From positions 81,644 through 145,643 of the forward strand of contig CAZQYV010000001.1 of NCBI GenBank assembly GCA_964597675.1: a stretch of DNA of 64,000 bases, in the 5' to 3' direction. This DNA is from an uncultured Candidatus Saccharibacteria bacterium. Its GTDB lineage: Bacteria > Patescibacteriota > Minisyncoccia > Phycocordibacterales > DATDWN01. Below, in pieces: positions 1 to 64,000 of the stretch. A model generated the notes under the pieces. That model saw nothing but the letters and a program-made list of their open reading frames with translations, searched no databases and was not told the DNA's origin. Numbering within the stretch: position 1 is the first letter of the stretch; each line of letters begins with the position of its first letter. A program made the position numbers and the translations under genes.

Positions 1-1
1 T

Positions 2-460
2 GTGTGGGTAGACGGACAAATACAAACGGCGCGAGTCACTTTGGCCGCAGGTCGTTTTCCAGACAATGCAACCAACCGACCGGATATCATTATAAATAAC
101 GATTTACTCTATTCGACATATGATGGGCAAGATGTTATTTCTCTTATCGCCCAAGGGGATATAACCACAGGGCTAAACAGTGATAATAATTTACGTATAG
201 ATGCAGCTCTAGTTGCACAAAATGGCCGTGCTGGGCGTTTTTATTACAGTTCTTCATGTGGGTCAAATTATGTACGTGATTCATTAACTCTCTACGGTAT
301 GATAGCAAGTAATATCCGATATGGATTCGCATACACCGACGGTACAGGGTATGACACTAGAAATATTATATATGATGCCAATTTATTGTATGGTCCACCT
401 CCTAGTTTTCCATTGACTTCGGATCAGTATCAGACTATTTCATGGCAAGAAGTAAGATAA
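2..460 (+). CDS. C-terminal fragment of an unidentified protein; the ORF runs in from upstream of the window
   Basis: Open frame from the window edge to a stop at 460; no recognisable motifs. Confidence 0.35.
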   Translation: MWVDGQIQTARVTLAAGRFPDNATNRPDIIINNDLLYSTYDGQDVISLIAQGDITTGLNSDNNLRIDAALVAQNGRAGRFYYSSSCGSNYVRDSLTLYGMIASNIRYGFAYTDGTGYDTRNIIYDANLLYGPPPSFPLTSDQYQTISWQEVR

Positions 461-689
461 ACCCCCATATTTGTGGCAATCTCATCGTCTAAATAAACCC
501 CCCATATTTGACGAACTTCTTTGTTAGATTTCAAAAAATAACGTTCACTTGCACAGGGAGGCAAGCTCACGTTATTTTTCTCATCTGCCTCGAATTTCAT
601 TCAAATATGAGGGTTTATATTATGTCCTAAAGACATTTTCTAAGGACTCACTTGCTTAGAGGAGGAGTTTTTTCATTTATGCTACAATA

Positions 690-1454
690 ATGGTTATGAA
701 AAAGATTAAAAAATTGGTGGTTGGAAACTGGAAAATGAACCCTCTGTCTTTAGGTGAGGCAAAAGTGATTGCCACCACGGTAAAGAGGGGTTTGAGAAAT
801 ATAAAAAAGACACAGGTTGTCTTGTGTCCTCCATACGTATATTTGTCCGGATTGTCACATATGCCGACAACCACACTCTTTTTAGGAGCCCAAAATGCAT
901 TTCACGAACCATCGGGGTCATATACTGGTGAGATTAGTTTTAGCCAATTACATCAATTTAAAACGAGTTTTGTTATTATTGGTCATTCGGAACGTAGGGC
1001 AGTGGGTGAGACAGATGAAGTGATCAACAAAAAGGTTCGCAGTGTTATTGATGAAGGCATGACTGCAATTCTCTGTGTCGGTGAAAAAATACATGATGTC
1101 CATGGTGATTATTTGGCTCTAGTCAGACAACAAATTATTACAGGTCTTCGTGATGTATCAAAAAAAATGCTTGACCATGTTGTCATTGCATATGAACCAG
1201 TTTGGGCTATAGGTGCAAAAGATGCTATGGCCCCAGCAGATGTCCACGAGATGTCTATTTATATTAAAAAAGTGCTAAAGGATATATTTGGAGTGTTGGC
1301 TGATTCGATTCGAGTTATATATGGGGGAGCCGTAACGGAATTTAATGCCAAGGATATTATTGCGGATGGTTTTCTTCATGGTTTTTTGGTTGGACGCGAT
1401 AGTTTAAAATCAAAGAGTTTTTTAGAAATTATAAAAGTTGTTGAAGGAAAATAA
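690..1454 (+). CDS. tpiA: triosephosphate isomerase
   Basis: TIM motifs VGNWKMN, AYEPVWAIG and IYGGAV. Confidence 0.85.
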   Translation: MVMKKIKKLVVGNWKMNPLSLGEAKVIATTVKRGLRNIKKTQVVLCPPYVYLSGLSHMPTTTLFLGAQNAFHEPSGSYTGEISFSQLHQFKTSFVIIGHSERRAVGETDEVINKKVRSVIDEGMTAILCVGEKIHDVHGDYLALVRQQIITGLRDVSKKMLDHVVIAYEPVWAIGAKDAMAPADVHEMSIYIKKVLKDIFGVLADSIRVIYGGAVTEFNAKDIIADGFLHGFLVGRDSLKSKSFLEIIKVVEGK

Positions 1455-2601
1455 TATTATGATGCATTATATTGATGAAGTGGGGGACATGAGTGGACAG
1501 AAGGTCTTGTTGAGACTTGATCTCAATACGCCAGTTGCTGATGGAAAGGTACTAGACCCTTTCAGATTAGAAAAAGCTATTGAGACAATCGACTTTCTTC
1601 GTTCAAAAAACGCGCAGGTTATTGTTGTTGCACACTGCGAAAATTCCATTTCACAGGAAAATAATGCGGAGCCATCACTTCTCCCAATGTGGCAGTATCT
1701 GAATGGTTATTTTCCGATAGATTTTTCACCAACATATTTTACTCCAGAGGCAATCGAAAAATTGCTTGAGATGAAAGATGGGGGAGTTCTGATGTTTGAA
1801 AATATTAGAATTAATGAAGGAGAAAAAACAAATGATTCTAATTTTGTAAAACAACTTGCAGCAATGGCAGATATATATGTCAACGATGCATTTTCAGTTT
1901 GTCACAGAAAGCATGCTTCGATCATTGGTGTGCCAGCAGTACTTCCGCATTATGGCGGGCTATTAATGAAAAAGGAAATTGAACATATTTCGGAAGCATT
2001 TAATCCAGAGAGACCATTTGTTTTTATATTAGGGGGGGCAAAATTTGATACAAAATTACCACTGATTACAAAATATCTAGATCGGGCTGACTATGTCTTT
2101 GTTGGTGGAGCACTTGCAAATAACTTTTTTAGAGCACAGGGGTACGAAATTGGGCGATCGCTTTGTGCCGATGGCAATTTCGGAGAAAAAGAAATGCTAC
2201 AGAATTCTAAATTATTACTACCAGTTGATGTTACTGTTCAAGCGCCGGATGGTTCGGTATCTTTTAAAAAGCCAGACGAAGTAATTGAAGGGGATCTTAT
2301 TGTGGACTCCGGCCCAGAAACTATCGCTCAACTGGAAGCTTCTATACGCAATGCACGCATGGTTGTGTGGAATGGACCACTTGGTAATTATGAGATTGGT
2401 TTTGCTGACAAAACTGAAATGTTAGCCGAGGCGATTGCAGAGAGTGGGGTCAGGAGTGTTGTTGGTGGTGGGGATACATTAGCATCAATACAGAAACTGG
2501 GCATCGAAGAAAAGTTTTCTTTTATATCAACTGGTGGTGGCGCGATGTTAGACTTTTTGGTCAACGAGACATTACCAGGAATAGAAGTGTTGACAAGATA
2601 A
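1438..2601 (+). CDS. pgk: phosphoglycerate kinase
   Basis: PGK-like N-terminus RLDLNTPV and C-terminal GGGD/STGGGA motifs; overlaps the tpiA stop, typical gap-pgk-tpi neighbourhood. Confidence 0.85.
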   Translation: MLKENNIMMHYIDEVGDMSGQKVLLRLDLNTPVADGKVLDPFRLEKAIETIDFLRSKNAQVIVVAHCENSISQENNAEPSLLPMWQYLNGYFPIDFSPTYFTPEAIEKLLEMKDGGVLMFENIRINEGEKTNDSNFVKQLAAMADIYVNDAFSVCHRKHASIIGVPAVLPHYGGLLMKKEIEHISEAFNPERPFVFILGGAKFDTKLPLITKYLDRADYVFVGGALANNFFRAQGYEIGRSLCADGNFGEKEMLQNSKLLLPVDVTVQAPDGSVSFKKPDEVIEGDLIVDSGPETIAQLEASIRNARMVVWNGPLGNYEIGFADKTEMLAEAIAESGVRSVVGGGDTLASIQKLGIEEKFSFISTGGGAMLDFLVNETLPGIEVLTR

Positions 2602-2639
2602 AAATTTGCATTAATCTAAATGATAGAGGTATTAGTGAA

Positions 2640-2996
2640 GTGAGAATAAAACGATCTGATATACTATTTGCTTGTTCCGGTTTTTTGCTTGTTGGGTACA
2701 TAACCTATCTAAGTATGGTCATTGATTCCCGTGAAGTAAACAAAAAACGTTGGGATACTTCACCTTGTGGCAATCTGCTTGTATCTGGCAAATTTATGTT
2801 TGGTTATTACATGGATCAGCCACGAGATTTAAATAAGATGTTTGATGATGGTCGTCGGGTGTGGAAAATGAAAAACATCATATTTCCAAATAGAACAGAG
2901 TTGTCACCAAAGGTTGAGTGGGAGATGGTCATGGATAGATCCCCTGAATCATGTGCGGGATGGAAGGCGGACACAGGTATCGAATTCCCTCAATAA
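2640..2996 (+). CDS. hypothetical membrane-anchored protein (GTG start)
   Basis: ORF with an N-terminal hydrophobic segment; no recognised family. Confidence 0.35.
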   Translation: MRIKRSDILFACSGFLLVGYITYLSMVIDSREVNKKRWDTSPCGNLLVSGKFMFGYYMDQPRDLNKMFDDGRRVWKMKNIIFPNRTELSPKVEWEMVMDRSPESCAGWKADTGIEFPQ

Positions 2997-3040
2997 AATT
3001 TTGTCATTACGCCTGCGGAGCAATCCGTCGGCGTTTCTTT

Positions 3041-3439
3041 TTATAGAAATTTTTTTATTTTTTCTGCGTTTTCGGCAAAGTTCATTTTGTCTCCTGAAAC
3101 GTTTGAATTTGGATAAACCCAGATATGTGCATGCTCGATTTCATCGCCAACAATTTTTGAAAGGATCCAATCGGTATTGAATGCCTTCTGTTGTGCATGT
3201 GCAATTTTTTGTACTACAGAAAAATATTCACCAATGTTTGGTGACACCTGCCTGCCATCGTCTTGCTCATTCATAGCGGGTAGGTCCCACACCCATCGGT
3301 GATGTTGTTTAGGTATTACTTGTGTGTGACCAGGGGACTGCGGGTGAATATCAAGAAAAGCAAAAAAGTTATTGTCCTCGTACACTTTGTACGATGGTAT
3401 ATCTCCGCTAATAATTTTACAAAATATGCAATTTTCCAT
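3041..3439 (-). CDS. HIT (histidine triad) family hydrolase
   Basis: N-terminal CIFCKI...GD, a HPQSPGHTQVIPK segment and a C-terminal H-A-H-I-W histidine triad. Confidence 0.75.
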   Translation of the reverse strand: MENCIFCKIISGDIPSYKVYEDNNFFAFLDIHPQSPGHTQVIPKQHHRWVWDLPAMNEQDDGRQVSPNIGEYFSVVQKIAHAQQKAFNTDWILSKIVGDEIEHAHIWVYPNSNVSGDKMNFAENAEKIKKFL

Positions 3440-3490
3440 GACTATATATTAGCATATATTTTTGATACAATATTTGGTAGGAGTTTTACT

Positions 3491-3700
3491 ATGGAAAAGG
3501 AAATTGAGAGTGTAGAAGAGGCCAACGAATTTGTGAAGGAGGCTGGGTATCCGATATATGTTTCCTCACTGTTTACACTTGGTCAGAGAGGAAATGCTAT
3601 CATTCGTGATAAAAAAGAACTTACGGAGCTTGTCAGGTCAGCACTGGATCTCTCACCAGTGCGCCAAGTTATTTTGAGAACTAAACCAACTGGTCAGTAA
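3491..3700 (+). CDS. small hypothetical protein (69 aa, using the internal ATG)
   Basis: The 3299 ORF overlaps the HIT gene on the opposite strand; an ATG at 3491 gives a non-overlapping small ORF. Confidence 0.25.
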   Translation: MEKEIESVEEANEFVKEAGYPIYVSSLFTLGQRGNAIIRDKKELTELVRSALDLSPVRQVILRTKPTGQ

Positions 3701-3752
3701 AAGATATCTATGCCCCCTTCGGGGGGCTTTATTTTATGCTACACTATACCCA

Positions 3753-5486
3753 ATGAAAAAATATATTCTGCGAGAAGATATTTCAGATGAAGTTAAAAAA
3801 ATATTTTCTTCATACCCGCCACTTGTGCAAAAGTTATTGTATGCTCGAGGTATTGATGACATACAAACTGCTGAAACATTTTTACATCCAAATTATGATA
3901 CCAATGTGCACGATCCACTGTTACTCAAGGATATGAGTAAAGCAGTTAATCGTATTGTTTCTGCAATAGAAGGAAACGAGGTGATCGTGATTTATAGTGA
4001 TTATGATGCCGACGGTATTCCTGGTGCAGTTGTACTCTCTGATTTTTTTAAAAAAATTGGATATGCAAATGTAATTACGTACATCCCCTTGAGAAATGAA
4101 GAAGGATTTGGGTTAAATCGTGAAGCAATTGATACTCTTGTTTCACAAGGAGCAACCCTATTAATAACCATAGATTGCGGCATTTCTGACGTTACTGAAG
4201 TGGAGCACGCGCTGTTACACGGCATGGATGTGATCATTACAGACCACCATCTTCCTGGAAAAGTTGTACCAAATGCCTACGCGATTATAAATCCAAAACA
4301 GATTGGATGTCAGTATCCAGAAAAGATGTTATGCGGGGCTGGAGTTATTTTCAAAGTTGTGCAGGCACTTGTACAACATGAAAAAATTTCATTTCCACAT
4401 GGTCAAGAAAAATGGTTACTTGATATGGTTGGCATAGCAACACTTTCAGACATGGTTCCACTTCGTGGGGAGAATCGAGTCTTTGCTCACTACGGAATCA
4501 AGGTGCTTCAAAAAAGTCCGCGTATTGGACTGACAAAATTATTTTCATTATTAAAAATTGATAAACGATATGTAACAGAAGATGATATCGCATTCATGAT
4601 TACACCGCGTATTAATGCCGCTTCACGAATGGGTATTCCGCGTGATGCATTTCAATTACTTTCAACGACGGATGAAGTGGAGGCCGGTGCGCTAGCAGAA
4701 CACTTGAATAATAAAAATGATGAACGAAAAGGTGTGGTGGGAAGTATGGTTCGTGAGATTAAAAAAAAGATTCACGAAAGAGACGAAGAAATGAAACATG
4801 TTTTAGTATTGGGAAATCCAGAATGGAAACCATCACTTCTTGGACTGGTCGCAAATAGTTTTTCTGATGAACATAACCGCCCTGTATTTTTATGGGGAAG
4901 AGAAGGAGTAAATGGTGAATCAATTATTAAAGGATCGTGTAGGTCTGGTAATGGTGTGTCTGTTGTTCTTTTGATGGAAAAAATAAAAGATGTATTTTTG
5001 GAATATGGTGGACACCATGGAGCCGGCGGTTTCTCTGTTTCTCACGAAAATATTCACACACTCGAACAAAAATTAAATGAAGCGTATATCGAATTACAAA
5101 AAGAAAAAATAAGCGAACCAGAAAATTTTGTTGATGCTCAATTACAACTAAGTGATGTTAACTGGAATACATACGACATGATACATACGTTTGCACCATT
5201 TGGTTTTGAAAATCCAAAGCCAATTTTTTTGTTTTCCAATGTTACTGTTTCAGCTGTGAAACTGTTTGGAAAAGAAAAAAATCATTTGGAAATTAAATTA
5301 CAAGATTCATCAATATCTAATTCAGAAAAAAATAAAGAGGTGACTGCTATTGCTTTTTTCTCTGATCCAACAAAATTTGAAGTGAAGATTGAGGCAGGAA
5401 GCGTGGTTAATTTGGTTGCAACATTAGAGAAATCAAATTTTCGAAATTTTCCAGAACTTCGTCTTCGTGTTGTTGATATATTTTAG
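3753..5486 (+). CDS. recJ: single-stranded-DNA-specific exonuclease RecJ (DHH family)
   Basis: DHH motif ITDHH, DHHA1-like C-terminal region, size 577 aa. Confidence 0.8.
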   Translation: MKKYILREDISDEVKKIFSSYPPLVQKLLYARGIDDIQTAETFLHPNYDTNVHDPLLLKDMSKAVNRIVSAIEGNEVIVIYSDYDADGIPGAVVLSDFFKKIGYANVITYIPLRNEEGFGLNREAIDTLVSQGATLLITIDCGISDVTEVEHALLHGMDVIITDHHLPGKVVPNAYAIINPKQIGCQYPEKMLCGAGVIFKVVQALVQHEKISFPHGQEKWLLDMVGIATLSDMVPLRGENRVFAHYGIKVLQKSPRIGLTKLFSLLKIDKRYVTEDDIAFMITPRINAASRMGIPRDAFQLLSTTDEVEAGALAEHLNNKNDERKGVVGSMVREIKKKIHERDEEMKHVLVLGNPEWKPSLLGLVANSFSDEHNRPVFLWGREGVNGESIIKGSCRSGNGVSVVLLMEKIKDVFLEYGGHHGAGGFSVSHENIHTLEQKLNEAYIELQKEKISEPENFVDAQLQLSDVNWNTYDMIHTFAPFGFENPKPIFLFSNVTVSAVKLFGKEKNHLEIKLQDSSISNSEKNKEVTAIAFFSDPTKFEVKIEAGSVVNLVATLEKSNFRNFPELRLRVVDIF

Positions 5487-5527
5487 TAAACTTTCATTTT
5501 TTCATTTTTTCAATTATTCTATAAGGT

Positions 5528-6205
5528 ATGATAACTATTTTTACAGATGGAGCAGCACGAGGAAATCCTGGTCCGGGAGGGTGGGGTGCGATTGTGGTTG
5601 GTGAGGATCTTGTTGTTGAAATGGGAGGAAGAGAAGACCACACAACCAATAACCGAATGGAGCTTACTGCTGTAATCAGGGCGCTTGAGGCCTACCCGCG
5701 TGAGTATGAAGCACAGATTTATACTGATTCTGCATATGTACTTTCTGGTAGTACTAGATGGGTACAAGGTTGGCAACATAATGATTGGAAAACATCCACG
5801 AAAGACGATGTATTAAATAGAGATTTATGGGAACAAATGGTAGAAGTTATGAAAGGGAAACGTCTAAATTGGCGATTAATCAAAGGTCACTCAGGTATTG
5901 CTCCAAATGAGAGATGCGATGTTATTGCTACATCATACGCTGATAAGGTACCAATCGTGTTATATCAAGGTTCAAAGGAACGATACGGAGTTAATACACA
6001 AGTTACCAGTTCTCTTGGGGTGGATACAAAAACTAAATCTAAAAGTAAAGCATATTCATACGTTAGTTCTATCGATGGTGTTGTGAACATACATAAGACA
6101 TGGGAAGAATGTAAGGCTCGTGTAGTTGGTGTTTCTGGTGCCCGACACAAAAAATCAACATCGCCCGAGGATGAAGATCATATTATCGAGGAGTTTAAAA
6201 AATAG
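5528..6205 (+). CDS. rnhA: ribonuclease HI with a C-terminal extension
   Basis: N-terminus IFTDGAARGNPGPGGWG, TNNRMEL, YTDS and KGHSG motifs of RNase H. Confidence 0.8.
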   Translation: MITIFTDGAARGNPGPGGWGAIVVGEDLVVEMGGREDHTTNNRMELTAVIRALEAYPREYEAQIYTDSAYVLSGSTRWVQGWQHNDWKTSTKDDVLNRDLWEQMVEVMKGKRLNWRLIKGHSGIAPNERCDVIATSYADKVPIVLYQGSKERYGVNTQVTSSLGVDTKTKSKSKAYSYVSSIDGVVNIHKTWEECKARVVGVSGARHKKSTSPEDEDHIIEEFKK

Positions 6206-6210
6206 AAATT

Positions 6211-7701
6211 ATGACTGTATTATTGGGGATATATGGTTTTCTATCTGGAATACTGCTGGGGTCTTTAGGAATTTTTGGATGGCGGTCAATTATTGTAATA
6301 TTATTTTCTATATTTGTTGTCCTGATATATAAAAATTTTTATAAAAATAAGCACAAACAAGTGCTTATTTTTATTTGTATATTTTTGTGCATGTTGGCAA
6401 TTGGTGTCCTACGCATTCATTTTTCTGATGCACATCGTTCATCACAGTTACAGGAATTTGTAGAAACTCCCGCTGTCTTTACGGGTATCATTGTTGCAGA
6501 GCCAGACATACGAGAAAAGAACACAAAACTGACTGTCAGGGTGGCGACAGTTTCTCTCGTCCAACAAAACAGTTCAACAACAAAACATATTTCGGAAAAG
6601 ATAATTATTTCAACAAACCTGTATCCTGAGTTTTCATATGGCGACAAAATATCTTTTAAAACAAAATTGTCAGTACCAAAAAATATAGAATCGGATAGTG
6701 GGCGAGTTTTTGATTATGCTGGGTATTTGCGAGCACGAGGTGTGTGGTATACAGCCAGTTTTGTATATCCACAATTGTTGTCACATGGACATGGTAGTCT
6801 GATAAAGACGTTTCTTTTCCGTATCAAAAAAACCTTTACTAGGGCAATAGAAAATGCTTTACCTGAGCCAGAATCATCTTTACTTAGTGGTTTGTTGCTT
6901 GGCGCAAAACAATCTCTTGGCAAAGATTTGCTCGAGCAGTTTTCACGGACAGGAGTATCGCATATTGTTGTTCTGTCTGGATATAACATTGCCATTGTCG
7001 CTGAAAGTATCATGGCTGTATTGGTATTTTTGCCAGTACCTATTTCATTTGCGGTTGGATGTGTAAGTATTATTATGTTTACAATTTTGGCTGGTGGGGG
7101 AGCATCTGCAGTACGGGCGGCGATTATGGTTTTGGTTGCATTGTTTGCAAAGCGATTTAATCGTGACTATAAAGCAGGCAGAGCTTTTGGATTTGCAGTT
7201 GTATTGATGCTTGCACCAAATCCACTATTGCTTGTGTTTGATCCGTCATTTCAATTGTCCGTATTGGCGACGATTGGAATAATATTTGTTTCTCCTGTTT
7301 TAACTAGTTACTTTCTATGGGTGACAGAAAAATGGGGTATGAGAGAAATTGTTGCTAGTACGATTGCCACACAATTGACCGTCTTGCCATTTCTTGTGTA
7401 TAACACCGGTGTTTTGTCTCTTGTCTCACTTCCAGTTAATGTATTGATCCTCGGCACAATCCCTACAACAATGTTTCTGGGATTTTTGACGGGTCTAAGT
7501 GGGGTCATATCTCTGTGGTTATCATTTATTCCCGCATTACCGACATATATGCTTTTGTGGTACCAACTTTCTATTGTACGGGTCGCTTATTCAATTCCTT
7601 TTGGATCACTATCCTTGCCTGCATTTCCATTTTGGGTGGTTTGTTGTGTCTATTTTACTATTGCATATTGGCTCTATCATGTACAAAAGAAAACTACATA
7701 G
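6211..7701 (+). CDS. comEC: ComEC/Rec2 competence membrane protein, N-terminal and channel part only
   Basis: Multi-pass membrane protein with DUF4131-like N-terminus and the competence channel region; the MBL domain is encoded separately at 9115. Confidence 0.65.
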   Translation: MTVLLGIYGFLSGILLGSLGIFGWRSIIVILFSIFVVLIYKNFYKNKHKQVLIFICIFLCMLAIGVLRIHFSDAHRSSQLQEFVETPAVFTGIIVAEPDIREKNTKLTVRVATVSLVQQNSSTTKHISEKIIISTNLYPEFSYGDKISFKTKLSVPKNIESDSGRVFDYAGYLRARGVWYTASFVYPQLLSHGHGSLIKTFLFRIKKTFTRAIENALPEPESSLLSGLLLGAKQSLGKDLLEQFSRTGVSHIVVLSGYNIAIVAESIMAVLVFLPVPISFAVGCVSIIMFTILAGGGASAVRAAIMVLVALFAKRFNRDYKAGRAFGFAVVLMLAPNPLLLVFDPSFQLSVLATIGIIFVSPVLTSYFLWVTEKWGMREIVASTIATQLTVLPFLVYNTGVLSLVSLPVNVLILGTIPTTMFLGFLTGLSGVISLWLSFIPALPTYMLLWYQLSIVRVAYSIPFGSLSLPAFPFWVVCCVYFTIAYWLYHVQKKTT

Positions 7702-7734
7702 GGGTACCCTATGTAGTTATCAATATAGCAAAAG

Positions 7735-7998
7735 TTACGATTCTTTATATGCCCTCTTACTTTCTGCGAATATCTCTTGTATTCTCTCTTTCGGTATTCT
7801 AGTTGACATAGTGAGAGATTCACTGAGTATTTTTTCTGAAACGGGCATTGTCCCTACCAATTCTGATAAGATACACCCGATGACCGCCAACGTTTGTTCC
7901 AGTTTTTCAGCTCTTTCACCCACCATATTATCCATTGTGCTTTTGATCGGCTCAAGTTCACTGTTGCACATATGTGCCTCCGGGGAATACAGTAGCAC
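7735..7998 (-). CDS. hypothetical protein, possibly co-transcribed downstream of the YbjQ-like gene
   Basis: ORF starting 6 nt after the ybjQ-like stop; no known motifs. Confidence 0.25.
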   Translation of the reverse strand: MLLYSPEAHMCNSELEPIKSTMDNMVGERAEKLEQTLAVIGCILSELVGTMPVSEKILSESLTMSTRIPKERIQEIFAESKRAYKES

Positions 7999-8003
7999 AG
8001 TTG

Positions 8004-8369
8004 CTATTTTTTCTCTACTACGACCGCAGTTCCATATGCCAGAACTTCTGTTACTCCTTGCATTATTTCGGTGGCATCATATCGGGCACCAACCACTGCA
8101 TTTGCGCCCATCTCTTTGGCATGTTGGAGCATGAGATCAAAAGCATCAGATCTTGTTTCTTCACATAGGTCTGTAAAGAGACTTATATTTCCACCGATTA
8201 ATGTTTGTAGTCCTGCTCCAATTGACCCAATGACCGATCGTGATCGAACAATAATACCTTTTGCAACACCTTTGTTTTCGACAATGGTATGCCCTGGTAG
8301 TTCCAGCCCAGTTGTAACCATATTATGACTGACACGGTTTGTTTGTTCCATAGTATTTGTTTTATCCAT
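8004..8369 (-). CDS. YbjQ/UPF0145 (DUF74) family protein
   Basis: The sequence matches the YbjQ family pattern over its whole length; about 120 aa. Confidence 0.7.
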
Positions 8370-8449
8370 TAAAATTATTTTATGCTTTACTCCAATTTAT
8401 ATTTGTAAAAAAACCTCTTATCCTTCGTTTCATTCAGGATCTAGCAGTT

Positions 8450-9043
8450 CTATTTACTGGCTTCCATAAAATTAAGTTCTGTTTTCTTCCAGTTCAAGTT
8501 GGTAAAGTAGTCTTCGACATATTGTTTCTTTCCACTTGGTTGATAGTCAGCTACGAACGAATGTTCCCACATATCCAAAGCAATGATCGGAGTGCAGTTT
8601 TGTAACTGACCCAGATGTTGTTCATCAATCCATGCGTTTAGTAGTTGCCCGTCCATATTATCCCAATATAATATTGCCCAGCCAATACCACGAGTCATAG
8701 ATATTGATTTGAATCGTGTTAGCCACGCATCAAATGATCCAAAATCCTTTTCAATCTGTGAGTATAGTTTACTGTCAGTTTTTGGGGCAGTCGCCTCGTC
8801 TGCGAGGGAGTCAAAATAGATTTCGTGGTTTCTCATACCATTGTATTCAAATCCGAAACGTCTCTGTACTTCACCCAATGCGTAAGCGTTTTTTTCGCTG
8901 TCACCAATCATTTCCTTTATTTTTTGCAAGATAAGGTTACTGTGTTTAACATAACCAGCATATAACTTTAGGTGTTCCTCAATAGTTTTTAGAGAAATTC
9001 CAACTAATGGGCCGATATTAAATTTTTTTTCTTGGAATTGCAT
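8450..9043 (-). CDS. sodA: Fe/Mn superoxide dismutase
   Basis: SOD motifs DMWEH..Y and the metal-ligand His pattern; 197 aa. Confidence 0.85.
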   Translation of the reverse strand: MQFQEKKFNIGPLVGISLKTIEEHLKLYAGYVKHSNLILQKIKEMIGDSEKNAYALGEVQRRFGFEYNGMRNHEIYFDSLADEATAPKTDSKLYSQIEKDFGSFDAWLTRFKSISMTRGIGWAILYWDNMDGQLLNAWIDEQHLGQLQNCTPIIALDMWEHSFVADYQPSGKKQYVEDYFTNLNWKKTELNFMEASK

Positions 9044-9114
9044 ATATATAGTAAGTAAATTATATAAAATGATAACTTTCCAGATCGTATATATTCTGGC
9101 CGGTATATTATACT

Positions 9115-9990
9115 ATGTATATCATGAAAGCCCTACAGTTCATCAGGCATCACTTTAGGTGGATTCTTCTCCTAATTCTTATGTCTTTTTCTGCGACACT
9201 TTGGTATGTTGCTATTCGTGAAAACAGAGATGGGATTTTGACTATATCTTTTCTCAATATTGGCCAAGGTGACGCCATTTTTATTGAGTCTCCGACTGGG
9301 ATGCAAGTTGTTATTGATGGTGGTCCAAACAAGGCAATTATGAAAGAGATTACTTCTATTATGCCGTGGTACGACCGTCATATAGATATGATTATGGTTA
9401 CAAACCCTGACAAGGATCATTACGAGGGTTTTATTCCTCTTTTTGGCAGATATACAATCGGTGTTGAGATTGAACCTGGGACAGTATCACAGACAGAAAT
9501 GTTTCGCACATTAAAAAATATTATACAGACCAAGAAAGTTGCTAGTATAGTCGCACGTCGAGGCCAGATTATTGATATTGGTGGGGGAGCATATATACAG
9601 ATTTTATTTCCAGATCGTGATGTATCGGGACTTTCGACTAACAACGGTTCGATTGTTGCAAAATTGGTATACGGTGAGACGAGTGTCTTGTTGACTGGGG
9701 ACTCGCCAGTTGCCATAGAGGAATATCTAATTTCACAGGACAAAACAATACTCGACAGTGATATATTAAAGGTTGGGCATCATGGGTCACGTACATCCAC
9801 AAGTGATGCTTATGTTCAAGCAATCTCTCCGGCATATGCAGTGATTTCTGCTGGAAAAGATAATTCATACGGACACCCACACAAAGAGGTTTTGGATATT
9901 TTGGCAAAAGAAAAGGTGCCGGTTCTCGGCACCTATGATCTGGGGAGGATTACTTTTGTTTCTGATGGGAAACGTCTTGTTAGAAAGTAA
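9115..9990 (+). CDS. stand-alone ComEC C-terminal-like metallo-beta-lactamase fold protein with N-terminal TM anchor
   Basis: MBL-fold motifs HHGSRTS and SYGHPH typical of the ComEC nuclease domain; single N-terminal TM. Confidence 0.65.
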   Translation: MYIMKALQFIRHHFRWILLLILMSFSATLWYVAIRENRDGILTISFLNIGQGDAIFIESPTGMQVVIDGGPNKAIMKEITSIMPWYDRHIDMIMVTNPDKDHYEGFIPLFGRYTIGVEIEPGTVSQTEMFRTLKNIIQTKKVASIVARRGQIIDIGGGAYIQILFPDRDVSGLSTNNGSIVAKLVYGETSVLLTGDSPVAIEEYLISQDKTILDSDILKVGHHGSRTSTSDAYVQAISPAYAVISAGKDNSYGHPHKEVLDILAKEKVPVLGTYDLGRITFVSDGKRLVRK

Positions 9991-10190
9991 TATCTAGATT
10001 TTAACTGGTTCCTGTGTGTTTTTACCTCGGCACAAATCATCAATTTGTTTTTTAATGCGTGATGCATCATTGTTTGCACCGATATTTTCGGCACGTTCGA
10101 GTCGGCTTCGAAGTAACCAGAGATGTTTTTCCAACTCCCTTTCTTCCTGACACGAATCACACTCACATCTTATAGGATGTTTTTCCATAA

Positions 10191-10227
10191 AAAAGATACG
10201 CTCCAATTGGAGCGTATCTTTTTTGAC
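10191..10227. terminator. perfect palindromic hairpin, bidirectional terminator between the 9115 gene and rpmB
   Basis: aaaaaagatacgctcc-aatt-ggagcgtatctttttt, a 16 bp stem flanked by A/T runs. Confidence 0.6.
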
Positions 10228-10245
10228 TCTGTTAGTCAATATGGA

Positions 10246-10493
10246 TTAGATAAGGCCTGCTTTTTTGAGTGTTGCGTAGGCGCCATTTTTCTGTATAGTC
10301 TTGATCGCTTTCGTAGAGAGTGTCAGCGTAATAGATGTGTTTAATTCAGGTACAAAAATCTTCTTTTTTTGAAGATTTGCATATTTTCGAACAGCGCCAG
10401 TTGGGTTGAATTGGGTTGCACGAGTACGGTTGGAGTATCCTCCTCCCATCTGTGAACTCTTATTCGTGATTGGACATGCTTTTGCCATAGTGT
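10246..10493 (-). CDS. rpmB: 50S ribosomal protein L28
   Basis: The internal MAKACPITNK start matches the L28 N-terminus; the longer ORF upstream is discounted. Confidence 0.7.
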
Positions 10494-10733
10494 TAGATAT
10501 GGTAGCATATGTAATGTAAAACGCAAGTTCGTGATCTACGGAGTTAAAGACGTTAACAACATTTTCGATTTTAAAAACACATTCGCAGTTTTTTGTCTGA
10601 AATGTTGGCATTTTTCTCTAGCCGAGAGCGCTTGCCCCGTAGGGGACGCGAAGCGGTTAGCGGAAGGCAGGGAAAAATGTTTTACATTTCACAAAAAGCG
10701 AGGACGTGTTTTTAAAATTAAAAATGTGACGCT

Positions 10734-11348
10734 ATGACCGTCGACCTTATTTTTTCCATCATTATCCTCATATTTTCAGTCATTATCCATGAGGTCTCTC
10801 ATGGTTATGCTGCATACCTGCAAGGGGATAATACAGCTAAATATGCAGGGAGATTGAATCTTAACCCCTTCAATCACCTCGAATGGTTTGGCTCATTTTT
10901 CTTGCCTATGATGTCATATTTTCTCGGGGGTTTTATTATTGGTTGGGCAAAGCCCGTTCCGTTCAATCCATACAATCTCCGTAATCAGCGATGGGGTGAA
11001 GCTCTTGTGGCAGTGGCAGGCCCTCTGTCAAATATATGTATAGCACTGATTTTTGGGCTTCTCATCCGGTCAGGCGTGGCATTTTCCTTTGGTCTGGCCT
11101 TTGTACAAATATCAGTGATGATAGTTACTATCAATTTAGTTTTAGCGACATTTAATCTCATACCCGTACCACCACTCGATGGTTCAAAGATTCTTTTCTC
11201 GTTTCTCCCATATTCTTTGCAATATATCCGTAATTTCCTCGAGCAGAACGGTACATTTATATTACTTTTCTTTGTCTTTTTCCTCTGGCAATTTATGATG
11301 CCTGTTATTTCATTGGAATTTACTCTTTTGACAGGACTAGTTCTATAA
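10734..11348 (+). CDS. site-2 protease family (M50) zinc metalloprotease, membrane embedded
   Basis: HEVSHG HExxH motif inside a TM helix, multi-pass membrane protein. Confidence 0.7.
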   Translation: MTVDLIFSIIILIFSVIIHEVSHGYAAYLQGDNTAKYAGRLNLNPFNHLEWFGSFFLPMMSYFLGGFIIGWAKPVPFNPYNLRNQRWGEALVAVAGPLSNICIALIFGLLIRSGVAFSFGLAFVQISVMIVTINLVLATFNLIPVPPLDGSKILFSFLPYSLQYIRNFLEQNGTFILLFFVFFLWQFMMPVISLEFTLLTGLVL

Positions 11349-11576
11349 TTTTGTGGAAACATAACCTCGTTGAGGCGTGGCATTTTTGGAGACTTCGGAG
11401 CTCGACGGAGCGAGATTTAGTGGTCCGGCTAGCAAGCTGAACCACGTGCTCTAAAAATACCACGGCGAAAAAGAGGTTTGATCTGAAACAAATTAGTTGA
11501 AGATGGGGAGGAGAAAGAGAGTATTACTTGCTAAACAATTTGCAATTTTCAGGGAAATATATTACTATGTCAGCCA

Positions 11577-11993
11577 ATGTCTACGATAAATCAATTAGTA
11601 AAGAAAAGCCGACATACGACCAAGAGAAAACCACGTTCTGTGGCTTTGACTCGTGGCTTTAATAACCTCAAAAACCATCCTGTATACTATTCGTCTCCAT
11701 TCAAGCGAGGCGTGTGTACAAAGGTGACTACAAAGACACCAAAGAAACCAAACTCCGCTATCCGAAAGATTGCCCGTGTTCGACTAACAAATGGCTACGA
11801 GGTAACCGCATACATCCCAGGAATGGGTCACAACTTGCAAGAGCACTCAGTGGTTATGCTTCGTGGTGGTAAAGTACGAGATGTTGGTCTACGATATTCA
11901 GTTGTCCGAGGAGTTTTGGATGCAACTGGAGTAGATAAACGAATGAAAGGCCGATCACGATATGGTGCGAAACGACCAAAGAAAGGTAAATAA
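11577..11993 (+). CDS. rpsL: 30S ribosomal protein S12
   Basis: TINQLVKK start, PNSAIRK, and the conserved GH..QEHS and LRGG..DLPGVRY-like blocks. Confidence 0.95.
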
Positions 11994-12004
11994 TTCTAAT
12001 TATT

Positions 12005-12475
12005 ATGCGAAGAAAAGTCACAAACAGAAATATAGTAGGTCCAGATCACGTCTATAATTCAGCAAAAATAGGCAAGTTTATTAACTACGTTATGATTCGT
12101 GGGCAGAAAGCAACTGCACAAGGTATTGTATATGAAGCCCTCGAAAAGATAAAAGATAAGGCAAAAGTAGAGGATCCTATGGAAGTTTTGGATACTGCTC
12201 TTAAAAATACAGGACCTTTGACAGAGGTTCGATCACGACGAGTCGGCGGTGCAAACTATCAGATTCCCCGAGAAGTTCGTCCAGAGCGACGCTCATATCT
12301 CTCTATGAAATGGATTATTGATGCTGCTCGAGCACGAAAGGGTATTCCTATGGCTGAAAAATTGGCAGAAGAAATTATTTTGGCTTCAAAAAATGAAGGT
12401 GAGGCAGTAAAGAAGCGAGAAAACACTCACAAAATGGCAGAAGCAAACAAGGCGTTTGCCCACTTTGCATGGTAA
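12005..12475 (+). CDS. rpsG: 30S ribosomal protein S7
   Basis: S7 family sequence; position immediately after rpsL. Confidence 0.95.
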   Translation: MRRKVTNRNIVGPDHVYNSAKIGKFINYVMIRGQKATAQGIVYEALEKIKDKAKVEDPMEVLDTALKNTGPLTEVRSRRVGGANYQIPREVRPERRSYLSMKWIIDAARARKGIPMAEKLAEEIILASKNEGEAVKKRENTHKMAEANKAFAHFAW

Positions 12476-12648
12476 AAATAAACTAAAATTTTTAATACAA
12501 AAACACCACACCCTCTGTGTGGTGTTTTTGTTATCCCCACTTTTACTCCTCCTTCCTCCCACACCAATCATTTTCTCTGTTACAATATATCTAACACAAC
12601 AGGTGTTATTGTTTTTCATTATCATATTATTCGCATTTAACTATCACC

Positions 12649-15600
12649 ATGTCTCTATTCAATCGTATTCGTACCCTATTATTAATCTGTGCTCTCATCT
12701 TTGCAGGGAGTGTTGCACTGCACACCATACACGCACAGTCATCTGGCTACACACCAGTGTCAGTCAACTCTCCCACCAACACCTCACTCAAAGTGACAGC
12801 AACACCTCTAGAGTTAAACAACACCACAAACATGTGGTCCTACAAGATAGACTGGAAGAGAACACGTAATGCACAAGGTTCTATATCTATTGCAGAAGAG
12901 TCATCTCCTACAACTAAAGTCCTCTCACTCTCTCCTGCATCACAAGAGGGAAGTCAGACTGTCACACTCAAACCCTCTACTACATACAGAGTGAAGTTCT
13001 ACAGTACAACGGGATATGGTGGAACACTCATCTTGAGCAAAAAGATGACAACTCTCGCTACATCTGATGAGGATCCTGACCTAGAGGACGATGTGGTGAA
13101 TACAGATACTTCTATCACAGGTCTTCAAACGCAGATTGCATCTCTCCTTGCACAGATCAATGAACTCCGAGCACGATTAGCGGGGGGGACACCTGTGACT
13201 ACTAGCACCAGTTCAAGTCCTGCTGTTGTGACTACAACAGTATCTACAGGCACTGGGAGTTATGATCCTGCGGTGGATAACAGATCAACCAACACATTTT
13301 ACATTGCACCTAAGTCACAGGTAAAAACAGGTAGCAAACCTGCCTATTTCTTTGTGCGTATCGGTAAATATGGAAGTCAGAGCAGTGCTATATCAGAATT
13401 TAAAAATGTACCAAAAGGTATGAATGTCACTTTCTATAGGTTAGATAAAGATAGGATTGACCCTTCATGGTATTCAGGAGAGAAATTACCGGTTGATCAA
13501 TATTCATATACAGGAACTAGTTTTCCAATATTTGCGTATCTTAAATCAGTCCAACCATACCCATTGGCAAAATGGCTTGGGACGTATCAGCGTTGGTTAA
13601 AACCTGATGAAAATATGGCCAGAAGCCAATTTGGCGGACCTAATATTATTAACGACGGCACAGCTATTCTTAGGTCTGGAGAAATGGGGCTGTTAAAAGT
13701 TGATACAGATACAGATTTTACGGCTGGACCTGGGACATATACTATTACAGCAGTCGAGAGTACTAATCAAGGTTCAGATATTGCGGGACAATATAATTCA
13801 TCGGCTACGAAAAAAGAAGTAACATTTAGTGTTGTAATCGGTGATCAGGTGGCAATGTGTCTCAGTGATTTAAAGACGTGGCCAAGTCCAACAGCAAAAA
13901 ATTCTAAAACACTTCCTGATGCATTTAAACTATCTGGCGATCCTGGAAGATTTAATGATGCCTGTGATCCAAGTATTGGCGCAAATGCTTCAGGATTTCC
14001 AAATTTTACTGACAGAAAGAAGCCGTTATTGCAGGATTGTGTTACTAAAGCACAAAAACAAGCAGATGCTCTCGGTGTTCCCATGTCTTGTTCTATCATT
14101 ACAGAGGCAAGTGGTGGTTATTTCCGAGCTGGCTGTATAATCACTGGTACTGGCTATGAATTTCAAGCAGCACAATTGGTTGGAACAGGACAAGTTGGTA
14201 CAAATCAGCAGTATTCTCAGGGTAGTTGGAGAGATGTAGAGAGGACAATTCTTCAAAGACAAGCAGAAAAAGTGGCTGATCGTGGATATGTATATTATGA
14301 TAACGACTCAAATGTTTGGCGAGCAATGAATCAGACTGTAGCAGACGCACCAGCATCTTGTGATAAGTTGCTCGATGTTGATGTTAAAAGCGTTAATAAA
14401 GAATGGAATATTTCCATTCATGCTAAGTCACTGACAGAAGGTTCTGTTATTCCAATCGAAATTGTTGCACACCCATCGGTTAAATCAGTTAGTCTATATC
14501 TGCTTAAAGATTATACGAATGGTTCGAACGCAAGAGAGTGGTGGAATGATGAGTATGCCAAACTTTCATCAGCAACTTCTTGGAGTTCATGGATTGGTGA
14601 GAAAAATGCAGCTCAATCACCACAAAGAAATTTAATTGGATATCCAGAATATCATCCACAGGTTGCGTTGACTATGCAGAGAGTCAACTTGGTAAATGGT
14701 AAGGGTACAATACAGTGGACTGTTCCTTCTAAGCTTGAGCCATATCAAGAAATGGGCTGGAACCAAGGAGGACAAGGCGGTTTGCAGCCAGCCGTTCAAT
14801 ATAGTATTAGAGCGATAGCAGACAATAGTATATGGTCTGATAGTCCTAGTTTTACTATATTATCTAATACTCAATCATGTAACTTACTCGAGGGTACAGC
14901 ATGTGATTCATCAAAGGTTACTGAGTCTGTGCAGTCCGGTTCATCTGGAGGTTATGCATTATGGGTAAATGGCCGCGATTTGTATAGGTCTTTCGGTGTA
15001 ATGGGTCAAGGAGTTGCTCCTCTAGATGTTCGAATTACAACTGCTGATGCAACATATAAAACTGGAGATCCTCATCCAAGTAGTTCTGTTCCACTTCCTG
15101 TTCCAGTAACGGCAGGCAAACCAATTCAGATTTCAGGATACATGTTTAATAATTCGACCAAAAAAGTTGATATTGATCTGTTAAATATTGGCACCCCTCT
15201 GTGTCAAAGCAGTGTCAACCAAGCGTATCAAGTGTTCCATGCTTGTGAGCAAGAATATTATTCAAAACCAATAGTGACATGGTCAATTGCTCGGGATATA
15301 CCATCACGCATTATAACTGATTCATTAGGATATAATACATGGTTCTTTAATCACATCTTTACAGTACCATCTGATGCGATTGTTCCCGGTAAATACGTCA
15401 TTCGCATAACCGATCCTGATTTCTTGTATAGTTATGCTGGACAGGAGAGAGGAACAGCTATATTTGGATTTCAGGGTGGTGTAGCATTTAGTCCATCATT
15501 TGAGGTGATCGGTTCATCACAGCCTGCTACAGGACAGACGCCAACTCCGACAACACCTTCAACACCAACTAGCGCAACACCAGTTTCTAATGCTTCAGGT

Positions 15601-15882
15601 GTGGACGGATTCTCTTCAGTATGTGAATCTACATCAACCTTCTGGTTTAGAAACAACGCATCGGCATATAATCTATATCGAAACACAACAAATAATGTTT
15701 CGACTGCACAGAAAATCTTGAGTAACATATCTTATATGCCTGGGAGTAGTACGGGCGGGTATGTTGATAAACCGCAGAGAGGAACATACTTCTATTGGGT
15801 AGAAAATGTTGGAAGTACTGTAAAAGCCCCTTCTGCAAAGAATGCAATAGATGGTGTACCGGTCATGTCATGTCTCTTCTAA
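12649..15882 (+). CDS. large secreted protein, paralog A (1077 aa): signal peptide, shared Fn3-like N-terminal module, coiled coil, Thr/Ser linker, divergent large C-terminal domains ending in a second Fn3-like domain
   Basis: Signal peptide MSLFNRIRTLLLICALIFAGSVALHTIHAQ; about 110 aa module shared with the two downstream genes; Y-x-Y-x-V beta-sandwich signatures. Confidence 0.7.
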   Translation: MSLFNRIRTLLLICALIFAGSVALHTIHAQSSGYTPVSVNSPTNTSLKVTATPLELNNTTNMWSYKIDWKRTRNAQGSISIAEESSPTTKVLSLSPASQEGSQTVTLKPSTTYRVKFYSTTGYGGTLILSKKMTTLATSDEDPDLEDDVVNTDTSITGLQTQIASLLAQINELRARLAGGTPVTTSTSSSPAVVTTTVSTGTGSYDPAVDNRSTNTFYIAPKSQVKTGSKPAYFFVRIGKYGSQSSAISEFKNVPKGMNVTFYRLDKDRIDPSWYSGEKLPVDQYSYTGTSFPIFAYLKSVQPYPLAKWLGTYQRWLKPDENMARSQFGGPNIINDGTAILRSGEMGLLKVDTDTDFTAGPGTYTITAVESTNQGSDIAGQYNSSATKKEVTFSVVIGDQVAMCLSDLKTWPSPTAKNSKTLPDAFKLSGDPGRFNDACDPSIGANASGFPNFTDRKKPLLQDCVTKAQKQADALGVPMSCSIITEASGGYFRAGCIITGTGYEFQAAQLVGTGQVGTNQQYSQGSWRDVERTILQRQAEKVADRGYVYYDNDSNVWRAMNQTVADAPASCDKLLDVDVKSVNKEWNISIHAKSLTEGSVIPIEIVAHPSVKSVSLYLLKDYTNGSNAREWWNDEYAKLSSATSWSSWIGEKNAAQSPQRNLIGYPEYHPQVALTMQRVNLVNGKGTIQWTVPSKLEPYQEMGWNQGGQGGLQPAVQYSIRAIADNSIWSDSPSFTILSNTQSCNLLEGTACDSSKVTESVQSGSSGGYALWVNGRDLYRSFGVMGQGVAPLDVRITTADATYKTGDPHPSSSVPLPVPVTAGKPIQISGYMFNNSTKKVDIDLLNIGTPLCQSSVNQAYQVFHACEQEYYSKPIVTWSIARDIPSRIITDSLGYNTWFFNHIFTVPSDAIVPGKYVIRITDPDFLYSYAGQERGTAIFGFQGGVAFSPSFEVIGSSQPATGQTPTPTTPSTPTSATPVSNASGVDGFSSVCESTSTFWFRNNASAYNLYRNTTNNVSTAQKILSNISYMPGSSTGGYVDKPQRGTYFYWVENVGSTVKAPSAKNAIDGVPVMSCLF

Positions 15883-15941
15883 AGTTAAATTTCAAAAAAT
15901 CTCCCTTTGGGGAGATTTTTGTATATATTAAAAAATATGTC

Positions 15942-16330
15942 TGATATAATACACCAATGAACATATCAAAATATCTTAGTACCCCTTTACTCATCCTCAC
16001 CATCCTTCTTACTACACTCTGGAGTGTACACACCCTACACGCACAGTCATCTGGCTACACACCAGTGTCAGTCAACTCTCCCACCAACACCTCACTCAAA
16101 GTGACAGCAACACCTCTAGAGTTAAACAACACCACAAACATGTGGTCCTACAAGATAGACTGGAAGAGAACACGTAATGCACAAGGTTCTATATCTATTG
16201 CAGAAGAGTCATCTCCTACAACCAAAGTCCTCTCACTCTCTCCTGCATCACAAGAGGGTACACAGACTGTCACACTGAAACCTTCTACTACATACCGAGT
16301 GAAGTTTTATAGTACAACGGGGTATGGAGG
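15942..16330 (+). repeat. about 390 bp segment (promoter, signal peptide, N-terminal module) nearly identical to 18770..19158; a 220 bp core is also shared with 12731..12950
   Basis: Direct nucleotide comparison shows only a couple of mismatches over hundreds of bases. Confidence 0.8.
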
Positions 16331-18722
16331 AACAGTTATATTAAGCAAGAAACTTACGACATTGTCTTTTGACGATGAACAGCCAGATATTGATGCAACC
16401 TATGTGCAGATAAAACCAGCAAATATATTGCAGACACAGATAAGTGAATTACTTGCGATTATTGCACGATTACGTGCACAACTTGATGCAATATCAATTT
16501 CAACCACAACCCCTCGCATACAACCGCCACAGCCAGCCCTGTGTACTATGGAAGTACGTCTCTGTCCGGACGGTATAACTTATGTTGGACGCACAGGTCC
16601 ACAGTGTGAGTCTGCACCATGTCCTGTAAGTCCAAGTGTTCCATCAAGTCCTGTAAATGTACAAAATACGGTAGTAGTATCAAATAAAAGTGATGTCACT
16701 GTAACCAATTACCCGATGCAAATAGGTAGACCATTTAAGCAGGGTGAGATTGTGGGATATCCTAGTGTGTCGATAAATGGGTCGACTGTACTTACTCAGG
16801 CAGATGTAAAAAATCGATGGTCAGACGGTAGTGTAAAATTTGCAATACTTTCTTTTGTTCTACCGAATTTATCAGCAAATTCTACATTAACATTAGCATT
16901 TTCTAATCAATCGTCTGGTAACAATACTGCGTTGACGAAAAGCCAAATGCTTGGAACCAATTACAATTTTGATGCTCAAATAAAATTGACTAGTGGAGGT
17001 AATACAAAGATGGTATCTGCACGAGACATGCTATCCAATGGTGATTATGTGGTATGGACGAGTGGACCCGTGGCCACAACGATTATTCTTGCCGATCATT
17101 CTGCTGATAGAAAATATGATATGGGATTTGATTCTCACAAATCATTTAGACCAATTTTCGAAGCAACATTTTGGCCAGCAACAAATCAAGTAAGAGTAAG
17201 ATATATTGGTGAAAATAGTAATACAAAATCACTCCAAGATATACAATATGACCTTGCTTTGACACTTGGTTCAGTAAATCCAAAGTCTGTGTATAGTCGA
17301 GCAGGGTTGGCCCATCCTTTGCTCACTCGTTGGACAAAAGTTTTTTGGCTAAATGGTGCACCAAATCAGAAAATCAATGTCGATAATAATTTAGCATATC
17401 TCAGTCAGACAACATATTTTCCAGTGTTTGATATGACAGTTAGTGTTCCGGATGAAGTTGTAGCCTCTGCATATAGTTCTTGGCAAAATAATCCACACGA
17501 CCTATACGATTCTGGTGGTTGGACAAAATATATGCCAACAACTGGCGGAAGGTCAGATATTTCACCATTTACCAATTGGACAATGCGTTGGTTATATACA
17601 GGTGATTGGCGTACACGAGAGATTGCTCTGGGAATGGGTGATTTGGCTGGAGCATGGCGCTTGCATGCTCGTGAAGGAGACTCAACAAAAAAAATAGATA
17701 AAGCACAGACTCAATCTGGACTTACTTTGCCGATATCGGTGTATGCATATCCAAATCTATGGCTGCCCGACAACAACGGTTCCTATGGACAATTAGCAAT
17801 TCCGAACGCTCGGGTGGTTGATAACGGCTGGGTGGCTGATAATGCTCACCAACCGGATCCATTTTATGCCGAGTATGTGCTGACTGGTGATCATTGGTAT
17901 CTAGAAGAAGCGCAGATGTGGGCTAGTATGAGTGCCTTGGCAAACTGTCCCGGAAGTGCACAGTGGTGTCGCGGTTCGGGAATGGCGGGACTACAAGATC
18001 AGGTACGTGGTGATGCATGGGCATTCCGTAATCGTATGAATGCTGCTTTCATCACTCCAGATGATATGCAGACACTCAAAAACTTTTATACTAATATGGT
18101 CAATGATGTTTTGGCTTTTTGGGAAGGGAAAGCTGGAATTACTGGCACGGGGTTTCAAAATACTACTGAATGGAAATGGGCAAACACAAATACGTACAAG
18201 GTTGCACGAACAAACCCGCTCCATTTTTGGTCAATTGATGGTGCTCCACCATACTATTATGCTCCATGGCAGCAGTATTATCTTTTGACAGTGCTTGGAA
18301 TAGCAAAAGAAAGGGGATATGCGACCCGTCCGTTATTTGATTTTCTCAGTACTATGCTAACAAAACAAATATCAGCTGAGCGGTATAATCCATTCAATTT
18401 GGCATCATATTCTATTCAGGTTTCGGATGCAAAAGGAAATTGGTACCCTACATGGGGAGATGTACAGGCGGCAAACGTTGACCGTGACTATATGAAGGCA
18501 ACTGGTGATTTTTTAGCAACTAATAATGGTGCATATTATCCAATACTTGCAACAGCCGCTTCTTCATTTATGACATCTACTTCAGATGGTATGTCTACAT
18601 GGAATTTCTTGAAGACTAATGTGAAAGATAGTTCATTACGTAAATTACTAACCGTACCGGGTTGGTATACGAGTTACTATGATGGTACTGGGGAACTTGG
18701 ATGGAATATTATTCCACGTTGA
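15957..18722 (+). CDS. large secreted protein, paralog B (921 aa): same N-terminal module, a 4-Cys CTME[VA]RLCPDGITYVGRTGPQC module, then a divergent C-terminal region of unknown (possibly carbohydrate-active) function
   Basis: N-terminal 130 aa nearly identical to paralogs A and C; TATAAT 6 nt upstream of the ATG; C-terminal Trp-rich region. Confidence 0.7.
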   Translation: MNISKYLSTPLLILTILLTTLWSVHTLHAQSSGYTPVSVNSPTNTSLKVTATPLELNNTTNMWSYKIDWKRTRNAQGSISIAEESSPTTKVLSLSPASQEGTQTVTLKPSTTYRVKFYSTTGYGGTVILSKKLTTLSFDDEQPDIDATYVQIKPANILQTQISELLAIIARLRAQLDAISISTTTPRIQPPQPALCTMEVRLCPDGITYVGRTGPQCESAPCPVSPSVPSSPVNVQNTVVVSNKSDVTVTNYPMQIGRPFKQGEIVGYPSVSINGSTVLTQADVKNRWSDGSVKFAILSFVLPNLSANSTLTLAFSNQSSGNNTALTKSQMLGTNYNFDAQIKLTSGGNTKMVSARDMLSNGDYVVWTSGPVATTIILADHSADRKYDMGFDSHKSFRPIFEATFWPATNQVRVRYIGENSNTKSLQDIQYDLALTLGSVNPKSVYSRAGLAHPLLTRWTKVFWLNGAPNQKINVDNNLAYLSQTTYFPVFDMTVSVPDEVVASAYSSWQNNPHDLYDSGGWTKYMPTTGGRSDISPFTNWTMRWLYTGDWRTREIALGMGDLAGAWRLHAREGDSTKKIDKAQTQSGLTLPISVYAYPNLWLPDNNGSYGQLAIPNARVVDNGWVADNAHQPDPFYAEYVLTGDHWYLEEAQMWASMSALANCPGSAQWCRGSGMAGLQDQVRGDAWAFRNRMNAAFITPDDMQTLKNFYTNMVNDVLAFWEGKAGITGTGFQNTTEWKWANTNTYKVARTNPLHFWSIDGAPPYYYAPWQQYYLLTVLGIAKERGYATRPLFDFLSTMLTKQISAERYNPFNLASYSIQVSDAKGNWYPTWGDVQAANVDRDYMKATGDFLATNNGAYYPILATAASSFMTSTSDGMSTWNFLKTNVKDSSLRKLLTVPGWYTSYYDGTGELGWNIIPR

Positions 18723-18784
18723 TAGTACTAAAATTTTTGTTTAGATGGATATTGTAGGATGTGTTTATGTGTTATAATACACCA

Positions 18785-20173
18785 ATGAACATATCAAAAT
18801 ATCTTAGTACCCCTTTACTCATCCTCACCATCCTTCTTACTACACTCTGGAGTGTACACACCCTACACGCACAGTCATCTGGCTACACACCAGTGTCAGT
18901 CAACTCTCCCACCAACACCTCACTCAAAGTGACAGCAACACCTCTAGAGTTAAACAACACCACAAACATGTGGTCCTACAAGATAGACTGGAAGAGAACA
19001 CGTAATGCACAAGGTTCTATATCTATTGCAGAAGAGTCATCTCCTACAACCAAAGTCCTCTCACTCTCTCCTGCATCACAAGAGGGTACACAGACAGTCA
19101 CACTGAAACCTTCTACTACATACAGAGTGAAGTTTTATAGTACACCAAACTACACAGGCACTGCTATTTTGAGTAGGAGAATGACAACACTTTCAATATA
19201 TGATGAAGAGCCAGATGTTGAAAATATCATACCCCCTGTTTCCATGGATTCAAGTATAACTAATCTTCAGTCACGTATCTCTGAATTGTTACGTATGATA
19301 GAACAATTACGAGGACAAATTGGTCGCAGTGTATCTTCGTCTTCTACCGCAACAAGTACAGCCACTACAACAAATCCTCTAATTTCACTTCCGCAACAAC
19401 CTGTAGCATGCACCATGGAGGCACGCCTGTGCCCAGATGGTATTACATATGTAGGACGAACCGGCCCGCAGTGTGAATTTGGAGCATGTCCTGTAAAAAA
19501 ATGTGATACTGGATTACTCTACATGCCATCATGTTCTGGCGTACCTGTTCAAAATCCAAACACATGTGAAATAACGTGTCAGTCTAGTGCACAGTCAGCA
19601 CGAGTAACAATTACAACAAACTATAGCGAGCCACTTCTTTTGGGTTCATATAGTAATTTGTCATTTCAGGTATCATTGCCACAAAATGTAAATCCAAATC
19701 CTGACTATACATTCAAGTTAGTCGGTAGTATTCCTGGTATGATTTTTGAAAATATGTGGTGTGACCAAGTGGGTTATGGAGGAATCTGTCCTAAAATGGT
19801 AAGTGTATCAAGTGTCATGTATCTTGACGGCAGACCAACTCAAGTGGGAATATATCCCATTACTCTTGTTGCCACAGATCAATATGGTAATACAGGATCA
19901 AAAACTATAAACATAGAAGTGGTTAGTTTGAAACCGTTACCACTTATTACTCAATGTCTCTATGCTGCACCACCAGATGGTTGTAGTTATATTCCCGGAC
20001 CGAATTATAATCCTCAGACAACATGCGGTATGATTCTTTCCTGTAATGCAGAGACAGCATGTCAAAATGTTGAAGTGGGTGTAATGCGAACTTGCTTGAC
20101 AGGATATGTTTCAAAATTAAATCCAAAAACGTGTATATATGAGTGTGCACCTGTTGGTAGCAGTTCAGAATAG
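18785..20173 (+). CDS. secreted protein, paralog C (463 aa): same N-terminal module and Cys module, with a Cys-rich C-terminal region
   Basis: Start at MNISKYL, identical to paralog B including the upstream tataatacacca; the ORF track starts 24 nt earlier at 18761. Confidence 0.7.
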   Translation: MNISKYLSTPLLILTILLTTLWSVHTLHAQSSGYTPVSVNSPTNTSLKVTATPLELNNTTNMWSYKIDWKRTRNAQGSISIAEESSPTTKVLSLSPASQEGTQTVTLKPSTTYRVKFYSTPNYTGTAILSRRMTTLSIYDEEPDVENIIPPVSMDSSITNLQSRISELLRMIEQLRGQIGRSVSSSSTATSTATTTNPLISLPQQPVACTMEARLCPDGITYVGRTGPQCEFGACPVKKCDTGLLYMPSCSGVPVQNPNTCEITCQSSAQSARVTITTNYSEPLLLGSYSNLSFQVSLPQNVNPNPDYTFKLVGSIPGMIFENMWCDQVGYGGICPKMVSVSSVMYLDGRPTQVGIYPITLVATDQYGNTGSKTINIEVVSLKPLPLITQCLYAAPPDGCSYIPGPNYNPQTTCGMILSCNAETACQNVEVGVMRTCLTGYVSKLNPKTCIYECAPVGSSSE

Positions 20174-20272
20174 GCACGTTCATAATTGCGTTATCCTTAT
20201 TTTTGGTATATAGTTTGAGATGTTAAAAATCGAGTGTGTTCGACTTGTTTTAATTATTAATTTATCATTTTT

Positions 20273-22414
20273 ATGAATCGAGATTATCCACTAGAGCATG
20301 TAAGAAACTTTGGTATTATTGCCCACATAGACGCAGGTAAGACAACGACATCTGAAAGAGTGTTGTTTTATACAGGTATGACTCACAAAATCGGTGAGGT
20401 ACATGAGGGCGAGACTGTAACTGACTGGATGGAACAGGAGCGAGAGCGAGGTATCACTATTACCGCAGCCGCAATTACATGTTTCTGGCACAAGACAGAT
20501 ACTGAAAAGAAACCAGAGACTATGTTTCGATTCAATATTATTGATACTCCTGGACACATTGACTTTACCGCAGAGGTAAAGCGATCACTTCGTGTGCTTG
20601 ACGGTGCGGTAGTGGTTTTCGACGGTGTGGCTGGTGTGGAGCCTCAGTCAGAAACAAACTGGCGATACGCCGATGATGGCAATGTCCCACGAATTTGTTT
20701 CATCAACAAACTCGATCGTATGGGAGCATCATTTGAGCGATCATACGCATCTATTCTAGATAGACTAAATAAAAATGCTGTTCGTCTCCAGATTCCTATT
20801 GGACTTGAAGAACATTTTGCTGGTGTTATTGATCTCCTTAAAATGAAGGCATTTTACTTTGAAGGCAACATGGGCATGAATATTCGTGAGGAAGAAATTC
20901 CAGCAGAATATCTTGATGAGGCGAACAAATACCGTGCAGAATTGATTGAAAAAATTGTTTCAGAGGATGACGAGGCCATGAGTGCATATCTCGATGGTAA
21001 AGAGCCTTCATATGATGAATTAAAGAAAATACTTCGAAAAGCAACACTTGCTGTAAAACTTATTCCAGTTTTTGCAGGGTCTGCACTCAAAAATAAGGGC
21101 GTACAACTAGTGCTCGATGGTGTGGTGGACTATCTCCCATCTCCACTTGATATTCCTCCTGTTGTTGGTACAGATCCAAAGACAGGGGAGCCAGTTACTC
21201 GACATGCGTCAGATACAGAACCATTTTCGGCCCTTGCTTTCAAACTTCAAAATGACCCCTTTGTTGGGCAACTAACATTCTTCCGTGTCTATTCTGGAAC
21301 AATCGAGGCTGGAACATATGTATACAACTCAACTACAGGAGAAAAAGAGCGACTGGGACGTATTGTGCGCCTTCAGGCGGACAAACGAGAAGAGGTAAAG
21401 AAAGTATTTGCAGGTGAAATTGCAGCGGCCGTAGGACTGAAGTCAGCAAAAACATCACACACACTCTGTGATGAAACAAATTCTATTATTCTCGACCCAA
21501 TTAAATTTGTTGATCCAGTGGTTTCACTTCGTATTGAGCCAAAAACAAAAGCAGATCAGGAAAAAATGGGTATGGCACTTAAAAAGTTATCTGACGAAGA
21601 TCCAACATTTATTATTTCATCAAACTCTGATACAGGGGAGACAATCATTTCTGGTATGGGTGAATTGCATCTCGAGATTATGGTTGATCGTATGAAGCGA
21701 GAGTTTTCTGTGGAAGTTAATGTTGGTAAGCCACAGGTGGCATACCGAGAGACAATTTTGGGTACTGCGGAGGCAGAACACAAATATATCAAGCAAACTG
21801 GTGGTAAGGGTCAGTACGGTCACGTAAAGCTTACTCTAAAACCAATGGAGAAGATTGAGGAGGGTGCAAAAATTCCAAAAAATACACACCGATACGAACA
21901 TTTTGAATTTATTGACTCAATCAAAGGAGGTGTTATTCCACAAGAGTTTATTCCTGCAGTTGAAAAAGGTGTACAAGAGGCAATGGAGCGCGGTATTGTT
22001 GCAGGGTTCAAGATGGTTAATGTCTCATGTGAATTGACATTCGGTTCATACCATGATGTGGACTCATCTGAAATTGCATACAAAATCGCCGCTTCACAGG
22101 CCTTTCAAGATGCTGCAAAGCGTGCACGAGCAGTTATTCTCGAGCCGATTATGAAAGTAGAGGCAATTATGCCCGAGCAATTCATGGGAGACGTCACCGG
22201 CTCACTTTCAGGTAAACGAGGACAAATTGAAGGTATGGACGAGCGGGGAATGCTCCGAGTGATCCACGCCAAAGTACCGCTAGCAGAAATGTTTGGATAC
22301 ACAACAGATATTCGATCTATGACTCAAGGACGCGGATCAGCAATGATGGAATTTGACCACTATGAGGTAGTTCCTCCAAATGTGGAAAAACAAATCATTG
22401 AAAGTAGAAAATAA
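20273..22414 (+). CDS. fusA: elongation factor G
   Basis: GTPase motifs [14 protein letters not shown] and NKLD; EF-G domain order; 713 aa. Confidence 0.95.
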
Positions 22415-22453
22415 TTCACAGAAAATCCCCACAATTGTGGGGGTTTTCTTTGC

Positions 22454-25402
22454 GTGATAGATGAGATGGTATATAATAAATACATGAGCAGACTCTCTAA
22501 CATTACGGGTGGATTATACCACCCAAGCGCTGAACCAACCGGTTTGGAAAATTCTCAGAAATCTCCGGTTAATCAAGAAGATTTTGATATTCTAAATAAA
22601 CAAAAGGATCCTTCTCTAGTCAATAGTGATACGAACACAGTATTCACGTTTAAACCACTGACAGAAATTTTGCCGGAGGATGAAAAAAATAATGAGTCTG
22701 GTGATAAAGCAAAAAATTTGCATGTTGTCGTTGACAATACTGTACAAACAGAAAAGGAAACACCAAAAGACTTAGAAGAAAAAACTATTGAAAAACGACC
22801 TCTACCATCTTCGGAGTTATTGTCTTGTTTAGATGAAATTGAGAGTGGAGGAAAAACAATTCGCTCATTGAGACATCAGGCAGAAAAAGGAATACCTATT
22901 AATATCCCTTCTCTTCTTGATGCAATTCGTATTTCAAACACGACGGGTCTTATATCAAAAGGAGAGAGAACTAGAATCGAACGTATATTGATTAGGGAGG
23001 GCATCATAAACCTTAATCAAGAAAAGATCAGCGAGCCAACTAAAATTTTTCATACTGGTCAAAAAGTTCGTCTTGCCCTTAGTGAGGGATCAATTCATGC
23101 AGGCCCCGTTTATACTATACGGAAAGTAGTTGGGGATGCTGCTTTTTTAGAAGGACGTACACAGCCAGTTCCAATCGAAAGCCTAAAAGAGACTGATGAG
23201 TTGGCGGAAGATATAAAAGACCTTGAATCAGAAAAAAGACAATTTCTCTTTGGAAATAAAGATGCAACGAAAAAGGATATTGAGTGGTACGATACCGAAA
23301 TAAATAAAAAAAGGAATCAATTGCAGGAAAGGGATCACCCTGGTATCTCGGCTACCACCGAAACTCCTACTAGCAGTATGGACACGGCAGATGTTCAACC
23401 AGTAGTCGATTTAGCGAGTACTATGTATGGTCCTCGTGCGACAGATGAGGAATTAAATGAGTCAATTGAGATTTCAGTTGAGAACTCGCTTCGAGAGGCA
23501 CGTTCGGCGTATGCAACATTATTGACTGAGCACAAAAATAAGATACGAGAGAGCAAATCACGATTCCAGAAAATTATGGATGATCTTGGTGTTGATATCT
23601 CTCGAAAAATGCCAGATATTCCAATGTCTGCTGAATTACTGAATGCGGAAGAGGAATATATATTAGCTAAGAAAAACAGAAACTTTGCATTGTTTGGTAA
23701 AGGAGAGGTAAAAACAAGAAAAAATCTAGATGGAAATGAGGAAAGTTTCATTTTTAATCCAGAGATTATTAATGCATCAGAACGAGAATATGATATTTTG
23801 AAAAAACAGATTATTGATTCATTACCTCAAAAAGAAAAAAATCTTGCTCAGAGAGCTTTGAAAAAATGGACAAATCTTCCTTTACCGGTTCGCGTCGGTA
23901 TTACATCAACTCTTTTTGGTGTTGGTCTTGGGGTTGGTGCCGGTATGGGTGCTTTTGGTGTTGCTGCATATTCAGGGTATCGTGCGATAAAAGCCGTTGC
24001 TGGCGCAGAGGTTTCTACTGGTGTTGGTTTTACACTCGGAAAGTATTATGACAAAGTAAATAAAAAAACACACGAAGGTGTGTTGGGTGAATATGGTACA
24101 GCAATCGATGGGGGTAACTTTGAAGAAAAAGAACGTCAATTAATGCGATCATTTGAAAAAGAGGAAGAGACAAAAAAGAAGCAAGCACTTAAAATAGGTG
24201 CCGCTATGGCCGTGTCCGGTGGAGTTTCCACAGCATTGCTTGGTGGTGTGTTTAAGCCATCAGCATCCAGTGTAGTAGAGTCAGGCAGTCCAAAGGTCAG
24301 TGGCGCCATTGATAATTCAAAAGGTGCTGTCAGAGGTGTTGACGGTATTCCAAAACCCAATATTCCAACAGAAGCACCATCTTTATCAAAAATAGCAGAA
24401 GTGAAAATAAAGCCAGCTGGGGTTGAATTGTCATCCCGAGGATTTATACAAACATTTGATGATTTAAAAAAGAAACTTATTGAAGAGTATGGTGGAGCAG
24501 ATAAAGTACCAGAAAAAATAAAAGTAAATATTTTGAATAAACCATCTACTGAACTCGCACAAAAATTTGGTTTTTATGATGCCCAAAAGGGTTTGTCAGG
24601 TATGGGTTTGAAAGGTGAACATCTTTCTATTGATTCCAGTGGTGATTTGGTATATGAACATTTAGACAAGTCAAAAGATGTTATGCTCGAGGGTCATACC
24701 GGCAATATTCATACGTTTGATGGAACCATGGCTCACACAGGTCCTGCAGTTGATACTATCTCAACTCCAAAACCATTTGTTGCGCCAGATTCACTTTCTC
24801 GTCCACATGTTGATGTACCACAGGTTGCAGAAGGCGATTTTACATCAATTATAGATACACAACCAGATATGCCACATTTGACACCAGATATCATGGGACA
24901 ACAGATTGGCCAAACTGTTGAATACGCAAATATGAAATTCAATATCGCTAATATTGCAGATCAAGGTAAGGTCCTGCTGACCCCAGAGGGGACACAGATC
25001 GGGCACGAGGGAATGGTTGGGGGAATGAAGCGCTGGATACTTGAACCAAAATTTCAGGATGGAGATAATTTTAAGGGTATTCGTCAGGCATTTAATACTA
25101 TTACACATGGTCAGATTGAAGCAGTGGACATAAAAGGGGTGACATCCAAGGTTATTGATTTCGAAAAAGGGTCACAGATAGAAATAGTAAAAGGCCTAAA
25201 GGTAGATAATCCAAATGCATTGACTATTTTACTGAATGGTAAGGAAGTTGCAGAAGGCACAGTGACAGCAAATGGTCCAAGCCTTCATTTACTCAAAGAC
25301 ATACCAAAAACAGGTCCGTTTTTTGCTGATAATGTCTATGAACGGGCTTTTAAATCAAAAGAACTTAAAAAGGTCCTCAATGAGTTTGTTATTACTACAT
25401 AA
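22454..25402 (+). CDS. large Lys/Glu-rich hypothetical protein with a Gly-rich TM segment, inserted between fusA and tuf
   Basis: 982 aa; TM at LPLPVRVGITSTLFGVGLGVGAGMGAFGVAAY; coiled-coil-like charged N-terminal half; no family recognised. Confidence 0.55.
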   Translation: MIDEMVYNKYMSRLSNITGGLYHPSAEPTGLENSQKSPVNQEDFDILNKQKDPSLVNSDTNTVFTFKPLTEILPEDEKNNESGDKAKNLHVVVDNTVQTEKETPKDLEEKTIEKRPLPSSELLSCLDEIESGGKTIRSLRHQAEKGIPINIPSLLDAIRISNTTGLISKGERTRIERILIREGIINLNQEKISEPTKIFHTGQKVRLALSEGSIHAGPVYTIRKVVGDAAFLEGRTQPVPIESLKETDELAEDIKDLESEKRQFLFGNKDATKKDIEWYDTEINKKRNQLQERDHPGISATTETPTSSMDTADVQPVVDLASTMYGPRATDEELNESIEISVENSLREARSAYATLLTEHKNKIRESKSRFQKIMDDLGVDISRKMPDIPMSAELLNAEEEYILAKKNRNFALFGKGEVKTRKNLDGNEESFIFNPEIINASEREYDILKKQIIDSLPQKEKNLAQRALKKWTNLPLPVRVGITSTLFGVGLGVGAGMGAFGVAAYSGYRAIKAVAGAEVSTGVGFTLGKYYDKVNKKTHEGVLGEYGTAIDGGNFEEKERQLMRSFEKEEETKKKQALKIGAAMAVSGGVSTALLGGVFKPSASSVVESGSPKVSGAIDNSKGAVRGVDGIPKPNIPTEAPSLSKIAEVKIKPAGVELSSRGFIQTFDDLKKKLIEEYGGADKVPEKIKVNILNKPSTELAQKFGFYDAQKGLSGMGLKGEHLSIDSSGDLVYEHLDKSKDVMLEGHTGNIHTFDGTMAHTGPAVDTISTPKPFVAPDSLSRPHVDVPQVAEGDFTSIIDTQPDMPHLTPDIMGQQIGQTVEYANMKFNIANIADQGKVLLTPEGTQIGHEGMVGGMKRWILEPKFQDGDNFKGIRQAFNTITHGQIEAVDIKGVTSKVIDFEKGSQIEIVKGLKVDNPNALTILLNGKEVAEGTVTANGPSLHLLKDIPKTGPFFADNVYERAFKSKELKKVLNEFVITT

Positions 25403-25411
25403 TATTATTAT

Positions 25412-25711
25412 ATGAACATCGTACCAAAAGAAATACTCGAGGAGTGGGGACTGTCCTCCCTTGACGAGCAAAAACAGATCGAGATTATCGATCGGATCGG
25501 GCGGATGCTGTATCAAGCCATTTTGGTGCGCTCTCTCGACATCCTATCTGATAAAGAACAGACCGAATTTGACCTCCTGCTCGATGAAGATGGTACAACT
25601 CCCGAACATGTCTTGGCTTTTCTCAACAGTAAAATACCCACATTTGAGCAACTGGTTATTGAAGAACGTCACAAATTAAGGGATGACCTTTTAATCCCTG
25701 CTCACGCTTGA
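25412..25711 (+). CDS. small hypothetical protein (99 aa)
   Basis: ORF immediately after the 982-aa gene; acidic; no motif. Confidence 0.4.
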   Translation: MNIVPKEILEEWGLSSLDEQKQIEIIDRIGRMLYQAILVRSLDILSDKEQTEFDLLLDEDGTTPEHVLAFLNSKIPTFEQLVIEERHKLRDDLLIPAHA

Positions 25712-25875
25712 CTATTCTCTTGTTTTTGTCTAGTATGATGAATATCGTATATTTTTGCGATTGGCTTTCTTTTGCTAATTGCTAGGGCACAGTTGCGTTT
25801 CTCGAGGATTGTGCTTTTGCAGTTAGTCTGAAGGCGCGGAGATTAATTATTAAGTCATCTAATTACTATAAACAT

Positions 25876-27075
25876 ATGGCAGCAGATTTTGATCGATCAA
25901 AGCCACACGTTAACGTTGGAACAATTGGCCACGTTGACCACGGCAAGACAACTTTAACAGCAGCAATTTTGAATGTACTTGGCCGAGCAGGCGAAGGATA
26001 TTCTTCAAAGGTAAAGGGTGTTGACCAAATTGACTCAGCTCCTGAAGAAAAGGCACGAGGAATTACTATCGCCCTTTCTCACAACGAGTATGCCACACCA
26101 TCTCGTCACTATGCACACGTGGACGCACCAGGTCACGCTGACTACATCAAAAACATGATTACAGGTGCTGCCCAAATGGACGGTGCTATTCTCGTGGTAG
26201 CAGCTACAGACGGCGTTATGCCACAAACTCGAGAGCACGTTCTTCTTGCAAAGCAAGTGGGTGTGCCAAAGATGATCGTATTTTTGAACAAATGCGACAT
26301 GGTACCAGATCTTGAATTGATTGATTTGGTTGAAGAGGAGGTACGTGAGCTTCTTACAAAACAAGGTTTTGATGGTGCAGGTGCACCAGTTATCCGTGGA
26401 TCAGCCCTAAAGGCACTTGAATCAGCAGATAACAACGACGAATGGGCAAAGAAAGTTTTGGATCTTGCAAATGCACTCGATACATATTTCCCAGTTCCAG
26501 AGCGAGATTTGGACAAGCCATTCCTTATGCCAGTTGAAGACATTTTCTCTATTGAAGGCCGAGGTACAGTGGTTACTGGTCGTATCGAACGAGGTATTGT
26601 CAAAGTTGGTGAAGAAATCGAGTGTATTGGTTTGAAAGACACTATGAAATACACTGTGACTGGTATTGAAATGTTCAACAAGTCACTTTCAGAAGGTCAG
26701 GCCGGAGACAACGCGGGTATTTTGCTCCGCGGTGCCAAGAAAGAAGATATTCACCGAGGTCAGGTCTTGGCAAAGCCAAAGACAGTGACTCCACATACAG
26801 AATTTACAGCTGAAGTTTACATCTTGAAGAAAGAAGAGGGTGGACGACATACTCCATTCTTCTCTGGATACAAGCCACAATTTTACATCCGAACAACAGA
26901 CGTAACAGGAGATGTGACATTGAATGAAGGTGTCGAGATGGTTATGCCAGGAGACACAGTTACATTCAAGGTCAAGCTTGTTGCTCCAGTTGCGCTCGAG
27001 GAAAACCAGCGATTTGCTATTCGAGAGGGTGGCAAGACAGTGGGTGCGGGAGTTGTAACCAAAATCGTCGCATAA
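25876..27075 (+). CDS. tuf: elongation factor Tu
   Basis: [18 protein letters not shown] and NKCD motifs; 399 aa. Confidence 0.95.
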
Positions 27076-27211
27076 TAAACTTCCAAATTTGGCGATCTCC
27101 TCGTCTCGAGTTTAAAAATGTTCGGCATCGTATGTACAATACGACTTCTCACATTTCCAAACTCTCGACATCAGATATCATCCAAATTATGAAAGTTTAA
27201 TACAAAATACA

Positions 27212-27592
27212 ATGACAACAAAAGAAGCCACAAAAAAGGTTGTAACGAAAAAAGTCGCATCAAAGACGGCCGGAAAGTCCGACGTGATTTCTAAGTTGCG
27301 CATTCGTGTTCGGGCATACGAGTACAAGATCCTTGATCTGTCTGTAAAGCAGATCATTGATACTGCGCTCCGTTATGACGCTAAAATTGAAGGTCCTATA
27401 CCTCTACCAACAGAAATAAAGAAATATACTGTCAACCGATCATCATTTGTTTACAAAAATGCTCGAGAACAGTTCGAGATGCGTACTCACAAGCGAGTGA
27501 TTGATATATTGAATCCAAGTCCAAAAATCATGGAGGCACTGACGAATATGTCGTTACCTTCAGGAGTCAATATTGACGTGAAGATTATATAG
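27212..27592 (+). CDS. rpsJ: 30S ribosomal protein S10 with a Lys-rich N-terminal extension
   Basis: S10 core IRIRVRAYEYKILD...NIDVKI preceded by about 25 extra residues. Confidence 0.9.
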   Translation: MTTKEATKKVVTKKVASKTAGKSDVISKLRIRVRAYEYKILDLSVKQIIDTALRYDAKIEGPIPLPTEIKKYTVNRSSFVYKNAREQFEMRTHKRVIDILNPSPKIMEALTNMSLPSGVNIDVKII

Positions 27593-27635
27593 CGATACGA
27601 AGTAACGAATGGGTTACGAATTGCTACGAATAAAC

Positions 27636-27672
27636 AAAAAACCGCCCTGAGCTTGTCGAAGGGGCGGTTTTT
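27636..27672. terminator. rho-independent terminator after rpsJ (bidirectional)
   Basis: aaaaaccgccctgagcttgtcgaaggggcggtttttt. Confidence 0.7.
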
Positions 27673-27686
27673 TGTGGAGACATTAG

Positions 27687-27938
27687 TTACTCTGTTGTCT
27701 CTCGTAATCTACTATCAACATCATCTATCATTCTTTGAATCATTTGTTGTTCTCTTTGTACATCGGCTATTTCTCTTTTACCTTGCTCAGCAATGTCCAA
27801 GTCTGCACCGTACCTGGTTCTTATCGAATTCTCTTTGTTTATTAAAGCTTGAAGTTGATTTTCATACTTTGATCTTTCATCAAAAAGAACACTTCTTTCT
27901 GGTGTTTCAAAACTCATGTTTCCTGATTCCATTCCCAT
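27687..27938 (-). CDS. small coiled-coil hypothetical protein (83 aa)
   Basis: ORF convergent on the rpsJ terminator; charged, helical composition. Confidence 0.3.
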   Translation of the reverse strand: MGMESGNMSFETPERSVLFDERSKYENQLQALINKENSIRTRYGADLDIAEQGKREIADVQREQQMIQRMIDDVDSRLRETTE

Positions 27939-28040
27939 ATTTTTAAATTAGTTACTAATACTCATAATTATAGTGGGTGAGGGGAGGCAGGTCAATTATT
28001 CTTGTACTGTTAGACACCGAGTGTCTAACAGTATGGACAC

Positions 28041-28512
28041 TCTATTAGAATATCAAAAATTCTTATCCCTCGCTTTGCTCGGGATCTGCAAATTCTCATG
28101 CTTCGGACTACCTCAGCATCCGGAATTTTCATAGTCGGCGCCTTTGGCGCCTCGTTGAAAATTCGGACTTGACAAATGGGTGGGGGATAGATTATACTGG
28201 TACCAGTGGATGGGTAGAGGGGTCTGGAGGTAAGGTGTTGGCTCAGCCACCCTCCTCCAGACCGCCTGGTCCTCTCACTGTTCTTTCGTTTCTTGTCTGA
28301 TACTTTTGTATCAGATACCAGTCGCAGTCTCTCTTCGGAGGGGCTGTTGTTTTTTTTGTAATTTTTTCTTATCCCTCACTACGTTCGGATATTTGAAATT
28401 CTTATACTTCGGATTACCTCATCATCCGGAAATTCTTATCCATCGCTTCGCTCAGGATCCGGAATTTTCATAGTCGGCACCTTTGGCTCCTCGTTGAAAA
28501 TTCGGACTTGAA
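28041..28512. repeat. repeat-rich non-coding spacer: two copies of a 55 nt imperfect-hairpin unit (28122-28175, 28458-28512) plus tandem 30-35 nt sub-repeats, and a central hairpin cluster ending in a T-run (28210-28340)
   Basis: ccggaattttcatagtcggcgcctttggcgcctcgttgaaaattcggacttga occurs twice; aaattcttatcc...gatc-like units occur three or more times. Confidence 0.6.
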
Positions 28513-28605
28513 ATAAAAAAGGATATCTGCTAGTATAGCCACATTGCGTATTAGAGGCCTTCCCGCCTCTTTGTCGTTCAAAACATTTATATACAATTTC
28601 GTATT

Positions 28606-29220
28606 ATGAAATACCTTCTCGGAACAAAACAAAATATGACCCAAATCTTTGATGATGCGGGTGTCGTACATCCAGTGACTGTCATCAAGACAAGTCCTTT
28701 GGTTGTGACACAGGTCAAAAATGTTGAAAAGGACGGCTATACTGCAGTTCAAGTCGGATACGGTACTCGCCGAGCAAAAAACATAAACAAACCAGAAACT
28801 GGTCAAATGAAAGGTGGTTCATATGCACATCTCAAAGAGTTTCGAGTTGAAGGTGCTCCTACATTTGCTATCGGAGACACCATTGATCTTTCTACATTTT
28901 CTGCAGGGGACACAGTTACCGTTTCATCTATTTCAAAAGGAAAGGGCTTTCAAGGTGTGGTCAAGCGACATGGATTCCACGGTGGCCCCCGATCACACGG
29001 ACAAAAGCATTCAGAACGAGAGCCAGGTTCTATTGGAGGTGCAGGCCGTGATGGAGGACGTGTTGCCAAGGGCAAGCGTATGGCAGGCCGTATGGGAAGT
29101 GACCGCATCACTACAAAAAACCTTACTATTGTTGCAATTAACCCAGAGAACCAAGAAATATTTATTCGAGGAGCAATTGCAGGCCGACGAGGAACGTTAG
29201 TCGAGATCAATGCCGAGTAA
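28606..29220 (+). CDS. rplC: 50S ribosomal protein L3
   Basis: L3 family sequence. Confidence 0.95.
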   Translation: MKYLLGTKQNMTQIFDDAGVVHPVTVIKTSPLVVTQVKNVEKDGYTAVQVGYGTRRAKNINKPETGQMKGGSYAHLKEFRVEGAPTFAIGDTIDLSTFSAGDTVTVSSISKGKGFQGVVKRHGFHGGPRSHGQKHSEREPGSIGGAGRDGGRVAKGKRMAGRMGSDRITTKNLTIVAINPENQEIFIRGAIAGRRGTLVEINAE

Positions 29221-29314
29221 AAATTGAAAAATCAAAATGGAAAATTACAAGACAAAGTCAGAAAATATTAATTAAAATTTTTACTTTTGATTTTTCAATT
29301 TTACATTTAATACC
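29221..29314. repeat. about 90 nt palindromic intergenic repeat element with a perfect 17 bp terminal inverted repeat (aaattgaaaaatcaaaa / ttttgatttttcaattt), MITE-like
   Basis: Related copies at 35276-35377 and 44616-44706. Confidence 0.65.
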
Positions 29315-30076
29315 ATGGAAACAACAACAGCAAAAAAGAATACAAAAGCAGTCAAGGAGCCAAAAGTAAAAGAGGCCATCTCTTTGGATGCAGTTGTTTA
29401 TTCTGACAAAGGCAAGGAGTCTGGTACGATTGCTCTTCCTTCTCACATATTTGGTCTTCCATGGAATGGTGACTTGGTACACCAAGTCGTAACATCAATG
29501 ATGTCTACGGCTCGTACACCTGTTGCCCATACCAAAAATCGCGGAGAAGTTTCTGGTGGTGGTAAAAAGCCATGGCAACAAAAGGGAACTGGTCGTGCAC
29601 GACACGGATCAAATCGATCACCGATCTGGGTTGGTGGAGGTGTTACTCATGGTCCACGAAATGACAAAAATTTTGACCGAAAGGTAAACAAGAAAATGAA
29701 GGCCAAGGCACTTTACACTATTTTGTCTGCAAAATATAAAAAAGGCCAAATTCTCTTTGTTGATGACATGAATCTTGCAAACGCAAAGACAAAAGAGGCA
29801 AAAGTAACACTTTCAGCATTTTCAAAAATTACAGGGTACACAGATATACTTTCAAAAAAGAAAAATTCTGCTTACATTGCGCTCCCTACAAAAAATGTTG
29901 CTGTAGAGCGTGGATTTAGTAACTTCGGTAATCTCGAGGTAGATGAAATTCGAAATATGAATCCACTCGATATTATGCAGTATAAATATTTGGTTATTGC
30001 AAATCCAAAAGTTGGACTATCTCAGGTTGATGCAAAATTGGGTGCAAAAAAAGTAGCCACAACATCTAAAAAATAA
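29315..30076 (+). CDS. rplD: 50S ribosomal protein L4
   Basis: GGGKKPWQQKGTGRAR motif. Confidence 0.95.
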   Translation: METTTAKKNTKAVKEPKVKEAISLDAVVYSDKGKESGTIALPSHIFGLPWNGDLVHQVVTSMMSTARTPVAHTKNRGEVSGGGKKPWQQKGTGRARHGSNRSPIWVGGGVTHGPRNDKNFDRKVNKKMKAKALYTILSAKYKKGQILFVDDMNLANAKTKEAKVTLSAFSKITGYTDILSKKKNSAYIALPTKNVAVERGFSNFGNLEVDEIRNMNPLDIMQYKYLVIANPKVGLSQVDAKLGAKKVATTSKK

Positions 30077-30084
30077 TTTCTATC

Positions 30085-30366
30085 ATGAAAAAAGATTTAT
30101 CATATATCCTCATACGTCCTCGCATTACTGAAAAGGCAACAGTGGTCTCTGAATCATCAGTATATGTCTTTGACGTAGATGCACAGGCAACAAAAACGCT
30201 AGTTGGAAAAGCATTCGAGGCAAAGTATAAAGTGAAGCCAATCAAAATCTCAACAGTTACTATTCCTGCAAAGCAGGTTGTCACTCGGGGTAAGCGAGGC
30301 ACAAAGTCTGGCTACAAAAAAGCATATATATACGTCAAAAAAGGTGAAAAGGTAGAAATAATGTAA
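30085..30366 (+). CDS. rplW: 50S ribosomal protein L23
   Basis: L23 family; gene order. Confidence 0.9.
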   Translation: MKKDLSYILIRPRITEKATVVSESSVYVFDVDAQATKTLVGKAFEAKYKVKPIKISTVTIPAKQVVTRGKRGTKSGYKKAYIYVKKGEKVEIM

Positions 30367-30370
30367 ACAT

Positions 30371-31213
30371 ATGAAACGATATAATCCTACAAGTCCATCA
30401 CGTCGACAATTGTCATCTATTGAATATGGCAAAATTTTGACTGCATCAGAACCAGAGAAATCTTTGACAAAAGGTTTCAAACGAGCAGTTGGCCGAAATC
30501 ATCATGGAAAAGTTACCACACGACACAAAGGTGGTGGTCACAAGCGACTCTACCGAGAAATAGATTTTACATACAATAAGATTGACGTACCATACACAAT
30601 CGCAACAGTCGAGTACGATCCAAACCGATCTGGTTTCATTGGTCTTGCTCAATACAAAGATGGTGAAAAGCGATACGTTCTTTTACCACAATCAGTCAAA
30701 GTAGGGGATATTTGTGTTACATCAGAAAATGCAGAGATTAAAACTGGTAACCGACTACCTCTCAAAAATATTACTGTTGGTACGTTTGTATACAATGTAG
30801 AAATAAAGCCCCAAGGTGGTGCAAAGATCGCTCGATCTGCAGGGAACTTTGTCGAGGTTATTGCAAAGGATGCTGGATATGTTGATCTAAAAATGCCTTC
30901 ATCAGAAGTACGAAAGGTAAAGGAAACAGCATGGGCATCTATTGGTGAGGTATCAAATGAGGAAAATCGTTTGGTCAATCTCGGCAAGGCAGGACGCTCA
31001 CGATGGCTAGGTATCCGACCAACAGTCCGAGGTACAGCACAGAACCCAGTTGACCACCCACACGGAGGAGGTGAAGGACGACAGGGACGAGGACGCCGAC
31101 GAGCAATTTCAGTCTACGGCAAGCCAACAGGAAAGGGTCAGAAGACACGAACTCCAAAGAAATACTCAAACAAATTCATCGTTTCTCGCCGAAAGGTTGG
31201 AAAGAGAAAGTAA
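30371..31213 (+). CDS. rplB: 50S ribosomal protein L2
   Basis: L2 motifs GGGHKR and PTVRGTAQNPVDHPHGGGEG. Confidence 0.95.
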   Translation: MKRYNPTSPSRRQLSSIEYGKILTASEPEKSLTKGFKRAVGRNHHGKVTTRHKGGGHKRLYREIDFTYNKIDVPYTIATVEYDPNRSGFIGLAQYKDGEKRYVLLPQSVKVGDICVTSENAEIKTGNRLPLKNITVGTFVYNVEIKPQGGAKIARSAGNFVEVIAKDAGYVDLKMPSSEVRKVKETAWASIGEVSNEENRLVNLGKAGRSRWLGIRPTVRGTAQNPVDHPHGGGEGRQGRGRRRAISVYGKPTGKGQKTRTPKKYSNKFIVSRRKVGKRK

Positions 31214-31220
31214 AATCAAA

Positions 31221-31250
31221 AAAACCGCTCTACAAGGCGGTTTTTTGGTG
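31221..31250 (+). terminator. rho-independent terminator after rplB
   Basis: aaaaaaccgctctacaaggcggtttttt. Confidence 0.65.
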
Positions 31251-31276
31251 TTCGTATAATATATTATGGCATGTAC

Positions 31277-31305
31277 TTGACAAATAATCAATAATAGTAT
31301 ATACT
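31277..31305 (+). promoter_or_regulatory. sigma70-like promoter (TTGACA, 17 nt spacer, TATACT)
   Basis: ttgacaaataatcaataatagtatatact. Confidence 0.55.
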
Positions 31306-31311
31306 TATATA

Positions 31312-31626
31312 CAGGTGTTTTGAGTAGTCAAACATTCCGCCCTCCGAGTAAGGAGGCGGTTGCCGGAAAGACCACACCGGCGAAAAATGTGGTGACTCTC
31401 GGATATCGTATGAATATCCGAGTTGCACAAAGCCCTGTGCGTAAAATAAGGTGACTCTTTTTAATGGAGAGAGAATGTTGTGAATAAATTGCGTCATTAA
31501 ATAATAACCCTCACCCCGACGCAGGTGAGGTAGCGGTATCTGGGCCTCGAAATCTAGATACAACGTCCGGTCGTGTAAATACATCTGGACACCTTGGCCC
31601 GACATCTGTCCGGGCCTTTTTCTTTG
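31312..31626 (+). ncRNA. unclassified structured ncRNA of about 315 nt with its own promoter and terminator
   Basis: No ORF; at least 6 hairpins including a 9 bp stem ctcggatat/atatccgag, an H-type pseudoknot candidate (gccgg..CCACA..ccggc..TGTGG), and a terminal hairpin ggcccgacatctgtccgggcc plus T-run. Confidence 0.45.
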
Positions 31627-31632
31627 TCAAAA

Positions 31633-31660
31633 TTGACATATTGACCAAATAGTGTATAAT
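31633..31660 (+). promoter_or_regulatory. sigma70-like promoter (TTGACA, 16 nt spacer, TATAAT)
   Basis: ttgacatattgaccaaatagtgtataat followed by an aggagg RBS. Confidence 0.6.
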
Positions 31661-31677
31661 AGTGTTAGGAGGCCAGA

Positions 31678-31947
31678 GTGACTTGTAAAATTCTGGATGA
31701 ACCAACACTCGCGGAGTCGTTGGTAGAGAATAAACTCCCCACTATCAAGATCGGAGATAGAGGGGAAAGTGATTTGAGTCAGGCAGAGAAATTTGAACGT
31801 CTCTGCAATTTCCTTGATAAGGGAGAGGATGTGGTTGTTATGTTGTTCGGCGACACATGGTATCGCGGTGTCGTCGAGCAGGCTGCCCTGGCACGGGGGT
31901 ATGATGTACTCCATGCCAGGAGTGCCACCGAGTTGGTGGCGGCATGA
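31678..31947 (+). CDS. small GC-rich hypothetical protein (89 aa, GTG start)
   Basis: aggagg RBS 8 nt upstream; own promoter and terminator; GC about 50% versus about 36% in flanking DNA. Confidence 0.5.
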   Translation: MTCKILDEPTLAESLVENKLPTIKIGDRGESDLSQAEKFERLCNFLDKGEDVVVMLFGDTWYRGVVEQAALARGYDVLHARSATELVAA

Positions 31948-31952
31948 CGGTT

Positions 31953-31986
31953 GGCCGGGGAGAGATCCCCGGCCACTTTTCTTTTT
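31953..31986 (+). terminator. rho-independent terminator
   Basis: ggccggggagagatccccggcc followed by a T-run. Confidence 0.65.
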
Positions 31987-32023
31987 AGGAGAAAGTTGTA
32001 TTGTGTAGAAGGAGGTTAGAATT

Positions 32024-32302
32024 ATGGTTCAACACAATGATGCTGAGGATGATCCAAAAATCACTATTGAAATTGATTGTTTTGACATCCTATTAAATGC
32101 TTTTATTGTCGCAGTTGGTATGGTAATCCTTACATTTGCAATCAATTCTGTCTCGTGGTTACACACAATTGTTTTCAAAGGTAGAGATGCTAACTATGGG
32201 GCGATATTTAGTCTTTGTTTTCTAACTATTGCTCTGACCCAGTATTTAGCTGAATGGAATGTGATTCAAGAGATAAAGAAGCAACATGGTCGTGGCAAAT
32301 AG
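32024..32302 (+). CDS. small two-TM membrane protein (92 aa)
   Basis: gaaggagg RBS; two hydrophobic segments; hairpin terminator overlapping its 3' end. Confidence 0.5.
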   Translation: MVQHNDAEDDPKITIEIDCFDILLNAFIVAVGMVILTFAINSVSWLHTIVFKGRDANYGAIFSLCFLTIALTQYLAEWNVIQEIKKQHGRGK

Positions 32303-32340
32303 CCACGGCCTTTTATTTTGCCTTGAGGGGCACGATCATT

Positions 32341-32369
32341 TGACATTACTCCTGATTTTGTATAGTATA
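32341..32369 (+). promoter_or_regulatory. sigma70-like promoter for rpsS and the downstream S10-operon genes (TTGACA, 17 nt spacer, TAGTAT)
   Basis: ttgacattactcctgattttgtatagtat. Confidence 0.55.
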
Positions 32370-32461
32370 GAGCCCAAGTTCTAAGAGCATGACTCTTAAA
32401 CAATTTTGTGTGCGGTATGCAATATACCTCTACAAAGAGTGTTTTTATTTTTGAATATTTC

Positions 32462-32803
32462 ATGACACGATCATCAAAAAAAGGCCCATATGTAGACGAA
32501 CGACTCCTCAAGAAGATTGAGGGCAAAAAGCCGATAGAAACCGGTGTTATTAAGACGTGGTCACGTGCATGCGTTATTTCTCCAGAAATGGTTGGGTTCA
32601 ACTTTGGTGTTCACAATGGAAAAACTCATCTTGAAGTATTGGTTTCAGAGGACATGGTAGGTCACCGACTGGGCGAGTTTTCTCCAACAAAGAAATTCAT
32701 CAAACACGGTGGTAAAATGCAAAAAGACCTCGAGCAGAAAAAGAAAGAGTCCGAAATTTCTGCTGCAAAAGCTGCAAAGACAACTACTGAAACAAAGAAA
32801 TAA
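32462..32803 (+). CDS. rpsS: 30S ribosomal protein S19 with a Lys-rich C-terminal tail
   Basis: Start at [12 protein letters not shown]; the S19 core matches; the ORF track starts 54 nt too early. Confidence 0.9.
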
Positions 32804-32812
32804 TTTATCCAT

Positions 32813-33253
32813 ATGGCAACAGCACACGCAACACTTTCAAACTTCCGACAATCACCACGCAAAATGCGCGTGGTTGCAAATCTTGTACGTGGCAAAAAAG
32901 TGTTGGATGCACTCACAAGTCTAGAGTTTACAGACAAGCGAGCATCAGGCCCGATCAAGACACTTATTGCAAGTGCTTTGGCAAATGCAAAGTCTCTGGA
33001 TATTCCAACAGAACATTTGATTATAAAAACAATCGAAGTCAATTCTGGTAAGATTATGTACCGACGTATTCCTGCTGCTCGGGGAAGTGCACATCCGATC
33101 CGCAAGCGAACATCACTTGTTCGTGTCGAGTTGGGCGAGGCAACAACAACAAAGAAGGTGAAAATTGCAAAAGAAAAGGCAATTGCCGCACCTAAAACAG
33201 AGACAAAGGCAAAGAAACCAGCTGTAAAAAAAGTAGCAAAGAAATCAGATTAA
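32813..33253 (+). CDS. rplV: 50S ribosomal protein L22
   Basis: L22 family. Confidence 0.9.
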   Translation: MATAHATLSNFRQSPRKMRVVANLVRGKKVLDALTSLEFTDKRASGPIKTLIASALANAKSLDIPTEHLIIKTIEVNSGKIMYRRIPAARGSAHPIRKRTSLVRVELGEATTTKKVKIAKEKAIAAPKTETKAKKPAVKKVAKKSD

Positions 33254-33289
33254 TTTTTCATTTCGATTTTTTAATTTTAAATTTTATTT

Positions 33290-33949
33290 ATGACTCATAC
33301 GGTACATCCATATTCACACCGACTAGGCATCATCAGAGATTGGAAATCTCGCTGGTTTGGCGTGAAAGGTAAATATCGAGATTTTCTAAAGAGTGATGTA
33401 TTGTTACGAGAATACTTGGAAAAGCGATTTCGTGGTCAGTACGTCAGTAGTATTGAAATGGAACGAAGTGAAAAGGTATTGCGCATCATTATTGAAACAT
33501 CACGACCAGGTATGATCATTGGCCGCAGTGGAGAAGGCGCAGTCAAACTTCGCGAGGATATTGTTGCTTTTATTGCAAAGAAAAAACTATCAACAGAAGG
33601 TGAAATAAAAATTGATATCAAAGAAGTCCGATCTCCAGAATCAAACGCTTCGATTGTAGCCCAAATGATTGCAGATGGTTTGGAAAAGCGAATGCCATTT
33701 CGCCGAGTGGTCAAGTCTGTTGTTGAAAAGGTTATGGCAAATCGTGATGTACAGGGTGTGAAAGTCGAGCTTTCTGGCCGACTAGGTGGTGCATCAATGG
33801 CACGACAAGAAAAAATGAAGCGTGGACGTATTCCACTTCAGACATTCCGAGCAGACGTTGATTTTGTTAAATATGAGGCACGTTTGCCATACGGTGGTAT
33901 AGGTATAAAGGTTTGGATATACCGCGGTGAGATCTTCAGTAAGAAGTAA
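33290..33949 (+). CDS. rpsC: 30S ribosomal protein S3
   Basis: KH domain and S3 C-terminal motifs. Confidence 0.95.
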   Translation: MTHTVHPYSHRLGIIRDWKSRWFGVKGKYRDFLKSDVLLREYLEKRFRGQYVSSIEMERSEKVLRIIIETSRPGMIIGRSGEGAVKLREDIVAFIAKKKLSTEGEIKIDIKEVRSPESNASIVAQMIADGLEKRMPFRRVVKSVVEKVMANRDVQGVKVELSGRLGGASMARQEKMKRGRIPLQTFRADVDFVKYEARLPYGGIGIKVWIYRGEIFSKK

Positions 33950-33958
33950 AAAAATACC

Positions 33959-34375
33959 ATGTTAATACCAAAAAAAGTTAAATATCGAAAGTGGCACACA
34001 ATGCGAAAAAATCCATCAAAGGTGGGTGTTGCATCACGTGGTATTACTGTAGCTTTTGGATCATTTGGTCTAAAGGCAACCGAAGGTGCACGTATTCGAT
34101 CAAATCAGATTGAGGCAGCTCGAAAAGTGCTTTCTCGTGCGACTGGTAAAACAGGTAAAATCTGGATTCGCATTTTCCCCGATATGCCATATACACAAAA
34201 GCCAGCCGAGGTGAAACTTGGTAAAGGAAAGGGAGATTTGGCAGGGTATCATGCTCCAGTCAAGCCAGGACGAATCCTTTTCGAGGTTGATGGTGTAACA
34301 GAGCCAGTCGCTCGAGAGGCCCTACGAAAAGCAGGAACAAAATTGCCTTTGAAGACTAAAATTGTTGCCCGATAA
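33959..34375 (+). CDS. rplP: 50S ribosomal protein L16
   Basis: L16 family. Confidence 0.95.
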   Translation: MLIPKKVKYRKWHTMRKNPSKVGVASRGITVAFGSFGLKATEGARIRSNQIEAARKVLSRATGKTGKIWIRIFPDMPYTQKPAEVKLGKGKGDLAGYHAPVKPGRILFEVDGVTEPVAREALRKAGTKLPLKTKIVAR

Positions 34376-34385
34376 CAATACCACT

Positions 34386-34577
34386 ATGAACATGAAAGAA
34401 ATTGCACAAAAAAATACACAGGAATTACGAAAACTCATTGCAGAAAAAAAGGAGGCACTTCGTGCATTTCGATTTGGTATTGCTGGCAGTAATGTTCGCA
34501 ATGTTAAAGAGGGAGCGGTTTTGAAAAAGGACATCGCTCGAATCGAGACACATATAAATACAAAGAATATAGAATAA
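34386..34577 (+). CDS. rpmC: 50S ribosomal protein L29
   Basis: L29-like helical protein; start assigned to the internal ATG at MNMKEIAQK. Confidence 0.8.
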   Translation: MNMKEIAQKNTQELRKLIAEKKEALRAFRFGIAGSNVRNVKEGAVLKKDIARIETHINTKNIE

Positions 34578-34624
34578 CGAATAGTGAATATAGAAAAAAT
34601 CAATATTCTAAATTCAAAAATATT

Positions 34625-34894
34625 ATGAAAACTTCACAAAATACAAAAGAAAATAAAGACACAATAATTTCAGCAGGGAAGACCCTTTCAGGGGTTGTTG
34701 TATCTGACAAAATGAAAGACACAGTCGTGGTCAAAGTCAGTCGGTTTGTGAAGCATCCAAAATATGGAAAGTTTCTTTCACGCGATAAAAAGTTCAAGGC
34801 ACATGATGCAGGCAACACCAAAAAAATAGGGGACAAAGTTAGCATCATTGAGTGTGCTCCAATTTCAAAAGACAAGACATTTAAAATTATTTAA
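34625..34894 (+). CDS. rpsQ: 30S ribosomal protein S17
   Basis: S17 family. Confidence 0.9.
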   Translation: MKTSQNTKENKDTIISAGKTLSGVVVSDKMKDTVVVKVSRFVKHPKYGKFLSRDKKFKAHDAGNTKKIGDKVSIIECAPISKDKTFKII

Positions 34895-34903
34895 TACACT
34901 GCC

Positions 34904-35275
34904 ATGATTCAACCTCGATCAATCGTAAAAATAAGTGACAACTCCGGAGGCAAAATCGGACGTATTTTCAAAGTCCTCGGAAGTTCAAAAAAGCGATACG
35001 CACGTATTGGTGAGGTTGTTATGCTTTCTGTTCAAAAGGCAGAACCACGAAAGGCAACAAAAAAGAAAGACGTCTTGTATGCGGTGGTTGTTCGACAAAA
35101 AGCACCATTTCGCCGAAAGGATGGATCATATATCCGATTTGATGAAAATGCAGTGGTTATTATCGTAAAAGACAAAAAAGAGCCAGTGGCAGGACGTATT
35201 TTCGGTCCGATCCCACGAGAGCTTGGTGAAGGGGGATATCAGAAAATCATTTCGTTAGCACCAGAAGTAGTATAG
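34904..35275 (+). CDS. rplN: 50S ribosomal protein L14
   Basis: MIQPRSIVKISDNSG... Confidence 0.95.
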   Translation: MIQPRSIVKISDNSGGKIGRIFKVLGSSKKRYARIGEVVMLSVQKAEPRKATKKKDVLYAVVVRQKAPFRRKDGSYIRFDENAVVIIVKDKKEPVAGRIFGPIPRELGEGGYQKIISLAPEVV

Positions 35276-35377
35276 GAAAGTAAAATATTAAAAATCAAAA
35301 TGGAAAATTACCAGATAAAGTCAAAGAATACTAATTAGAATTTTTACTTTTGATTTTTCAATTTTAAATTTATTACC
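35276..35377. repeat. second copy of the about 90 nt palindromic intergenic element (about 85% identical to 29221-29314)
   Basis: aaaaatcaaaatggaaaattac...tttttacttttgatttttcaattttaaattta. Confidence 0.65.
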
Positions 35378-35593
35378 ATGCATATCAAAAAAGACGACAA
35401 AGTAAAAATACTGTCAGGAAAAGATAAGGGCAAAACTGGCTCGGTGGTTAAGTCATTTCCAAAAGAAAACAAAGTCATTGTTTCAGGTGTCAATGTAGTA
35501 AAGGCACACAAAAAAGCTCGCAAGAGTGGCGAAAAAGGTCAGATTATAGACAAGACAATGCCTATCCACGCATCGAATGTAAAGAAAGTGTAA
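35378..35593 (+). CDS. rplX: 50S ribosomal protein L24
   Basis: KOW motif, 71 aa. Confidence 0.9.
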   Translation: MHIKKDDKVKILSGKDKGKTGSVVKSFPKENKVIVSGVNVVKAHKKARKSGEKGQIIDKTMPIHASNVKKV

Positions 35594-35613
35594 TAAAACC
35601 TTAAACTAATATC

Positions 35614-36147
35614 ATGGAAACAACCAAACAAAAAGAAGCAACAGCATACACCGCACTCAAGTCTGCTTTTGGCTATACAAACAAAATGCGTGCGCCTCGA
35701 GTACAAAAGGTGGTTGTTTCTGCTGGCGTGGGTTCTTTTAAAGATAAAAAGAAAATCGAGCTAGCTCTTGATCGCCTTTCAAAAATTACTGGCCAGCGTC
35801 CTGTAAAAAAAGGCGCAAAGCAGTCTGTCGCTGCTTTCAAGGTCCGAGAGGGGGATACAGTTGGTATGCAGGTGACTCTCCGTGGCAAACGAATGTATGA
35901 TTTTCTTGATCGATTAGTCAATATTGCTCTCCCTCGAACAAAGGACTTTCGCGGTATTCCAACAAAGGGTATCGATGAAATGGGGAACTACACACTTGGT
36001 ATCAAAGAACACACTATTTTCCCAGAGACATCAGATGAAGAATTGAAAGATGTGTTTGGTCTCGCACTTACTGTCGTCACAAACGTCAAAGACAAAAAAG
36101 AGACATTGGCATTCCTTACTCATCTTGGCTTCCCATTCAAAAAATAA
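35614..36147 (+). CDS. rplE: 50S ribosomal protein L5
   Basis: L5 family. Confidence 0.95.
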   Translation: METTKQKEATAYTALKSAFGYTNKMRAPRVQKVVVSAGVGSFKDKKKIELALDRLSKITGQRPVKKGAKQSVAAFKVREGDTVGMQVTLRGKRMYDFLDRLVNIALPRTKDFRGIPTKGIDEMGNYTLGIKEHTIFPETSDEELKDVFGLALTVVTNVKDKKETLAFLTHLGFPFKK

Positions 36148-36286
36148 TACCACCACAAGAGCCCCGAAAGGGGTTTTTGTTGACTTATGGTATAGATTGT
36201 TATATAAATCCGATAGATCCATACCCCACCACATATGTTCAGTTCATTCTGATATGTAGGATGAGGAGTATAGGAAGGAGTCCGAT

Positions 36287-36868
36287 ATGTTTGATATTAA
36301 ACTGTTTGTCACTTTGTTGGTATTTTGGGCGGTGATTATGCTGCCAAGATTCATCCGTAACCATTTCGACGATCGTCGCAGGATCAGACGAATGGCTCGG
36401 GAAATAGAGCTTATTGATCAGGCAAAAAAAATCGGTCCGATCCTCATTCAAAATATTGAAGGGGGAATTGTGGCTTTCTGTACTGCTCGTGATTTTTATC
36501 AAGCAGAGAAGATGGCACGGGGTACTGAGGTTTGGAAGCGTGTGAGGGTGGAAGTAATCCCAACCTTTACATTTGCATCAAATGAAGGTGTGAGGGTCGG
36601 TGCTCACACTGGAGTTATGGCAGATGCGGAACTAATCCTAGAAAGCATGATCAGGCGGTCAATCCTAATCTGCAAAGGAGAGCAAATTCCGAGAAAAGTA
36701 TTCAAATACCTCATTCACAAAAATGAGAGACTTCATGTCCCATTCTTGCCAGCGACCGATGATATAGATCGGTTCAAGCGAGAATTAAGGGATTACGGTC
36801 TAACTACGGTCGAACAAGCCGAAAATAACTTTCTGAAGGAGTGCTTGAATATTATTTGGAAGGGGTGA
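36287..36868 (+). CDS. GC-rich hypothetical protein (193 aa, N-terminal TM) inserted between rplE and rpsN with its own promoter and terminator
   Basis: Terminator gagccccgaaaggggttttt before it and acccggttgcagtggtgcaaccgggt after it; RBS ggaagga. Confidence 0.5.
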   Translation: MFDIKLFVTLLVFWAVIMLPRFIRNHFDDRRRIRRMAREIELIDQAKKIGPILIQNIEGGIVAFCTARDFYQAEKMARGTEVWKRVRVEVIPTFTFASNEGVRVGAHTGVMADAELILESMIRRSILICKGEQIPRKVFKYLIHKNERLHVPFLPATDDIDRFKRELRDYGLTTVEQAENNFLKECLNIIWKG

Positions 36869-36970
36869 TATGTTACCCGGTTGCAGTGGTGCAACCGGGT
36901 ATTTTGTTGACTTTTCTTGAGGGTTTTGCTATCCTATTGCGAGTCTTACACAGACTTATTTTATTTAGAT

Positions 36971-37156
36971 ATGGCGAAAACATCAGTTAAAGCACGAGCA
37001 GCAAAGACACCAAAGTTTCCCACTCGGGCTGTTAATCGTTGTTTCAAGTGCGGACGAAAGCATGGATTTATGAGAGACTTTGGTCTCTGCCGAATCTGCT
37101 TCCGCGAGCTTGCCAATGAAGGTAAATTGCCAGGGGTAAAGAAATCCTCTTGGTAA
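36971..37156 (+). CDS. rpsN: 30S ribosomal protein S14, zinc-ribbon (Z) type, 61 aa
   Basis: [16 protein letters not shown]...CFKCGR...CRICFRE. Confidence 0.9.
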
Positions 37157-37221
37157 CACAAGGTGTCTCGGTTCGTCACTCCCACTCGGGTTGTGATACC
37201 ACCAAGATATAATACACACAC

Positions 37222-37611
37222 ATGAACGATCCAATTGCAGACATGATTATACGTATCAAGAACGCATCAGATTCAAAGAAAGAATCGGTCACTTTACCGT
37301 ATTCAAAGTTGAAACTTGCTATTCTTGATGTTCTTTTGAAAGAGGGTTTCATCAAGTCATTTGGTAAAAAAGGAAAAAAGGTAGCAAAATTTATCGAAGT
37401 TGGCCTTGTATACTCAGATGGTATGCCAAAAATTCACGGAGTTGATCGGGTGTCAAAGACATCAAAACGAGTCTACCAGAAGGCAAAGGATATTCGACCA
37501 GTTAAGAGCGGTTTCGGAGCACTTATTATTTCAACACCACAAGGTATTATTACTGACAAGATAGCTCGGGCAGAACATGTTGGTGGTGAGGTATTGTTCA
37601 AGATCTGGTAA
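37222..37611 (+). CDS. rpsH: 30S ribosomal protein S8
   Basis: MNDPIADMIIRIKNA. Confidence 0.95.
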   Translation: MNDPIADMIIRIKNASDSKKESVTLPYSKLKLAILDVLLKEGFIKSFGKKGKKVAKFIEVGLVYSDGMPKIHGVDRVSKTSKRVYQKAKDIRPVKSGFGALIISTPQGIITDKIARAEHVGGEVLFKIW

Positions 37612-37632
37612 TCGCATTATTTATATACACAT

Positions 37633-38166
37633 ATGTCACGAATCGGAAAAAAAATCATATCAATTCCAGAAAAAACAAGTGTAACGTTCACTTCTGGTGT
37701 ATTAACTGTGACCGGTCCTCAAGGCACATTGTCTCGACCTATGAAGTCTGACATCACTATTTCAGTTGAAGGTTCAACTGTAAACCTTGTGCCAGTAAAA
37801 GAGACAATAGCAACACGAGCACTATGGGGAACATATGCATCTCATATCACAAACATGATTACTGGTGTTAATACTCCTTTTGCAAAGAAATTGATTATCG
37901 AAGGTATCGGCTATAAATCTGAAGTAAAGGGTACAAATCTTGTTTTGGCACTTGGTTTTTCACATCCAGTCAATGTAGCAATCCCTGCAACACTAAAAGT
38001 TACTGCCGAGAAGAACATTTTGACAATTACTGGTATTAATAAAGAAGAAGTTGGGGCGTTTGCAGCACAAATTCGATCTCTTAAGAAGCCAGAACCATAC
38101 AAGGGTAAAGGTATTCGAGGTGAGTTCGAGGTCGTTAAGCGAAAGCAGGGCAAGAAAACCGCCTAA
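37633..38166 (+). CDS. rplF: 50S ribosomal protein L6
   Basis: MSRIGKKIISIP. Confidence 0.95.
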   Translation: MSRIGKKIISIPEKTSVTFTSGVLTVTGPQGTLSRPMKSDITISVEGSTVNLVPVKETIATRALWGTYASHITNMITGVNTPFAKKLIIEGIGYKSEVKGTNLVLALGFSHPVNVAIPATLKVTAEKNILTITGINKEEVGAFAAQIRSLKKPEPYKGKGIRGEFEVVKRKQGKKTA

Positions 38167-38185
38167 CTAATCTGGTTATACGTAT

Positions 38186-38536
38186 ATGAAAACAAACATA
38201 TCAAAAACAACACAGAGACTCCGAAGACGCGCACGCATCCGTGCAAAGATTTCTGGTACCGCACTAAAACCTCGTCTATCAGTATTCAAATCAAACAAAT
38301 ATATTTCTGCACAACTTATCAATGATGAATCAGGTGTTACTTTGGGTACTGCACATTCAAAAGATATGAAAGGAAAATCACTCTTGGAAAAATCAGCATT
38401 GGTTGGAAAGGCGGTTGCAGAATTGGCACAGTCAAAAAAGATAGAGCACGTTGTTTTTGATCGAGGTGGCTTTATTTACACAGGTTGTGTTAAGGCGGTG
38501 GCAGAAGGTGCTCGAGCAGGTGGACTTACATTCTAA
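38186..38536 (+). CDS. rplR: 50S ribosomal protein L18
   Basis: L18 family. Confidence 0.9.
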   Translation: MKTNISKTTQRLRRRARIRAKISGTALKPRLSVFKSNKYISAQLINDESGVTLGTAHSKDMKGKSLLEKSALVGKAVAELAQSKKIEHVVFDRGGFIYTGCVKAVAEGARAGGLTF

Positions 38537-38544
38537 TACAAATT

Positions 38545-39117
38545 ATGGAAACAGAAGTAATAAAAACAGAACAAGCAGTAACAACCGACAAGCCATCGGC
38601 TCCTTTCGATACACAACGAGACAATCGTGATCCTAGACGAAACCCTCGCAAGTCAGCTCCTCGCCGAGAAGCACGTGTTAAGCCAGAGTTTGATCAGAAA
38701 ATAATTAGTATCCGCCGAGTGACTCGTGTGGTAACAGGTGGACGACGTTTCAGTTTCTCTGTAGGTATTGTTATTGGAGACAGAAAGGGTCGCGTGGGGG
38801 TAGGCCTCGGTAAAGCTGGAGACACACCAGTTGCAATCGAAAAAGCTATCCGCGATGCAAAGAAAAATATGGTTACAATTCGCATGACAAAAACAGGCTC
38901 AATTCCTCATGATGTCGAGGCAAAATATGCTGCATCACGAGTTATGATTATGCGAGCACCAGGCAAAGGTATTATGGCCGGAAGTTCTGTTCGTACTGTA
39001 TTGGAATTTGCTGGTGTCAAAGAGGTTAGTTCAAAAATCTTTTCTCGAAGTAAGAACAAAATAAACAACGCCCGAGCTGCTATCAAGGCGCTTGCTCAAT
39101 TGATCGTTAAAAAGTAA
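38545..39117 (+). CDS. rpsE: 30S ribosomal protein S5 with N-terminal extension
   Basis: S5 dsRBD and C-terminal domain. Confidence 0.9.
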   Translation: METEVIKTEQAVTTDKPSAPFDTQRDNRDPRRNPRKSAPRREARVKPEFDQKIISIRRVTRVVTGGRRFSFSVGIVIGDRKGRVGVGLGKAGDTPVAIEKAIRDAKKNMVTIRMTKTGSIPHDVEAKYAASRVMIMRAPGKGIMAGSSVRTVLEFAGVKEVSSKIFSRSKNKINNARAAIKALAQLIVKK

Positions 39118-39121
39118 TACC

Positions 39122-39550
39122 ATGCAAATCCACAATTTACAAAGAACACATAAAAACAAGAAAGCGCGACAAATCGGTCGTGCTGGACAGCGTGGTAAGA
39201 CATCTGGCCGAGGTACAAAGGGTCAGAACGCACGCGCAGGACACAAGAAGCGACCAGAAATTCGTGATTTCATTAAGCGAATTCCAAAAATGCGTGGACG
39301 TGGTAAAAACGGTAACACATCAATTCAGGAAAAATATATTGTTGTCCGATTGGCCGATATAAATGCATCGTACAAAGCAGGGGACACAGTTTCTCCTACA
39401 ACACTCCGAGCACTCGGTGTTATTACACGACTGGGGGATATTAAAATATTGGCTACAGGTACACTTGATAAAAAAGTATCTGTCGAGTCGTGTATGGTTT
39501 CCGCAGGCGCTCGCCTTGCGATAGAAAAAGCAGGTGGTACTATAAAGTAA
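39122..39550 (+). CDS. rplO: 50S ribosomal protein L15; no L30 gene lies between rpsE and rplO
   Basis: L15 family; rpsE-rplO are adjacent with only a 4 nt gap. Confidence 0.9.
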   Translation: MQIHNLQRTHKNKKARQIGRAGQRGKTSGRGTKGQNARAGHKKRPEIRDFIKRIPKMRGRGKNGNTSIQEKYIVVRLADINASYKAGDTVSPTTLRALGVITRLGDIKILATGTLDKKVSVESCMVSAGARLAIEKAGGTIK

Positions 39551-39554
39551 TCCT

Positions 39555-40826
39555 ATGACAAATTTTTTCAATAAAATGTTTCTCGTCTTCCAAGATTCTG
39601 TCTTGCGAAAGCGAATATTTTTCACACTCGGAGCATTAGTTTTGTTTCGGGTTCTTGCTGCTATCCCTGTTCCTGGTGTAGATCATGCGGCATTGTCTCG
39701 TTTTTTCACAAATAACGAGTTCTTTGGCTTACTTAACATTTTCTCTGGTGGTGGTCTTTCACAACTTTCGATTGTGATGCTTGGTGTTGGTCCATATATT
39801 ACAGGATCAATCATTATGCAGTTGTTGACCATCATGTCACCTCGACTGAAAGAGATGTACCAAGAGGATGGTGAGGCAGGCAAGAGACGTTTTGCACAAT
39901 ACGGCAGACTTTTGACTGTGCCACTTGCTTTGGTACAAGGTTTTGGTTTTATAAAACTTCTCCAGAGTCAGCAGGTTTTCGCTGCTTTGTCTCCGTTTGC
40001 ATTCGTGGTTAATCTTATCGTTATTACTGCAGGATCAGTACTGCTTATGTGGATCGGTGAGTTGATTTCAGAATATGGTATAGGCAATGGTGTTTCCCTT
40101 ATTATCTTTGCTGGTATTGTTGCTAGTCTTCCTTCATACCTTGGACAGTTAGTTGCCATCTTTGATCCATCACAAATTCCAGTTTATCTTGCCTCAATTA
40201 TTGTAGGAGCAATCGTGGTCATAGGTGTAGTGGTTATAACAGAAGCAGAACGTCCCATCCCTGTAACATATGCAAAACAGGTGCGTGGTAATCGTGTATA
40301 TGGCGGTACATCAACCTATTTGCCACTTCGCATAAATCAAGCGGGTGTTATTCCAATTATCTTTGCTATGTCACTTCTGCTCTTTCCTCAGATGATCGTC
40401 CGTTTCTTGCAAAATGTTGACAACACCACAGTCAAGACAGTTTCAACTTATATGTTGAGTCTTTTATCTAACAGTTGGTTCTATGGCATCGCATATTTCT
40501 TGCTGGTTTTTGTCTTTACTTATTTCTATACAGCAGTGACATTTGATCCAGATCAGATATCTACAAACCTACAGAAGAACGGTGCATTTATCCCAGGTGT
40601 CCGCCCAGGAAAATCGACATCAGAGCATATTGCACGCATTCTTACTCGATTGACACTCGTCGGAGCACTCTTTCTCGGTGTCATTGCTGTATTGCCTCTT
40701 ATCATGAAGGGAATAACTGGTATCCAAGCCCTTTCGATTGGCGGTACAGGACTTTTGATTGTTGTTTCCGTGGTCATCGACCTCATCAAAAAGGTCAACG
40801 CTCAGGTTTCTATCCGAGAGTACTAA
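39555..40826 (+). CDS. secY: preprotein translocase subunit SecY
   Basis: 10-TM SecY family; position after rplO. Confidence 0.95.
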   Translation: MTNFFNKMFLVFQDSVLRKRIFFTLGALVLFRVLAAIPVPGVDHAALSRFFTNNEFFGLLNIFSGGGLSQLSIVMLGVGPYITGSIIMQLLTIMSPRLKEMYQEDGEAGKRRFAQYGRLLTVPLALVQGFGFIKLLQSQQVFAALSPFAFVVNLIVITAGSVLLMWIGELISEYGIGNGVSLIIFAGIVASLPSYLGQLVAIFDPSQIPVYLASIIVGAIVVIGVVVITEAERPIPVTYAKQVRGNRVYGGTSTYLPLRINQAGVIPIIFAMSLLLFPQMIVRFLQNVDNTTVKTVSTYMLSLLSNSWFYGIAYFLLVFVFTYFYTAVTFDPDQISTNLQKNGAFIPGVRPGKSTSEHIARILTRLTLVGALFLGVIAVLPLIMKGITGIQALSIGGTGLLIVVSVVIDLIKKVNAQVSIREY

Positions 40827-40835
40827 TGTTACTTC

Positions 40836-41885
40836 TTATTTATTATCCCAAAACCAGTACTGATTCTTCAGATTCTCACTCAGTCTATATGCGTTCGCAT
40901 GTGATAGAGCCCCAAGATATGATGCGAATGTTTGATTAAAACTTTCTTTTGAAATTATTCCTTTAGTATACGCATTGAATTTATCTCTATGTTTTCTCTC
41001 AATTCGTCTGAGTGTTTTCTTACGTATGAGTCTATGATACGGACGGAGAATATATCCCAGAAAATCAACACTTCCAGATGCTTTCAGTATTTCTACTTTG
41101 TCTGTATGAAGCCGTAATTTGAGACGATTTCCAAGGAACAGGATGATTGGTTTGATTAAATTTTCCAGATATTTTTTGTCGTTCGAGACGATAATAAAAT
41201 CATCGGTGTATCTGCCATAGTGCTCGACTTTCAGTTTTTGCTTCATATACTGATCAAACTCGTTCATATACATATTGGCAAAGAGTTGAGAGGTGAGGTT
41301 GCCAATTGGTACGCCTGTACGAGTAAAAAGGTTGGAATATCCACTCACAAAACTGTCCACAATTTCTCCAATGAGCCATATTACTTCTTTATCCTTTATC
41401 TTTCTTTGGATCAAGGAAAGAAGAATGGAATGATCGATACTGTCAAAGAATTTTCTCACGTCGCATTTGAGAACGTAGCACGCTCTTGTGTAATTTCTTG
41501 AAACTTTACGAATCATACTTTCTGCCACGTCTACTCCTTTGTGTGATCCTTTTTGGATACGACAGGAAAAAGAGGTGGCGATAAATGTCGGCTCAAACAG
41601 GGGATTCAAAATCTGGTAGACCGCATGATGAAGTACTCGGTCCCGAACTGTTGCCTTGTGGATGTGTCGGAGTTTTGGATCACAAATAAAAAAGTCAGTA
41701 TATCCACCGTGTCTGTAAGTCTTGTCCTTCAAATCTCTATGCAGTTGAAAGAGTTCCTGTTCAAGGTTTTTCTCAAACTTCAGAACGTCAGCCTTCTTTC
41801 CTTTGCCGTGTTTGAATTCTTCCCACGCCCAAAACAGGTTCTCTGGTTCTATAATTTTATTAAATAAATTTTTATATACTTTCAT
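40836..41885 (-). CDS. diversity-generating retroelement reverse transcriptase
   Basis: RT motifs including YTDDFII (YxDD) and the DGR-specific IGNLTSQ ([ILV]GxxxSQ) in place of the group II QGxxxSP; the start MKVYKNLFNKI aligns to DGR RT N-termini; the ORF track start at 41954 is probably too long. Confidence 0.8.
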   Translation of the reverse strand: MKVYKNLFNKIIEPENLFWAWEEFKHGKGKKADVLKFEKNLEQELFQLHRDLKDKTYRHGGYTDFFICDPKLRHIHKATVRDRVLHHAVYQILNPLFEPTFIATSFSCRIQKGSHKGVDVAESMIRKVSRNYTRACYVLKCDVRKFFDSIDHSILLSLIQRKIKDKEVIWLIGEIVDSFVSGYSNLFTRTGVPIGNLTSQLFANMYMNEFDQYMKQKLKVEHYGRYTDDFIIVSNDKKYLENLIKPIILFLGNRLKLRLHTDKVEILKASGSVDFLGYILRPYHRLIRKKTLRRIERKHRDKFNAYTKGIISKESFNQTFASYLGALSHANAYRLSENLKNQYWFWDNK

Positions 41886-42237
41886 GAATGATGCAGATAT
41901 ACCGATACTAAAGAAAACATACGAGCTGTACAAGCTCTTCCATGAATACCGCAAGGTAATTTCAAAAGCAAACCGATTTACTATCTATGAACGATGCGAA
42001 AACCTCATTATTGATCTCATTGAATGTTTTTTTGAAGCAGGATACGCCAAAACTGTAAATAAGGCAGTCATTTTGGATAGAGCAAGTGTTCGTCTAAATA
42101 GTTTGCGATTATTTGTTCGTCTGATGAAAGAAACGTATGCAATCGACAATAAAAAATATCTTGCGCTGCAAACAATTATAGATGAGATTGGGAGAATGCT
42201 TGGTGGTTGGATCAGATCAACCGGTCCTACCACTTAA
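41884..42237 (+). CDS. avd: DGR accessory variability determinant (Avd), four-helix-bundle family
   Basis: 117 aa; the C-terminal IDEIGRMLGGWIRS matches bAvd IAEVGRILGSWIAR; its start codon overlaps the RT start on the opposite strand. Confidence 0.75.
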   Translation: MNDADIPILKKTYELYKLFHEYRKVISKANRFTIYERCENLIIDLIECFFEAGYAKTVNKAVILDRASVRLNSLRLFVRLMKETYAIDNKKYLALQTIIDEIGRMLGGWIRSTGPTT

Positions 42238-42242
42238 ACAAA

Positions 42243-42268
42243 AGGTATCCGAATGGATACCTTTTGTG
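42243..42268. terminator. perfect palindromic bidirectional terminator (ends avd on + and the TR transcript on -)
   Basis: aaaaggtatcc-gaat-ggatacctttt. Confidence 0.65.
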
Positions 42269-42299
42269 ATGAAGGGGAGACTTCGGAACGAGACCGGAC

Positions 42300-42408
42300 G
42301 CGGTACCGTAGTTCGCATTGGCATTGTCGAACCAGTTCGTGTCGAACTTGACCTTGCCGTCGTTGAAGTTGAAGTACGGAGCGTGATCGAAGCGAACATC
42401 GGCATCCG
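42300..42408 (-). repeat. DGR template repeat (TR), Asn-codon rich, minus strand
   Basis: The reverse complement aligns to 43700-43800; over a clean core of about 75 nt every difference is an A in TR versus G in VR. Confidence 0.7.
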
Positions 42409-42724
42409 GAATTTGCCCTTGCTCATCCAGAGCACCAGAGCTTGAAAAAGTTTTCTGTTGGAAACAGATCTCAGTCTCACTCTTGAATTTAACTTGGTAG
42501 CACCCGCCATATAGGCTCAGTGGTCCACCTTAAACAAGGGCAAGCAGTATCTCCTTATCACTACACTCTTTTGGAAATCGTAATCTCCAAAACTCTGGTC
42601 GTTTCTCTTATAGAGGGTAAAGAGAAAGAGTTCGGCGACGGCAATCCATAGACGACCGTTCATGAGCCTAGACTCAAAGGAAGTGTACCAGAAAAGATAT
42701 AAATTAAGCAATATTTATGACCTA

Positions 42725-42753
42725 TTGACAAAAAAGCCATTTGGGTGTATAAT
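42725..42753 (+). promoter_or_regulatory. sigma70-like promoter of the DGR target gene (TTGACA, 17 nt spacer, TATAAT)
   Basis: ttgacaaaaaagccatttgggtgtataat. Confidence 0.6.
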
Positions 42754-42788
42754 ATATAGTGGAGGGGCTTTCTGACATTCACTGTTTT

Positions 42789-42835
42789 GAGACGAGCTTT
42801 TTGAGCCTTATTTTAGGACCTAAAAAGCTCGTCTC
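42789..42835 (+). promoter_or_regulatory. 14 bp stem-loop in the about 140 nt 5' UTR of the DGR target gene
   Basis: gagacgagcttttt...aaaaagctcgtctc. Confidence 0.4.
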
Positions 42836-42898
42836 ACAAGGACAAGTCGCAACAAAAGCCGGGGCGAATCTGGTAAATCAGGAAAGGGAGATAACGTC

Positions 42899-43834
42899 AT
42901 GACGACGATTACTCAAGCAACTTCCGGTCAGAAGAAACAGAATAGCCGTTTTCTCGAGGACGCCTTTCAGGCACTCAAAACGGAATTGGAAACCATGTTT
43001 GGTGAACTCGACACCGAGAACGCTCAACGATTCCTCGGTAACGGCGACGAATTCAAAGCCGATGTTCAGAAGGCAGCTCTCGACTCGTTCGGACGCCTGT
43101 CCATCTCGAATCAGTTCGCCAACGAAGAAGTGGAATCGACCTACGGCTACCTCTCGGGCTATCAGAAGCCGAAGGGATTGACCGAGCAGGCCAACCGCTT
43201 GCGTGAACTGTTCTCTGGTGCCGGTTTCGTCAACCTCGATCTGCAAGGCAGAATCGAGAAGGGTGAGATCGCACTGCCAGCATACGCCGAAGGTTGGTCC
43301 GTCATTCCCAACTGGATGAAGAATCCGGAGGCATGGGGCACCTACAACGAGGCACTGCAAAAAGTCCTTGACGCAATCAAGAAGACTCGCAACGGTGCCT
43401 TCTACAACTACCGCGAGGGTCAGATCGGTCCCGAGCGTCTGCGCCAAACGAAGCGTGCGGAGAAATTCTTCCGTGAGCTTTCGGAAGCACAAGGCAATCC
43501 GGATCTCTTAATCGTCCCGACCCAGTTCGGCATCCGCCATCGCGGCCGTTCGGTTCGCCGATCCCGCGAGGTTATGCTGGACAATGGCAACGAGTTCGGA
43601 CTCGGCGCATTCGCAATCGGCATCATGATCCTCGCCCATCCCGAGAGACTGAAAAACGTGGATGATCTGTGGATCGATTGTGCCGGAGACGAATATGCTC
43701 CGGGTGCCGGTGTTCGCTTCGATCGCGCTCCGTACTTCAACTTCAACGACGGCGGGGTCGGGTTCGACGCGGGGTGGACTGGCAGCGCGAGCGGCCGCTA
43801 TGGGTCTTCCTCCGCCTTCCTTCCGCAGCAGTGA
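42899..43834 (+). CDS. DGR target protein (311 aa), GC-rich, with the variable repeat at its C-terminus (C-type-lectin/FGE-like fold suspected); no signal peptide
   Basis: The C-terminus GAGVRFDRAPYFNFNDGGVGFDAGW matches the TR-encoded DADVRFDHAPYFNFNDGKVKFDTNW; ggaaagggag RBS. Confidence 0.7.
   Translation: MTTITQATSGQKKQNSRFLEDAFQALKTELETMFGELDTENAQRFLGNGDEFKADVQKAALDSFGRLSISNQFANEEVESTYGYLSGYQKPKGLTEQANRLRELFSGAGFVNLDLQGRIEKGEIALPAYAEGWSVIPNWMKNPEAWGTYNEALQKVLDAIKKTRNGAFYNYREGQIGPERLRQTKRAEKFFRELSEAQGNPDLLIVPTQFGIRHRGRSVRRSREVMLDNGNEFGLGAFAIGIMILAHPERLKNVDDLWIDCAGDEYAPGAGVRFDRAPYFNFNDGGVGFDAGWTGSASGRYGSSSAFLPQQ
43700..43800 (+). repeat. DGR variable repeat (VR)
   Basis: See the TR entry; the 3' third has diverged with non-adenine changes as well. 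Confidence 0.65.
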
Positions 43835-44027
43835 TCGCTTGCTCCTCGAATTCTTGAGTCTTTTGATTTCTTTTCTCTTGATTCTTGAATTCGCCGGCAA
43901 AATTCGGGCTACTCACAACGTGTGGGTGGCCCGATTTTCTTTTGTATAAAATTAATTATAGGGATTTTTTTGATAGATTTGCTATACTACTTGGTATAGC
44001 ATTTGTTTTATATTTTAACCGTATTTT

Positions 44028-44615
44028 ATGTCTCCTCATACATTTGTGTTTATCGGACGTTCTGGTTGTGGTAAAGGTACTCAGGCGGGTTTGCTCATGC
44101 AGCAGATTGGAGAGAAGAAAGTCGGTGAACCAATTTTTTATCTTGAAACAGGTCAGAAATTTCGCGATTTTATTGGAGGCGCTGGATACACAAACACTCT
44201 CGCACGCACCATCCAAGAAGCCGGAGGACTCCAGCCATCTTTTTTGGCGGTTTGGATGTGGTCAAATATCTTTATTGACAAATTGACTGATAAGGATCAT
44301 TTGGTTATTGATGGTACTCCACGCAAACTTGGTGAGGCAATTATTTTCACCGAAGCAATGAAGTTTTACAATCGAAGACCGATTGTTATATATATCAATG
44401 TATCTCGTGAGTGGTCAGAGGCACGGCTATCAGATCGGCATCGGTCTGACGATATGAGTGAAGTCATAAAAAATCGCCTTGATTGGTTTGACACGGATGT
44501 CTTTCCGGCGGTAGAGTACTTCAAGACAAACCCCGATGTCCAGTTTCTCGATATAAACGGTGAACGAGCGATTGAGGAGATTCAGGATGATATTTTAGAA
44601 AAATTAAAAATTTAA
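44028..44615 (+). CDS. adk: adenylate kinase
   Basis: P-loop GRSGCGKGTQ; normal position after secY, displaced here by the DGR. Confidence 0.8.
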   Translation: MSPHTFVFIGRSGCGKGTQAGLLMQQIGEKKVGEPIFYLETGQKFRDFIGGAGYTNTLARTIQEAGGLQPSFLAVWMWSNIFIDKLTDKDHLVIDGTPRKLGEAIIFTEAMKFYNRRPIVIYINVSREWSEARLSDRHRSDDMSEVIKNRLDWFDTDVFPAVEYFKTNPDVQFLDINGERAIEEIQDDILEKLKI

Positions 44616-44706
44616 AAATCAAAAAGGAAAATTAATATACATTTTTACTTTTTACTTTTGATTTTTCATTTTTAAATTGGTGAAAATCTAGGTTAAATGA
44701 TTATCT
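44616..44706. repeat. third, more diverged copy of the palindromic intergenic element
   Basis: aaaaatcaaaaaggaaaattaat...ttttacttttgatttttcatttttaaatt. Confidence 0.5.
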
Positions 44707-45474
44707 ATGATAACAATAAAGACAAAGGAGGAGATTGAAATACTAAATGAGGGCGGTCGCCGTCATGCTTTTATCTTGTCTCAGGTTGCGGAAAAAGTTG
44801 CTCCTGGTGTTTCTACTGCTTCGCTCGAGGATTATGCTAGAGAATTGATTAAGGAGGGCGGTGATCTTGCTGCGTTTTTAAACTACACACCACGTGGTGC
44901 ACGCCGTGCGTATCCAGCGGCCTTGTGTGTATCGGTTAATGATGAAATCGTCCACGGTATTCCAAATGAGGATCCAAAAATCTTACAGGAAGGAGATGTT
45001 GTTGCGCTTGACCTCGGGCTAATTCACCAAGGACTTATTACTGACAGTGCAATTACGGTAGGAGTTGGGGCAATTACTCCGGAGGAAAGGAAACTGATTG
45101 AACACACAAAAGAAGCGTTATTTATTGGTATTAAACAAGCGCGGGGAGGTGGTCGGATCGGGGACATTGGACATGCAATCGAGTCATTTGTCCGCCCATT
45201 GGGCTATGGGCTCTGCGAGGGGCTCGCAGGGCACGGTGTTGGCTACAAAGTGCACGAGGACCCCTTTGTACCAAACGAAGGGCGTAGGGGCTCTGGGGAC
45301 CTTTTGAAGCCAGGTATGGTTATTGCAATCGAGCCCATGCTCACCCTCGGTACAGATAGGATTGTCCTCTCTGCAGATGGGTATACATACAAAACAGAGG
45401 ATGGTTCAAAGTCGGCACATTTCGAACACACCATTGCTATTACAGACTCCGACCCTATCATACTTACAAAATAA
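44707..45474 (+). CDS. map: methionine aminopeptidase type I
   Basis: MAP metal-ligand pattern; 255 aa. Confidence 0.9.
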   Translation: MITIKTKEEIEILNEGGRRHAFILSQVAEKVAPGVSTASLEDYARELIKEGGDLAAFLNYTPRGARRAYPAALCVSVNDEIVHGIPNEDPKILQEGDVVALDLGLIHQGLITDSAITVGVGAITPEERKLIEHTKEALFIGIKQARGGGRIGDIGHAIESFVRPLGYGLCEGLAGHGVGYKVHEDPFVPNEGRRGSGDLLKPGMVIAIEPMLTLGTDRIVLSADGYTYKTEDGSKSAHFEHTIAITDSDPIILTK

Positions 45475-45498
45475 TATTAATATGTAATTATCAATTTC

Positions 45499-46104
45499 AT
45501 GCCACATCCAAAAACAGAACGTACGCTCGTTATTATTAAACCAGATGGTGTCCAACGAACACTGGTGGGTGAGATTATCAAGCGTCTCGAGCGACCCGGA
45601 TTGAAATTGGTGGCAATGAAAATGACGGTACCCAGTATTGATCACATTGAAAAACATTATACTCTTGATCCAGAGTGGCGACGTATTACTGGTGAGAAAC
45701 GTATTAAAGCAGCATTGGCAAAAGGGGAGAAACTAGATAATGAAGATCCATTTGCTATCACGGCAGTTATTTTAGAAAAGTTGAAAAAATACATGACATC
45801 AGGTCCTGTTATTGCTATGGTCTGGCAGGGTGCTCATGCCACAGAGTTGGTACGCAAAATTGTTGGAGGTACAGAACCGAGGACATCAGATGTTGGCACG
45901 ATTCGTGGGGACTACGTCCTTGATTCATACGTTATGGCAGATACAGATGGTAGGGCAGTCAGAAATCTAGTGCACGCGTCAGGTACGGCAGAGGAATCTG
46001 AGAAAGAAATTGCACACTGGTTTAGTCCAGAGGAGGTTGTGGATTATCGTCTCGTCCAAGAGCAGATTATATATGATGTCAATATGGACGGAATACTCGA
46101 ATAG
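45499..46104 (+). CDS. ndk: nucleoside diphosphate kinase with C-terminal extension
   Basis: ERTLVIIKPDGVQR, N..HASG. Confidence 0.85.
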   Translation: MPHPKTERTLVIIKPDGVQRTLVGEIIKRLERPGLKLVAMKMTVPSIDHIEKHYTLDPEWRRITGEKRIKAALAKGEKLDNEDPFAITAVILEKLKKYMTSGPVIAMVWQGAHATELVRKIVGGTEPRTSDVGTIRGDYVLDSYVMADTDGRAVRNLVHASGTAEESEKEIAHWFSPEEVVDYRLVQEQIIYDVNMDGILE

Positions 46105-46107
46105 GTA

Positions 46108-46136
46108 TTGACATGCAACCTATTTAGGTGTATAAT
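46108..46136 (+). promoter_or_regulatory. sigma70-like promoter (TTGACA, 17 nt spacer, TATAAT)
   Basis: ttgacatgcaacctatttaggtgtataat. Confidence 0.6.
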
Positions 46137-46149
46137 AGAATAGGAGGGT

Positions 46150-46299
46150 ATGATGACAACAGGCCTTATTCTTGGCATTTTAGTCATAGTGGTTACCATT
46201 ATGACTATGGTGGTCGTTATAAGATTGTGCATGAATTACGCTAGGCGTGAAAAGGCGACAAAGGAAGCATTCAAAGAGAGGTTTCCTCCGTCCGAGTAG
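46150..46299 (+). CDS. 49-aa single-TM hydrophobic peptide with its own promoter, RBS and terminator
   Basis: aggaggg RBS; MMTTGLILGILVIVVTIMTMVVVIRLCMNYARREK...; terminator cacccccgacgagtagtcgggggtg plus T-run at 46303-46335. Confidence 0.5.
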   Translation: MMTTGLILGILVIVVTIMTMVVVIRLCMNYARREKATKEAFKERFPPSE

Positions 46300-46611
46300 A
46301 CCCACCCCCGACGAGTAGTCGGGGGTGTTCGTTTTTACACATTACTTATTTCATACCCGCAAGTGTTTCTCTATTATATCGAGATGTATAATATTGGTAG
46401 GATTGTTTCATATTTTCTATCTAACAATTTTTTAGGGAGTCTCATATTTACATATCCCGATGAGCATTGTCGCAAGACAGAGTTCACTCAGATATGTGTG
46501 CGGACACCCACCTGGCATTATGCTAGGGGAATATGAACACAATCCTATTAAAGAACCCCGTGTCGTACGGGATTTTTTAATTTTTTCTTTCGCTTTTATC
46601 ATTCTCACGGT

Positions 46612-47025
46612 ATGATTATGATATATACTATGTCGCAAACACTTTTCAAAAGAGCTTTTTTATTTCTCTGTATCACTGGCGCACTCAATTGGGCAGGAGT
46701 GACGTTGTATTTGTATTGGAGTCTGTGGTGGTATGATGTTTTGATGCATTTTCTAGGCGGACTGACTGTCGGGTTTGCTACATTATGGCTTGTCAGGTTA
46801 CGCACAGGTTATAATCTGTCGTTTACCCAATGTCTACGTATTGTTTTGTATGGTGGGATTTTTGTTGGGATCGTATGGGAAATATTTGAGTTATATTATC
46901 ACGTCACCACTTTTGATGATGGAATATATTTCGTGACAGATACAATGGGGGATTTAATCATGGACACTATAGGTGCACTCGTGGCGGGTGTATGGGGATA
47001 TAACATACTGAAAAAAAATGACTAA
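46612..47025 (+). CDS. hypothetical 4-TM membrane protein
   Basis: ORF with hydrophobic segments; overlaps the next gene by 8 nt. Confidence 0.5.
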   Translation: MIMIYTMSQTLFKRAFLFLCITGALNWAGVTLYLYWSLWWYDVLMHFLGGLTVGFATLWLVRLRTGYNLSFTQCLRIVLYGGIFVGIVWEIFELYYHVTTFDDGIYFVTDTMGDLIMDTIGALVAGVWGYNILKKND

Positions 47026-48394
47026 TCATTTACAACTGACATGTTGGGGCGGAGTAGGCACAGTAACCGGTGCAAATTTTTTACTAGAAGATAGTTCAAC
47101 GCGAATATTGGTTGATTGTGGGATTGTGCAGGGAACAGTAGATGCCGACGCTTTAAATCGTGAGCCATTTCCATACAATCCAAAAACAATTGATTTTTTG
47201 TTCGTGACGCATGCTCACATGGATCATATTGGGAAAATACCAAAACTTATCCGTGACGGATTTGTTGGTACAATTTATTCCACACCAGAGACTCGTGAAC
47301 TGGCTTCGCTTATGTTGCAAGATGCTATCAGGGTAATGGAAATGCAGAGTAGGGAAAAAAATATCGATCCTTTGTATAGTCCGGTGCATTTGACCATGGC
47401 ACTTTCGCTGTGGCAGACAATTCCATATCACACAGACACAAAAATAAATGATAATTTTTCAGTTTATCTCAAAGATGCCGGTCATATTCTCGGCTCATCC
47501 ATGTATGAGGTGACGTATTCTGGAGAAAAAGGGTCCAAAAAAATTGTTTTTACAGGAGACTCTGGCAACTCACCATCACCTTTACTCAAAGATACAGAGC
47601 CGATTACTGATGCTGATTATCTAGTAATGGACAGCGTTTATGGGGACAGAAATCATGAGCCAAAGAAAGAGCGAGATCAAAAGTTTAAACAAGTTGTTTT
47701 GGACACAATCTCCAGCAAGGGGGCACTGGTTATTCCTGCATTTTCTCTCGAGCGGACACAGGTTGTGTTGTATGAATTGAATAATCTTGTCGAAGATGGG
47801 TTGGTCCCAAGTGTCCCAGTCTTTCTGGATTCTCCGCTTGGTATAAAAGTGACTGAAATATATAAAAAATTAAAAAAGGATTTTAATGCCGAGGTTCAAG
47901 GTGAAATAAAAGGAGGGGATGATATATTTAATTTCCCTCGTCTGACTATTACAGAAACATCGCTCGAATCTCGAGAGATAGCCGACACACCAAATCCAAA
48001 AATCATTATTGCAGGATCGGGTATGTCTTCTGGTGGTCGGGTCATACAGCACGAAGCACACTTTCTCCCTGATCCAAAGAGCACTATTCTCCTTATGGGT
48101 TACCAAGCAGTCGGTACGCTCGGTCGCTCGATACAAGAAAAACCAGCCAGAGTGGAAATCAACGGTGAAATTGTCCCTATTCGTGCTCGAGTGGAAATGA
48201 TCAGTGGGTACTCATCACACAAGGACTCCGACGGGTTGGTCGGAATTGTTGCCGGTACTGCCGAGAAGCTAAAACGGGTATTTGTGACAATGGGCGAGCC
48301 AAAATCATCTACTTATCTTGCCCAAAGACTTCATAATGAACTGGGTGTTGATGCGATCTATCCAGAGCGAGGAAAAGTGTACGAACTCAACTAG
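47018..48394 (+). CDS. beta-CASP family MBL-fold ribonuclease (RNase J / CPSF-like)
   Basis: HAHMDHIG motif and a beta-CASP region; 458 aa. Confidence 0.7.
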   Translation: MTNHLQLTCWGGVGTVTGANFLLEDSSTRILVDCGIVQGTVDADALNREPFPYNPKTIDFLFVTHAHMDHIGKIPKLIRDGFVGTIYSTPETRELASLMLQDAIRVMEMQSREKNIDPLYSPVHLTMALSLWQTIPYHTDTKINDNFSVYLKDAGHILGSSMYEVTYSGEKGSKKIVFTGDSGNSPSPLLKDTEPITDADYLVMDSVYGDRNHEPKKERDQKFKQVVLDTISSKGALVIPAFSLERTQVVLYELNNLVEDGLVPSVPVFLDSPLGIKVTEIYKKLKKDFNAEVQGEIKGGDDIFNFPRLTITETSLESREIADTPNPKIIIAGSGMSSGGRVIQHEAHFLPDPKSTILLMGYQAVGTLGRSIQEKPARVEINGEIVPIRARVEMISGYSSHKDSDGLVGIVAGTAEKLKRVFVTMGEPKSSTYLAQRLHNELGVDAIYPERGKVYELN

Positions 48395-48431
48395 CATAAA
48401 ATTAAATACCACCCTAGGGTGGTATTTAATT

Positions 48432-48821
48432 TTATGCTGTCACTGCCTCTTTTACTGTAGATTTTGTAGAGGTGACTGCGAATGCATTGTCTACGATTTT
48501 CTTAAATGTATCAGGGCTTTCCTTTACTAGTGTCGCTAGGATCTTTCGGTCGAGCAACACGTTTTTCTTTTTTAGTGCTCCCATCAATTTACTGTATGAA
48601 AGACCCATTTCTTTTAGTGAATATGAAATATTAACATTCCAATTTCTTCGAGCATCACCTTTTTTATCACGTCGGTGTGCAAAAGCGTACACTCCTGCAT
48701 GTGAAATTGCCTCGATCGCCTGGCGCTCTTTATTTGCTCGTCCATAGCGAAAACCTTTTACTCTTTTGAGTACATTTCGTCTTGTCTTTAGTGCATTTAC
48801 TCCTCCTTTTACTCGTGTCAT
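48432..48821 (-). CDS. rplT: 50S ribosomal protein L20
   Basis: MTRVKGGV... Confidence 0.85.
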   Translation of the reverse strand: MTRVKGGVNALKTRRNVLKRVKGFRYGRANKERQAIEAISHAGVYAFAHRRDKKGDARRNWNVNISYSLKEMGLSYSKLMGALKKKNVLLDRKILATLVKESPDTFKKIVDNAFAVTSTKSTVKEAVTA

Positions 48822-48887
48822 GTTTGAATGATTAATAAGTAACGAGTAAGATGTAATTTTTACTTCTTACTATTTACTTTTTACTAA

Positions 48888-49073
48888 TTATTTAATAAAT
48901 CGTGCCTTATCTTTGTTACTAATAGGGAATGCGACCCCTCGGTTTTTTGCCATTTGTCCGCGTGCACTTTCCTTTGCATTGAAATGGTTTTGGCCAGTCT
49001 TGCGAGCGACAATTTTACCATTTTTTGTGACTTTCAATCGTTTGGTGAAAGATTTATTTGTTTTTGTTGTCAT
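48888..49073 (-). CDS. rpmI: 50S ribosomal protein L35
   Basis: Small basic protein between infC and rplT. Confidence 0.75.
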   Translation of the reverse strand: MTTKTNKSFTKRLKVTKNGKIVARKTGQNHFNAKESARGQMAKNRGVAFPISNKDKARFIK

Positions 49074-49162
49074 TGTTTTTAATAAGTAAGATGTAATAAG
49101 TAAGATGTAATTTTTTGATTTTGTATTTTTTACTTCTTACTATTTACTCATTACTTTTTTGT

Positions 49163-49675
49163 TTAACCTGCTTTTTCAATAATTATACTTAAACCCTTGG
49201 GACTTTTCTTTGCAGGATCAGCGATTTTGTATGTTTCTGTAATAAGTTTCAATACTCGATCCATACGTTCCCGCAAAAATGCTTCATTCATGTACTTGGT
49301 TCTACCGGGCAAAAAGAGATCTATTTTGATACGGTGCCCTTCTTTGAGCCATTCTGATGATTTTTTCGCTTTTAACCCCAAATCATGATCCCCAGTACCC
49401 ACCTTGATTTGAATGTTTTTCACTTCAACAGTGTGCGCTTTGGATTTTGCTACCTTTTGCTTTTTACTTTCAGTGTACTGAAATTTACCATAATCCATGA
49501 TTTTAGCAACCGGTGGATTGGCTTTTGGGGAAATCTCTATAAGATCGAGTCCTGCTTCCTTGGCTTTTTCAATGGCCTCGGCAAAGGACAAAACCCCTAG
49601 ATTATCTCCATCATCAGTAAGGACACGGAGTTCAGGTGCTTTTATTTGGTTGTTAATTCGAACAGATGTACTCAA
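49163..49675 (-). CDS. infC: translation initiation factor IF-3
   Basis: IF3 N- and C-domain motifs; conserved infC-rpmI-rplT order. Confidence 0.9.
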   Translation of the reverse strand: MSTSVRINNQIKAPELRVLTDDGDNLGVLSFAEAIEKAKEAGLDLIEISPKANPPVAKIMDYGKFQYTESKKQKVAKSKAHTVEVKNIQIKVGTGDHDLGLKAKKSSEWLKEGHRIKIDLFLPGRTKYMNEAFLRERMDRVLKLITETYKIADPAKKSPKGLSIIIEKAG

Positions 49676-49741
49676 TATGAATCAATTAATGAATAAAATA
49701 CTGCGTTAATATATCATCTTTTTTATAAAAATGCAAGGGTC

Positions 49742-50377
49742 CTACTGGATGGAGAGACTCTTTAATATATCATTAAATATACTTTCAGATTTTGATGGAG
49801 AAATAACTCCGGGGACAGCAAGGACCTTGTCTCGAGCTTCCTTAACGATAGCCGAAGAAAGAGCCTGAATAGATGCCTGATTTATCACAAGTGTTTCTGT
49901 AGTGCCGGCAGGGAAATAGTAGGTGGTTTGGCCACACCCTTCTGCGCCCTCGTATATTGCAAAGCCAGATAGTTTGCCGATTTTGAATGTTTCAATAAAT
50001 CCAGGAGAGGAGACCAATTCATCATTTATAAAATTTTCTTGTGGAATGTACGGGCTTAGGGTGCGTACGGTGTCAGTTAGATTTTTTTGAATGATTCGAA
50101 TAGTGACATTGAAATCGGTCAATCGCTCGTATGTTTTTGTATCACCCATCATGTCGCATGCACCAGTATTGAGATAGGGGATATCGTGGTGGAGTGTAAC
50201 AACATCATCGGTGGTGTTGACCGAAAGTATTTTAGGATATGTAAAGCCGACACCAACACGAGCATTTCGGTATGTTCCGGTTGTTGAATTTGTAATCTGG
50301 GTTTTTCCTTTTTTGAAATACCACAAGCCTCCGAGAATGATAATGCAGATTGCAATAATGATGTACGTTCGTTTCAT
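49742..50377 (-). CDS. hypothetical secreted or membrane-anchored protein
   Basis: Start assigned at MKRTYIIIAICIIILGG (signal anchor). Confidence 0.45.
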   Translation of the reverse strand: MKRTYIIIAICIIILGGLWYFKKGKTQITNSTTGTYRNARVGVGFTYPKILSVNTTDDVVTLHHDIPYLNTGACDMMGDTKTYERLTDFNVTIRIIQKNLTDTVRTLSPYIPQENFINDELVSSPGFIETFKIGKLSGFAIYEGAEGCGQTTYYFPAGTTETLVINQASIQALSSAIVKEARDKVLAVPGVISPSKSESIFNDILKSLSIQ

Positions 50378-50433
50378 ACCCAGAGTATACCACATCACCT
50401 TTTTTGGGTTATGTGGATAGTATTTTAGACAAA

Positions 50434-50462
50434 CAAAATCCGCCCTCCACCGGATTTTGTTG
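50434..50462. terminator. bidirectional hairpin terminator
   Basis: aaaatccg-ccctccac-cggatttt. Confidence 0.6.
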
Positions 50463-50503
50463 CCCGATGTTGGGCGGTAATCGAACAACTCAGACTGTTT
50501 GAG

Positions 50504-50758
50504 TCATTGCTTGTGGACTCCTTTCTTCGGTAGTCTTTTCAGGAGACCTTCGATTTCAGCGATGTTCCTCACGTGTGGCAGTGTCTTGCTGAGAAAATCC
50601 CTCTCAACTTCTTCAACCGCCGTGAGTGTTCGAGGTGGAATCATGCAGTGGGCGCAGTTAAGTTCTGCCAACCGCAATACTTTTTTGTGTACTTCTGGGA
50701 GTCGCGACTCCCTTCTTTTTATTGCGACGAACTTTTTGATGTCTGTTCGGACACTCAT
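50504..50758 (-). CDS. GC-rich hypothetical protein (84 aa) with its own promoter, RBS and terminator
   Basis: Minus-strand promoter ttgacaagaaagtgatttgggtgtataat at 50821-50849; RBS aggaaaggag. Confidence 0.5.
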   Translation of the reverse strand: MSVRTDIKKFVAIKRRESRLPEVHKKVLRLAELNCAHCMIPPRTLTAVEEVERDFLSKTLPHVRNIAEIEGLLKRLPKKGVHKQ

Positions 50759-50852
50759 CAAAGAACTCCTTTCCTAACTCTCGGTTCACCAATTTCCTCT
50801 AGGATGTTATTTACAATTGTATTATACACCCAAATCACTTTCTTGTCAACCA

Positions 50853-50920
50853 TTTTTCGAGTACAAAAAAGTCCTATTTCTAGGTGAAATTTGGGGGTAG
50901 TGGTGGCAGTTCGGCCTTCG
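50853..50920 (+). repeat. about 65 nt direct repeat, copy 1; copy 2 is at 51660-51727; the pair flanks the NYN-domain gene
   Basis: tttttcgagtacaaaaaag[t/c]cctatttctaggtg...ggggtagtgg[t/c]ggcagttcg. Confidence 0.6.
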
Positions 50921-51090
50921 CTATCTTGTCGATAAAATAAAAAGTAAAGCCCGCACCGAGTGCGAACTGTATTATTGTGAGCGGGGTATAAAATTTAAGC
51001 ATAAAAATGACGTCGACGGCCTAAATACAAAATACATCCAAATTAAGTATAGTTGTTGTTTAACATGAGCTTTTTGATATTATTATCATA

Positions 51091-51519
51091 ATGAAAAAGG
51101 AAAACAATCTAGCTTTCATAGATGGAGCAAATCTTCATATGGGTGTGACTTCTCTTGGTATTAAGTTAGATTATAAAAAATTTAGAGTATGGTTAACAGA
51201 TAAATTTTCAGTTTATACTGCATACATTTTTCTCGGAAATATTCCAAAATATTCAAATCTTTACGTCCATCTTCAAGAATCAGGATACAGAATAATTTTT
51301 AAGGAAGTTGTTTATGATGGAAATGGAAAAGCAAAAGGGAATTGCGATGCAGACTTAGTTTTAAAAACAGTTCAGTGGTTTTACGAAAATGAATATGATA
51401 ATGCTGTTATTGTTTCAAGTGATGGTGACTATGCTTCACTTGTAAATTTTTTGATTGATAAAAATAAACTAAGAGCTGTCGTTTCTCCTTCCGACGAAAA
51501 AAATGTTCCGTCTTACTAA
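51091..51519 (+). CDS. NYN/LabA-like (PIN-like) domain protein
   Basis: LAFIDGANL N-terminus and acidic residues typical of the NYN domain. Confidence 0.6.
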   Translation: MKKENNLAFIDGANLHMGVTSLGIKLDYKKFRVWLTDKFSVYTAYIFLGNIPKYSNLYVHLQESGYRIIFKEVVYDGNGKAKGNCDADLVLKTVQWFYENEYDNAVIVSSDGDYASLVNFLIDKNKLRAVVSPSDEKNVPSY

Positions 51520-51775
51520 AAAGAACAAAAGCTAAAATTTATTATTTGAAAGATAAGAAAAATACACTTACATAAAAAAAGACCCCCAATGAAGACGAGC
51601 TTCACAAGGGTTCTTTTCGTAGTGATATTAAAAGTATATCAAACTGTTCGTGAATGTCAAATAAATATTTTTCGAGTACAAAAAAGCCCTATTTCTAGGT
51701 GTTGTTTAGGGGTAGTGGCGGCAGTTCGCCCTTTGCCTTAAAATTTTCTCGTCAGAAAATTTAATATTGTGGGAG

Positions 51776-52045
51776 TTATGGTTGTTTAGTTTCTAATCCG
51801 AGATTGAATTTTTCTATAAGCATTTCTTTCTTTTCTCGTCTCCATTTTTTGATTTGTATTTCTCTCTGTCTGGCATGAGCAAGTGTTTCATATTTTTCTA
51901 AAAAGACAATTTGGAGGTTATGTTTTATTTTTGTGAAGTTGGATCCTCTTTTTTCATTATGATAAAGAACTCGTTGCTTTGGGTTTTTAGTGATACCTAC
52001 ATACAAAATATTATCAGGGTTTTTGATCATGTATACGAAAAACAT
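51776..52045 (-). CDS. small GIY-YIG domain nuclease
   Basis: YMIKNPDNILYVGITKNPKQRVLYHN GIY-YIG signature. Confidence 0.7.
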   Translation of the reverse strand: MFFVYMIKNPDNILYVGITKNPKQRVLYHNEKRGSNFTKIKHNLQIVFLEKYETLAHARQREIQIKKWRREKKEMLIEKFNLGLETKQP

Positions 52046-52067
52046 AAATTAATTATAACAAAAGCTG

Positions 52068-52090
52068 CCAAAGGCAGCTTTTGTGTGTTA
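52068..52090. terminator. perfect palindromic terminator downstream of the tmRNA
   Basis: aaaagctgcc-aaa-ggcagctttt. Confidence 0.6.
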
Positions 52091-52193
52091 ATACAGTCCC
52101 TCGAATCCCTCGGGACACTCGACTCGTAAGTACCATCTTGTTTTTAGGTGGTTTACCACGAGCGAGTTCCAAGTAATCTTGGGACGAGTCGAG

Positions 52194-52588
52194 TGGAAGT
52201 GGCGGCATCGAAGCCGCGTCCATAGAAGGAACTAAAATGTGTCTACAGCGTGTAGTTTGTTTTATATTTAATCATCTATACTATGTAACAAACAAAATGT
52301 ATAAGTGACGATTCTCAATGTTTCAAACGATGAGTCGAGACACACCCATGTTCTAGCTAAAAATATATCAATCAACCTCCCGTATTAGCGTCAGGGAAGC
52401 GACCGTCTCCTTGGCGTCGGCTTATGCTCGAGCGAAAGAGAAAGCAAAGTCATTCATACTAAAGTATGGTGATGTTGCTTTTGAAGCTACAGTATTTGCA
52501 TGTAGGCTTTTCTGTACCGTTTTAGGAGAGCACAGAACTCCGCGTTGCGCAGATCAATTCTTTTCTATGTCAAAACCTGTCACCCCCG
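52194..52588 (-). ncRNA. ssrA: tmRNA (ssrA), one-piece, about 395 nt
   Basis: Immediately downstream of smpB; the 5' GGGGGTG pairs with the 3' CACTTCC-A giving a G3-U70 wobble and an A73 discriminator; T-arm GCGGC-TTCGAT-GCCGC; candidate tag frame from about nt 88 ending ...NDFAFSFARA-stop; the exact tag start is unresolved. Confidence 0.6.
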
Positions 52589-52694
52589 CAAAATGTGCCT
52601 GCCATGGAAGGCAGTTGCAGATTTTCGCGTCCCGATACCACCCGTGTAGGGTGGTAGAGGGGCAGACGTACTTTGCGCGAAGCAGGTTTTGGTG

Positions 52695-53138
52695 TCAACG
52701 AACTTTGTGCTCTCGGTCTATATCGCGATCGCTCTGTCGTTTCTTGAGTGTCTCTCGTTTATCAAACTTCTTTTTACCACGGACAATAGCAATATCTACC
52801 TTGATCTTTGTACCCTTATTATACACCGAAATAGGTACAATTGTCAAGCCCTTTGTTTTCTCTGCTGTCTCAAGATCGAGGATCTCATTTTTCTTGAGTA
52901 GCAGTCGGCGATTACGATATGGGTCATAGTCAATTGGGGTGTTGTTTTCTTGGTAGGGTGGTATGAACATGTTGGTAACAAAGGCCTCTGTACCACGGAC
53001 TGTGACTCGGGCACCTTCGAGTGACCCCTGACTTCCCTTGAGGGATTTTACTTCATGACCAAAAAGCTCTATTCCTGCGGGATAGGTTTCCATTATTTCG
53101 TAATTCATGCCGGTCTTTCGGTTTGTAATGAGTGCCAT
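52695..53138 (-). CDS. smpB: SsrA-binding protein SmpB
   Basis: SmpB family, 147 aa. Confidence 0.9.
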   Translation of the reverse strand: MALITNRKTGMNYEIMETYPAGIELFGHEVKSLKGSQGSLEGARVTVRGTEAFVTNMFIPPYQENNTPIDYDPYRNRRLLLKKNEILDLETAEKTKGLTIVPISVYNKGTKIKVDIAIVRGKKKFDKRETLKKRQSDRDIDREHKVR

Positions 53139-53488
53139 GGCTAGATTGTACCCCGCTTGCTTGGTATTGACAATACAAATATCATGGAGTAACCTTTTTC
53201 TAGATCTGTACGATCTTTCCGTGGGAGGTTTCTTTTCGGTGAAGGAGAAACCACCATGAAGATCGCTTATCTGTAAAAGGCCTGTGGCAAACAGGCCGGG
53301 CTAAAGGTTGCTGCGTATTCTCGTCCTATCAGTAAAATGTGCACTCATTGCTGGTAATTTGAGTTTCAGAACAGAACCTTGCCCCTTCATCCGGATTACG
53401 TGCTCTATGCACAGCCGGGATGCCCCGACACGAGCGTCGGGGCATTTTACATTTCAATTTTTGTATTTTCATGTATAATACCCGTACT

Positions 53489-55420
53489 ATGGCAACTCCA
53501 GAAAAACCACAAAAACAAACAAAAATTATTATAAAAAAATCGCCAGATGGAAAAGGTGGCGGGGGATCAATCATAAGTTATGTTTTGTCTATTTTGATCA
53601 TATTTATGATCCTCTCTTCGCTTTACTCTCTTATTGTTAACCGGACAAAGACCACGAGCGAAATTCCTCTTTCCCAAGTCTCAACAGATATAAAATCTGG
53701 TTCCATCATTTATATTGTTGTAAAAGGGGATGAACTTGATCTCACATATAAAAACGGTGATATAAAAAAGACAAAGAAAGAATCAAACGAGGCGCTGTCT
53801 CAAACACTGGTCAACTACGGAGTGACGTCAGCGGAATTGGCTACTATAAAAATTGATATTAAAAATGAAACAGGACTTGGCTACTGGTTGCTAAATCTGT
53901 CACCAATTATTTTTCCAATTCTTTTTATTCTTGTGTTCATCTGGTTTATCACGCGACAAGTCAAAGGGGCCGGTATGCAAGCTCTTACTTTTGGCCAGTC
54001 CAAGGCGCGTATGATAGACCCAAATGACAAGACGCAGCGAGTGACATTTAAAGATGTTGCTGGGGCAAAGGAGGCAAAGGAGGAGCTAGCAGAAATTGTT
54101 GATTTTCTCCGTAATCCAAGAAAGTTTCTCGATATTGGTGCACGTATCCCTAAAGGAATTATTTTGATGGGTGCTCCAGGTACGGGAAAGACATTGCTTG
54201 CACGTGCGGTTGCTGGCGAAGCCGGTGTGGCATTCTTTTCTATTTCGGGATCAGAATTTGTGGAAATGTTCGTAGGTGTCGGCGCATCTCGCGTACGTGA
54301 TCTTTTTATGATGGCAAAGAAAACTGCACCATCAATTATTTTTGTTGATGAAATTGATGCGGTTGGTCGCGTACGCGGTGTCGGTGCCGGTGGAGGAAAT
54401 GATGAACGCGAGCAGACACTCAACCAAATTTTGGTAGAGATGGATGGGTTTGAACCAAACGAAAAAGTTATTGTTATGGCAGCAACAAACCGACCAGATG
54501 TTCTAGACCCCGCTCTGCTCCGTCCAGGCAGATTTGATCGCCGTGTGACACTTGATCTACCAGATCGCCTCGATCGTGAGGAAATATTGAAAGTCCATGC
54601 AAAGAAAAAACCACTCGCAGAAGATGTGAATCTCTCTGTCATTGCAGAGCGTACCCCAGGATTTTCTGGTGCAGATCTATACTCGCTTATGAACGAAGGG
54701 GCGATCCTTGCTGCTCGCGAGAGTCGCCAAAAAGTTTCCCAGTATGATTTGATTCGATCGATTGAAAAGGTCATGCTCGGTCCCGAGCGCAAGAGTCATA
54801 TTCTTTCGAAAAAAGAAAAAGAAATTACTGCATATCACGAAGCAGGGCATGCCGTACTCGCATCGCTTTTGCCATATGCAGACCCTGTCCATAAAATTTC
54901 TATTATCTCTCGTGGTCGTGCGGCGGGATACGTTTTGAAATTGCCACTCGAAGATCGCAAAATGCAGTCCAAGAAAGAATTTCTTGATGATATCGCGGTT
55001 TCTCTCGGTGGATATGTCACAGAAAAAATGTTGTTCGATGATTTGACCACAGGTCCATCAAATGATTTGCAGGTTTCGACGGCTCTCGCTCGAGATATGG
55101 TAACTAAATACGGTATGTCAGACGCTCTTGGTCCTATTGCTCTCGAAGGTCAAGGTGGTAAAGTTTTGTTTGGTCGTGGTGTAGAGGAGAGAGAATTTTC
55201 AGAAAGAGTTGCTGCCGAAATTGATTTTGAAGTTTCAAAAATAATGAAAGAGGCACAAGAAAAAGCATTCTCAACAATTACACTAAACCGACCACTACTG
55301 GATGCGATAGCTCGACGCCTAATTGAAGTCGAGACGATAGAACGGGCAGAATTCGAAACACTTCTTGTAGCCCATGGTATTACACCAAAACAAAAATTGG
55401 ATATTGAACATCAAGTGTAG
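53489..55420 (+). CDS. ftsH: ATP-dependent zinc metalloprotease FtsH
   Basis: AAA Walker [18 protein letters not shown] zinc site; start assigned to MATPEK with TATAAT 9 nt upstream. Confidence 0.9.
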
Positions 55421-55503
55421 AAAATAAAAACAGTACCTCGGTGCTGTTTTTATTTTCTTGCATCTATTGTGGAGCGTGTGTATGATAGGGAAAGGAGAGT
55501 TTC

Positions 55504-55731
55504 ATGAGCACTAGTTCTATTTGTGACAGAATAAAGTATCTGCCTGAGGAGGGCGGATTTGTCCCGTGTGAGGGCAGATTGACTGCTCAGTTAATTGAGA
55601 ATGAGTGTGGTCAATTTTCAACACACCGAGTTTGTCCGAAGTGCGAAAAAGATTTCGGAGAGGTTGATTTGTTTTCATCTCCGCTTGACCTTACATCATC
55701 ACACAAACAACAACTGCTTAACTTTCGGTAA
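55504..55731 (+). CDS. small Cys-rich (zinc-ribbon-like) protein, 75 aa, as a self-contained cassette
   Basis: C..C...C..C spacing; RBS gggaaaggagag; promoter cttgca-18-tatgat; terminator ggccactctacggagtggcc. Confidence 0.45.
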   Translation: MSTSSICDRIKYLPEEGGFVPCEGRLTAQLIENECGQFSTHRVCPKCEKDFGEVDLFSSPLDLTSSHKQQLLNFR

Positions 55732-55771
55732 ACTTCTTTTCACGGGCCACTCTACGGAGTGGCCTCAATTT

Positions 55772-56029
55772 TTATTTACCACCCCATCTCCAATGAGGAC
55801 GTTCACCTTTTGCGTAGCAGATGATAAGAAGGAAAATGGTATCGATAATAAAAGGCAATGCAAAACTTGCAAAAAAATCACTAGGAGAGTTGGCGTATTT
55901 TTCAGAGAGCATTGCAAATTGAACAATAGGTGTCACATATAAAAGTGTCACCGCCCAACCCTGCCACGACACTGGGTACCAACCCCACCCGTACATTTTT
56001 GCTTTAAACCATAATTTGTTATTTTTCAT
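55772..56029 (-). CDS. small Trp-rich membrane protein
   Basis: ORF with two hydrophobic segments. Confidence 0.35.
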   Translation of the reverse strand: MKNNKLWFKAKMYGWGWYPVSWQGWAVTLLYVTPIVQFAMLSEKYANSPSDFFASFALPFIIDTIFLLIICYAKGERPHWRWGGK

Positions 56030-56067
56030 ATCTATATTTTATGCTAGTATAGCGATATGTTCAATAT

Positions 56068-56141
56068 GCGCGTGTAGCTCAGTTGGTTAGAGCTCGGAGC
56101 TTATACCTCCGTGGCCGGGGGTTCGAGTCCCTCCACGCGCA
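56068..56141 (+). tRNA. tRNA-Ile with anticodon UAU (reads AUA)
   Basis: Cloverleaf: acceptor GCGCGTG/CACGCGC, D stem GCTC/GAGC, anticodon stem CGGAG/CTCCG with loop CTTATAC, T arm GGGGG-TTCGAGT-CCCTC. Confidence 0.7.
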
Positions 56142-56145
56142 CAAG

Positions 56146-56970
56146 TTATCTAGGAAACTCTTCTACCAATTCATTTGAATCATAGAATTCTCGAGCAAGT
56201 GAGCCAAAACTATATGTATGGTCACCGATTTTTATTTCAGCACCACCTGACTGTGGGTCAGAATGTGGACGCGATCCATTGAAGCCGATATTGTATAGTG
56301 TTGCTAAAATATTAGACCTACCAGAAATATCAAAACCAGCATTTTTCCACTGTGTCATGATCTGTTTCAAATAGAGCCCGGCATATAGGTAACTGTAGTA
56401 GTGGTCGTGCTGGTCTGTCATACGGGTGAATCGCTCTTGTTTAATGTCTGCGGTCTTGAAATCAAGCATGTGTTCATATGTTGGTCCGAGGTAGTATGCT
56501 GATGATCTGTCTTTCAGATTATTTTCTATTTCAATCGCTGTCTCTTCTTTGGTGCCCATCACACCCCATGAAAACTGTGTTTGGCTACCAAGTATTTTCA
56601 ATGGCTCAAAAAACTTTTTGTACGATTCGCGCTCCGTATAAAAAAGACGAAGTTGTTCGACAACAAGTTGGGTGATAATCAGGCGAGGGGACACCCCTGC
56701 AGTCGCGCTCGCTCGGTAAATCACTGCTTTGTCTTTCAATATAGCAGCTCGTATTGTCTGCCATTCTGGCAGTGTCGCCCAGTACATGTCACTAGGTGAA
56801 TTGGTTACAGTTTCAGGTGTTTTTCCGCCATCGAGGAAGTTTTGACGTTGGGTATCAATCACTCCGCTTGTGTTTGTTAGTCCATATTTCACAGCAAAAA
56901 ATCCGGCTGTTAGTCCAAAGCCGATGAAAGCAAATATATAAACTAATATAGTAAATATTTTTTTTGGCAT
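56146..56970 (-). CDS. hypothetical membrane-anchored protein (274 aa)
   Basis: N-terminal TM; no family recognised. Confidence 0.45.
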   Translation of the reverse strand: MPKKIFTILVYIFAFIGFGLTAGFFAVKYGLTNTSGVIDTQRQNFLDGGKTPETVTNSPSDMYWATLPEWQTIRAAILKDKAVIYRASATAGVSPRLIITQLVVEQLRLFYTERESYKKFFEPLKILGSQTQFSWGVMGTKEETAIEIENNLKDRSSAYYLGPTYEHMLDFKTADIKQERFTRMTDQHDHYYSYLYAGLYLKQIMTQWKNAGFDISGRSNILATLYNIGFNGSRPHSDPQSGGAEIKIGDHTYSFGSLAREFYDSNELVEEFPR

Positions 56971-57013
56971 GAGATTTTTCTATTGTGTGTTCCAACATAA
57001 CACGACAGAGACA

Positions 57014-59170
57014 TTATTCAAAGTGTACAGAATTATTTTTGTCAGAAATCCGTTGAAGCAGGGTGGGGTGTCTTGCAAGTGCTGGGTCTGTGTCAATTAT
57101 CTTTGTTGCTTCTGTTCGGGCTGCCTCTACCATTTTAATATTTTTGAGGGCTTCCATAGCAAGGTCAGAGATGCCCCATTGCTTTCTGCCATACAGATCA
57201 CCAGCACCGCGTTGAGCAAGATCAAATTCAGCCAGTTCAAACCCATTTTTGGCTGTGATAAGAGCTTTCAATCTGTCACGAGTTTTTTGCCCGTTACTTT
57301 CAGGGAAAACGTAGCAATACGCTTGGTGGTTCGAGCGGATAACTCGACCACGGAGCTGGTGTAGTTGGGAGAGACCAAATCGCTCCGCCCCTTCAATAAT
57401 AATCATAGTGGCATTTGGTACATTGACGCCCACTTCGACCACAGATGTCGCGACCAAAATATCTATTTTTTTCGAAGCAAAGTCATGCATCACTTTTTCT
57501 TTTTCCACAGGTGTCATTTTGCTGTGAACAATGCCAATATGCCACGATTGGAATATATTTTTTTTCAGTCTCTCCGCTTCCATGGTCACAGATTTTGCAA
57601 TAACTGCCATTTCTTTGGTTGGATTAGGCTCATCAATACGTGGACAGATAACATACAGTTGTCTACCATTTTGAAGTTCTTGTTTTATTGCTTCATATAT
57701 TGCGTCACGCTCGGCCGGTACAATAATTTTGGTAATAATTGGTTTTCGGCCTGTTGGCATTTGGTCGAGGAGAGTCAGATCAAGGTCTCCGTAGAGAGTG
57801 AGGGCTAGTGTACGGGGTATAGGAGTTGCAGTCATAGAAAGTAAATGGGGGACAAGTCCTGATTTTTGAGCAAGTTTTTGCCTCTGGGCAGTGCCAAAAC
57901 GGTGTTGTTCATCGATTACCACAAAGGCGAGATGTTTGAACGTGACTGATTTTTGTATGAGCGCATGGGTACCAATCAGTATTGGCACTTCACCGTTTGC
58001 AACCCATTTTAGTAGTTGTGCTCGAGAGATATGTGTCGGCAAATTTGGATTACTTTTTGATGGGAATATTTGGCATCCACTTCCTGTGATGAGGCCAACT
58101 TTAATCGGTAGGTGCCGGAAGTATTGAATAAAGTTTTCATAATGTTGTTTTGCTAGTATTTCTGTTGGTGCCATGTAGGCAGTTTGTAGATGACCAAAAT
58201 CCTTGCCTTGTGGTCGAGCAATGACAGTGGCAAATGCACAGGTGGCTGCTACGGCGGTTTTGCCCGAGCCTACATCGCCCTCAAGTAGTCGCGACATAGG
58301 TTGCCCTTTTTTAAAATCCGCAACAATAGTTTCTATTGCATGTTTTTGTGCGTCGGTTGGTGTAAAAGGGAAACGGGACATAAAATCTGTAATATCTTTT
58401 TTGCTTGTTTCAATAACAAATGATTTTTCTGTCTGCCACAGTTTTCTATCCTTTTGTTTTTGGAGTTGAATAAAAAATATTTCTTCGAATGCAAATCTTT
58501 TTCGGGCGGACAATGCATCAGATTCTTTTTTTGGAGCATGTATCCAGATCAGCGCCGTCTTGAGTGTGGGGAGATTATATATATGTAAAATATCCTCTGG
58601 TATTTCATCCTGTACCATATCGAGCACTCCCTGCGACATTATTTTTTGTATAGCGTGGTACAACCAATTCGACGTAATACCTCTACTTTCAGGATAGACC
58701 GGGTAGAGCGAATGTTCTTCGCCATCACTACCAAAGAGCGACTGACCTACAGCGATTGGCATGTCTCGGACAACTTCTATTTTCGGGTTACTCATGTATC
58801 TCTCGCCACGACGCTCGGATATTTTTCCTTCTGCACGCACCGGTTGCCCATCATGAATCATTTTGGCGATGTATGGTTGGTTAAACCAAACACATTTTAT
58901 TTTGCCAGTTTCGTCTGTAATCGTTCCTTCAGACATAGGAATCTTTTTAACATAGGCTTTGCTTGTTTTGAGTCCAGATATTGTGCCGAAAACTACCGCC
59001 TCCTCGCCAGTACCGAGTGATTCCACAGATTTGACTTGGTTTGTATTGCCGTATCGTGTGGGGAAGTGGTAGAGCACATCGTATATTGTAGCGATACCCA
59101 GTTTTGATAGGGCTTTTTTCTGTATCGGAGTCAGTCGAAAGTGGTCCGTAAGTGGTGAGTTTGGTCGCAT
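57014..59170 (-). CDS. recG: ATP-dependent DNA helicase RecG
   Basis: Wedge domain and helicase motifs GDVGSGKT, DEQHRFG; start probably at MRPNSPL. Confidence 0.85.
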   Translation of the reverse strand: MRPNSPLTDHFRLTPIQKKALSKLGIATIYDVLYHFPTRYGNTNQVKSVESLGTGEEAVVFGTISGLKTSKAYVKKIPMSEGTITDETGKIKCVWFNQPYIAKMIHDGQPVRAEGKISERRGERYMSNPKIEVVRDMPIAVGQSLFGSDGEEHSLYPVYPESRGITSNWLYHAIQKIMSQGVLDMVQDEIPEDILHIYNLPTLKTALIWIHAPKKESDALSARKRFAFEEIFFIQLQKQKDRKLWQTEKSFVIETSKKDITDFMSRFPFTPTDAQKHAIETIVADFKKGQPMSRLLEGDVGSGKTAVAATCAFATVIARPQGKDFGHLQTAYMAPTEILAKQHYENFIQYFRHLPIKVGLITGSGCQIFPSKSNPNLPTHISRAQLLKWVANGEVPILIGTHALIQKSVTFKHLAFVVIDEQHRFGTAQRQKLAQKSGLVPHLLSMTATPIPRTLALTLYGDLDLTLLDQMPTGRKPIITKIIVPAERDAIYEAIKQELQNGRQLYVICPRIDEPNPTKEMAVIAKSVTMEAERLKKNIFQSWHIGIVHSKMTPVEKEKVMHDFASKKIDILVATSVVEVGVNVPNATMIIIEGAERFGLSQLHQLRGRVIRSNHQAYCYVFPESNGQKTRDRLKALITAKNGFELAEFDLAQRGAGDLYGRKQWGISDLAMEALKNIKMVEAARTEATKIIDTDPALARHPTLLQRISDKNNSVHFE

Positions 59171-59340
59171 ATTTCTATTGTACCATGAAGGATCTTCTTT
59201 TTTGATTTTGCTTTCATGAAATACGAGACATGTGTATATCAATGTGTGTCAATGGAGGCACTTGACAGAAAGGGGGTGAGTATGGTAGGGTGCGGGTGCT
59301 GTTCTTTACAGTAAATCCAAAGTTAGAGGAGGGGACAAAG

Positions 59341-59886
59341 ATGAAGATCTTTTCCCGTTTTTCCATTTTCGTGCTCATCCTTGTGGTGAGCATCATGATT
59401 GTTCCAGCATCGGCGGCGACCTTGTGGTCGCAGCAGTGGGACTCGACCCCGGCATTTCCGGGGACGTTCAATCGGATAGAAATCGCAATGGGTGCTGGTG
59501 GTGGCCAGTTTGGCGGGCCTCTCTCGGGCTTTACGACAGGCTCCGGATGGGTAACCACTTTTGATCCTTATTTTGTGACGGCTACGTCGGCGACCACAAT
59601 GAACGGGTCACCCGGTACCGATAATCTCTGGGATATCAATTTCGGCACGCCTTTGAATCAGCCCCTCGCTGTTCAACTCAAGTTCTATATGGACACAGAG
59701 TTGAAGTCCACCGACACGTGGGGATACGATGGTTTGGGACAGGGCAATAACCCTGTCGGGAACTGGCACCACCTCTCCAATGATGGGTTCCAAGGTGTAC
59801 CTGAGCCAAGCACCTACGCGCTGATGGGCGCAGGTCTCGCGGCGCTGAGTTTCATTCGCCGTCGTCGGCAAACAGCCGGCAAATAG
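59341..59886 (+). CDS. PEP-CTERM sorting-signal protein, GC-rich
   Basis: Signal peptide, Gly-rich body, C-terminal VPEPSTYALMGAGLAALSFIRRRRQ; RBS agaggagggg. Confidence 0.65.
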   Translation: MKIFSRFSIFVLILVVSIMIVPASAATLWSQQWDSTPAFPGTFNRIEIAMGAGGGQFGGPLSGFTTGSGWVTTFDPYFVTATSATTMNGSPGTDNLWDINFGTPLNQPLAVQLKFYMDTELKSTDTWGYDGLGQGNNPVGNWHHLSNDGFQGVPEPSTYALMGAGLAALSFIRRRRQTAGK

Positions 59887-59949
59887 TTCGTTCGTCCGTC
59901 TCCATGGTGGGAGACAAAAAATAAAGCGGATCCGCATGGGTCCGCTTTT

Positions 59950-60669
59950 TCAGTGGGGGAGATTGCTATTAGATCTAACAAAATTCCTAATACAGCGACT
60001 ATTTTTAAAATTTTCTACAATTCGTCTTATGGTTTCCGATGATGTTGTCTCTTTTACATAATTTGTCACATATGTTTTGTTTGTAACTTGTATGTTTCCA
60101 GTATTATTCATCATAAGTGCGAGCAAATAGTCTTCAGGATTACGGCTTAATCCAATCTCTCGGGAATATAGAATACTATCTTGATATATTTTTACAATTT
60201 TATCTTTGTCTTTTAACCAGAAAGCAAAACTTGGTCCCCATATCCAAGACGTCGCTTTTTCATTTTCTGAAACACATATGTATTTATTAAATATGTTTAA
60301 AATATAACAAAGATTAGTGCCTTTAAATTTTATCCAAGACCCAACCAATATATTTTCATTACGCGTGAGTGTTGCCACCATCACTTCAACCCAATTATTT
60401 TTTGCGAAGGAATCTCCGTCGATGCAGAGCACGATATCTCCGGTGACATGGCGAATTCCTTCAATCCGTGCAGGAACGATGCCAGTGGCTCCTGCAAAGG
60501 GGATAACAGTAATATGGAATTTACTCGCAATTTCCACGGTCTTGTCTGTACAGTTGTGTGCGATAAGGATTACCTCATCTGCCTTTTTAGTCTGGTTGAG
60601 GATTGATCGAATACATTGTTCAATGTGAGTTTCTTCATTATGAGCAATGATTAGGATAGAGATTTTCAT
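59950..60669 (-). CDS. family 2 glycosyltransferase
   Basis: SILIIAHNEE...DGD motif pattern of GT2. Confidence 0.65.
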   Translation of the reverse strand: MKISILIIAHNEETHIEQCIRSILNQTKKADEVILIAHNCTDKTVEIASKFHITVIPFAGATGIVPARIEGIRHVTGDIVLCIDGDSFAKNNWVEVMVATLTRNENILVGSWIKFKGTNLCYILNIFNKYICVSENEKATSWIWGPSFAFWLKDKDKIVKIYQDSILYSREIGLSRNPEDYLLALMMNNTGNIQVTNKTYVTNYVKETTSSETIRRIVENFKNSRCIRNFVRSNSNLPH

Positions 60670-60699
60670 GCTTCAAATCCTATCACATTTTTAGATGTT

Positions 60700-61430
60700 T
60701 TTTGAGTAGGAGAGAGCGAGAATTTTTGCCTCGAAATTTTCAATTTCGTCAAAAGGAGCGAGAGTTTCTCACTCGACTTAAAAATTTCTCGTCAGAAATT
60801 TTTAGTCTGTGCACTGACTCGCGTCCTGCTTTTGCTAAAGCAGGAATCGCTCCGTCGTTCGAATCTCGACACAATCTGCTAACAGCAGATTGTTCTCTCT
60901 CCGTAAACAAAAAGCGCCTTTCGGGATTTTGTTGGCGGAGAGAGCGAGAGTTTCTCCTACAATTTTTTCTCGTCGCCACTCGAAAAAATTCTAGGCGCCA
61001 GATGTGCGACAAACTCTGCTAAGTTTGTAGACCGCACATCTGTTCGAATCTCGCGCGCATAGCTTCGCTTTGCTTCTCTCCGCAAAAAGAAAACCCGTTT
61101 CGGGGTCCTTTTTGCGGAGAGAGCGAGATTCGAACTCGCGGTTCCAATTAAGGAACGACGGTTTAGTAAACCGTTGATTTAAACCACTCATCCATCTCTC
61201 CATATACTCGCTATGCTCGAATGGAGCTGCTTTCGCAGATCGATGGATTCGTGGTCGGTGATTACACCGGCTCGGTGTGAAGTAGTTCACACCATCGCCC
61301 ATCTCATCCATCTCTCTGTATACTCACCTGAACATTAGGAATATAGCATTTTTCTGTGGATTGATAAAGTTTTTTTGCGGAGACGGGGAGAGTTTCTGCC
61401 TCGAAATTTTCAATTCCGTCAAATTGAAAA
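60700..61430. repeat. tRNA-fragment repeat region: three copies of a tRNA 3'-end core (gcggagagagcgaga and gcggagacggggaga classes), each followed by gtttctgcctcgaaattttcaatt[c/t]cgtcaaa-type flanks, plus a partial duplicate of the 5' end of the 61115-61201 tRNA
   Basis: Copies at 60708-60752, 60945-60990, 61377-61424 and 61290-61318. Confidence 0.6.
61115..61201 (-). tRNA. type II (long variable arm) Ser-like tRNA with apparent anticodon ACU
   Basis: Acceptor GGAGAGA/TCTCTCC, G73 discriminator, anticodon stem ACGGT/ACCGT with loop TTACTAA, variable arm GTTCC/GGAAC, T arm GCGAG-TTCGAAT-CTCGC. Confidence 0.55.
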
Positions 61431-61525
61431 TTTCTGGCCACCGGTTTGTCGACAAGCCCTGCTGGGCTAGTAAACCGACAAACCGTTCGAATCTCCCACG
61501 TAAAGCTTCGCTTTACTCGTTCCTG

Positions 61526-61615
61526 CGGAGACGGGGAGATTCGAACTCCCGAGGCCTTTTAAAGGGCCTGCCTCTTTAGCAAAGAGGTACGTTAGACCAC
61601 TCTGACACGTCTCCA
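61526..61615 (-). tRNA. tRNA-Ser (GCU)
   Basis: Acceptor GGAGACG/CGTCTCC, G73, anticodon stem CCTCT/AGAGG with loop TTGCTAA, long variable arm AGGCC/GGCCT, T arm GGGAG-TTCGAAT-CTCCC. Confidence 0.75.
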
Positions 61616-61636
61616 TAATCTTTCTACGGTATCATA

Positions 61637-62308
61637 TTAGTGAGCGATGGTAAACGCAAAGACGTTTTTTGCGCCAACTCCAAGGAGGGTTTCTCGTGCT
61701 TCGGCGAGGGTACTTCCCGTGGTGACCACGTCATCAATCAAAACAACATATGCATTTTCGACTTGTGGGTTTGCAGAGAAGCAGCCAACTAAATTTTTCA
61801 TACGTTCCTGACGCGAGAGACTTCGACTTTGTTTCGGAGTCTCTTTTATTTTTTCTAGCCACTGTGGCGCATAGAGCATTGTGTGTGAAGTGTCGCACAT
61901 AAAAATTGCTTTCGCTATATATTCACTTTGGTTGTACCCTCGTTCTATTCGTCTTTCTCGTGAAATGGGGATAGGGATCAGAATCCATTTACTGTCACAG
62001 TCAAAAAGTATGGCATCCGTCATTAGGGCAAGGATTTCGTCATATAAAAGTTGGCCAATTGTTTCGAGGTGCAGAGTATTGTGTCGATATTTTAATTCCC
62101 AAATTAATGCGCGAACGCGGTAGTCTCGGTATTGAAAGAGTGCGTGTACGTAACTGTGTCCTGAAACGGGGGATGATTTTGGGAGAGAGGGAATGTCTTC
62201 GGCGGTCAATTTTTGTATCACCGTAAAATTTTCTCGGTGCGGTGCAATGAGATCGAGTAGTTGGTACCACAATATCGTGACACTTTTCAACATATCTATA
62301 TTATACAA
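61637..62308 (-). CDS. comF: ComF family phosphoribosyltransferase-domain protein
   Basis: PRTase motif VVLIDDVVTTGSTL; N-terminal Cys/His cluster. Confidence 0.7.
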   Translation of the reverse strand: MYNIDMLKSVTILWYQLLDLIAPHRENFTVIQKLTAEDIPSLPKSSPVSGHSYVHALFQYRDYRVRALIWELKYRHNTLHLETIGQLLYDEILALMTDAILFDCDSKWILIPIPISRERRIERGYNQSEYIAKAIFMCDTSHTMLYAPQWLEKIKETPKQSRSLSRQERMKNLVGCFSANPQVENAYVVLIDDVVTTGSTLAEARETLLGVGAKNVFAFTIAH

Positions 62309-62338
62309 GAGGTGGCTATGCTATACTATATCTGTCGT

Positions 62339-63442
62339 ATGGCAAACTTTTTTTCACGTTTACTCAATCGCGAAACTCCTAGCATCTTGGGTATTGATGT
62401 TGGCTCATCATCTATCAAGATCGTACAAATAAAACGTCAAAATGGACGGGCGATTTTAGAGACGTATGGTGAACTTGCTCTCGGACCATATGCTGGGGGT
62501 AGTATTGGTGAACCAACAAATCTGCCAGTTGAAAAGATCATAGAAGCGCTACTAGATTTACTTCGAGAAAAAGAAGTTAAAATTAGTACAAACGTCTGTG
62601 GCATTGCAGTACCTTTTTCATCAAGTCTTGTCACTGCTATCGAAATGCCAATGGTGCCAATGAAGCAACTTGCCCAAATGGTGCCAATCGAGGCCCGCAA
62701 ATATATTCCTGTACCTATTTCCGAGGTCACACTAGACTGGTCAGTTATTCCTCAAACTAAAAGTCCGGAAGCAAGCGATGATGTAAAGGGTGTACAAAAA
62801 CTCGAAGTGCTTTTGGTGGCACTTCACAACAGCACAGTAGAACGATACAAAGAAATTGTGACAAAGAGTGGACTCGATGCTAGTTTTTTTGAAATAGAAA
62901 TATTCAGCACAATGCGTTCAGTACTCGACCAAGAGCCAGATCCTGTCATGATTGTCGATATGGGAGCAACAAGCACCAAGTTATATGTTGTCGAGCGAGG
63001 CGTATTACGTGGGTCACATACAATAAATCGTGGCTCACAGAGTATAACAACCACATTGTCAAAATCTCTCGGAATTTCACTTGCAGAAGCGGAGATTATG
63101 AAACGAGAGAAAGGTTTGATTGGTGAAGTAGATGGTATTGATATCAAAAGTGTCATTACGGTTACACTCGATTATATTTTTTCTGAAGCAAATCAAGTGG
63201 TCTTGGCATATCAGAAAAAATACAATAGAAATGTTGGCAAGATAGTTCTAGTGGGTGGGGGGAGTGCCTTAAAAGGTCTTGTCGATGTGGCAAAAAACAA
63301 TTTTCAGACAATGGTTGTTGGCGGAGATCCATTTTCAAAGGTTGTTGCACCAGCATTCTTGGAACAAATTTTACGCGAAACAGGTCCAGAATTTGCGGTG
63401 TCTGTCGGTGTTGCATTGAGAAGACTACAAGAGCTCGATTAA
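62339..63442 (+). CDS. pilM: type IV pilus assembly ATPase-fold protein PilM
   Basis: Actin-like fold, GIDVGSSSIKIV N-terminus; start at MANFFSRLL. Confidence 0.75.
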   Translation: MANFFSRLLNRETPSILGIDVGSSSIKIVQIKRQNGRAILETYGELALGPYAGGSIGEPTNLPVEKIIEALLDLLREKEVKISTNVCGIAVPFSSSLVTAIEMPMVPMKQLAQMVPIEARKYIPVPISEVTLDWSVIPQTKSPEASDDVKGVQKLEVLLVALHNSTVERYKEIVTKSGLDASFFEIEIFSTMRSVLDQEPDPVMIVDMGATSTKLYVVERGVLRGSHTINRGSQSITTTLSKSLGISLAEAEIMKREKGLIGEVDGIDIKSVITVTLDYIFSEANQVVLAYQKKYNRNVGKIVLVGGGSALKGLVDVAKNNFQTMVVGGDPFSKVVAPAFLEQILRETGPEFAVSVGVALRRLQELD

Positions 63443-63521
63443 TTTTTATACTAATCAATTATTTATACACAGGTTCGTAGTGTTTTATAGCGTGATGTAT
63501 TATACTTATATCAAAGTATAT

Positions 63522-64000
63522 GGATCCTAAATTTCAAACATCGTTCATTCCGAAAAAACCTATCGTTATTGGTGGCCTCTCAGCCACTCTTCCAAAGGAT
63601 GATTCTGTTGGGTTGTTTTATATTGTTAGTGTAATATTGTTTATTGTGACTTTATTTTCTATGGCTGGTTTATATGGATACAAAATCATTGTCTCAAAAC
63701 AATTACAACAAGCAGAGACAGAATTAAATGCAGCACGTGAGGCTTTTGATCCAAATGCTGTACAGGATTTAATTAGCACAAGCAGGCGTATTTCGTTTGC
63801 GGATCAGTTACTCAGCAAACATGTTGCAACTTCACGGATTCTCGATTTACTTGGATCACTAACAATCAAAAAGTTTAAATTTAATACACTCTCATATAAA
63901 AATGACGAGGGTGGTTCAAAGGTTACAGCTGAAGTTGAGTCACTCTCATATAGTATGTTTGGCCAGCAAGCTTTACTTTTTCAAGCAGATTCAAATTTGA
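63522..64000 (+). CDS. PilN/PilO-like pilus assembly protein, partial; runs off the window end
   Basis: Short cytoplasmic N-terminus, single TM, then a coiled-coil segment; follows pilM. Confidence 0.4.

Follow-up and report, generated by a model that had tools for sequence, protein, structure and literature searches.

A tandem array of secreted modular proteins with a near-identical 5' module between rpsG and fusA in a Patescibacteria genome

Introduction

Three adjacent genes for secreted proteins, here called A, B and C, lie with rpsG on one side and fusA on the other in the window, a 64,000-nucleotide stretch of a Candidatus Saccharibacteria contig. Their 5' ends are nearly the same at the DNA level and their C-terminal regions differ, which raises the question of how one module comes to be so alike in three such genes, and what it does there. 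The prevailing view of Patescibacteria is that they live on host cells, attached to them, and the proteins that mediate this contact are mostly unidentified. The usual candidates are large secreted proteins with adhesion domains (PMC13059738).

The gene array and its proteins

NCBIfam equivalog models identified the flanking genes as rpsL, rpsG, fusA, tuf and rpsJ, confirming the view in an earlier note, made from the letters alone, that three secreted genes split the str operon. The plan it had described was also borne out: a signal peptide, an Fn3-like module of about 110 aa, a coiled coil and a Thr/Ser linker precede differing C-termini in proteins of 1077, 921 and 462 aa. The layout is as follows.

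12005 to 12475, + strand: rpsG for ribosomal protein S7, on the upstream side of the array (TIGR01029 rpsG_bact, E 1.5e-56)
12508 to 12525, + strand: terminator-like hairpin with T-run 3' of rpsG (consensus scan, pattern match only)
12649 to 15882, + strand: gene A, 1077 aa (ORF)
15895 to 15920, + strand: terminator-like hairpin with 11-bp stem in the A/B gap (same sequence in the sister strain L001)
15957 to 18722, + strand: gene B, 921 aa (ORF)
18785 to 20173, + strand: gene C, 462 aa (ORF; start taken as the ATG matching that of B)
20273 to 22414, + strand: fusA (EF-G), on the downstream side of the array (TIGR00484, 1032 bits)

The gaps between A and B, B and C, and C and fusA (74, 62 and 99 nt) hold no ORF, and the GC content of the three genes is in line with neighbouring DNA. 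For gene C the ORF lister gave an alternative start, a GTG at 18761, which yields 470 aa. Signal peptides and a leaderless-type promoter were assigned by eye, and the promoter scan made no such call. Inspection of the three protein sequences found neither a membrane anchor nor a sorting motif at the C-terminus.

The shared N-terminal module (N-module) is about 107 aa long and occupies aa 30-137 in each protein. Pfam fn3 (PF00041) aligned to it over nearly its full length, at an E-value of 0.0055 and 17.3 bits, below the 25-bit cut-off, and fn3_6 scored 16.1 bits against a cut-off of 26.4. The structural model is a predicted 8-strand beta-sandwich of moderate confidence (pLDDT 73.7), and its best Foldseek matches were Fn3 domains (probability 1.0, E 1e-3 to 3e-2, TM 0.45-0.6, from a model of only that pLDDT), which together back the label "Fn3-like". 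Apart from the weak fn3 matches no Pfam family was found for the module, and the Pfam profiles for CWB2, SLH and dockerin did not match it. It is rare, occurring in a few Patescibacteria among 5.8 billion proteins searched, and the protein family that carries it has no name yet. Across genomes it is joined to roughly seven to nine distinct C-terminal regions, so the pattern of one module with many C-terminal domains extends beyond the window. Of 14 family members, 13 carry it directly behind the signal peptide, and only gene 3 of assembly L002 has it at the C-terminus. So many partners and one C-terminal placement are as would be expected of a self-contained binding module.

Protein A begins with a signal peptide (aa 1-29) and, after the N-module, continues with a helix (aa 156-179) and a Ser/Thr linker (aa 180-203), followed by a region of about 780 aa without an assignable fold and, from about aa 988, an Fn3-like tail. 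It had no sequence match in Pfam, NCBIfam or PDB; orthologues occur in L003 (58% identity), L002 (gene 2) and L006.

In protein B the signal peptide and N-module are followed by a helix (aa 155-180), a 4-Cys module (aa 196-223) and a CAZyme-like domain:

16542 to 16625, + strand: 4-Cys module of B (CTMEVRLCPDGITYVGRTGPQCESAPCP), also in proteins of P0002, L004 (gene 2) and L007
16662 to 18719, + strand: 686-aa C-terminal domain of B with a PL26-like predicted fold (beta-sandwich and (alpha/alpha)6 barrel)

The 4-Cys module recurs at aa 209-236 of protein C with about 77% nucleotide identity, as the earlier note had seen. The 686-aa domain was modelled confidently as a beta-sandwich with an (alpha/alpha)6 barrel. 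Its nearest solved fold is the PL26 exo-rhamnogalacturonan lyase (PDB 5xq3), with which it shares the multi-domain arrangement of beta-sandwich and (alpha/alpha)6 barrel at 9% identity and a global TM of about 0.3, and the proposed comparison with lyase and hydrolase folds thus gave a PL26-like predicted fold. A phmmer search against PDB chains, 5xq3 included, returned no match; on that search and the 9% identity the domain does not belong to PL26 by sequence. As modelled, it is of the polysaccharide lyase/glycosidase type at the fold level. B-type domains form a very large unannotated family of about 3,700 clusters at 50% identity, in which H396, Y405, R449, R458, E338 and D315 are invariant and are candidate catalytic residues only. 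Elsewhere their fusion partners are PG_binding_1, fn3, BACON and T9SS sorting domains, which points to an extracellular, glycan-related use.

Protein C combines signal peptide, N-module, helix (aa 158-182) and Ser/Thr linker with the 4-Cys module, a He_PIG-like Ig domain (aa ~274-380) and a Cys-rich tail. He_PIG (PF05345) scored 16.5 bits in C, under the 24-bit cut-off, and passed the threshold in homologous segments of L004 gene 3 (29.5 bits) and L007 (24.6 bits); at the fold level C bears a He_PIG-type Ig-like domain.

Possible roles of the N-terminal module

All three proteins share one plan: a cleavable signal peptide, then the N-module, a short helix or a low-complexity linker or both, and lastly a C-terminal part that would do the differing work. 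The N-module may be a common attachment or docking handle that fixes different exo-enzymes and adhesins either to the surface of a cell that is probably episymbiotic or to a single shared partner. We infer this anchoring role, and the image of domains displayed on a common stalk is likewise inferred. The copies would stay identical through tandem homology and through selection for fit to that partner.

A more specific version, drawn by analogy with the cellulosome, is speculative and in our view unlikely: the N-module would be a dedicated docking domain that plugs changeable exo-enzymes and adhesins onto one surface structure. Its cargo would include polysaccharide-cleaving, transglutaminase-like protease, zincin-like and Ig-type adhesin domains, serving a host-attack or attachment apparatus of ultra-small episymbionts; gene conversion would keep each cargo compatible with the single receptor, and the siting in the str/tuf ribosomal-protein region would tie the supply of these proteins to growth.

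Rather than an anchor, the N-module might be an export, processing or quality-control domain (a target for maturation, glycosylation or sorting, or an intramolecular chaperone) or a generic spacer. Fn3 folds are functionally generic and Fn3 domains often serve as spacers, the position straight after the signal peptide would suit such a role, Ser/Thr-rich linkers come after the module, and the L004 array adjoins a gene that by eye resembles a PilB/GspE-type ATPase. However, the C-terminal module of L002 gene 3 is a poor fit to signal-proximal export, and no conserved neighbouring machinery is common to the window, L002, L003, L004 and L007. We therefore give this role only a small chance and keep docking as the working reading.

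Origin of the near-identical 5' ends

Comparison of the DNA of the three genes located these tracts:

12728 to 12950, + strand: core of A shared with B and C, 223 nt with one mismatch (putative conversion tract)
15945 to 16267, + strand: tract of B, 323 nt, exact match to C, the longest exact run between the two
18773 to 19095, + strand: tract of C, 323 nt, exact match to B, the same run

The core of about 220 bp that had been described in all three genes is thus 223 nt, with 187 nt as its longest exact run between A and B/C. The B/C identity, put at about 390 bp including the promoter region, is exact over 323 nt and has two mismatches up to +360, after which it drops abruptly to about 55%. 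The exact tract opens 12 nt 5' of the ATG, inside TATAATACACCA-ATG; it takes in part of the TATAAT-like box, the start codon and the signal peptide, and reaches about two thirds of the way through the N-module. Were the 31 mismatches of the 452-nt B/C alignment evenly spread, the chance of none falling in the first 323 nt would be about 1e-17. From HAQ, the signal-peptide cleavage motif, onwards the first 74 codons hold 0-2 synonymous differences; codons 90-110, still within the conserved N-module, hold 8-10 and are synonymously saturated. Tract ends vary by pair, with A joining from +80 and B/C from -12, and the signal-peptide DNA of A is unlike that of B and C.

Comparison with other genomes points to repeated copying. 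Within the tracts that are identical among window paralogs, sister-strain orthologues differ from the window by 3.7-7%: 12 of 323 nt for C of L008 (31 of 1077 in the rest of that gene), 8 of 124 for A of L009, and 16 of 223 for L001, against 0 of 323 for B versus C and 1 of 223 for A versus B/C inside the window. Across five genomes the N-modules group by genome at the amino-acid level, with 93-96% identity in the window and 35-62% to same-type orthologues elsewhere; within-genome values are 89-90% in CAZFQP and 96% between Doudnabacteria genes 2 and 3. The C-terminal domains group by type across genomes, at 65% identity for the B-type and 58% for the A-type. Two other Patescibacteria assemblies also have genes in tandem with repeated 5' DNA: L004 has three, of which the second and third share 97% identity across 645 nt, with an exact run of 252 nt and an extension into non-coding upstream bases, and L002 has four, of which the second and fourth share 87% across a 567-nt stretch that takes in the promoter region.

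These patterns support ongoing homogenisation of the 5' modules by gene conversion between A, B and C, as the earlier note had suspected. Homologous recombination, whether conversion or unequal exchange between direct repeats, has probably overwritten them repeatedly, in B and C taking in the start region and signal peptide as well. The N-module would then be DNA-identical in A, B and C because the genes keep copying it among themselves, so that it evolves in concert within each genome and the C-terminal domains evolve as ordinary orthologues. The concern that the module might be a common domain with ordinary divergence is right about differences between genomes, but the module is rare, and inside any one genome its copies are homogenised; the outcome is mixed and does not overturn the reading. 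Signal peptides are mosaic between strains. Taken jointly, the observations probably describe a lineage-restricted, Sec-exported modular family in which the 5' N-module evolves in concert and may act as a docking handle.

Identity could instead reflect youth, if promoter, signal peptide and module were copied once in front of unrelated genes. The tandem arrangement favours such a duplication, as does the reach of the tracts into upstream non-coding DNA in B/C and in L004 genes 2 and 3. It is nevertheless improbable: the module already occurs in A-, B- and C-type fusions in genomes with no more than 35-62% module identity, which makes the fusions old; a sister strain that has diverged by only about 3% has the 12 differences in the C tract noted above, where B and C of the window match exactly; and the tract ends are unequal between pairs.

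More doubtful still is programmed variation, in which identical 5' modules would be recombination sites for swapping C-terminal effectors, as in polymorphic-toxin cassettes. The conserved N-terminal, variable C-terminal layout and the mosaic signal peptides fit it, and in L001 the end of A is followed by a B-type upstream region, a module and a C-type body, a B/C hybrid with the B body missing. That junction could equally be a recombinational deletion of B or an assembly path through the repeat. But each of A, B and C starts at its own codon and encodes a signal peptide and the full module, which leaves no silent or 5'-truncated cassettes and, with all three genes complete, argues against a cassette switch or toxin system. 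The gaps are too small for immunity genes, no recombinase or invertase was found near the genes, PADLOC gave no hits, and the C-terminal parts are enzyme- or adhesin-type regions of 230-880 aa rather than small toxins. The proposed modular system of alternative C-terminal domains therefore stands as one module with many domains across genomes, and falls as switching.

Assembly error, in which a collapsed, duplicated or mis-joined repeat would mimic identical modules or an insertion into the str operon, is highly improbable. When repeats are nearly identical, short-read assemblers may merge them and give every copy the consensus sequence, so that "100%" may overstate the true identity of the paralogs; bubble-popping can wipe out small inter-copy differences; and contig L009 stops within the identical core, as is typical of repeat-induced breakage. 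Yet both outer junctions (rpsG-A and B-C-fusA) recur in the independent JGI metagenome contigs L008 and L009, an ENA contig recovers the A-B intergenic region, the ORFs are intact, and the architecture recurs in a 949-kb Doudnabacteria contig and another MAG. From the SNP retained between A and B/C and the recurrence in three assemblies, we argue that consensus collapse had a minor effect. In practice, identical repeats of 200-650 nt interrupt or misdirect the assembly of these genomes from short reads.

Selection on mRNA structure or a regulatory element in the first ~300 nt, preserving identity without recombination, would suit the start of the B/C identity just 5' of the ATG, where translation-initiation signals lie, but has a negligible chance, as synonymous sites vary freely in sister-strain orthologues of the same stretch and A shares the core and not the 5' 80 nt.

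Comparison with known systems

The array is a clean natural example of homologous recombination and gene conversion at work in reduced Patescibacteria genomes, and the N-module offers a sequence handle for fetching the lineage's secreted enzymes and adhesins and seeking a common surface partner. The B-type domain draws attention to an enzyme family that lacks annotation and whose lyase/glycosidase-type fold is predicted with confidence; among (alpha/alpha)6-barrel CAZymes (PL26 5xq3, GH88, GH105, PL35, heparinase II/III-like) the domain stands without a sequence-family match.

With polymorphic toxin systems such as CDI, Rhs, MafB and LXG (Zhang et al., 2012; PMC3482391), A, B and C share a conserved N-terminal part, a variable C-terminal part and recombination between repeats. 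Unlike those systems, they have no immunity genes, orphan cassettes or toxin-type C-terminal domains.

The CWP/CWB2 proteins of C. difficile, SLH-domain proteins and cellulosomal dockerin enzymes each carry one anchoring module on many paralogs, and the docking role suggested for the N-module is modelled on them. Like these, A, B and C place a common module on diverse, Sec-exported enzymes and adhesins whose genes are often clustered; here, in contrast, the module is a single putative Fn3-like domain without a Pfam match to CWB2, SLH or dockerin, found in only a few Patescibacteria.

The babA, babB and sabA hop genes of Helicobacter pylori are surface-protein paralogs homogenised by gene conversion. 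Concerted evolution of surface-antigen paralogs is also described more generally (PMC10919680). The array shares with the hop genes nucleotide-identical end segments, divergent functional regions, mosaic alleles between strains and homologous recombination as the driver. Its genes, in contrast, follow one another in direct tandem, homogenisation is confined to the 5' end, and what diverges is a set of unrelated domains, not alleles of a single adhesin. Gene conversion itself is a familiar evolutionary process, met here in a so far nameless protein family.

Structure of the array and its recovery in other assemblies

Three complete genes, A, B and C, lie between rpsG and fusA. Their proteins begin with Sec-type signal peptides (motif ...LHA/QSS), lack a C-terminal anchor, share an N-terminal module and differ in their working domains. 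The flanking genes were identified with NCBIfam equivalog models, which also identified tuf and rpsJ farther downstream of fusA.

Genes of the array and its flanks
11577-11993: rpsL, upstream flank (NCBIfam equivalog model)
12005-12475: rpsG, upstream flank (NCBIfam equivalog model)
12649-15882: gene A, same strand as B and C, ORF of 1077 aa
15957-18722: gene B, same strand as A and C, ORF of 921 aa
18785-20173: gene C, same strand as A and B, ORF of 462 aa counted from the ATG homologous to the B start
20273-22414: fusA, downstream flank (NCBIfam equivalog model)

The three-paralog array proved real and well described in the earlier note, which had also correctly located the 4-Cys module along with the Ser/Thr linkers and short amphipathic helices. 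Contigs from other assemblies match the array and its str-operon location. GC content is 0.39-0.43 both within the array and outside it, and a compositional island was rejected on that ground. A consensus scan found hairpins 3' of rpsG and of A. The promoter scan made no call ahead of A, B or C, including the sites where a TGnTATAAT box can be read by eye 6 nt ahead of the B and C start codons; so read, these boxes might indicate near-leaderless, independent transcription of the two genes.

The window aligns colinearly with two JGI contigs, both from one unrelated metagenome. L009 matches 6607-12851, from the upstream genes through rpsL and rpsG into A, with 91.8% identity, and ends within the identical core of A; L008 matches 18317-20515, from the end of B through the whole of C into fusA, with 96.9% identity. 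The ENA contig L001 contains the last part of A followed by the A-B intergenic region with its hairpin. The agreement of these three contigs indicates that the array and its str-operon position are not an artefact of one assembly. After the intergenic region L001 has a module joined to a C-type body, and the 2.8-kb body of B is missing. Unequal recombination between the modules of B and C would give exactly this layout, and the layout is suggestive of such an event; it was rejected as proof of a recombinational deletion of B, as an assembler run at k=119 could arrive at the same order across a repeat of more than 119 nt. The C-type gene on L001 also carries an in-frame TGA at codon 169 (L001 1241-1243), where the window has TTA (Leu), which could reflect a pseudogene, a sequencing error or recoding.

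Evidence for gene conversion

B and C are the same over an exact 323-nt run (15945-16267 = 18773-19095), though the true copies may be identical only to ~98-100%, as short-read repeat collapse can wipe out a few differences. The run starts 12 nt ahead of the ATG, within TATAATACACCA-ATG; past it only two mismatches occur up to +360, where identity drops sharply to ~55%. With the 31 mismatches of the B/C alignment spread evenly, the chance of finding none in the first 323 nt would be ~1e-17. A matches B and C from +80 to +302 (12728-12950) with one mismatch, and its signal-peptide DNA is unlike theirs. Counted from HAQ, the signal-peptide cleavage motif, the first 74 codons hold 0-2 synonymous and no non-synonymous differences among the paralogs, compared with 8-10 synonymous differences in codons 90-110 of the same, still-conserved domain, so the identity lies at the DNA level and is no by-product of protein conservation.

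The earlier note had read this pattern as gene conversion, and comparison with other genomes supports that reading along three independent lines that agree: sister-strain differences within the tracts, grouping of the modules by genome, and recurrence elsewhere. Differences in and around the tracts were as follows.

Nucleotide differences between strains and between paralogs
L008 C orthologue against window C, 323-nt tract: 12/323
L008 C orthologue against window C, rest of gene: 31/1077
L009 A orthologue against window A: 8/124
L001 against window core: 16/223
Window B against window C, 323-nt tract: 0/323
Window A against window B or C, core: 1/223

A profile HMM of the module recovered 14 copies, in five genomes plus L001, and in their identity matrix the copies group by genome. 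The A, B and C modules are 93-96% identical to one another; the CAZFQP modules, those of g2 and g4 and the contig-12 copy, are 89-90% identical, and those of g2 and g3 in a Doudnabacteria array 96%. Modules on the same C-terminal type across genomes are only 35-62% identical, while the C-terminal domains are plainly orthologous: the B type is 65% identical to g1 of L002 (the MAG CAZFQP01 array), and the A type is 58% identical to its L003 counterpart and alignable with L002 g2 and with L006 too. It follows that the fusions are old and that the identity between modules is young.

The pattern recurs in two further arrays. A 949-kb Candidatus Doudnabacteria contig (L004) carries three module genes in tandem; g2 and g3 share 97% identity across 645 nt of promoter and 5' coding DNA, with a 252-nt exact run, and g1 is 73% identical to both. 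Among the four tandem genes of L002, g2 and g4 are 87% identical over 567 nt including upstream DNA. Tract ends vary by gene pair and strain and the signal peptides are mosaic; the L001 gene has a B-like start and then resembles A of L009.

All three window paralogs also contain a ~25-aa helix, LQxQIxxLLxxIxxLRxQL (13114-13185, 16419-16496 and 19256-19330). Orthologues of the A and B types in L003 and L002 lack the segment, suggesting that it may have spread among the paralogs inside the window lineage in an older, longer exchange.

The N-terminal module

When A, B and C were scanned with Pfam, NCBIfam and PADLOC, no family passed threshold for the proteins or the module. The isolated module aligned with Pfam fn3 over most of its length at 17.3 bits, under the 25-bit cut-off, and an AlphaFold model from a shallow alignment (pLDDT 73.7) shows a beta-sandwich of eight strands, with only Fn3 domains among its best PDB matches. 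Together these make the earlier label of "Fn3-like" a reasonable one.

The module occurs very rarely. Among 5.8 billion proteins, word-indexed searches with a single sequence and with a profile retrieved only three relatives (P0001, P0126 and P0127) and a fourth protein, P0002, that matches the 4-Cys motif alone, without the module; such searching missed diverged modules, which surfaced only via homologues of the B C-terminal region and a scan of GTDB genomes. That scan, of 185,579 species genomes, placed the module at five loci in four Patescibacteria MAGs. No relative was found on the viral contigs scanned, and a phage origin was rejected accordingly. In a literature search, neither this module family nor the B-type domain was found described.

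C-terminal regions of the family

The 686-aa C-terminal region of B belongs to a very large unannotated family, with 3,699 cluster representatives (clusters at 50% identity) at E<=1e-3 and 794 at E<=1e-30. The domain has no Pfam model, and proteins elsewhere combine it with PG_binding_1, fn3, BACON or T9SS sorting domains. Its model, from a 90-sequence alignment, has a pLDDT of 94.3 and consists of a beta-sandwich followed by an (alpha/alpha)6 barrel; at 16662-18719 this is a confident PL26-like model with family-invariant His, Tyr and Arg residues. The family is worth characterising for its own sake.

Protein C has a 4-Cys module, a He_PIG-type Ig domain and more Cys-rich segments that L007 has too; the He_PIG score is sub-threshold in C but passes the threshold in homologous segments from L004 g3 and L007. 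For the ~880-aa C-terminal region of A, Pfam, NCBIfam and PDB sequences yielded no relatives outside the family, except for an Fn3-like tail found in L002 g3 as well. Searches of PDB with phmmer for A, B and C, and with a profile of four A-type proteins, gave nothing meaningful. Other members of the family carry a transglutaminase-like core, TIG domains, a Kre9/KNH-like Ig domain and a region with a zincin-like HExxH motif (HEYAH), the motif being read by eye without a library match. One family protein has the module at its C-terminus.

The 4-Cys module, C-T-M-E-x-[RK]-x-C-P-D-G-x-x-Y-V-G-R-T-G-P-x-C-E-x-x-x-C-P, occurs at 16542-16625 and 19409-19492 and also in unrelated Patescibacteria proteins (twice in L007, and in L004 g2 and P0002); it has no Pfam model.

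Genomic neighbourhoods

In the window and in the sister strains the array lies between rpsG and fusA. A 982-aa ORF (22454-25402) with a hydrophobic segment in mid-protein and no family match is a second interruption of the str operon, between fusA and tuf. L003 (292-4608) has a 1438-aa homologue of it, 35% identical, in the equivalent place, followed by an A-type module gene and then tuf, which is 93% identical to the window tuf. Judged by gene order, the str/tuf region thus seems to tolerate or favour insertion in one sub-lineage. The siting is no property of the module family, since the L002 array adjoins a gene for a LysM protein and the L004 array lies between a PilB-like ATPase gene and polA (neighbours assigned by eye). 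Upstream of the L004 array, an 84-nt repeat (246-329 and 923-1006, 82% identical) stands either side of a small gene.

Several further features were observed in the window. An AT-rich intergenic repeat of ~95-115 nt (29216-29330 and 35279-35393, 85% identical), with an internal hairpin AAAAATCAAAA...TTTTGATTTTT, stands directly ahead of the start codons of two S10/spc ribosomal protein genes (ORFs 29315-30076 and 35378-35593, by eye rplD and rplX). A 61-nt repeat (28112-28172 and 28451-28511, 95% identical) with a GGCGCC...GGCGCC hairpin occupies the gap from rpsJ to the next ribosomal protein gene (ORF 28606-29220, by eye rplC). The normally compact ribosomal operon is also interrupted by a ~1.2-kb gap of raised GC (31213-32408, 0.47) between ORFs 30371-31213 and 32408-32803 (rplB and rpsS by eye), in which the ORFs are all small and have no Pfam match. 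A 70-nt repeat (50852-50921 and 51667-51736, 89% identical) occurs in DNA of low GC (0.31) a short way upstream of the tmRNA gene (52191-52587, minus strand). GC peaks at 42899-43834 (0.546, the highest of any kilobase in the window), where long ORFs overlap on both strands without a Pfam match. A 198-aa ORF in locally GC-rich DNA (59290-59886, 0.50) ends in a PEP-CTERM motif (PF07589, E 4e-7), an unexpected exosortase-type sorting signal in a Patescibacteria genome.

Proposed role of the family

A modular secreted family combined with gene conversion is, in our judgement, the probable overall picture. The common module may be a shared attachment or docking handle, which would keep diverse exo-enzymes and adhesins on the surface of a cell with a probably host-attached way of life; tandem homology, together with selection for compatibility, could keep the copies identical. 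Docking specifically is a tentative proposal, and we would sooner expect it to fail than to hold. Its main functional rival is that the module serves as an export, processing or spacer domain. A cassette switch or polymorphic toxin was rejected, as there were no orphan cassettes, toxin-type ends, nearby recombinase or PADLOC hits, and no immunity genes for a toxin within the 62-99-nt gaps between genes.

The main value of the array is as a lead to Patescibacteria surface biology and to a large uncharacterised lyase/glycosidase-like family. The array is an unnamed modular secreted or surface multigene family under concerted evolution, and such systems are already known; for the handle role that the N-terminal module might play, the CWB2, SLH and dockerin modules are the proposed model.

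Follow-up and report, generated by a model that had tools for sequence, protein, structure and literature searches.

A two-gene module encoding a large modular protein and a DUF5663 protein lies between fusA and tuf in a clade of Patescibacteria and has its own predicted promoter

Between the genes for elongation factors EF-G and EF-Tu, a 64,000-nucleotide stretch of DNA from an uncultured Candidatus Saccharibacteria bacterium (hereafter the window) carries two genes that, on balance, we are inclined to regard as an ancient, clade-fixed module with its own promoter, which would encode a usually membrane-tethered scaffold and an obligate partner of the family DUF5663. CPR bacteria (Patescibacteria) have small genomes in which about half of the genes are uncharacterized. 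The canonical bacterial str operon, as found in Escherichia coli, has the order rpsL-rpsG-fusA-tuf, and in the window these four genes keep that order and share a strand, with the S10 cluster coming next. It differs from the canonical operon in that a two-gene unit with its own predicted terminator and promoter is placed between fusA and tuf, in that tuf has a predicted promoter and a structured leader of its own, and in that three paralogous secreted proteins are encoded between rpsG and fusA in this genome.

All features described here lie on the forward (+) strand, and coordinates are those of the window. fusA (20273-22414) is a 713-aa ORF, the product of which is 80-90% identical to the EF-G of related loci, whose products have Pfam EF-G domains; tuf (25876-27075) is a 399-aa ORF with ~90% identity between loci. 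The ORF listing confirmed that the intervening ORFs, the large one at 22454-25402 (982 aa when counted from GTG) and the small one at 25412-25711 (99 aa, starting 9 nt past the stop codon of the large gene), are situated where an earlier note on this DNA had placed them, and they do form an extra 3.3-kb block relative to the canonical gene order, as that note had stated. Its view that this block is an accessory insertion like the one between rpsG and fusA did not hold. Unlike the rpsG-fusA block, which is missing or different in related genomes, the pair was found, in the consistent order fusA-large gene-DUF5663-tuf-rpsJ-rplC, in 39 of 39 species-representative loci of Zambryskibacteria-like Paceibacteria genomes carrying a DUF5663 ortholog, which were gathered with the DUF5663 alignment as the anchor (~31 with both flanks on the contig); this was the comparison with related genomes that had been proposed. 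Loci L003, L005, and L046 showed the same fusA-pair-tuf order. Further, in the distant homologs of L047, L048, and L049, a DUF5663 gene again comes after the large gene, but the pair is upstream of a UvrD-type helicase gene, with an rRNA dimethylase gene two genes downstream in L047 and L049, and in L050 the DUF5663 gene is upstream of the large gene. The adjacency of the large gene and its small partner is thus kept in three different genomic arrangements, and since distant homologs keep the two genes together in other settings, we consider the pair to be the unit. This comparison indicates that the pair is an ancient module fixed across the clade and not a recent accessory insert.

The most likely start of the large gene is ATG 22484 rather than GTG 22454, which makes the gene 22484-25402 and its product 972 aa long, so the ORF of the 982-aa protein described earlier stands and its start most likely does not. 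This call rests on a ~30-species comparison, on promoter conservation, and on the start of the homolog in locus L001. GTG 22454 falls within a −35 box and immediately past a terminator hairpin. This intrinsic-terminator-like hairpin with its U-tract (22417-22452) lies directly 3′ of the fusA stop codon and has a predicted RNA fold of −20.5 kcal/mol (z −5.75; 0 of 200 shuffles folded equally well); its stem was also detected by a terminator scan, and a comparable hairpin with a T-run occurs at the same position after fusA in 25 of 30 species. The promoter-like element of the large gene (22450-22477) consists of TTGCGT (22450-22455), a 16-nt spacer, and TATAAT (22472-22477), and across loci the arrangement upstream of the large gene is TTGCGT-N16/17-TA(c/t)AAT. 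A two-box promoter with the ATG 6 nt past the −10 box, which is the commonest spacing, was seen in 32 of 37 loci, and a position matrix anchored on the ATG had A at −11 in 97%, A at −9 and −8 in 87%, and T at −7 in 80%. The element was missing from a generic promoter scan because its −35 box fits TTGACA at only 3 of 6 positions. No Shine-Dalgarno or GGAGG-like motif was found between TATAAT and ATG 22484, and Shine-Dalgarno-like motifs are scarce in the window (5 of 65 genes). An ATG placed 6 nt past a conserved −10 box implies a leaderless mRNA, and the large-gene transcript is predicted to begin at or beside the ATG.

The promoter scan also detected a promoter-like element for tuf (TTGACT-N17-TAGTAT, 25708-25736), which overlaps the DUF5663 stop codon and is almost invariant in 23 aligned species. 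The 5′ leader of tuf contains a conserved hairpin (25776-25826) with the apical loop GTTTCTCGA(A/G), for which RNAalifold gave 16 pairs, 9 of them with compensatory changes; no Rfam family reached its gathering score in this leader region. Simple co-transcription of the pair with the str operon, as the earlier note had expected, is unlikely given the strong predicted terminator after fusA and the conserved predicted promoters of the large gene and tuf. The arrangement shows the str operon of these bacteria to be divided into separate predicted transcription units.

The product of the small gene is acidic, as described earlier, with a net charge of about −11 counted from its sequence. It aligned with the Pfam DUF5663 profile (PF18908) over positions 1-80 of 84 (E 0.0018), at a score of 19.2 bits that for the window copy is under the curated cutoff of 23.7. 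Most orthologs at 56-74% identity have a precomputed PF18908 annotation; further, tblastn of the 99-aa protein against the DUF5663 genes of L047-L050 gave 35-39% identity (E 1e-13 to 1e-22), and the L048 and L049 proteins have an unflagged PF18908 match. By these comparisons we assign the 99-aa protein to DUF5663, and the earlier statement that the large protein has no recognizable domains holds against Pfam, NCBIfam, PHROGs, PADLOC, and PDB sequences. DUF5663 homologs form at least 449 clusters, with a mean column identity of 68% over 38 sequences, and their conservation (55-74%) is slightly lower than that of ribosomal protein L3 (68-79%). In most species, the large gene and the DUF5663 gene are separated by −16 to +9 nt, and no signal peptide was found in the partner. 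A reading of DUF5663 as ACP-like, suggested by an “SLD” motif, was dropped because many orthologs have Ala in place of the Ser and there was no PP-binding match. A full-text literature search on the name DUF5663 returned no paper, and we know of no earlier account in which it is constantly paired with a large modular protein.

The family of the large protein comprises at least 189 clusters at 50% identity and was reached by an exhaustive HMMER search; a word-indexed search had found just two near-identical fragments. Full-length homologs have 800-1360 aa and align from about residue 330 to the C terminus, and they are collinear over ~330-970 in >100 clusters. Between species, the large protein has 25-35% identity where EF-Tu has ~90%. 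As a single sequence, it had no match in Pfam, NCBIfam, PHROGs, or PADLOC; alignments A1, A2, and A3, searched against PDB sequences and profiles, gave chance-level matches only; and a member-by-member Pfam search with 132 homologs and 26 C-terminal fragments gave sporadic accessory domains only. The large protein matched no described family and belongs to a conserved but unnamed one, and its partner is a DUF5663 protein; in part, this is the kind of membership in a known conserved family that would count against the earlier note. Both genes are under purifying selection: compared gene by gene with a close strain, dN/dS was 0.064 for the large gene, 0.017 for DUF5663, and 0.072 for rpsJ. In the near-identical strain L001 (GCA_020049755.1), a nucleotide and protein comparison delimited a segment with a divergent allele (22478-24763), with flanks at 95-98% nucleotide identity and an interior that is unalignable save for 770 nt at 69%. 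The L001 large protein is 44% identical to the window protein overall versus 97% over the last 215 aa, and its fusA and DUF5663 are identical or nearly identical to the window copies; the large protein of L001 is encoded by a swapped allele over its first ~760 residues.

The earlier note had described the large protein as Lys/Glu-rich; with Lys at 9.3% and Glu at 8.8%, it is only moderately charged. Its folded domains are connected by low-confidence linkers in AlphaFold models, and inspection of the sequence showed no N-terminal signal peptide. The disordered N-terminal tail (22583-22672; pLDDT <50) contains FDILNKQ (aa 34-40) and, further on, KPLTEIL (aa 57-63), both of them short and conserved. 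Of the 111 full-length homologs, 30 have the motif [FLM]D[IV]L..Q, versus 0.1 expected from shuffles, and 27 have [KRQ]PT[EDNK][LI], versus 0.5 expected, which corresponds to a 50- to 300-fold enrichment; the second motif lies 20-29 residues past the first, and the window copy of the second motif has one inserted residue. The folded N-terminal modules (22796-23194) are a helical D1 (aa 105-175; pLDDT ~87-96) and a small beta D2 (aa 190-237; pLDDT ~65-91), both with low sequence conservation, for which the sole fold hint was a weak Foldseek match (E 0.36) in which 55 columns aligned with the N-terminal region of Hpy99I. A helical core (aa 321-465, 23444-23878; pLDDT 76-96), with the motif AR..YA.....KNK.RE.K..F.K...DLG..KQ.P, is among the best-conserved parts of the family.

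Instead of the single Gly-rich transmembrane segment described earlier, the membrane-anchor region (23894-24253) has two hydrophobic segments, H1 (aa 471-498) and H2 (aa 569-590), both found as Kyte-Doolittle peaks, which flank a charged helical hairpin (aa 505-567; pLDDT 92-94). H1 is an uncharged, Gly/Ala-rich segment of 28 residues; in 41 homologs it has 28 residues, ~0 charged, with a mean hydropathy of 1.46, and the mean hydropathy of H2 is 1.03. A weaker amphipathic stretch spans aa 501-519. By this conserved uncharged segment, the large protein is predicted to be an integral membrane protein in most lineages. The short homologs of L022, L043, and L045 have no part of the H1-hairpin-H2 region; such homologs without the hydrophobic region retain the motifs, D1, the helical core, and the D5 end and still adjoin DUF5663. 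Beyond the anchor are a conserved alpha/beta domain D4 (aa 640-750, 24401-24733; motif VELSSKGFI...LA..FGFYD....SG.GLKGE.L), with a pLDDT of 90-97 in the C-terminal model and missing from the L001 allele and the short homologs, and a conserved beta-rich C-terminal domain D5 (aa 810-965, 24911-25378; motifs FQDG and LLNGKEIA.G....GP......LK.GWF..D.VYERAFK). The stretches ahead of D4 and from D4 to D5 are long linkers rich in Ser/Gly/Pro and Pro/Glu/Thr.

In the homology searches and structure prediction suggested earlier, AlphaFold returned confident domains, PDB profile matches were at chance level, and no fold match was convincing; homology and fold searches yielded no match that assigns a biochemical activity to the large protein. 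GNAT N-acyltransferases (DfoC, SidF, and the RimJ/RimL/RimI types) overlapped D5 partially, at low scores and 5-14% identity. We do not treat D5 as a member of this family: the acetyl-CoA-binding motif A (Q/R-x-x-G-x-G/A) was not found in the D5 family consensus, which has FQDG..Y...R.AF; no Pfam acetyltransferase was matched by 26 C-terminal members at E up to 1; and none was matched in the PDB profile search. On the N-terminal side, three homologs (P0190, P0155, and P0119) have a J-like domain and one homolog has TPR repeats; the window protein gave no DnaJ-domain match. Membrane-anchored co-chaperones, such as the membrane J-protein DjlA, have cytoplasmic interaction modules, and the large protein resembles a DjlA-type scaffold in concept, as a membrane tether combined with modular cytoplasmic interaction parts and with a J-like domain in the three homologs. 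It differs in that the window protein is without a J domain, is much larger, and arranges tether and modules differently; the two are unrelated in sequence and fold, and the J-like domains of its relatives do not have HPD.

Several other explanations of the pair were weighed. It is unlikely, in our estimation, that the module is a translation or nascent-chain factor that tethers or modifies ribosomes, elongation factors, or chaperones, with its str position reflecting its function. The position between EF-G and EF-Tu, at which the pair is fixed in at least 39 species, would fit such a factor, as would the rRNA dimethylase gene of the second-clade loci L047 and L049, the J-like domains, and a conservation of DUF5663 just under that of L3. 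However, the predicted terminator and separate promoter set the module apart from fusA, and the pair is found outside any translation operon too. J-domain function requires the HPD tripeptide, and the J-like domains have HSD or NTD instead; the GNAT resemblance is partial (60-93 residues) and without the Q/RxxGxG/A motif. An apparent peptide-deformylase fusion (P0195 in L051) looks like a rearrangement or read-through and was set aside as unreliable, the def part having its own Met and the case resting on a single contig, in which D4, D5, DUF5663, and tuf are all missing downstream of the def part. We hold it to be quite unlikely that the large protein is an envelope-spanning surface protein, with a cytoplasmic N terminus, two C-terminal domains outside on flexible stalks, a role at the cell wall, at the cell surface, or in host contact, and allele swapping driven by phage or host pressure. 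The distribution of Lys/Arg around H2 (4.9 before versus 1.4 after) favors an inside-to-outside orientation and, together with the Ser/Gly/Pro-rich linkers, suggests that the C-terminal half lies outside the cell; fast divergence between species and the mosaic allele of L001 also agree with a surface role. LysM/M23 cell-wall genes are close to the pair in some loci. Conversely, the short homologs that retain the C-terminal subdomain without hydrophobic segments or a signal peptide suggest that the C-terminal half is cytoplasmic, and it is in the presumably cytoplasmic N-terminal two-thirds that the sequence is swapped and most variable, whereas the C-terminal domain is conserved. No adhesin, Ig-like, or wall-binding domain was detected, and the DUF5663 partner is, as noted above, without a signal peptide.

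That the pair is cargo of a mobile element, a prophage, or a defense island landed in the str operon seems very improbable. Like phage tape-measure proteins, the large protein is long, rich in helices, and has Gly-rich hydrophobic segments in its interior, and its gene is followed by a small one; the mosaic allele in the related strain and weak PHROG matches of DUF5663 (E 0.005 and 0.06) point the same way. Unlike tape-measure genes, however, the large gene has a chromosomal position in a ribosomal cluster that is fixed in 39 species with conserved flanks; its product matched no PHROGs family and no PADLOC entry; and we rejected a phage or mobile origin, as tblastn against 50,697 phage records gave no match and IMG/VR contained no relative. 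Further, the GC content of the pair is like that of the neighboring genes, on reading the ORF and sequence listings we noticed neither an integrase gene nor flanking repeats, and both genes are under purifying selection. An annotation artifact, whether a frameshifted fusion of unrelated ORFs, which the earlier note had raised, or a noncoding ORF, can be practically dismissed: only the absence of database annotation speaks for it, and against it are the alignment of full-length homologs, the low dN/dS, and the confident AlphaFold domains. One apparent fusion to EF-G (L037), which might have served as a “Rosetta stone,” was rejected as the product of an ORF that passes through a run of N in the record.

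Our preferred reading remains the clade-fixed module of scaffold and DUF5663 subunit. The large protein would act as a cytoplasm-facing scaffold or adaptor, in which the disordered N-terminal motifs and interchangeable N-terminal modules (the small beta domain in the window protein, J-like or TPR modules in some relatives) would recruit cytoplasmic partners and the Gly/Ala-rich hydrophobic hairpin region would tether the protein to the membrane in most lineages. DUF5663, small and acidic, would be its obligate subunit, which would be produced by translational coupling and bind the conserved core. With low confidence, we propose a role in protein biogenesis or in translation-linked events at the membrane; what connects the pair with translation is gene neighborhood, a weak argument because unrelated genes often interrupt ribosomal clusters in these genomes. 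A bolder version, which we would call a long shot, is that the pair is an unrecognized CPR-specific housekeeping complex, in which a leaderless-translated, usually membrane-tethered scaffold and DUF5663 would use the N-terminal FD(I/V)LxxQ and KPTE(L/I) motifs to dock a conserved cytoplasmic machine. The machine might be the ribosome with its nascent chain, the elongation factors, or DnaK, and the complex would link the membrane with translation or protein biogenesis, replacing factors absent from these reduced genomes.

Clade fixation, purifying selection, and a predicted near-consensus promoter of its own in an elongation-factor/ribosomal cluster argue that the pair is a core component and not strain-specific cargo. 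The corrected start codon, the predicted leaderless mRNA, the two putative short docking motifs, the presumed obligate DUF5663 partner, and the natural short variants that have no membrane anchor and delimit a minimal conserved core provide handles for experiments, and a candidate structured leader for tuf has turned up. Should the link between membrane and translation prove false, the two genes would be an ordinary conserved hypothetical pair; if it is true that the module links translation or protein biogenesis to the membrane, they would represent a new CPR-specific component of cell biology.

The ORF listing of the window confirmed that a large gene, listed at 22454-25402, and a small gene of 99 codons (25412-25711) lie between fusA (20273-22414) and tuf (25876-27075), with rpsL (11577-11993) and rpsG (12005-12475) upstream and rpsJ (27212-27592) and rplC (28606-29220) downstream. 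The GC content of this block (0.36-0.41) is the same as that of its neighbours. A word-indexed search gave 114 relatives (56-99% identity) of the acidic product of the small gene, and a profile search gave at least 449 clusters. Most relatives carry the Pfam family DUF5663 (PF18908); the window protein scores 19.2 bits for this family, below the cutoff of 23.7. Across an alignment of 38 of these sequences, the mean column identity was 68%. A scan of one genome per GTDB species with this alignment as the query returned 39 loci, in records titled Zambryskibacteria, Paceibacterota, Parcubacteria, or Minisyncoccia, with several labelled Saccharibacteria. All 39 were consistent with the order fusA-large gene-DUF5663-tuf-rpsJ-rplC and none contradicted it, with both flanks present on the contig in about 31. 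The spacing between the large gene and the DUF5663 gene was usually -16 to +9 nt, which fits translational coupling.

When the large protein was used as the query of an exhaustive HMMER search, 189 clusters at 50% identity were recovered, of which 86 had E below 1e-30. The homologs are 800-1360 aa long, and their alignments span residues ~330 to 970. The divergent homolog P0199 is likewise encoded between fusA and DUF5663-tuf. In the cases of P0251, P0236, and P0257, the DUF5663 gene is again the next gene, but the pair lies upstream of a UvrD-type helicase gene, with an rRNA dimethylase gene also downstream in two of the three loci; for P0264, the DUF5663 gene is instead located just upstream of the large gene. 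Because the pair is kept across three different arrangements, the two genes travel together, and the genomic comparison indicates that the pair is the functional unit, the position in the str operon being a feature of one clade. The pair thus proved to be conserved in related genomes and, unlike the block between rpsG and fusA, does not behave as the accessory insertion that the earlier note had taken it to be. That block is not conserved: in related genomes, rpsG and fusA directly adjoin (as in locus L003) or have other short sequence between them. In the window, it contains three consecutive large ORFs (12649-20173; 1077, 921, and 470 aa), none of which matches Pfam or NCBIfam. All three share an N-terminal stretch of ~125-240 aa with 72-90% identity, at least two have a hydrophobic, signal peptide-like N terminus, and the sequences identify them as recent tandem paralogs.

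On the other side of tuf, we note an unusual gap of ~1 kb between rpsJ and rplC (27593-28605), which holds an 83-aa minus-strand ORF (27687-27938), strong promoter-like sites on the minus (27995-27967) and plus (28169-28198) strands, and a terminator-like hairpin (28324-28347). Small unannotated genes also occupy this gap in related loci, and a HicA toxin gene lies there in L052, a contig on which tuf is broken into several short ORFs (6892-8644), probably by sequencing errors of a long-read assembly. Elsewhere in the window, ARAGORN detected two minus-strand tRNA-Ser genes ~300 nt apart (61114-61201 and 61525-61614), with an unusual ACT anticodon beside GCT, and a tRNA-Ile gene with anticodon TAT (56068-56142); Rfam confirms that the first of the tRNA-Ser genes and the tRNA-Ile gene encode tRNAs.

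We consider next the start of the large gene. The fusA stop codon is directly followed by a hairpin (AAAAUCCCCACA-AUUG-UGGGGGUUUU) that leads into a U-tract and has a folding energy of -20.5 kcal/mol and a z score of -5.75 compared with shuffled sequences. The listed start codon, GTG 22454, sits inside the hexamer TTGCGT (22450-22455), which is followed after 16 nt by TATAAT (22472-22477) and, 6 nt further on, by ATG 22484; no Shine-Dalgarno motif is found between the TATAAT and this ATG. In L001 (GCA_020049755.1), the contig of a near-identical strain, the hairpin, both hexamers, and the 6-nt spacing are the same, and the gene is called from the matching ATG. The same arrangement (TTGnnn, a spacer of 16-19 nt, a TAnnnT-type box, and, after 4-9 nt, an ATG opening a long ORF) was found in 32 of 37 loci. 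When species-level relatives are aligned on the ATG, A(-11) is conserved at 97%, A(-9) and A(-8) at 87%, and T(-7) at 80%, with a T-run upstream of the -35 box; hairpin and T-run lie just 5' of the promoter in 25 of 30 species. From these predicted signals, we conclude that the large gene starts at ATG 22484, encodes 972 aa, follows a putative terminator, and has a putative promoter of its own, and that its mRNA is probably leaderless. This argues against the proposed cotranscription with the str operon. Such a start is common among the genes of the window, with a TAnnnT box 5-8 nt before the first start codon in 21 of 65, and so is not unique to the large gene. Shine-Dalgarno-like motifs are rare (5 of the same 65 long ORFs), which suggests that leaderless or other non-Shine-Dalgarno initiation is widespread in the host organism.

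A promoter-like element (TTGACT-N17-TAGTAT, 25708-25736) also precedes tuf, overlapping the stop codon of the DUF5663 gene, and its TTGACT-N17-TAnTAT form is nearly invariant across 23 species. It is followed by a leader of ~130 nt containing a 16-bp hairpin (25776-25826), in which compensatory changes among these 23 species affect 9 of the 16 pairs and the apical loop is conserved as GTTTCTCGAAC in most of them. Because this near-invariant element and structured leader precede it, tuf appears to have its own promoter. No Rfam family matches the region (25708-25875), and we regard the leader as a candidate new cis-regulatory element. No terminator was found between the DUF5663 gene and tuf, and read-through from the module into tuf would therefore be possible.

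The large protein matched no family in Pfam, NCBIfam, PHROGs, or PADLOC and no PDB sequence, in agreement with the earlier reading that it lacks recognisable domains. An AlphaFold model built from a 41-sequence alignment (mean pLDDT 71) and a second model of residues 636-972 (mean pLDDT 84) nevertheless predict a modular protein. A disordered tail (aa 1-102, numbered from ATG 22484; pLDDT below 50) is followed by a helical domain, D1 (aa 105-175; pLDDT about 87-96), a small β domain, D2, and then helices (aa 190-237; about 65-91), a disordered linker (aa ~286-319; below 50), and a conserved helical region (aa 321-465; 76-96). Beyond a hydrophobic region (aa 471-590), the C-terminal model contains an α/β domain, D4 (aa 640-750; pLDDT 90-97), and a β-rich domain, D5 (aa 810-965; mostly 84-97, with one block at 70), joined by low-confidence linkers. 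The hydrophobic region, read previously as a single transmembrane segment, in fact comprises two segments across 41 homologs: H1 (aa 471-498), 28 essentially uncharged residues with a mean hydropathy of 1.46, and H2 (aa 569-590), with a mean of 1.03, on either side of a confidently predicted, charged helical hairpin (aa 505-567).

Two short motifs recur near the N terminus: [FLM]D[IV]L..Q in 30 of 111 full-length homologs (0.1 expected) and [KRQ]PT[EDNK][LI] in 27 of 111 (0.5 expected), the second usually 20-29 residues after the first. The window copies, FDILNKQ (aa 34-40) and KPLTEIL (aa 57-63), both fall in the disordered tail. We infer that the motifs are docking sites, which typically take the form of conserved peptides within a disordered tail that is not conserved elsewhere. 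The DUF5663 protein contains a similar motif, LDILSxxEQ (residues 42-50; 25535-25561), with most positions invariant or nearly so; its likeness to the (F/L)D(I/V)LxxQ of the large protein (22583-22603) could reflect chance or competition for the same putative binding site. Some homologs carry further modules on the N-terminal side, namely J-like domains in P0190, P0155 (encoded on L052), and P0119, in which HSD or NTD replaces HPD, and TPR repeats in one case. Because these modules are of cytoplasmic type and no signal peptide is present, the N-terminal half is placed, by prediction, in the cytoplasm.

In three species (L022, L043, and L045), the gene between fusA and DUF5663 encodes a short version of 361-512 aa, from which H1, the hairpin, H2, and D4 are missing. 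Both motifs, D1, the conserved helical region, and the final ~80 residues of D5 remain, so that the putative membrane anchor would be dispensable and a minimal conserved core is defined. Two apparent fusions were set aside. In P0195 (L051, 2420-6193), the large gene breaks off behind the hydrophobic region, and its reading frame continues into a gene for peptide deformylase; the def part begins with a Met of its own, DUF5663 and tuf are missing downstream on this single metagenome contig, and the fusion is probably a rearrangement, read-through, or an assembly chimera. The other, an EF-G fusion in L037, is spurious, being caused by N bases in that record.

Compared with L002, from a strain ~97% identical at the nucleotide level, dN/dS was 0.064 for the large gene (693 codons) and 0.017 for DUF5663, with 0.072 for rpsJ and no nonsynonymous change (0) in tuf; purifying selection acts on both genes of the pair. 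In comparisons across species, the large protein retains only 25-35% identity where EF-Tu retains about 90%. L001 is a mosaic with respect to the window: the end of fusA (97.7% nucleotide identity, with no amino acid difference in the EF-G fragment) and the last 957 nt (95.3%) match closely, whereas window positions 22478-24763 are replaced (L001 695-2593; partial alignment, 69%). The first ~760 residues of the L001 protein are accordingly about 40% identical and the last 215 97%, and D4 is absent. Boundaries this sharp speak for an allele replaced by recombination and not for gradual divergence; an assembler joining two coexisting alleles would give the same picture.

With 189 homolog clusters and a dN/dS of 0.064, we reject an annotation artefact, including the frameshifted fusion of unrelated ORFs that the earlier note had allowed for. 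A phage or mobile origin is rejected, as the large protein has no match in PHROGs or PADLOC, in 50,697 phage records, or in IMG/VR. Three features suggest a link to translation or protein biogenesis, namely the location of the pair between the EF-G and EF-Tu genes, the presence of J-like domains in homologs, and a weak resemblance to Rim-type acetyltransferase folds; however, the module has its own predicted terminator and promoter, it is found elsewhere in other clades, and unrelated genes often interrupt ribosomal clusters in these genomes. The large protein might alternatively be an envelope-spanning surface protein. The Lys/Arg counts around H2 (4.9 before versus 1.4 after) and the Ser/Gly/Pro-rich linkers suggest that the C-terminal half lies outside the cell. 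Against this role are the short soluble variants, which suggest that the C-terminal subdomain works in the cytoplasm, and the finding that the variable part of the protein is its N-terminal half.

DUF5663 is catalogued and uncharacterised, and a full-text literature search by name found no paper; searches on Parcubacteria fusA/tuf and on leaderless expression in Patescibacteria found nothing relevant, and the family of the large protein is unnamed and matches nothing described. The best-supported reading of the sequence data is a two-gene module, fixed in its clade and predicted to be transcribed separately. It would encode a scaffold-like protein of modular build, tethered to the membrane in most lineages, together with DUF5663 as its putative obligate partner. 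The module resembles two known kinds of system: genes of a single lineage that sit inside ribosomal operons, and scaffolds that are anchored in the membrane and have a small partner. Overall, we regard the pair as a conserved and well-defined hypothetical module, and not as a mechanism that is demonstrably new.

Follow-up and report, generated by a model that had tools for sequence, protein, structure and literature searches.

A predicted small-RNA gene and a shared promoter-upstream repeat module between rpsJ and rplC in a patescibacterial genome

The strong ribosomal promoters of the rrn type in Escherichia coli combine an UP element, further upstream sites and tandem P1-P2 pairs. [quoted passage not shown] Promoters may also be reused within a genome, and putative mobile promoters have been defined by an upstream stretch of 50-100 nt with at least 80% identity that precedes non-homologous downstream units (Matus-Garcia et al. 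2012, PMC3488235). In the S10 operon of E. coli, the leader carries an attenuator that interacts with L4 and at which termination is stimulated by L4 (PMC3616713).

Here, we describe the interval between rpsJ and rplC in a 64-kb stretch of patescibacterial DNA, the whole of which (64,000 nt) is referred to as the window. Positions are counted from the first letter of the window, promoters were scored in a promoter scan out of 12, and the repeat units are named A to D, with primes for the copies in the second array. The features of the locus are as follows.

25876-27075, plus strand: tuf, upstream of rpsJ.
27212-27592, plus strand: rpsJ.
27634-27675, both strands: bidirectional intrinsic terminator behind rpsJ (plus) and the 83-aa ORF (minus), a perfect inverted repeat of 14 nt between an A-run and a T-run.
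27687-27938, minus strand: 83-aa ORF with no assigned function.
27967-27995, minus strand: promoter-like site of the 83-aa ORF, TTGACC-17-TATAAT, scoring 11/12 and conserved in the sister strain.
28005-28033, no strand: perfect palindrome TACTGTTAGACAC-CGA-GTGTCTAACAGTA, with 13-nt arms and a 3-nt loop; DNA fold z = -6.0.
28057-28168, plus strand: repeat array 1, consisting of A (28057-28089), B (28090-28123), C (28124-28157) and D (28158-28168).
28117-28422, no strand: 306-bp segment with C, D, P1, X, A' and B', present in the window, in contig L082 and partly in contig L220.
28169-28198, plus strand: predicted promoter P1, TTGACA, 18-nt spacer, TATACT, scoring 11/12, with its start predicted near A28205.
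About 28205-28356, plus strand: candidate small RNA X, ~152 nt, with three hairpins, the last being the terminator.
28204-28280, 28294-28317 and 28324-28347, plus strand: hairpins of X, the third being the terminator stem, followed by T8 at 28350-28357.
28363-28507, plus strand: repeat array 2, consisting of A' (28363-28395), B' (28396-28429), A'' (28430-28462), C' (28463-28496) and D' (28497-28507).
28508-28536, plus strand: P2, the predicted rplC-operon promoter (TTGAAA-17-TGnTAGTAT, extended -10), scoring 9/12, with its start predicted near A28543.
28543-28605, plus strand: rplC 5' leader of ~63 nt, with a small hairpin at 28553-28570.
28606-29220, plus strand: rplC (ribosomal protein L3).

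Several traits bring this locus close to the rrn type: the sigma-70 hexamers are near consensus, two promoters stand in tandem on one strand, the A/T-rich GAAAATTCGGAC, which ends in C and is invariant across strains and in relatives L001 and L002, adjoins both -35 boxes, and more repeated sites lie upstream. Unlike the rrn type, the units here are 33-34-bp direct repeats with internal dyads rather than A/T tracts phased at 10 bp, and the first promoter is cut off from the operon by a terminator. We know of no Fis-like factor in this lineage. The block of 61 nt that precedes both X and rplC, 95% identical between its copies, fits the published definition of promoter reuse (PMC3488235). It differs from mobile promoters, however, in that the family numbers two, in tandem and 339 bp apart, with no sign of movement from elsewhere, and in that the same module serves rpsJ, not rplC, in two other genomes. 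With the E. coli S10 leader, X shares its length (~150-170 nt of structured RNA), a terminator hairpin with a U-run and a place upstream of rplC-rplD. The E. coli leader precedes rpsJ and overlaps its start, whereas X lies downstream of rpsJ and of a terminator; X is furthermore parted from rplC by a full promoter, varies between strains and matches the leader in neither sequence nor structure. In architecture, size and stability, X is like the generic stand-alone small-RNA genes of bacteria, from which it differs in having no family assignment and in being conserved within one species-level clade only.

The initial annotation had placed a 650-bp non-coding spacer between rpsJ and rplC. A non-coding stretch of this kind is real (27939-28605, 667 bp), but its flanks are the 83-aa ORF and rplC, and the rpsJ-rplC gap amounts to 1013 bp, which also holds the bidirectional terminator and the minus-strand ORF. 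In related Patescibacteria the gap ranges from 8 to 3560 bp, wide ones being common, and assorted unrelated small ORFs occupy it in other Paceibacteria. The locus shows the rpsJ-rplC junction to be a hot spot for accessory genes in this group. The genome stands near Candidatus Zambryskibacteria; among species-representative genomes, the closest L3 proteins are 74-76% identical, and the relatives compared here are Zambryskibacteria-like.

The small perfect palindrome that had also been noticed is indeed there, within a few bases of its first placement. Located ~60 bp upstream of the start of the 83-aa ORF, it is identical in the sister strain and occurs as a single copy within the window, and we consider it a candidate operator or activator site. 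The 83-aa protein has one homologue only (80% identity) among 5.8 × 10⁹ proteins. In the relative that carries this homologue, a Fic-domain gene lies across the divergent intergenic region, is transcribed away from the small ORF and sits at the position that the repeat array and rplC have in the window; the contig ends just beyond the Fic gene. Between strains, the body of the 83-aa ORF and its half of the terminator (window 27644-27923) correspond to unrelated sequence in contig L081 of the sister strain (2335-2623), in which a 90-aa ORF without detectable similarity is found in DNA whose flanks are ~94-98% identical. Homology returns with the initial five codons (MG[M/V]ES) and the promoter, and in these alignments the small minus-strand ORF behaves like a cassette that is exchanged while its promoter stays in place. 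No Pfam match was obtained for the 83-aa ORF, the 90-aa ORF or the spurious ORFs of the spacer.

All the repeat features first listed are present, on or within a few bases of the positions given, and are non-random. The tandem units, given as 30-35 nt, are 33-34 nt long with nine unit starts over the two arrays, and the two copies of a 55-nt hairpin unit are part of a 61-nt direct repeat (28112-28172 and 28451-28511, 95% identical), whose 20- and 22-mers are seen exactly twice in 64 kb against 0.00 expected. The 55-nt hairpin corresponds to units C and D, and it occurs twice because P1 and P2 share these units. Together, C and D make up a 50-nt imperfect palindrome at roughly -36 to -86 that adjoins the -35 box. 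Unit D (AAAATTCGGAC) is the part in direct contact with the box, and both arrays end in ...GTTGAAAATTCGGAC, after which the -35 box follows at once. Given the placement of P1 and P2, the repeats stand ahead of the predicted starts of transcription, and only read-through past the terminator of X would yield transcripts that include array 2. The non-compensatory changes reported for the GGCGCC stem of the second copy are likewise present: the stem reads GGCACC...GGCTCC, each of the two changes costs a base pair, and the fold is weaker in copy 2, at -8.3 (z -2.1), than in copy 1, at -15.7 (z -5.4). The interpretation drawn from them, namely a DNA-level repeat rather than an RNA helix, is supported by the position of the units upstream of the predicted starts and by the restriction of the broken stem to one lineage.

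Identity between the arrays is uneven, at 95% for C/D vs C'/D' and 78% for A/B vs A'/B'. The two sets of copies hence differ in apparent age, which suggests a history more complex than a single duplication. Within the 64-kb window, the B and C/D units are confined to the spacer, the 55-nt unit has no copies beyond the two in the spacer, and unit A has a single further, weak copy (68% identity) at 8412-8449. A CRISPR array or a ToxI-type RNA repeat array was considered and rejected, given that the units are contiguous and followed by rplC, with no unique spacers and no toxin gene.

Sites that score at least 11/12 number 10 in the 64 kb, P1 among them, vs 2.2 expected. This ~4.5-fold enrichment suggests that consensus sigma-70 promoters are used in this window. 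Both P1 and P2, as predicted, are of the sigma-70 type, with hexamers near TTGACA/TATAAT and a spacer within 16-18 nt. P1 was seen in the window and L082 only. The 29-nt core of P2 (TTGAAnnAAAAAnnnnTATCTGYTAGTAT) stands before rplC and/or rpsJ in L001, L002, L009 and L086-L094, and in the 5 relatives read (L001, L002, L009, L087, L091) the P2 before rplC sits 3' of the rpsJ terminator. The repeat units extend less far. In L001, whose L3 is 74% identical to that of the window, the rpsJ promoter has units B, C and D fused to its -35 box; in L002 (L3 70% identical), it has units B and D there. Upstream of P2 in L086-L094 (L3 79-83% identical), units A-C are absent, indicating that they are not required for P2 in general. 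As judged from these genomes, the unit module is a clade-restricted upstream part of S10-cluster promoters and not a dispersed repeat. In unit C of L001, the centre is entirely different and the flanks GAATTTTTATAGTCG and AAAAATTCGGACTTGA are retained, suggesting that the conserved parts are the A/T-rich arms, not the GC stem. Furthermore, a ~100-nt hairpin element lies between the module and the active promoter in L001, which argues against a strict distance requirement.

This ~100-nt element is an observation in its own right. It consists of two hairpins (z -10.8), has inverted ends of the CCCxGTAGTAG type and occurs in two copies in L001 (3197-3295 and 7170-7275). Each copy is flanked by TTGA(C), and one is found exactly between the module's CGGACTTGA and the active rpsJ promoter; the element looks like a MITE landing in -35-like sites. 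Elsewhere in the window, a 70-nt repeat (50852-50921 and 51667-51736, 89% identical) lies directly upstream, in the minus sense, of two consensus promoters at 50849(-) and 51660(-), and is another duplicated promoter-upstream module. The 51660(-) promoter is then followed only by a ~60-nt hairpin and T7.

The hairpin cluster ending in a T8 run, which the initial annotation had pointed out, runs from 28204 to 28347 and is called as a terminator. On the plus strand, X folds with an MFE of -71.7 kcal/mol (z = -5.9, 0/200 shuffles folding as well), and the minus strand folds less well (-57.2 kcal/mol). X is also a local GC peak, at 0.57 vs ~0.40 in the flanking DNA. Its terminator is of the intrinsic type, with a 10-bp G+C-rich stem followed by T8. 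X thus combines the predicted promoter, the terminator and the fold more stable than shuffles that mark a stand-alone small RNA, and of the options first put forward, a small-RNA locus suits 28205-28356 best.

X is known in full from one strain (the window and L082 being the same), to which a 33-nt fragment in L220 can be added. Scanned with Rfam 15, the spacer contains no family at gathering score, the best E-value in X being 0.2 and relating to the terminator only. BLAST of X or the whole spacer against phage and plasmid collections gave no match, nhmmer found no homologue of X in related loci totalling ~474 kb, and a covariance model made from the one sequence of X retrieved only X itself and the L220 fragment from 59 sources. 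Scans of viral contigs for the stems of X and for the module yielded two chance matches, of which L085 is an unrelated GC-rich hairpin and L219 falls inside a coding region. A metagenome scan with RAAAATTCGGACTTGAM, an unspecific pattern, returned at least 120 matches; those listed are chance ones, mostly coding (KFGLE-type peptides), and none of those listed is module-like. Within the window, the single-stranded linker of X has no target except X itself. Exact look-ups of tuf, L4 and the 90-aa ORF, made for the upstream half of X in the L220 strain, gave only known contigs.

A different structured RNA precedes rplC in the relatives. The leaders in L001 (3835-3935), L002 (1647-1745), L009 (3885-3965) and L091 (2835-2985) have a common motif, GAC-UAGUGAU-GGGCAAUG ... 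CAUUACUGUCC-GAAAAAU-GUC, in which the apical hairpin varies and some of the pairs are compensatory. This motif has no Rfam family at gathering score and is missing from the window; it is possibly an undescribed ribosomal-protein leader. The idea that X is this conserved leader (the two share a GAUGGGY motif) was rejected by a covariance model and a shuffle test. Model R1, built from these four rplC leaders, did not match X, its best hit in the whole window having E = 0.65, and local alignment scores between X and the relatives' leaders stay within the shuffle range, i.e., at chance level.

Comparing strains is informative about both the segment and its promoters. An exact look-up of the L3 protein led to four contigs (L081, L082, L083 and L084). 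L082 is identical to the window over 3720 nt. The other three, which are independent assemblies, are ~94-98% identical to the window in the aligning blocks and represent a sister strain that has an identical L3 protein, is without exactly 28117-28422 and keeps A-B-A''-C-D-P2 with a perfect GGCGCC stem. The breakpoints of the 306 bp lie inside the 24-nt B/B' direct repeat. These repeats are shorter than the k-mers in the ENA contig names (k141, k127), which makes an assembly collapse unlikely. L220 was reached through a further L3 variant. This contig begins inside X and retains the X terminator, A', B', A'', a perfect C', D' and P2; in the terminator, the stem is kept, the loop reads TTAG instead of TTCG, and T6 replaces T8. 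Over 1434 shared nt, the window and L081 show 33 differences, and L220 differs from the window and L081 by 62 and 61, respectively. Since L220 is the outgroup and keeps the end of X, the comparison polarizes the polymorphism: the long form is ancestral, and the short form, on this evidence, arose when 306 bp were deleted between B and B', which are direct repeats. X was lost in this close strain without visible compensation.

The same contigs speak to constraint. L220 differs from the other two strains at 15% of rplC third codon positions; compared with L081, it shows 0 changes over the 77 nt of C-D-P2. The rplC leader shows 1 change in 66 nt, at which the pair is kept as G-U. By this measure, C, D and P2 are under purifying selection. 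The window lineage carries four unique changes in this 77-nt stretch, two each in the GGCGCC stem and the spacer of P2, compared to about one expected on that branch. Because the changes in the GGCGCC stem are unique to this lineage, they suggest a lineage-specific relaxation or retuning of the promoter-proximal copy and not a property of the unit.

We consider it probable, at a level somewhat above even, that X is a stand-alone, lineage-specific and dispensable small-RNA gene that carries a copy of the upstream module of the rplC-operon promoter. The interval would accordingly be a compound promoter region, not a leader RNA, and its ancestral layout in the species-level clade would consist of two tandem transcription units with a common upstream module. 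In the first, A-B-C-D-P1 would drive the ~152-nt structured X up to the intrinsic terminator, which supposes that P1 fires and that X terminates at T8. In the second, A'-B'-A''-C'-D'-P2 would drive rplC and the rest of the S10 cluster via the 63-nt leader. [quoted passage not shown] Given that X sits on a copy of a ribosomal-protein promoter module, its transcription is probably strong and parallel to that of the ribosomal-protein genes. One lineage has since lost X and one C-D copy by the 306-bp B/B' deletion. A more specific role, in which X is a regulatory RNA of ribosome synthesis, acting as a protein-binding decoy or as a read-through attenuator of rplC and functionally replacing the structured leader of the relatives, strikes us as distinctly unlikely; were it true, the natural 306-bp deletion strain would be a ready-made knockout.

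Set against a stand-alone small-RNA gene, it is unlikely that recombination in a hypervariable intergenic hot spot left this segment as a neutral by-product, with X being captured or scrambled DNA that has no function and P1 being fortuitous or weak. The neighbourhood is plastic enough for this: the adjacent ORF body is swapped between strains with ~94-98% identity in the flanks, a relative has a Fic-domain gene where the window has the repeat array and rplC, unrelated small ORFs fill the rpsJ-rplC gap of other Paceibacteria, and X is dispensable with no relatives found. However, neutrality would have to account for the coincidence of a near-consensus -10 correctly spaced from a copied -35, a strand-asymmetric fold (z = -5.9) and a 3' terminator, the last of which persists at ~4% nucleotide divergence, altered in its loop alone. 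Rather unlikely, too, is a cis-acting leader or attenuator, whereby P1 transcripts would reach rplC only by read-through of T8, with modulation of termination by L4 or another ribosomal protein, and P2 would be basal. X is a multi-hairpin RNA of ~150 nt with a terminator, on the same strand and 250 nt upstream of rplC-rplD; the L4-interacting leader of E. coli works by L4-stimulated termination (PMC3616713), and the different conserved structured rplC leader in the relatives sets a precedent in the clade for regulation there. Against this, the complete conserved promoter P2 separates the terminator from rplC, X is missing from a strain whose L3 protein is identical, Rfam gives no match, the covariance model of the relatives' leaders misses X, and sequence similarity to those leaders is at chance level. 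A regulatory array in the S10 leader, as the initial annotation had suggested, does not fit the locus either, because the units lie upstream of promoters, the locus follows rpsJ, and no known ribosomal-protein leader matches.

Two further readings are highly improbable. X could be the mRNA of a 21-codon peptide that starts at GTG 28235 (MLAQPPSSRPPGPLTVLSFLV) and stops at 28298-28300, with a GGAGG at 28226-28230. This SD-like GGAGG is indeed 4 nt ahead of an in-frame GTG, and in relative L087 the slot is taken by small-peptide genes that have a strong SD, but here a perfect stem of 10 bp buries both the SD and the start codon, no protein family matches, and no gene is called at this place on the Logan contig. 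Moreover, SD-like motifs precede only 4/38 long ORFs of the window, suggesting that SD sequences are rarely used in this genome and that the GGAGG is weak evidence of translation. The units, X or both could also belong to a dispersed, MITE-like mobile family, and a decayed mobile element had been among the first suggestions. In its favour, there is the weak copy of unit A at 8412-8449, and L001 carries its MITE-like two-hairpin element right after CGGACTTGA, with a second copy in the same locus. Yet C/D and B units are found only inside the spacer in the 64 kb, the relatives have their units only fused to S10-cluster -35 boxes, phage and plasmid collections gave no match and viral contigs only chance ones, and the indel shows neither terminal inverted repeats nor a target duplication, its breakpoints being the array's own repeats. 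Within the 64 kb and the relatives compared, the units accordingly do not form the dispersed family without a tie to expression that the initial annotation had named as its refutation.

To our knowledge, almost nothing is known experimentally about promoters and small RNAs in Patescibacteria. The stand-alone small-RNA reading adds modestly to this, in the form of an unclassified small-RNA candidate and a clade-specific promoter module. The locus is made of ordinary parts in a tidy local arrangement, and current understanding is not overturned by it. What it offers is a ribosomal-protein promoter core that recurs across genomes, together with an upstream module under measurable purifying selection. 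Furthermore, the natural presence/absence alleles of X, in strains with an identical L3 and ~94-98% identical flanks, make the proposal testable by metatranscriptomics alone.

Other parts of the window hold features of a similar kind. Between rplB and rpsS, at 31277-31625 on the plus strand, lies a second orphan RNA candidate, which comprises a TTGACA-17-TATACT promoter, a structured length of ~310 nt (MFE -111 kcal/mol, z -4.9) and, at ~31597-31625, a terminator. Neither Rfam nor the relatives compared gave a match to it, and on its 3' side follow a 12/12 promoter (31633), an SD, a small ORF running from 31678 with a GTG start, and a terminator. One family of palindromic repeats, very rich in A and T (AAAATTGAAAAATCAAAA...TTTTGATTTTTCAATTTT), occurs at 29214-29330, 33236-33284, 35277-35393 and 44601-44672, in short spacers between ribosomal-protein genes, e.g., rplC/rplD. 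Upstream of tuf, a 300-nt direct repeat (12634-12933, 15942-16241 and 18770-19069) is found at the starts of three consecutive large ORFs, two copies being 100% identical and the third 83%. At 60700-61620 on the minus strand, two tRNA-Ser genes are followed by repeated fragments resembling tRNA 3' halves and by AT-rich palindromes (GAAATTTTCAATT...AATTGAAAATTTC), and ARAGORN reports the unusual anticodons Ser(ACT) and Ile(TAT) in this region. Finally, many long ORFs of the window have a TAnnnT box 5-12 nt ahead of their start, suggesting that mRNAs without a leader, or with a very short one, are widespread.

Follow-up and report, generated by a model that had tools for sequence, protein, structure and literature searches.

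Short AT-rich palindromic repeats inserted between ribosomal protein genes of a Paceibacteria-like bacterium

Palindromic elements in the ribosomal cluster

The DNA analysed here is a stretch of 64,000 nucleotides (the window), which has an overall GC content of 40.8%. It comes from a Patescibacteria bacterium and contains the str-S10-spc-adk-map gene cluster. The closest named matches of its L4 protein belong to Minisyncoccia, Zambryskibacteria, Parcubacteria, and Paceibacterota, and the organism is a Paceibacteria-like CPR bacterium. One related palindromic element, designated family A, lies in each of the rplC-rplD, rplN-rplX, and adk-map spacers (Table 1). An initial reading from the sequence only had placed related elements of about 90 nt in these three spacers, and all three were confirmed there, copy 3 being a short form of about 70 nt. 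That reading had also described the other genes of the cluster as only a few nucleotides apart; many spacers are indeed 4-21 nt, but the cluster also has inserted ORFs and a repeat.

Table 1. Coordinates of the genes, palindromic elements, and other features in the window and in contigs of relatives
Feature	Sequence	Position	Strand	Location or remark
L3	window	28606-29220		Pfam
L4	window	29315-30076		Pfam
L14	window	34904-35275		Pfam
L24	window	35378-35593		Pfam
adk	window	44028-44615		Pfam
map	window	44707-45474		Pfam
Family A copy 1, long form	window	29218-29303	+	rplC-rplD spacer
Family A copy 2, long form	window	35281-35366	+	rplN-rplX spacer
Family A copy 3, short form, about 70 nt	window	44605-44674	+	adk-map spacer
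Solo right-arm-like segment TTTTTCATTTCGATTTTTTAATTTTAAATTT	window	33250-33287	+	whole rplV-rpsC spacer, left arm absent
Mini-ORF, 12 codons, MENYKTKSENIN and stop	window	29237-29275	+	centre of copy 1
Mini-ORF, 12 codons, MENYQIKSKNTN and stop	window	35300-35338	+	counterpart in copy 2
Extra TTTTTAC heptad, 7-nt tandem duplication	window	44649-44655	+	right arm of copy 3; absent from sister strains
Hypothetical inserted ORFs	window	31678-31947, 32024-32302, 36287-36868, 42899-43834		ribosomal cluster; strong Shine-Dalgarno sites
Reverse-transcriptase gene	window	40836-41954	-	between secY and adk
Three large paralogous ORFs (1077, 921, 470 aa)	window	12649-15882, 15957-18722, 18761-20173		between rpsG and fusA
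Tandem and interspersed repeats	window	28057-28511		between S10-downstream ORF and rplC
tRNA region (ARAGORN)	window	56068-56142, 61114-61201, 61525-61614, 60700-61520		
AT-rich hairpin pair (AGTAAAAAGTAAATAGTAAGAAGTAAAAATTACATCTTACT...)	window	48822-48887, 49074-49162	-	infC-rpmI and rpmI-rplT spacers
Family B	window	27077-27201		tuf-S10 spacer
Family B	window	499-617		
Family B	L113	8369-8496		
Family B	L116	8708-8835, 15418-15543		
Family B	L218	15563-15690, 6861-6978		
Family B	L218	19379-19501	-	
Family B	L220	8328-8456, 10090-10214		
Family B	L114	5787-5926, 18170-18257		
Family B	L114	4443-4561	-	
Family B	L216	6187-6311, 7221-7346		
Family B	L216	14294-14406	-	
Private 125-nt hairpin repeat	L216	13718-13843, 18815-18938, 19486-19609		S19-L22, S8-L6, and L6-L18
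Second short repeat pair	L216	9931-10000, 11047-11089		L3-L4 and L23-L2

The positions of the copies relative to the adjacent genes should be noted. Copy 1 has the form TA-AAAATTGAAAAATCAAAATGGAAAATT ... AATTTTTACTTTTGATTTTTCAATTT-TA; its first bases include the rplC stop codon TAA (29218-29220), and 11 nt lie between its end and the rplD ATG (29315). Copy 2 begins 5 nt past the rplN stop codon TAG and finishes 11 nt before the rplX ATG. Copy 3 is without the 29-nt centre of the long forms. Its homology starts within the last adk codons (stop codon, 44613-44615), and its first 11 nt overlap the native adk tail. This tail is regarded as native because the C terminus of Adk has the same length and sequence as in relatives, one of which (L223) ends TTA AAA ATA TAA; the inserted part proper would thus be about 44616-44674. 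All family A copies, with an element length of 70-86 nt, a GC content of about 18%, and the ends TAAAAATTGAAAAATCAAAA, are in gene orientation.

An HMM built from the three copies, which match it by construction, gives in nhmmer 35280-35386 (E = 3e-26), 29217-29322 (E = 8e-26), and 44605-44691 (E = 6e-15) as its only significant matches on the plus strand of the 64 kb. The solo right arm shares about 83-85% identity with its counterparts in copies 1 and 2; its HMM match (33250-33284, E = 0.35) is not significant alone, and blastn aligns it at 83% over 36 nt (E = 2e-5). Between copies 1 and 2, blastn gives 89% identity over 102 nt and an ungapped comparison 85% over 115 nt, the latter agreeing with the initial estimate of about 85%. 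All three copies contain the 19-mer TTTTACTTTTGATTTTTCA without a mismatch, and at up to three mismatches it has five matches in the window against 0.11 expected from shuffles. The 11-mer core AAAAATCAAAA / TTTTGATTTTT is found six times, once in each of the two arms of the three copies, and nowhere else in the 64 kb. Within the window, the family has three full copies and one partial copy, all of them in one 16-kb cluster (29.2-44.7 kb), with none in the remaining 46 kb or so.

The arms are composed of degenerate A5NN / T5NN heptads. In copy 1 they are 27 nt long and 89% complementary (29220-29246 / 29276-29302) and include a perfect run of 17-18 bp, in accordance with the perfect terminal inverted repeat first reported for this element. 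The arms of copy 2 are 33 nt and 76% complementary (35277-35309 / 35339-35371), and those of copy 3 are 27-34 nt and 79-85% complementary. Both long copies have a mini-ORF with an A-rich context upstream of its ATG, the only ORF in the family; it is missing from copy 3, where ATG is replaced by AAG. Since the changes between the two mini-ORFs are mostly nonsynonymous and copy 3 is without one, the mini-ORF is probably not meaningful.

The predicted RNA of copy 1 folds with a minimum free energy of -17.7 kcal/mol (z = -2.9; -18.7 on the minus strand), whereas copy 2 (-9.8 kcal/mol, z = -0.34) and copy 3 (-14.7, z = -1.1) fold no better than shuffled sequences. The plus and minus strands of the family fold equally well. 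Copy 2 has three changes in its outer left arm without compensation in the right arm, and no compensatory substitutions are found among the copies; the hairpin of copy 2 has decayed. Neither the structure nor the sequence of family A shows a sign of selection.

Rfam gives nothing at the elements, either at the gathering threshold or at E up to 5. The terminator scan finds 30 GC-rich terminator-like sites in 27-46.5 kb, none of which is within an element; the stems are almost purely A-U, unlike the short GC-rich stem and U tract of an intrinsic terminator. On the coding strand of the elements, the promoter scan gives one weak promoter-like match (9/12), inside copy 1, and the other calls are minus-strand hexamer matches expected for AT-rich DNA.

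Comparison with sister strains and relatives

A strain with about 97.5% DNA identity, represented by two JGI contigs (L152 and L170), has exactly the same copies 1 and 2. Two ENA contigs encoding an identical Adk protein have copy 3 with one TTTTTAC heptad fewer, as seen by aligning the window and L213 against L214 and L215. All three copies are therefore at the same sites in sister strains, the 7-nt heptad indel is the only difference, and no presence/absence difference of family A was found between strains of the species. Copies at the same positions in related genomes, initially proposed as a sign of a regulatory RNA rather than of mobility, occur only in these nearly identical strains, where such sharing is trivial. 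No substitution is found in 196 nt of two spacers, while about 4% of third codon positions differ nearby. This identity was rejected as a sign of selection: the divergence between the strains is mosaic, with neighbouring identical blocks longer than 1 kb.

In nine relatives, whose L4 is 68-74% or Adk 75-78% identical to that of the window, 14 loci (164 kb) contain no match to family A (E < 0.1). The L3-L4 spacers of relatives (seven genomes) are 4, 15, 16, 16, 36, and 70 nt, the longest holding an unrelated repeat, compared with 94 nt in the window. The spacer between adk and map (or the next gene) is 15, 12, and 4 nt in three genomes and 91 nt in the window, and the L22-S3 spacer is 1-20 nt in relatives and 36 nt in the window. 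In L222, the closest contig by Adk identity, spacers are short across the whole cluster. The L3, L14, and Adk proteins have the same ends as their homologues, indicating that the copies lie 0-5 nt past native stop codons and that the 11-32 nt nearest to the next start codons have been kept. Since the spacers of relatives are short and without the element, and since sister strains carry the copies, this comparison of genomes shows the family A copies to be lineage-specific insertions fixed within the species.

Three details of the insertion sites were considered. Removal of copy 3 together with one TA would give an Adk ending in EKLNW, like many relatives; this is treated as a coincidence, because nearly the same codons give the present ending EKLKI in the element-free L223 and all relatives have the same protein length. 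For L3, a possible reconstruction after excision ends in NAEYI, followed by TAAtaccATG. The rplD and rplX start codons are preceded by 11-nt stretches that agree at 9/11 positions, which is no more than unrelated gene pairs show.

Each copy is bounded by TA (29218-19/29302-03, 35281-82/35365-66, and 44605-06/44673-74). TA is self-complementary and common at about 18% GC, so these flanks are indistinguishable from an extension of the inverted repeat and are uninformative. No longer target-site repeat consistent across the copies is found, and the 64 kb (49 window ORFs searched against Pfam or NCBIfam) contains no transposase domain or matching IS end. The absence of an empty site among strains of the species argues against recent mobility. 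When metagenomes were scanned with a pattern matching all three copies, the sister-strain sample gave only the two orthologous copies, which weakly suggests that the copy number in the whole genome is not high.

Sequences similar to the arms are present elsewhere. The 20-nt right arm has 111 single matches in a genome collection without the source genome, all in unrelated AT-rich genomes, many of them Chitinophagaceae. The two-arm pattern retrieves 95 loci from JGI metagenomes, only two of which, L152 and L170 of the sister strain, hold a real family A element. The others are mostly A/T palindromes built of heptads with a GC hairpin at the centre, and the one examined (L168) lies between convergent genes in DNA that looks Bacteroidota-like. 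No homology is claimed for these loci, because 25 matching bases are imposed by the search pattern. A viral scan gave one irrelevant match.

The arm TTTTTACTTTTGATTTTT and its complement likewise form heptad palindromes around GC hairpins (L006, 7729-7852; L077, 2192-2315; L033, 3733-3831; L168, 11842-11937). Palindromes of this type are also found at about 90 metagenome loci (L117-L211), as a multi-copy repeat in sample Ga0247740, and the genomes with such arms include many Chitinophagaceae and other Bacteroidota. They are probably convergent low-complexity sequences rather than homologues.

Other palindromic families and inserted genes

A second palindrome of about 125 nt, family B, has the form TAAAACTTCCAAATT...GTCACC-stem-loop-GCTCC...AAATTTGAAAGTTTTA and is flush with stop codons. 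It is clade-wide and found in both orientations, with two copies in the window and others in six relatives; 1.4 Mb of unrelated control loci have none. The junctions it occupies differ by genome (L14-L24, S3-L16, L24-L5, L22-S3, secY-adk, and tuf-S10), and Rfam gives no match over the window copies. Subfamily alignments were used for its covariation, since a plain MAFFT alignment of all copies misaligns the centre and gives no structure in RNAalifold. In these alignments, 22/30 base pairs have compensatory Watson-Crick changes on both sides, a level reached by 0/500 shuffles; slid controls are at most 0.16 against 0.43, and G-U intermediates are almost absent. Changes on both sides with almost no G-U intermediates point to symmetry maintained at the DNA level rather than to an RNA fold. 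Family B shares with family A the genomes, the operon, the stop-flush placement, and TAAAA...TTTTA termini; it differs in being clade-wide, in both orientations, and strongly structured, and no homology between the two is detectable. We consider it more interesting than family A.

Further palindromes are found in the same setting. The three copies of a private 125-nt hairpin repeat in L216 are 99% identical, and the same relative has a second, short repeat pair. In the infC operon of the window, the two AT-rich hairpins align with each other (z = 10) and fold strongly (z = -5 to -6.5). Homology of family A to this pair was rejected, the resemblance being only marginal (z = 0.1-3.7). Seven of the eight palindromic copies in the window lie in translation operons, which cover about 55% of it (our own binomial P of about 0.06, not significant), and no preference for such operons is claimed since only translation operons were sampled in the relatives.

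The motif GGAG/GAGG is found at positions -20 to -4 of 0/44 native genes. The organism appears to be without Shine-Dalgarno sites, and downstream genes therefore probably rely on translational coupling or on an A/U-rich context. The four hypothetical ORFs inserted in the ribosomal cluster have strong Shine-Dalgarno sites and no match in Pfam, NCBIfam, or PADLOC. Inserted ORFs are flanked by consensus or near-consensus TTGACA-17-TATAAT promoters (31633 and 42725) and by GC-rich terminators (31952, 32288, 36874, and 43904). They occupy the S10-L3, L2-S19, L5-S14, and secY-adk junctions of the window, the first three of which also have inserted ORFs in relatives.

Several other features of the window were observed. 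The reverse-transcriptase gene (RVT_1, group-II-intron-like, 164 bits versus a cutoff of 300) lies with the promoter-equipped ORF 42899-43834 between secY and adk (about 40828-43977). The sister strain contig L152 has no such block, adk following secY within about 40 nt, and the relative L218 has a reverse-transcriptase gene between L5 and S14. The three paralogous ORFs between rpsG and fusA have a common 300-nt 5' repeat (83-100% identity), and the fusA-tuf interval contains a 982-aa ORF and a DUF5663-like ORF; relatives likewise have large ORFs in the rpsG-fusA-tuf region. The repeats upstream of rplC are spaced by 306 and 339 nt and contain GC hairpins, and one repeat unit (28125-28396) is absent in the sister strain. 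ARAGORN predicts tRNA genes for Ile (anticodon TAT) and for Ser (anticodon ACT, which is unusual), and the repeat families D7, D14, D16, and D20 surround the two tRNA-Ser genes.

Probable origin and possible roles of the family A elements

The REP/BIME and ERIC/IRU repeats resemble family A in being short imperfect palindromes that are intercistronic or at 3' ends, often just after stop codons, and that form hairpins in mRNA. REPs are GC-rich, 20-40 nt long, and tied to RAYT transposases; RUP has an IS630-type partner. Family A, by contrast with REPs, has about 18% GC and a length of 70-86 nt, and the window shows neither a RAYT nor a TnpA gene. The RUP, BOX, and SPRITE repeats of Streptococcus pneumoniae and the Rickettsia palindromic elements (RPEs) are comparable as lineage-restricted small repeats of AT-rich reduced genomes with stable stem-loops (PMC3049150, PMC10969869). 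They differ from family A as seen in the window in being dispersed, with tens to hundreds of copies, and, in the case of RPEs, in their in-frame insertion into genes. Correia elements (CREE/NEMIS) of Neisseria share with family A the terminal inverted repeats, the long and short (centre-deleted) forms, and the TA ends (PMC2649163, PMC10969869). They are about 100-155 bp long, intergenic, and co-transcribed with their neighbours into a transcript with a long hairpin (PMC2649163, PMC10969869). There is no sequence similarity between the two: the 26-bp inverted repeat of Correia is family-specific and different on inspection, and the IHF site, end-generated promoter, and RNase III cleavage are Correia traits. 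Correia elements are also dispersed in hundreds of copies in Neisseria, compared with the 3.5 clustered copies of family A seen in the window. The Correia, REP/ERIC, and RUP/RPE-type small repeats are nevertheless the closest analogues (PMC2649163, PMC2229807, PMC10969869), and our full-text literature search found no report of such elements in Patescibacteria.

The family A elements look like the same kind of element as the bacterial MITE, REP, ERIC, and Correia-type elements, full membership in the MITEs being unproven. The initial proposal of an inserted MITE is partly supported, in that they are multi-copy, AT-rich, noncoding insertions of 70-86 nt, below the MITE limit of about 500 bp, with terminal inverted repeats, and their orthologous sites are empty in nine relatives. 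On the other side, no demonstrable target-site duplication and, in the 64 kb, no transposase is found, no copy lies in the window beyond this gene cluster, and the strains show no polymorphism. AT-richness, integration into AT-rich intergenic DNA, transcripts with stem-loops, and direct repeats that disappear as the element ages are described for MITEs (PMC10969869). We consider it probable, at roughly 0.6, that family A consists of short AT-rich palindromes without a transposase, a species-specific repeat family that is ageing, selfish, and decaying.

According to this explanation, the copies would have landed in the tiny spacers of the S10-spc-adk-map region, 0-5 nt after the upstream stop codon, each insertion leaving the final 11-32 nt before the next start codon intact. 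They may have spread through a transposase acting in trans or through recombination. Later drift would account for the 11% divergence between copies 1 and 2, the loss of the centre of copy 3, the solo arm in the rplV-rpsC spacer, and the slippage of a heptad. Each copy would be co-transcribed with the operon, and in the mRNA a long all-A-U hairpin may loop out most of the insert. Its stem would then have the upstream stop codon at its foot, with 10-31 nt left before the next start codon, an arrangement that would keep the geometry of the native short spacer. The insertions are likely to be tolerated as nearly neutral because the genes have no Shine-Dalgarno motifs, the stem would be weak enough for ribosomes to melt, and the start-proximal bases are untouched; the A/U-rich context or coupling would thus be left undestroyed.

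A functional intercistronic RNA hairpin of whatever origin, which is cut by an RNase III-type enzyme, protects the upstream message, or bridges stop and start codons to tune coupling, is unlikely, though several features fit it. The copies are all in the orientation of transcription and only in translation-related operons, they start next to a stop codon with folded stems that finish 10-31 nt before the next ATG, and they are identical between strains that differ nearby at third codon positions. Coupling or an A/U-rich context probably matters in genes without GGAG/GAGG motifs, and effects of RNase III or RNase E are known for Correia and ERIC (PMC2649163, PMC10969869), ERIC at gene 3' ends altering mRNA decay (PMC10969869). 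However, relatives function with spacers of 4-23 nt at the same junctions without the element, there is no covariation and the stem of copy 2 is decayed, and folding has no strand asymmetry. Since the identical blocks form a mosaic, the strain identity is not significant. The junctions occupied by palindromes vary from genome to genome, and such scattered inserts fit proliferating repeats better than a junction-specific regulator. The conserved processing or attenuation hairpin that the sequence-only reading offered as its second option is disfavoured: the elements are not conserved outside the species, being absent from the orthologous spacers of relatives, which also argues against a ribosomal-protein operon leader or attenuator, as does the lack of an Rfam match.

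It is very improbable that the right arm is the working part, as an internal promoter or a U-rich initiation leader for rplD, rplX, rpsC, and map. The arm is the best-conserved block, the only part present between rplV and rpsC, and always directly upstream of a start codon. In the promoter version, TTTACT, 16 nt, and TAAATT or TACATT, ending 6-7 nt before ATG, would give leaderless or near-leaderless transcripts, and TATAAT-like boxes precede the ATG of several native genes by 3-10 nt. TACTTTTG equals the Bacteroidota -7 promoter motif TAnnTTTG (PMC6847099), and the arm itself occurs commonly between genes of Bacteroidota. The hexamers, however, match at 8/12 positions only and are not called by the promoter scan, whereas the recognisable promoters of the window are canonical TTGACA-17-TATAAT. 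Moreover, the arm of copy 3 ends 32 nt from ATG, and relatives express the same genes without the arm.

Equally doubtful is an origin without a transposon, in which A5NN / T5NN heptads born by slippage were spread by ectopic recombination or gene conversion with palindromy as a by-product: the degenerate arms, the heptad indel, the homology of copies 1 and 2 that continues to ATG past any clean boundary, the confinement to 16 kb, and similar heptad palindromes arising independently in many Bacteroidota genomes agree with it, but it leaves the perfect inverted repeat of 17-18 bp and the shared, nonrepetitive 29-nt centre unexplained, the flank similarity is equalled by unrelated gene pairs, and other palindromic families in relatives are clearly dispersed to nonorthologous junctions.

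Family A is apparently the first small palindromic repeat family described for a Patescibacteria ribosomal operon. Its elements can be used as strain or lineage markers and are a warning for gene callers and operon predictors on such genomes. The pattern across the operon is the more interesting lead: several palindromic families and foreign-looking genes bearing Shine-Dalgarno sites colonise it, and these very small genomes tolerate repeated insertion of hairpins and foreign-looking genes in their most conserved operon. This raises the question of how translational coupling is kept up without Shine-Dalgarno sites across a spacer that has been lengthened from about 10 to about 100 nt. It is conceivable, if quite improbable on the present sequences, that in this Shine-Dalgarno-less clade translation operons are the habitat of unrelated palindrome families abutting stop codons, whose hairpins would bridge stop and start codons or direct processing so that coupling and stoichiometry are kept or tuned. 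This reading would cover family A, family B, the private family of L216, and the infC-operon pair. If it is true, the palindromes would represent a new class of element between cistrons, and an undescribed transposition system may have spread them.
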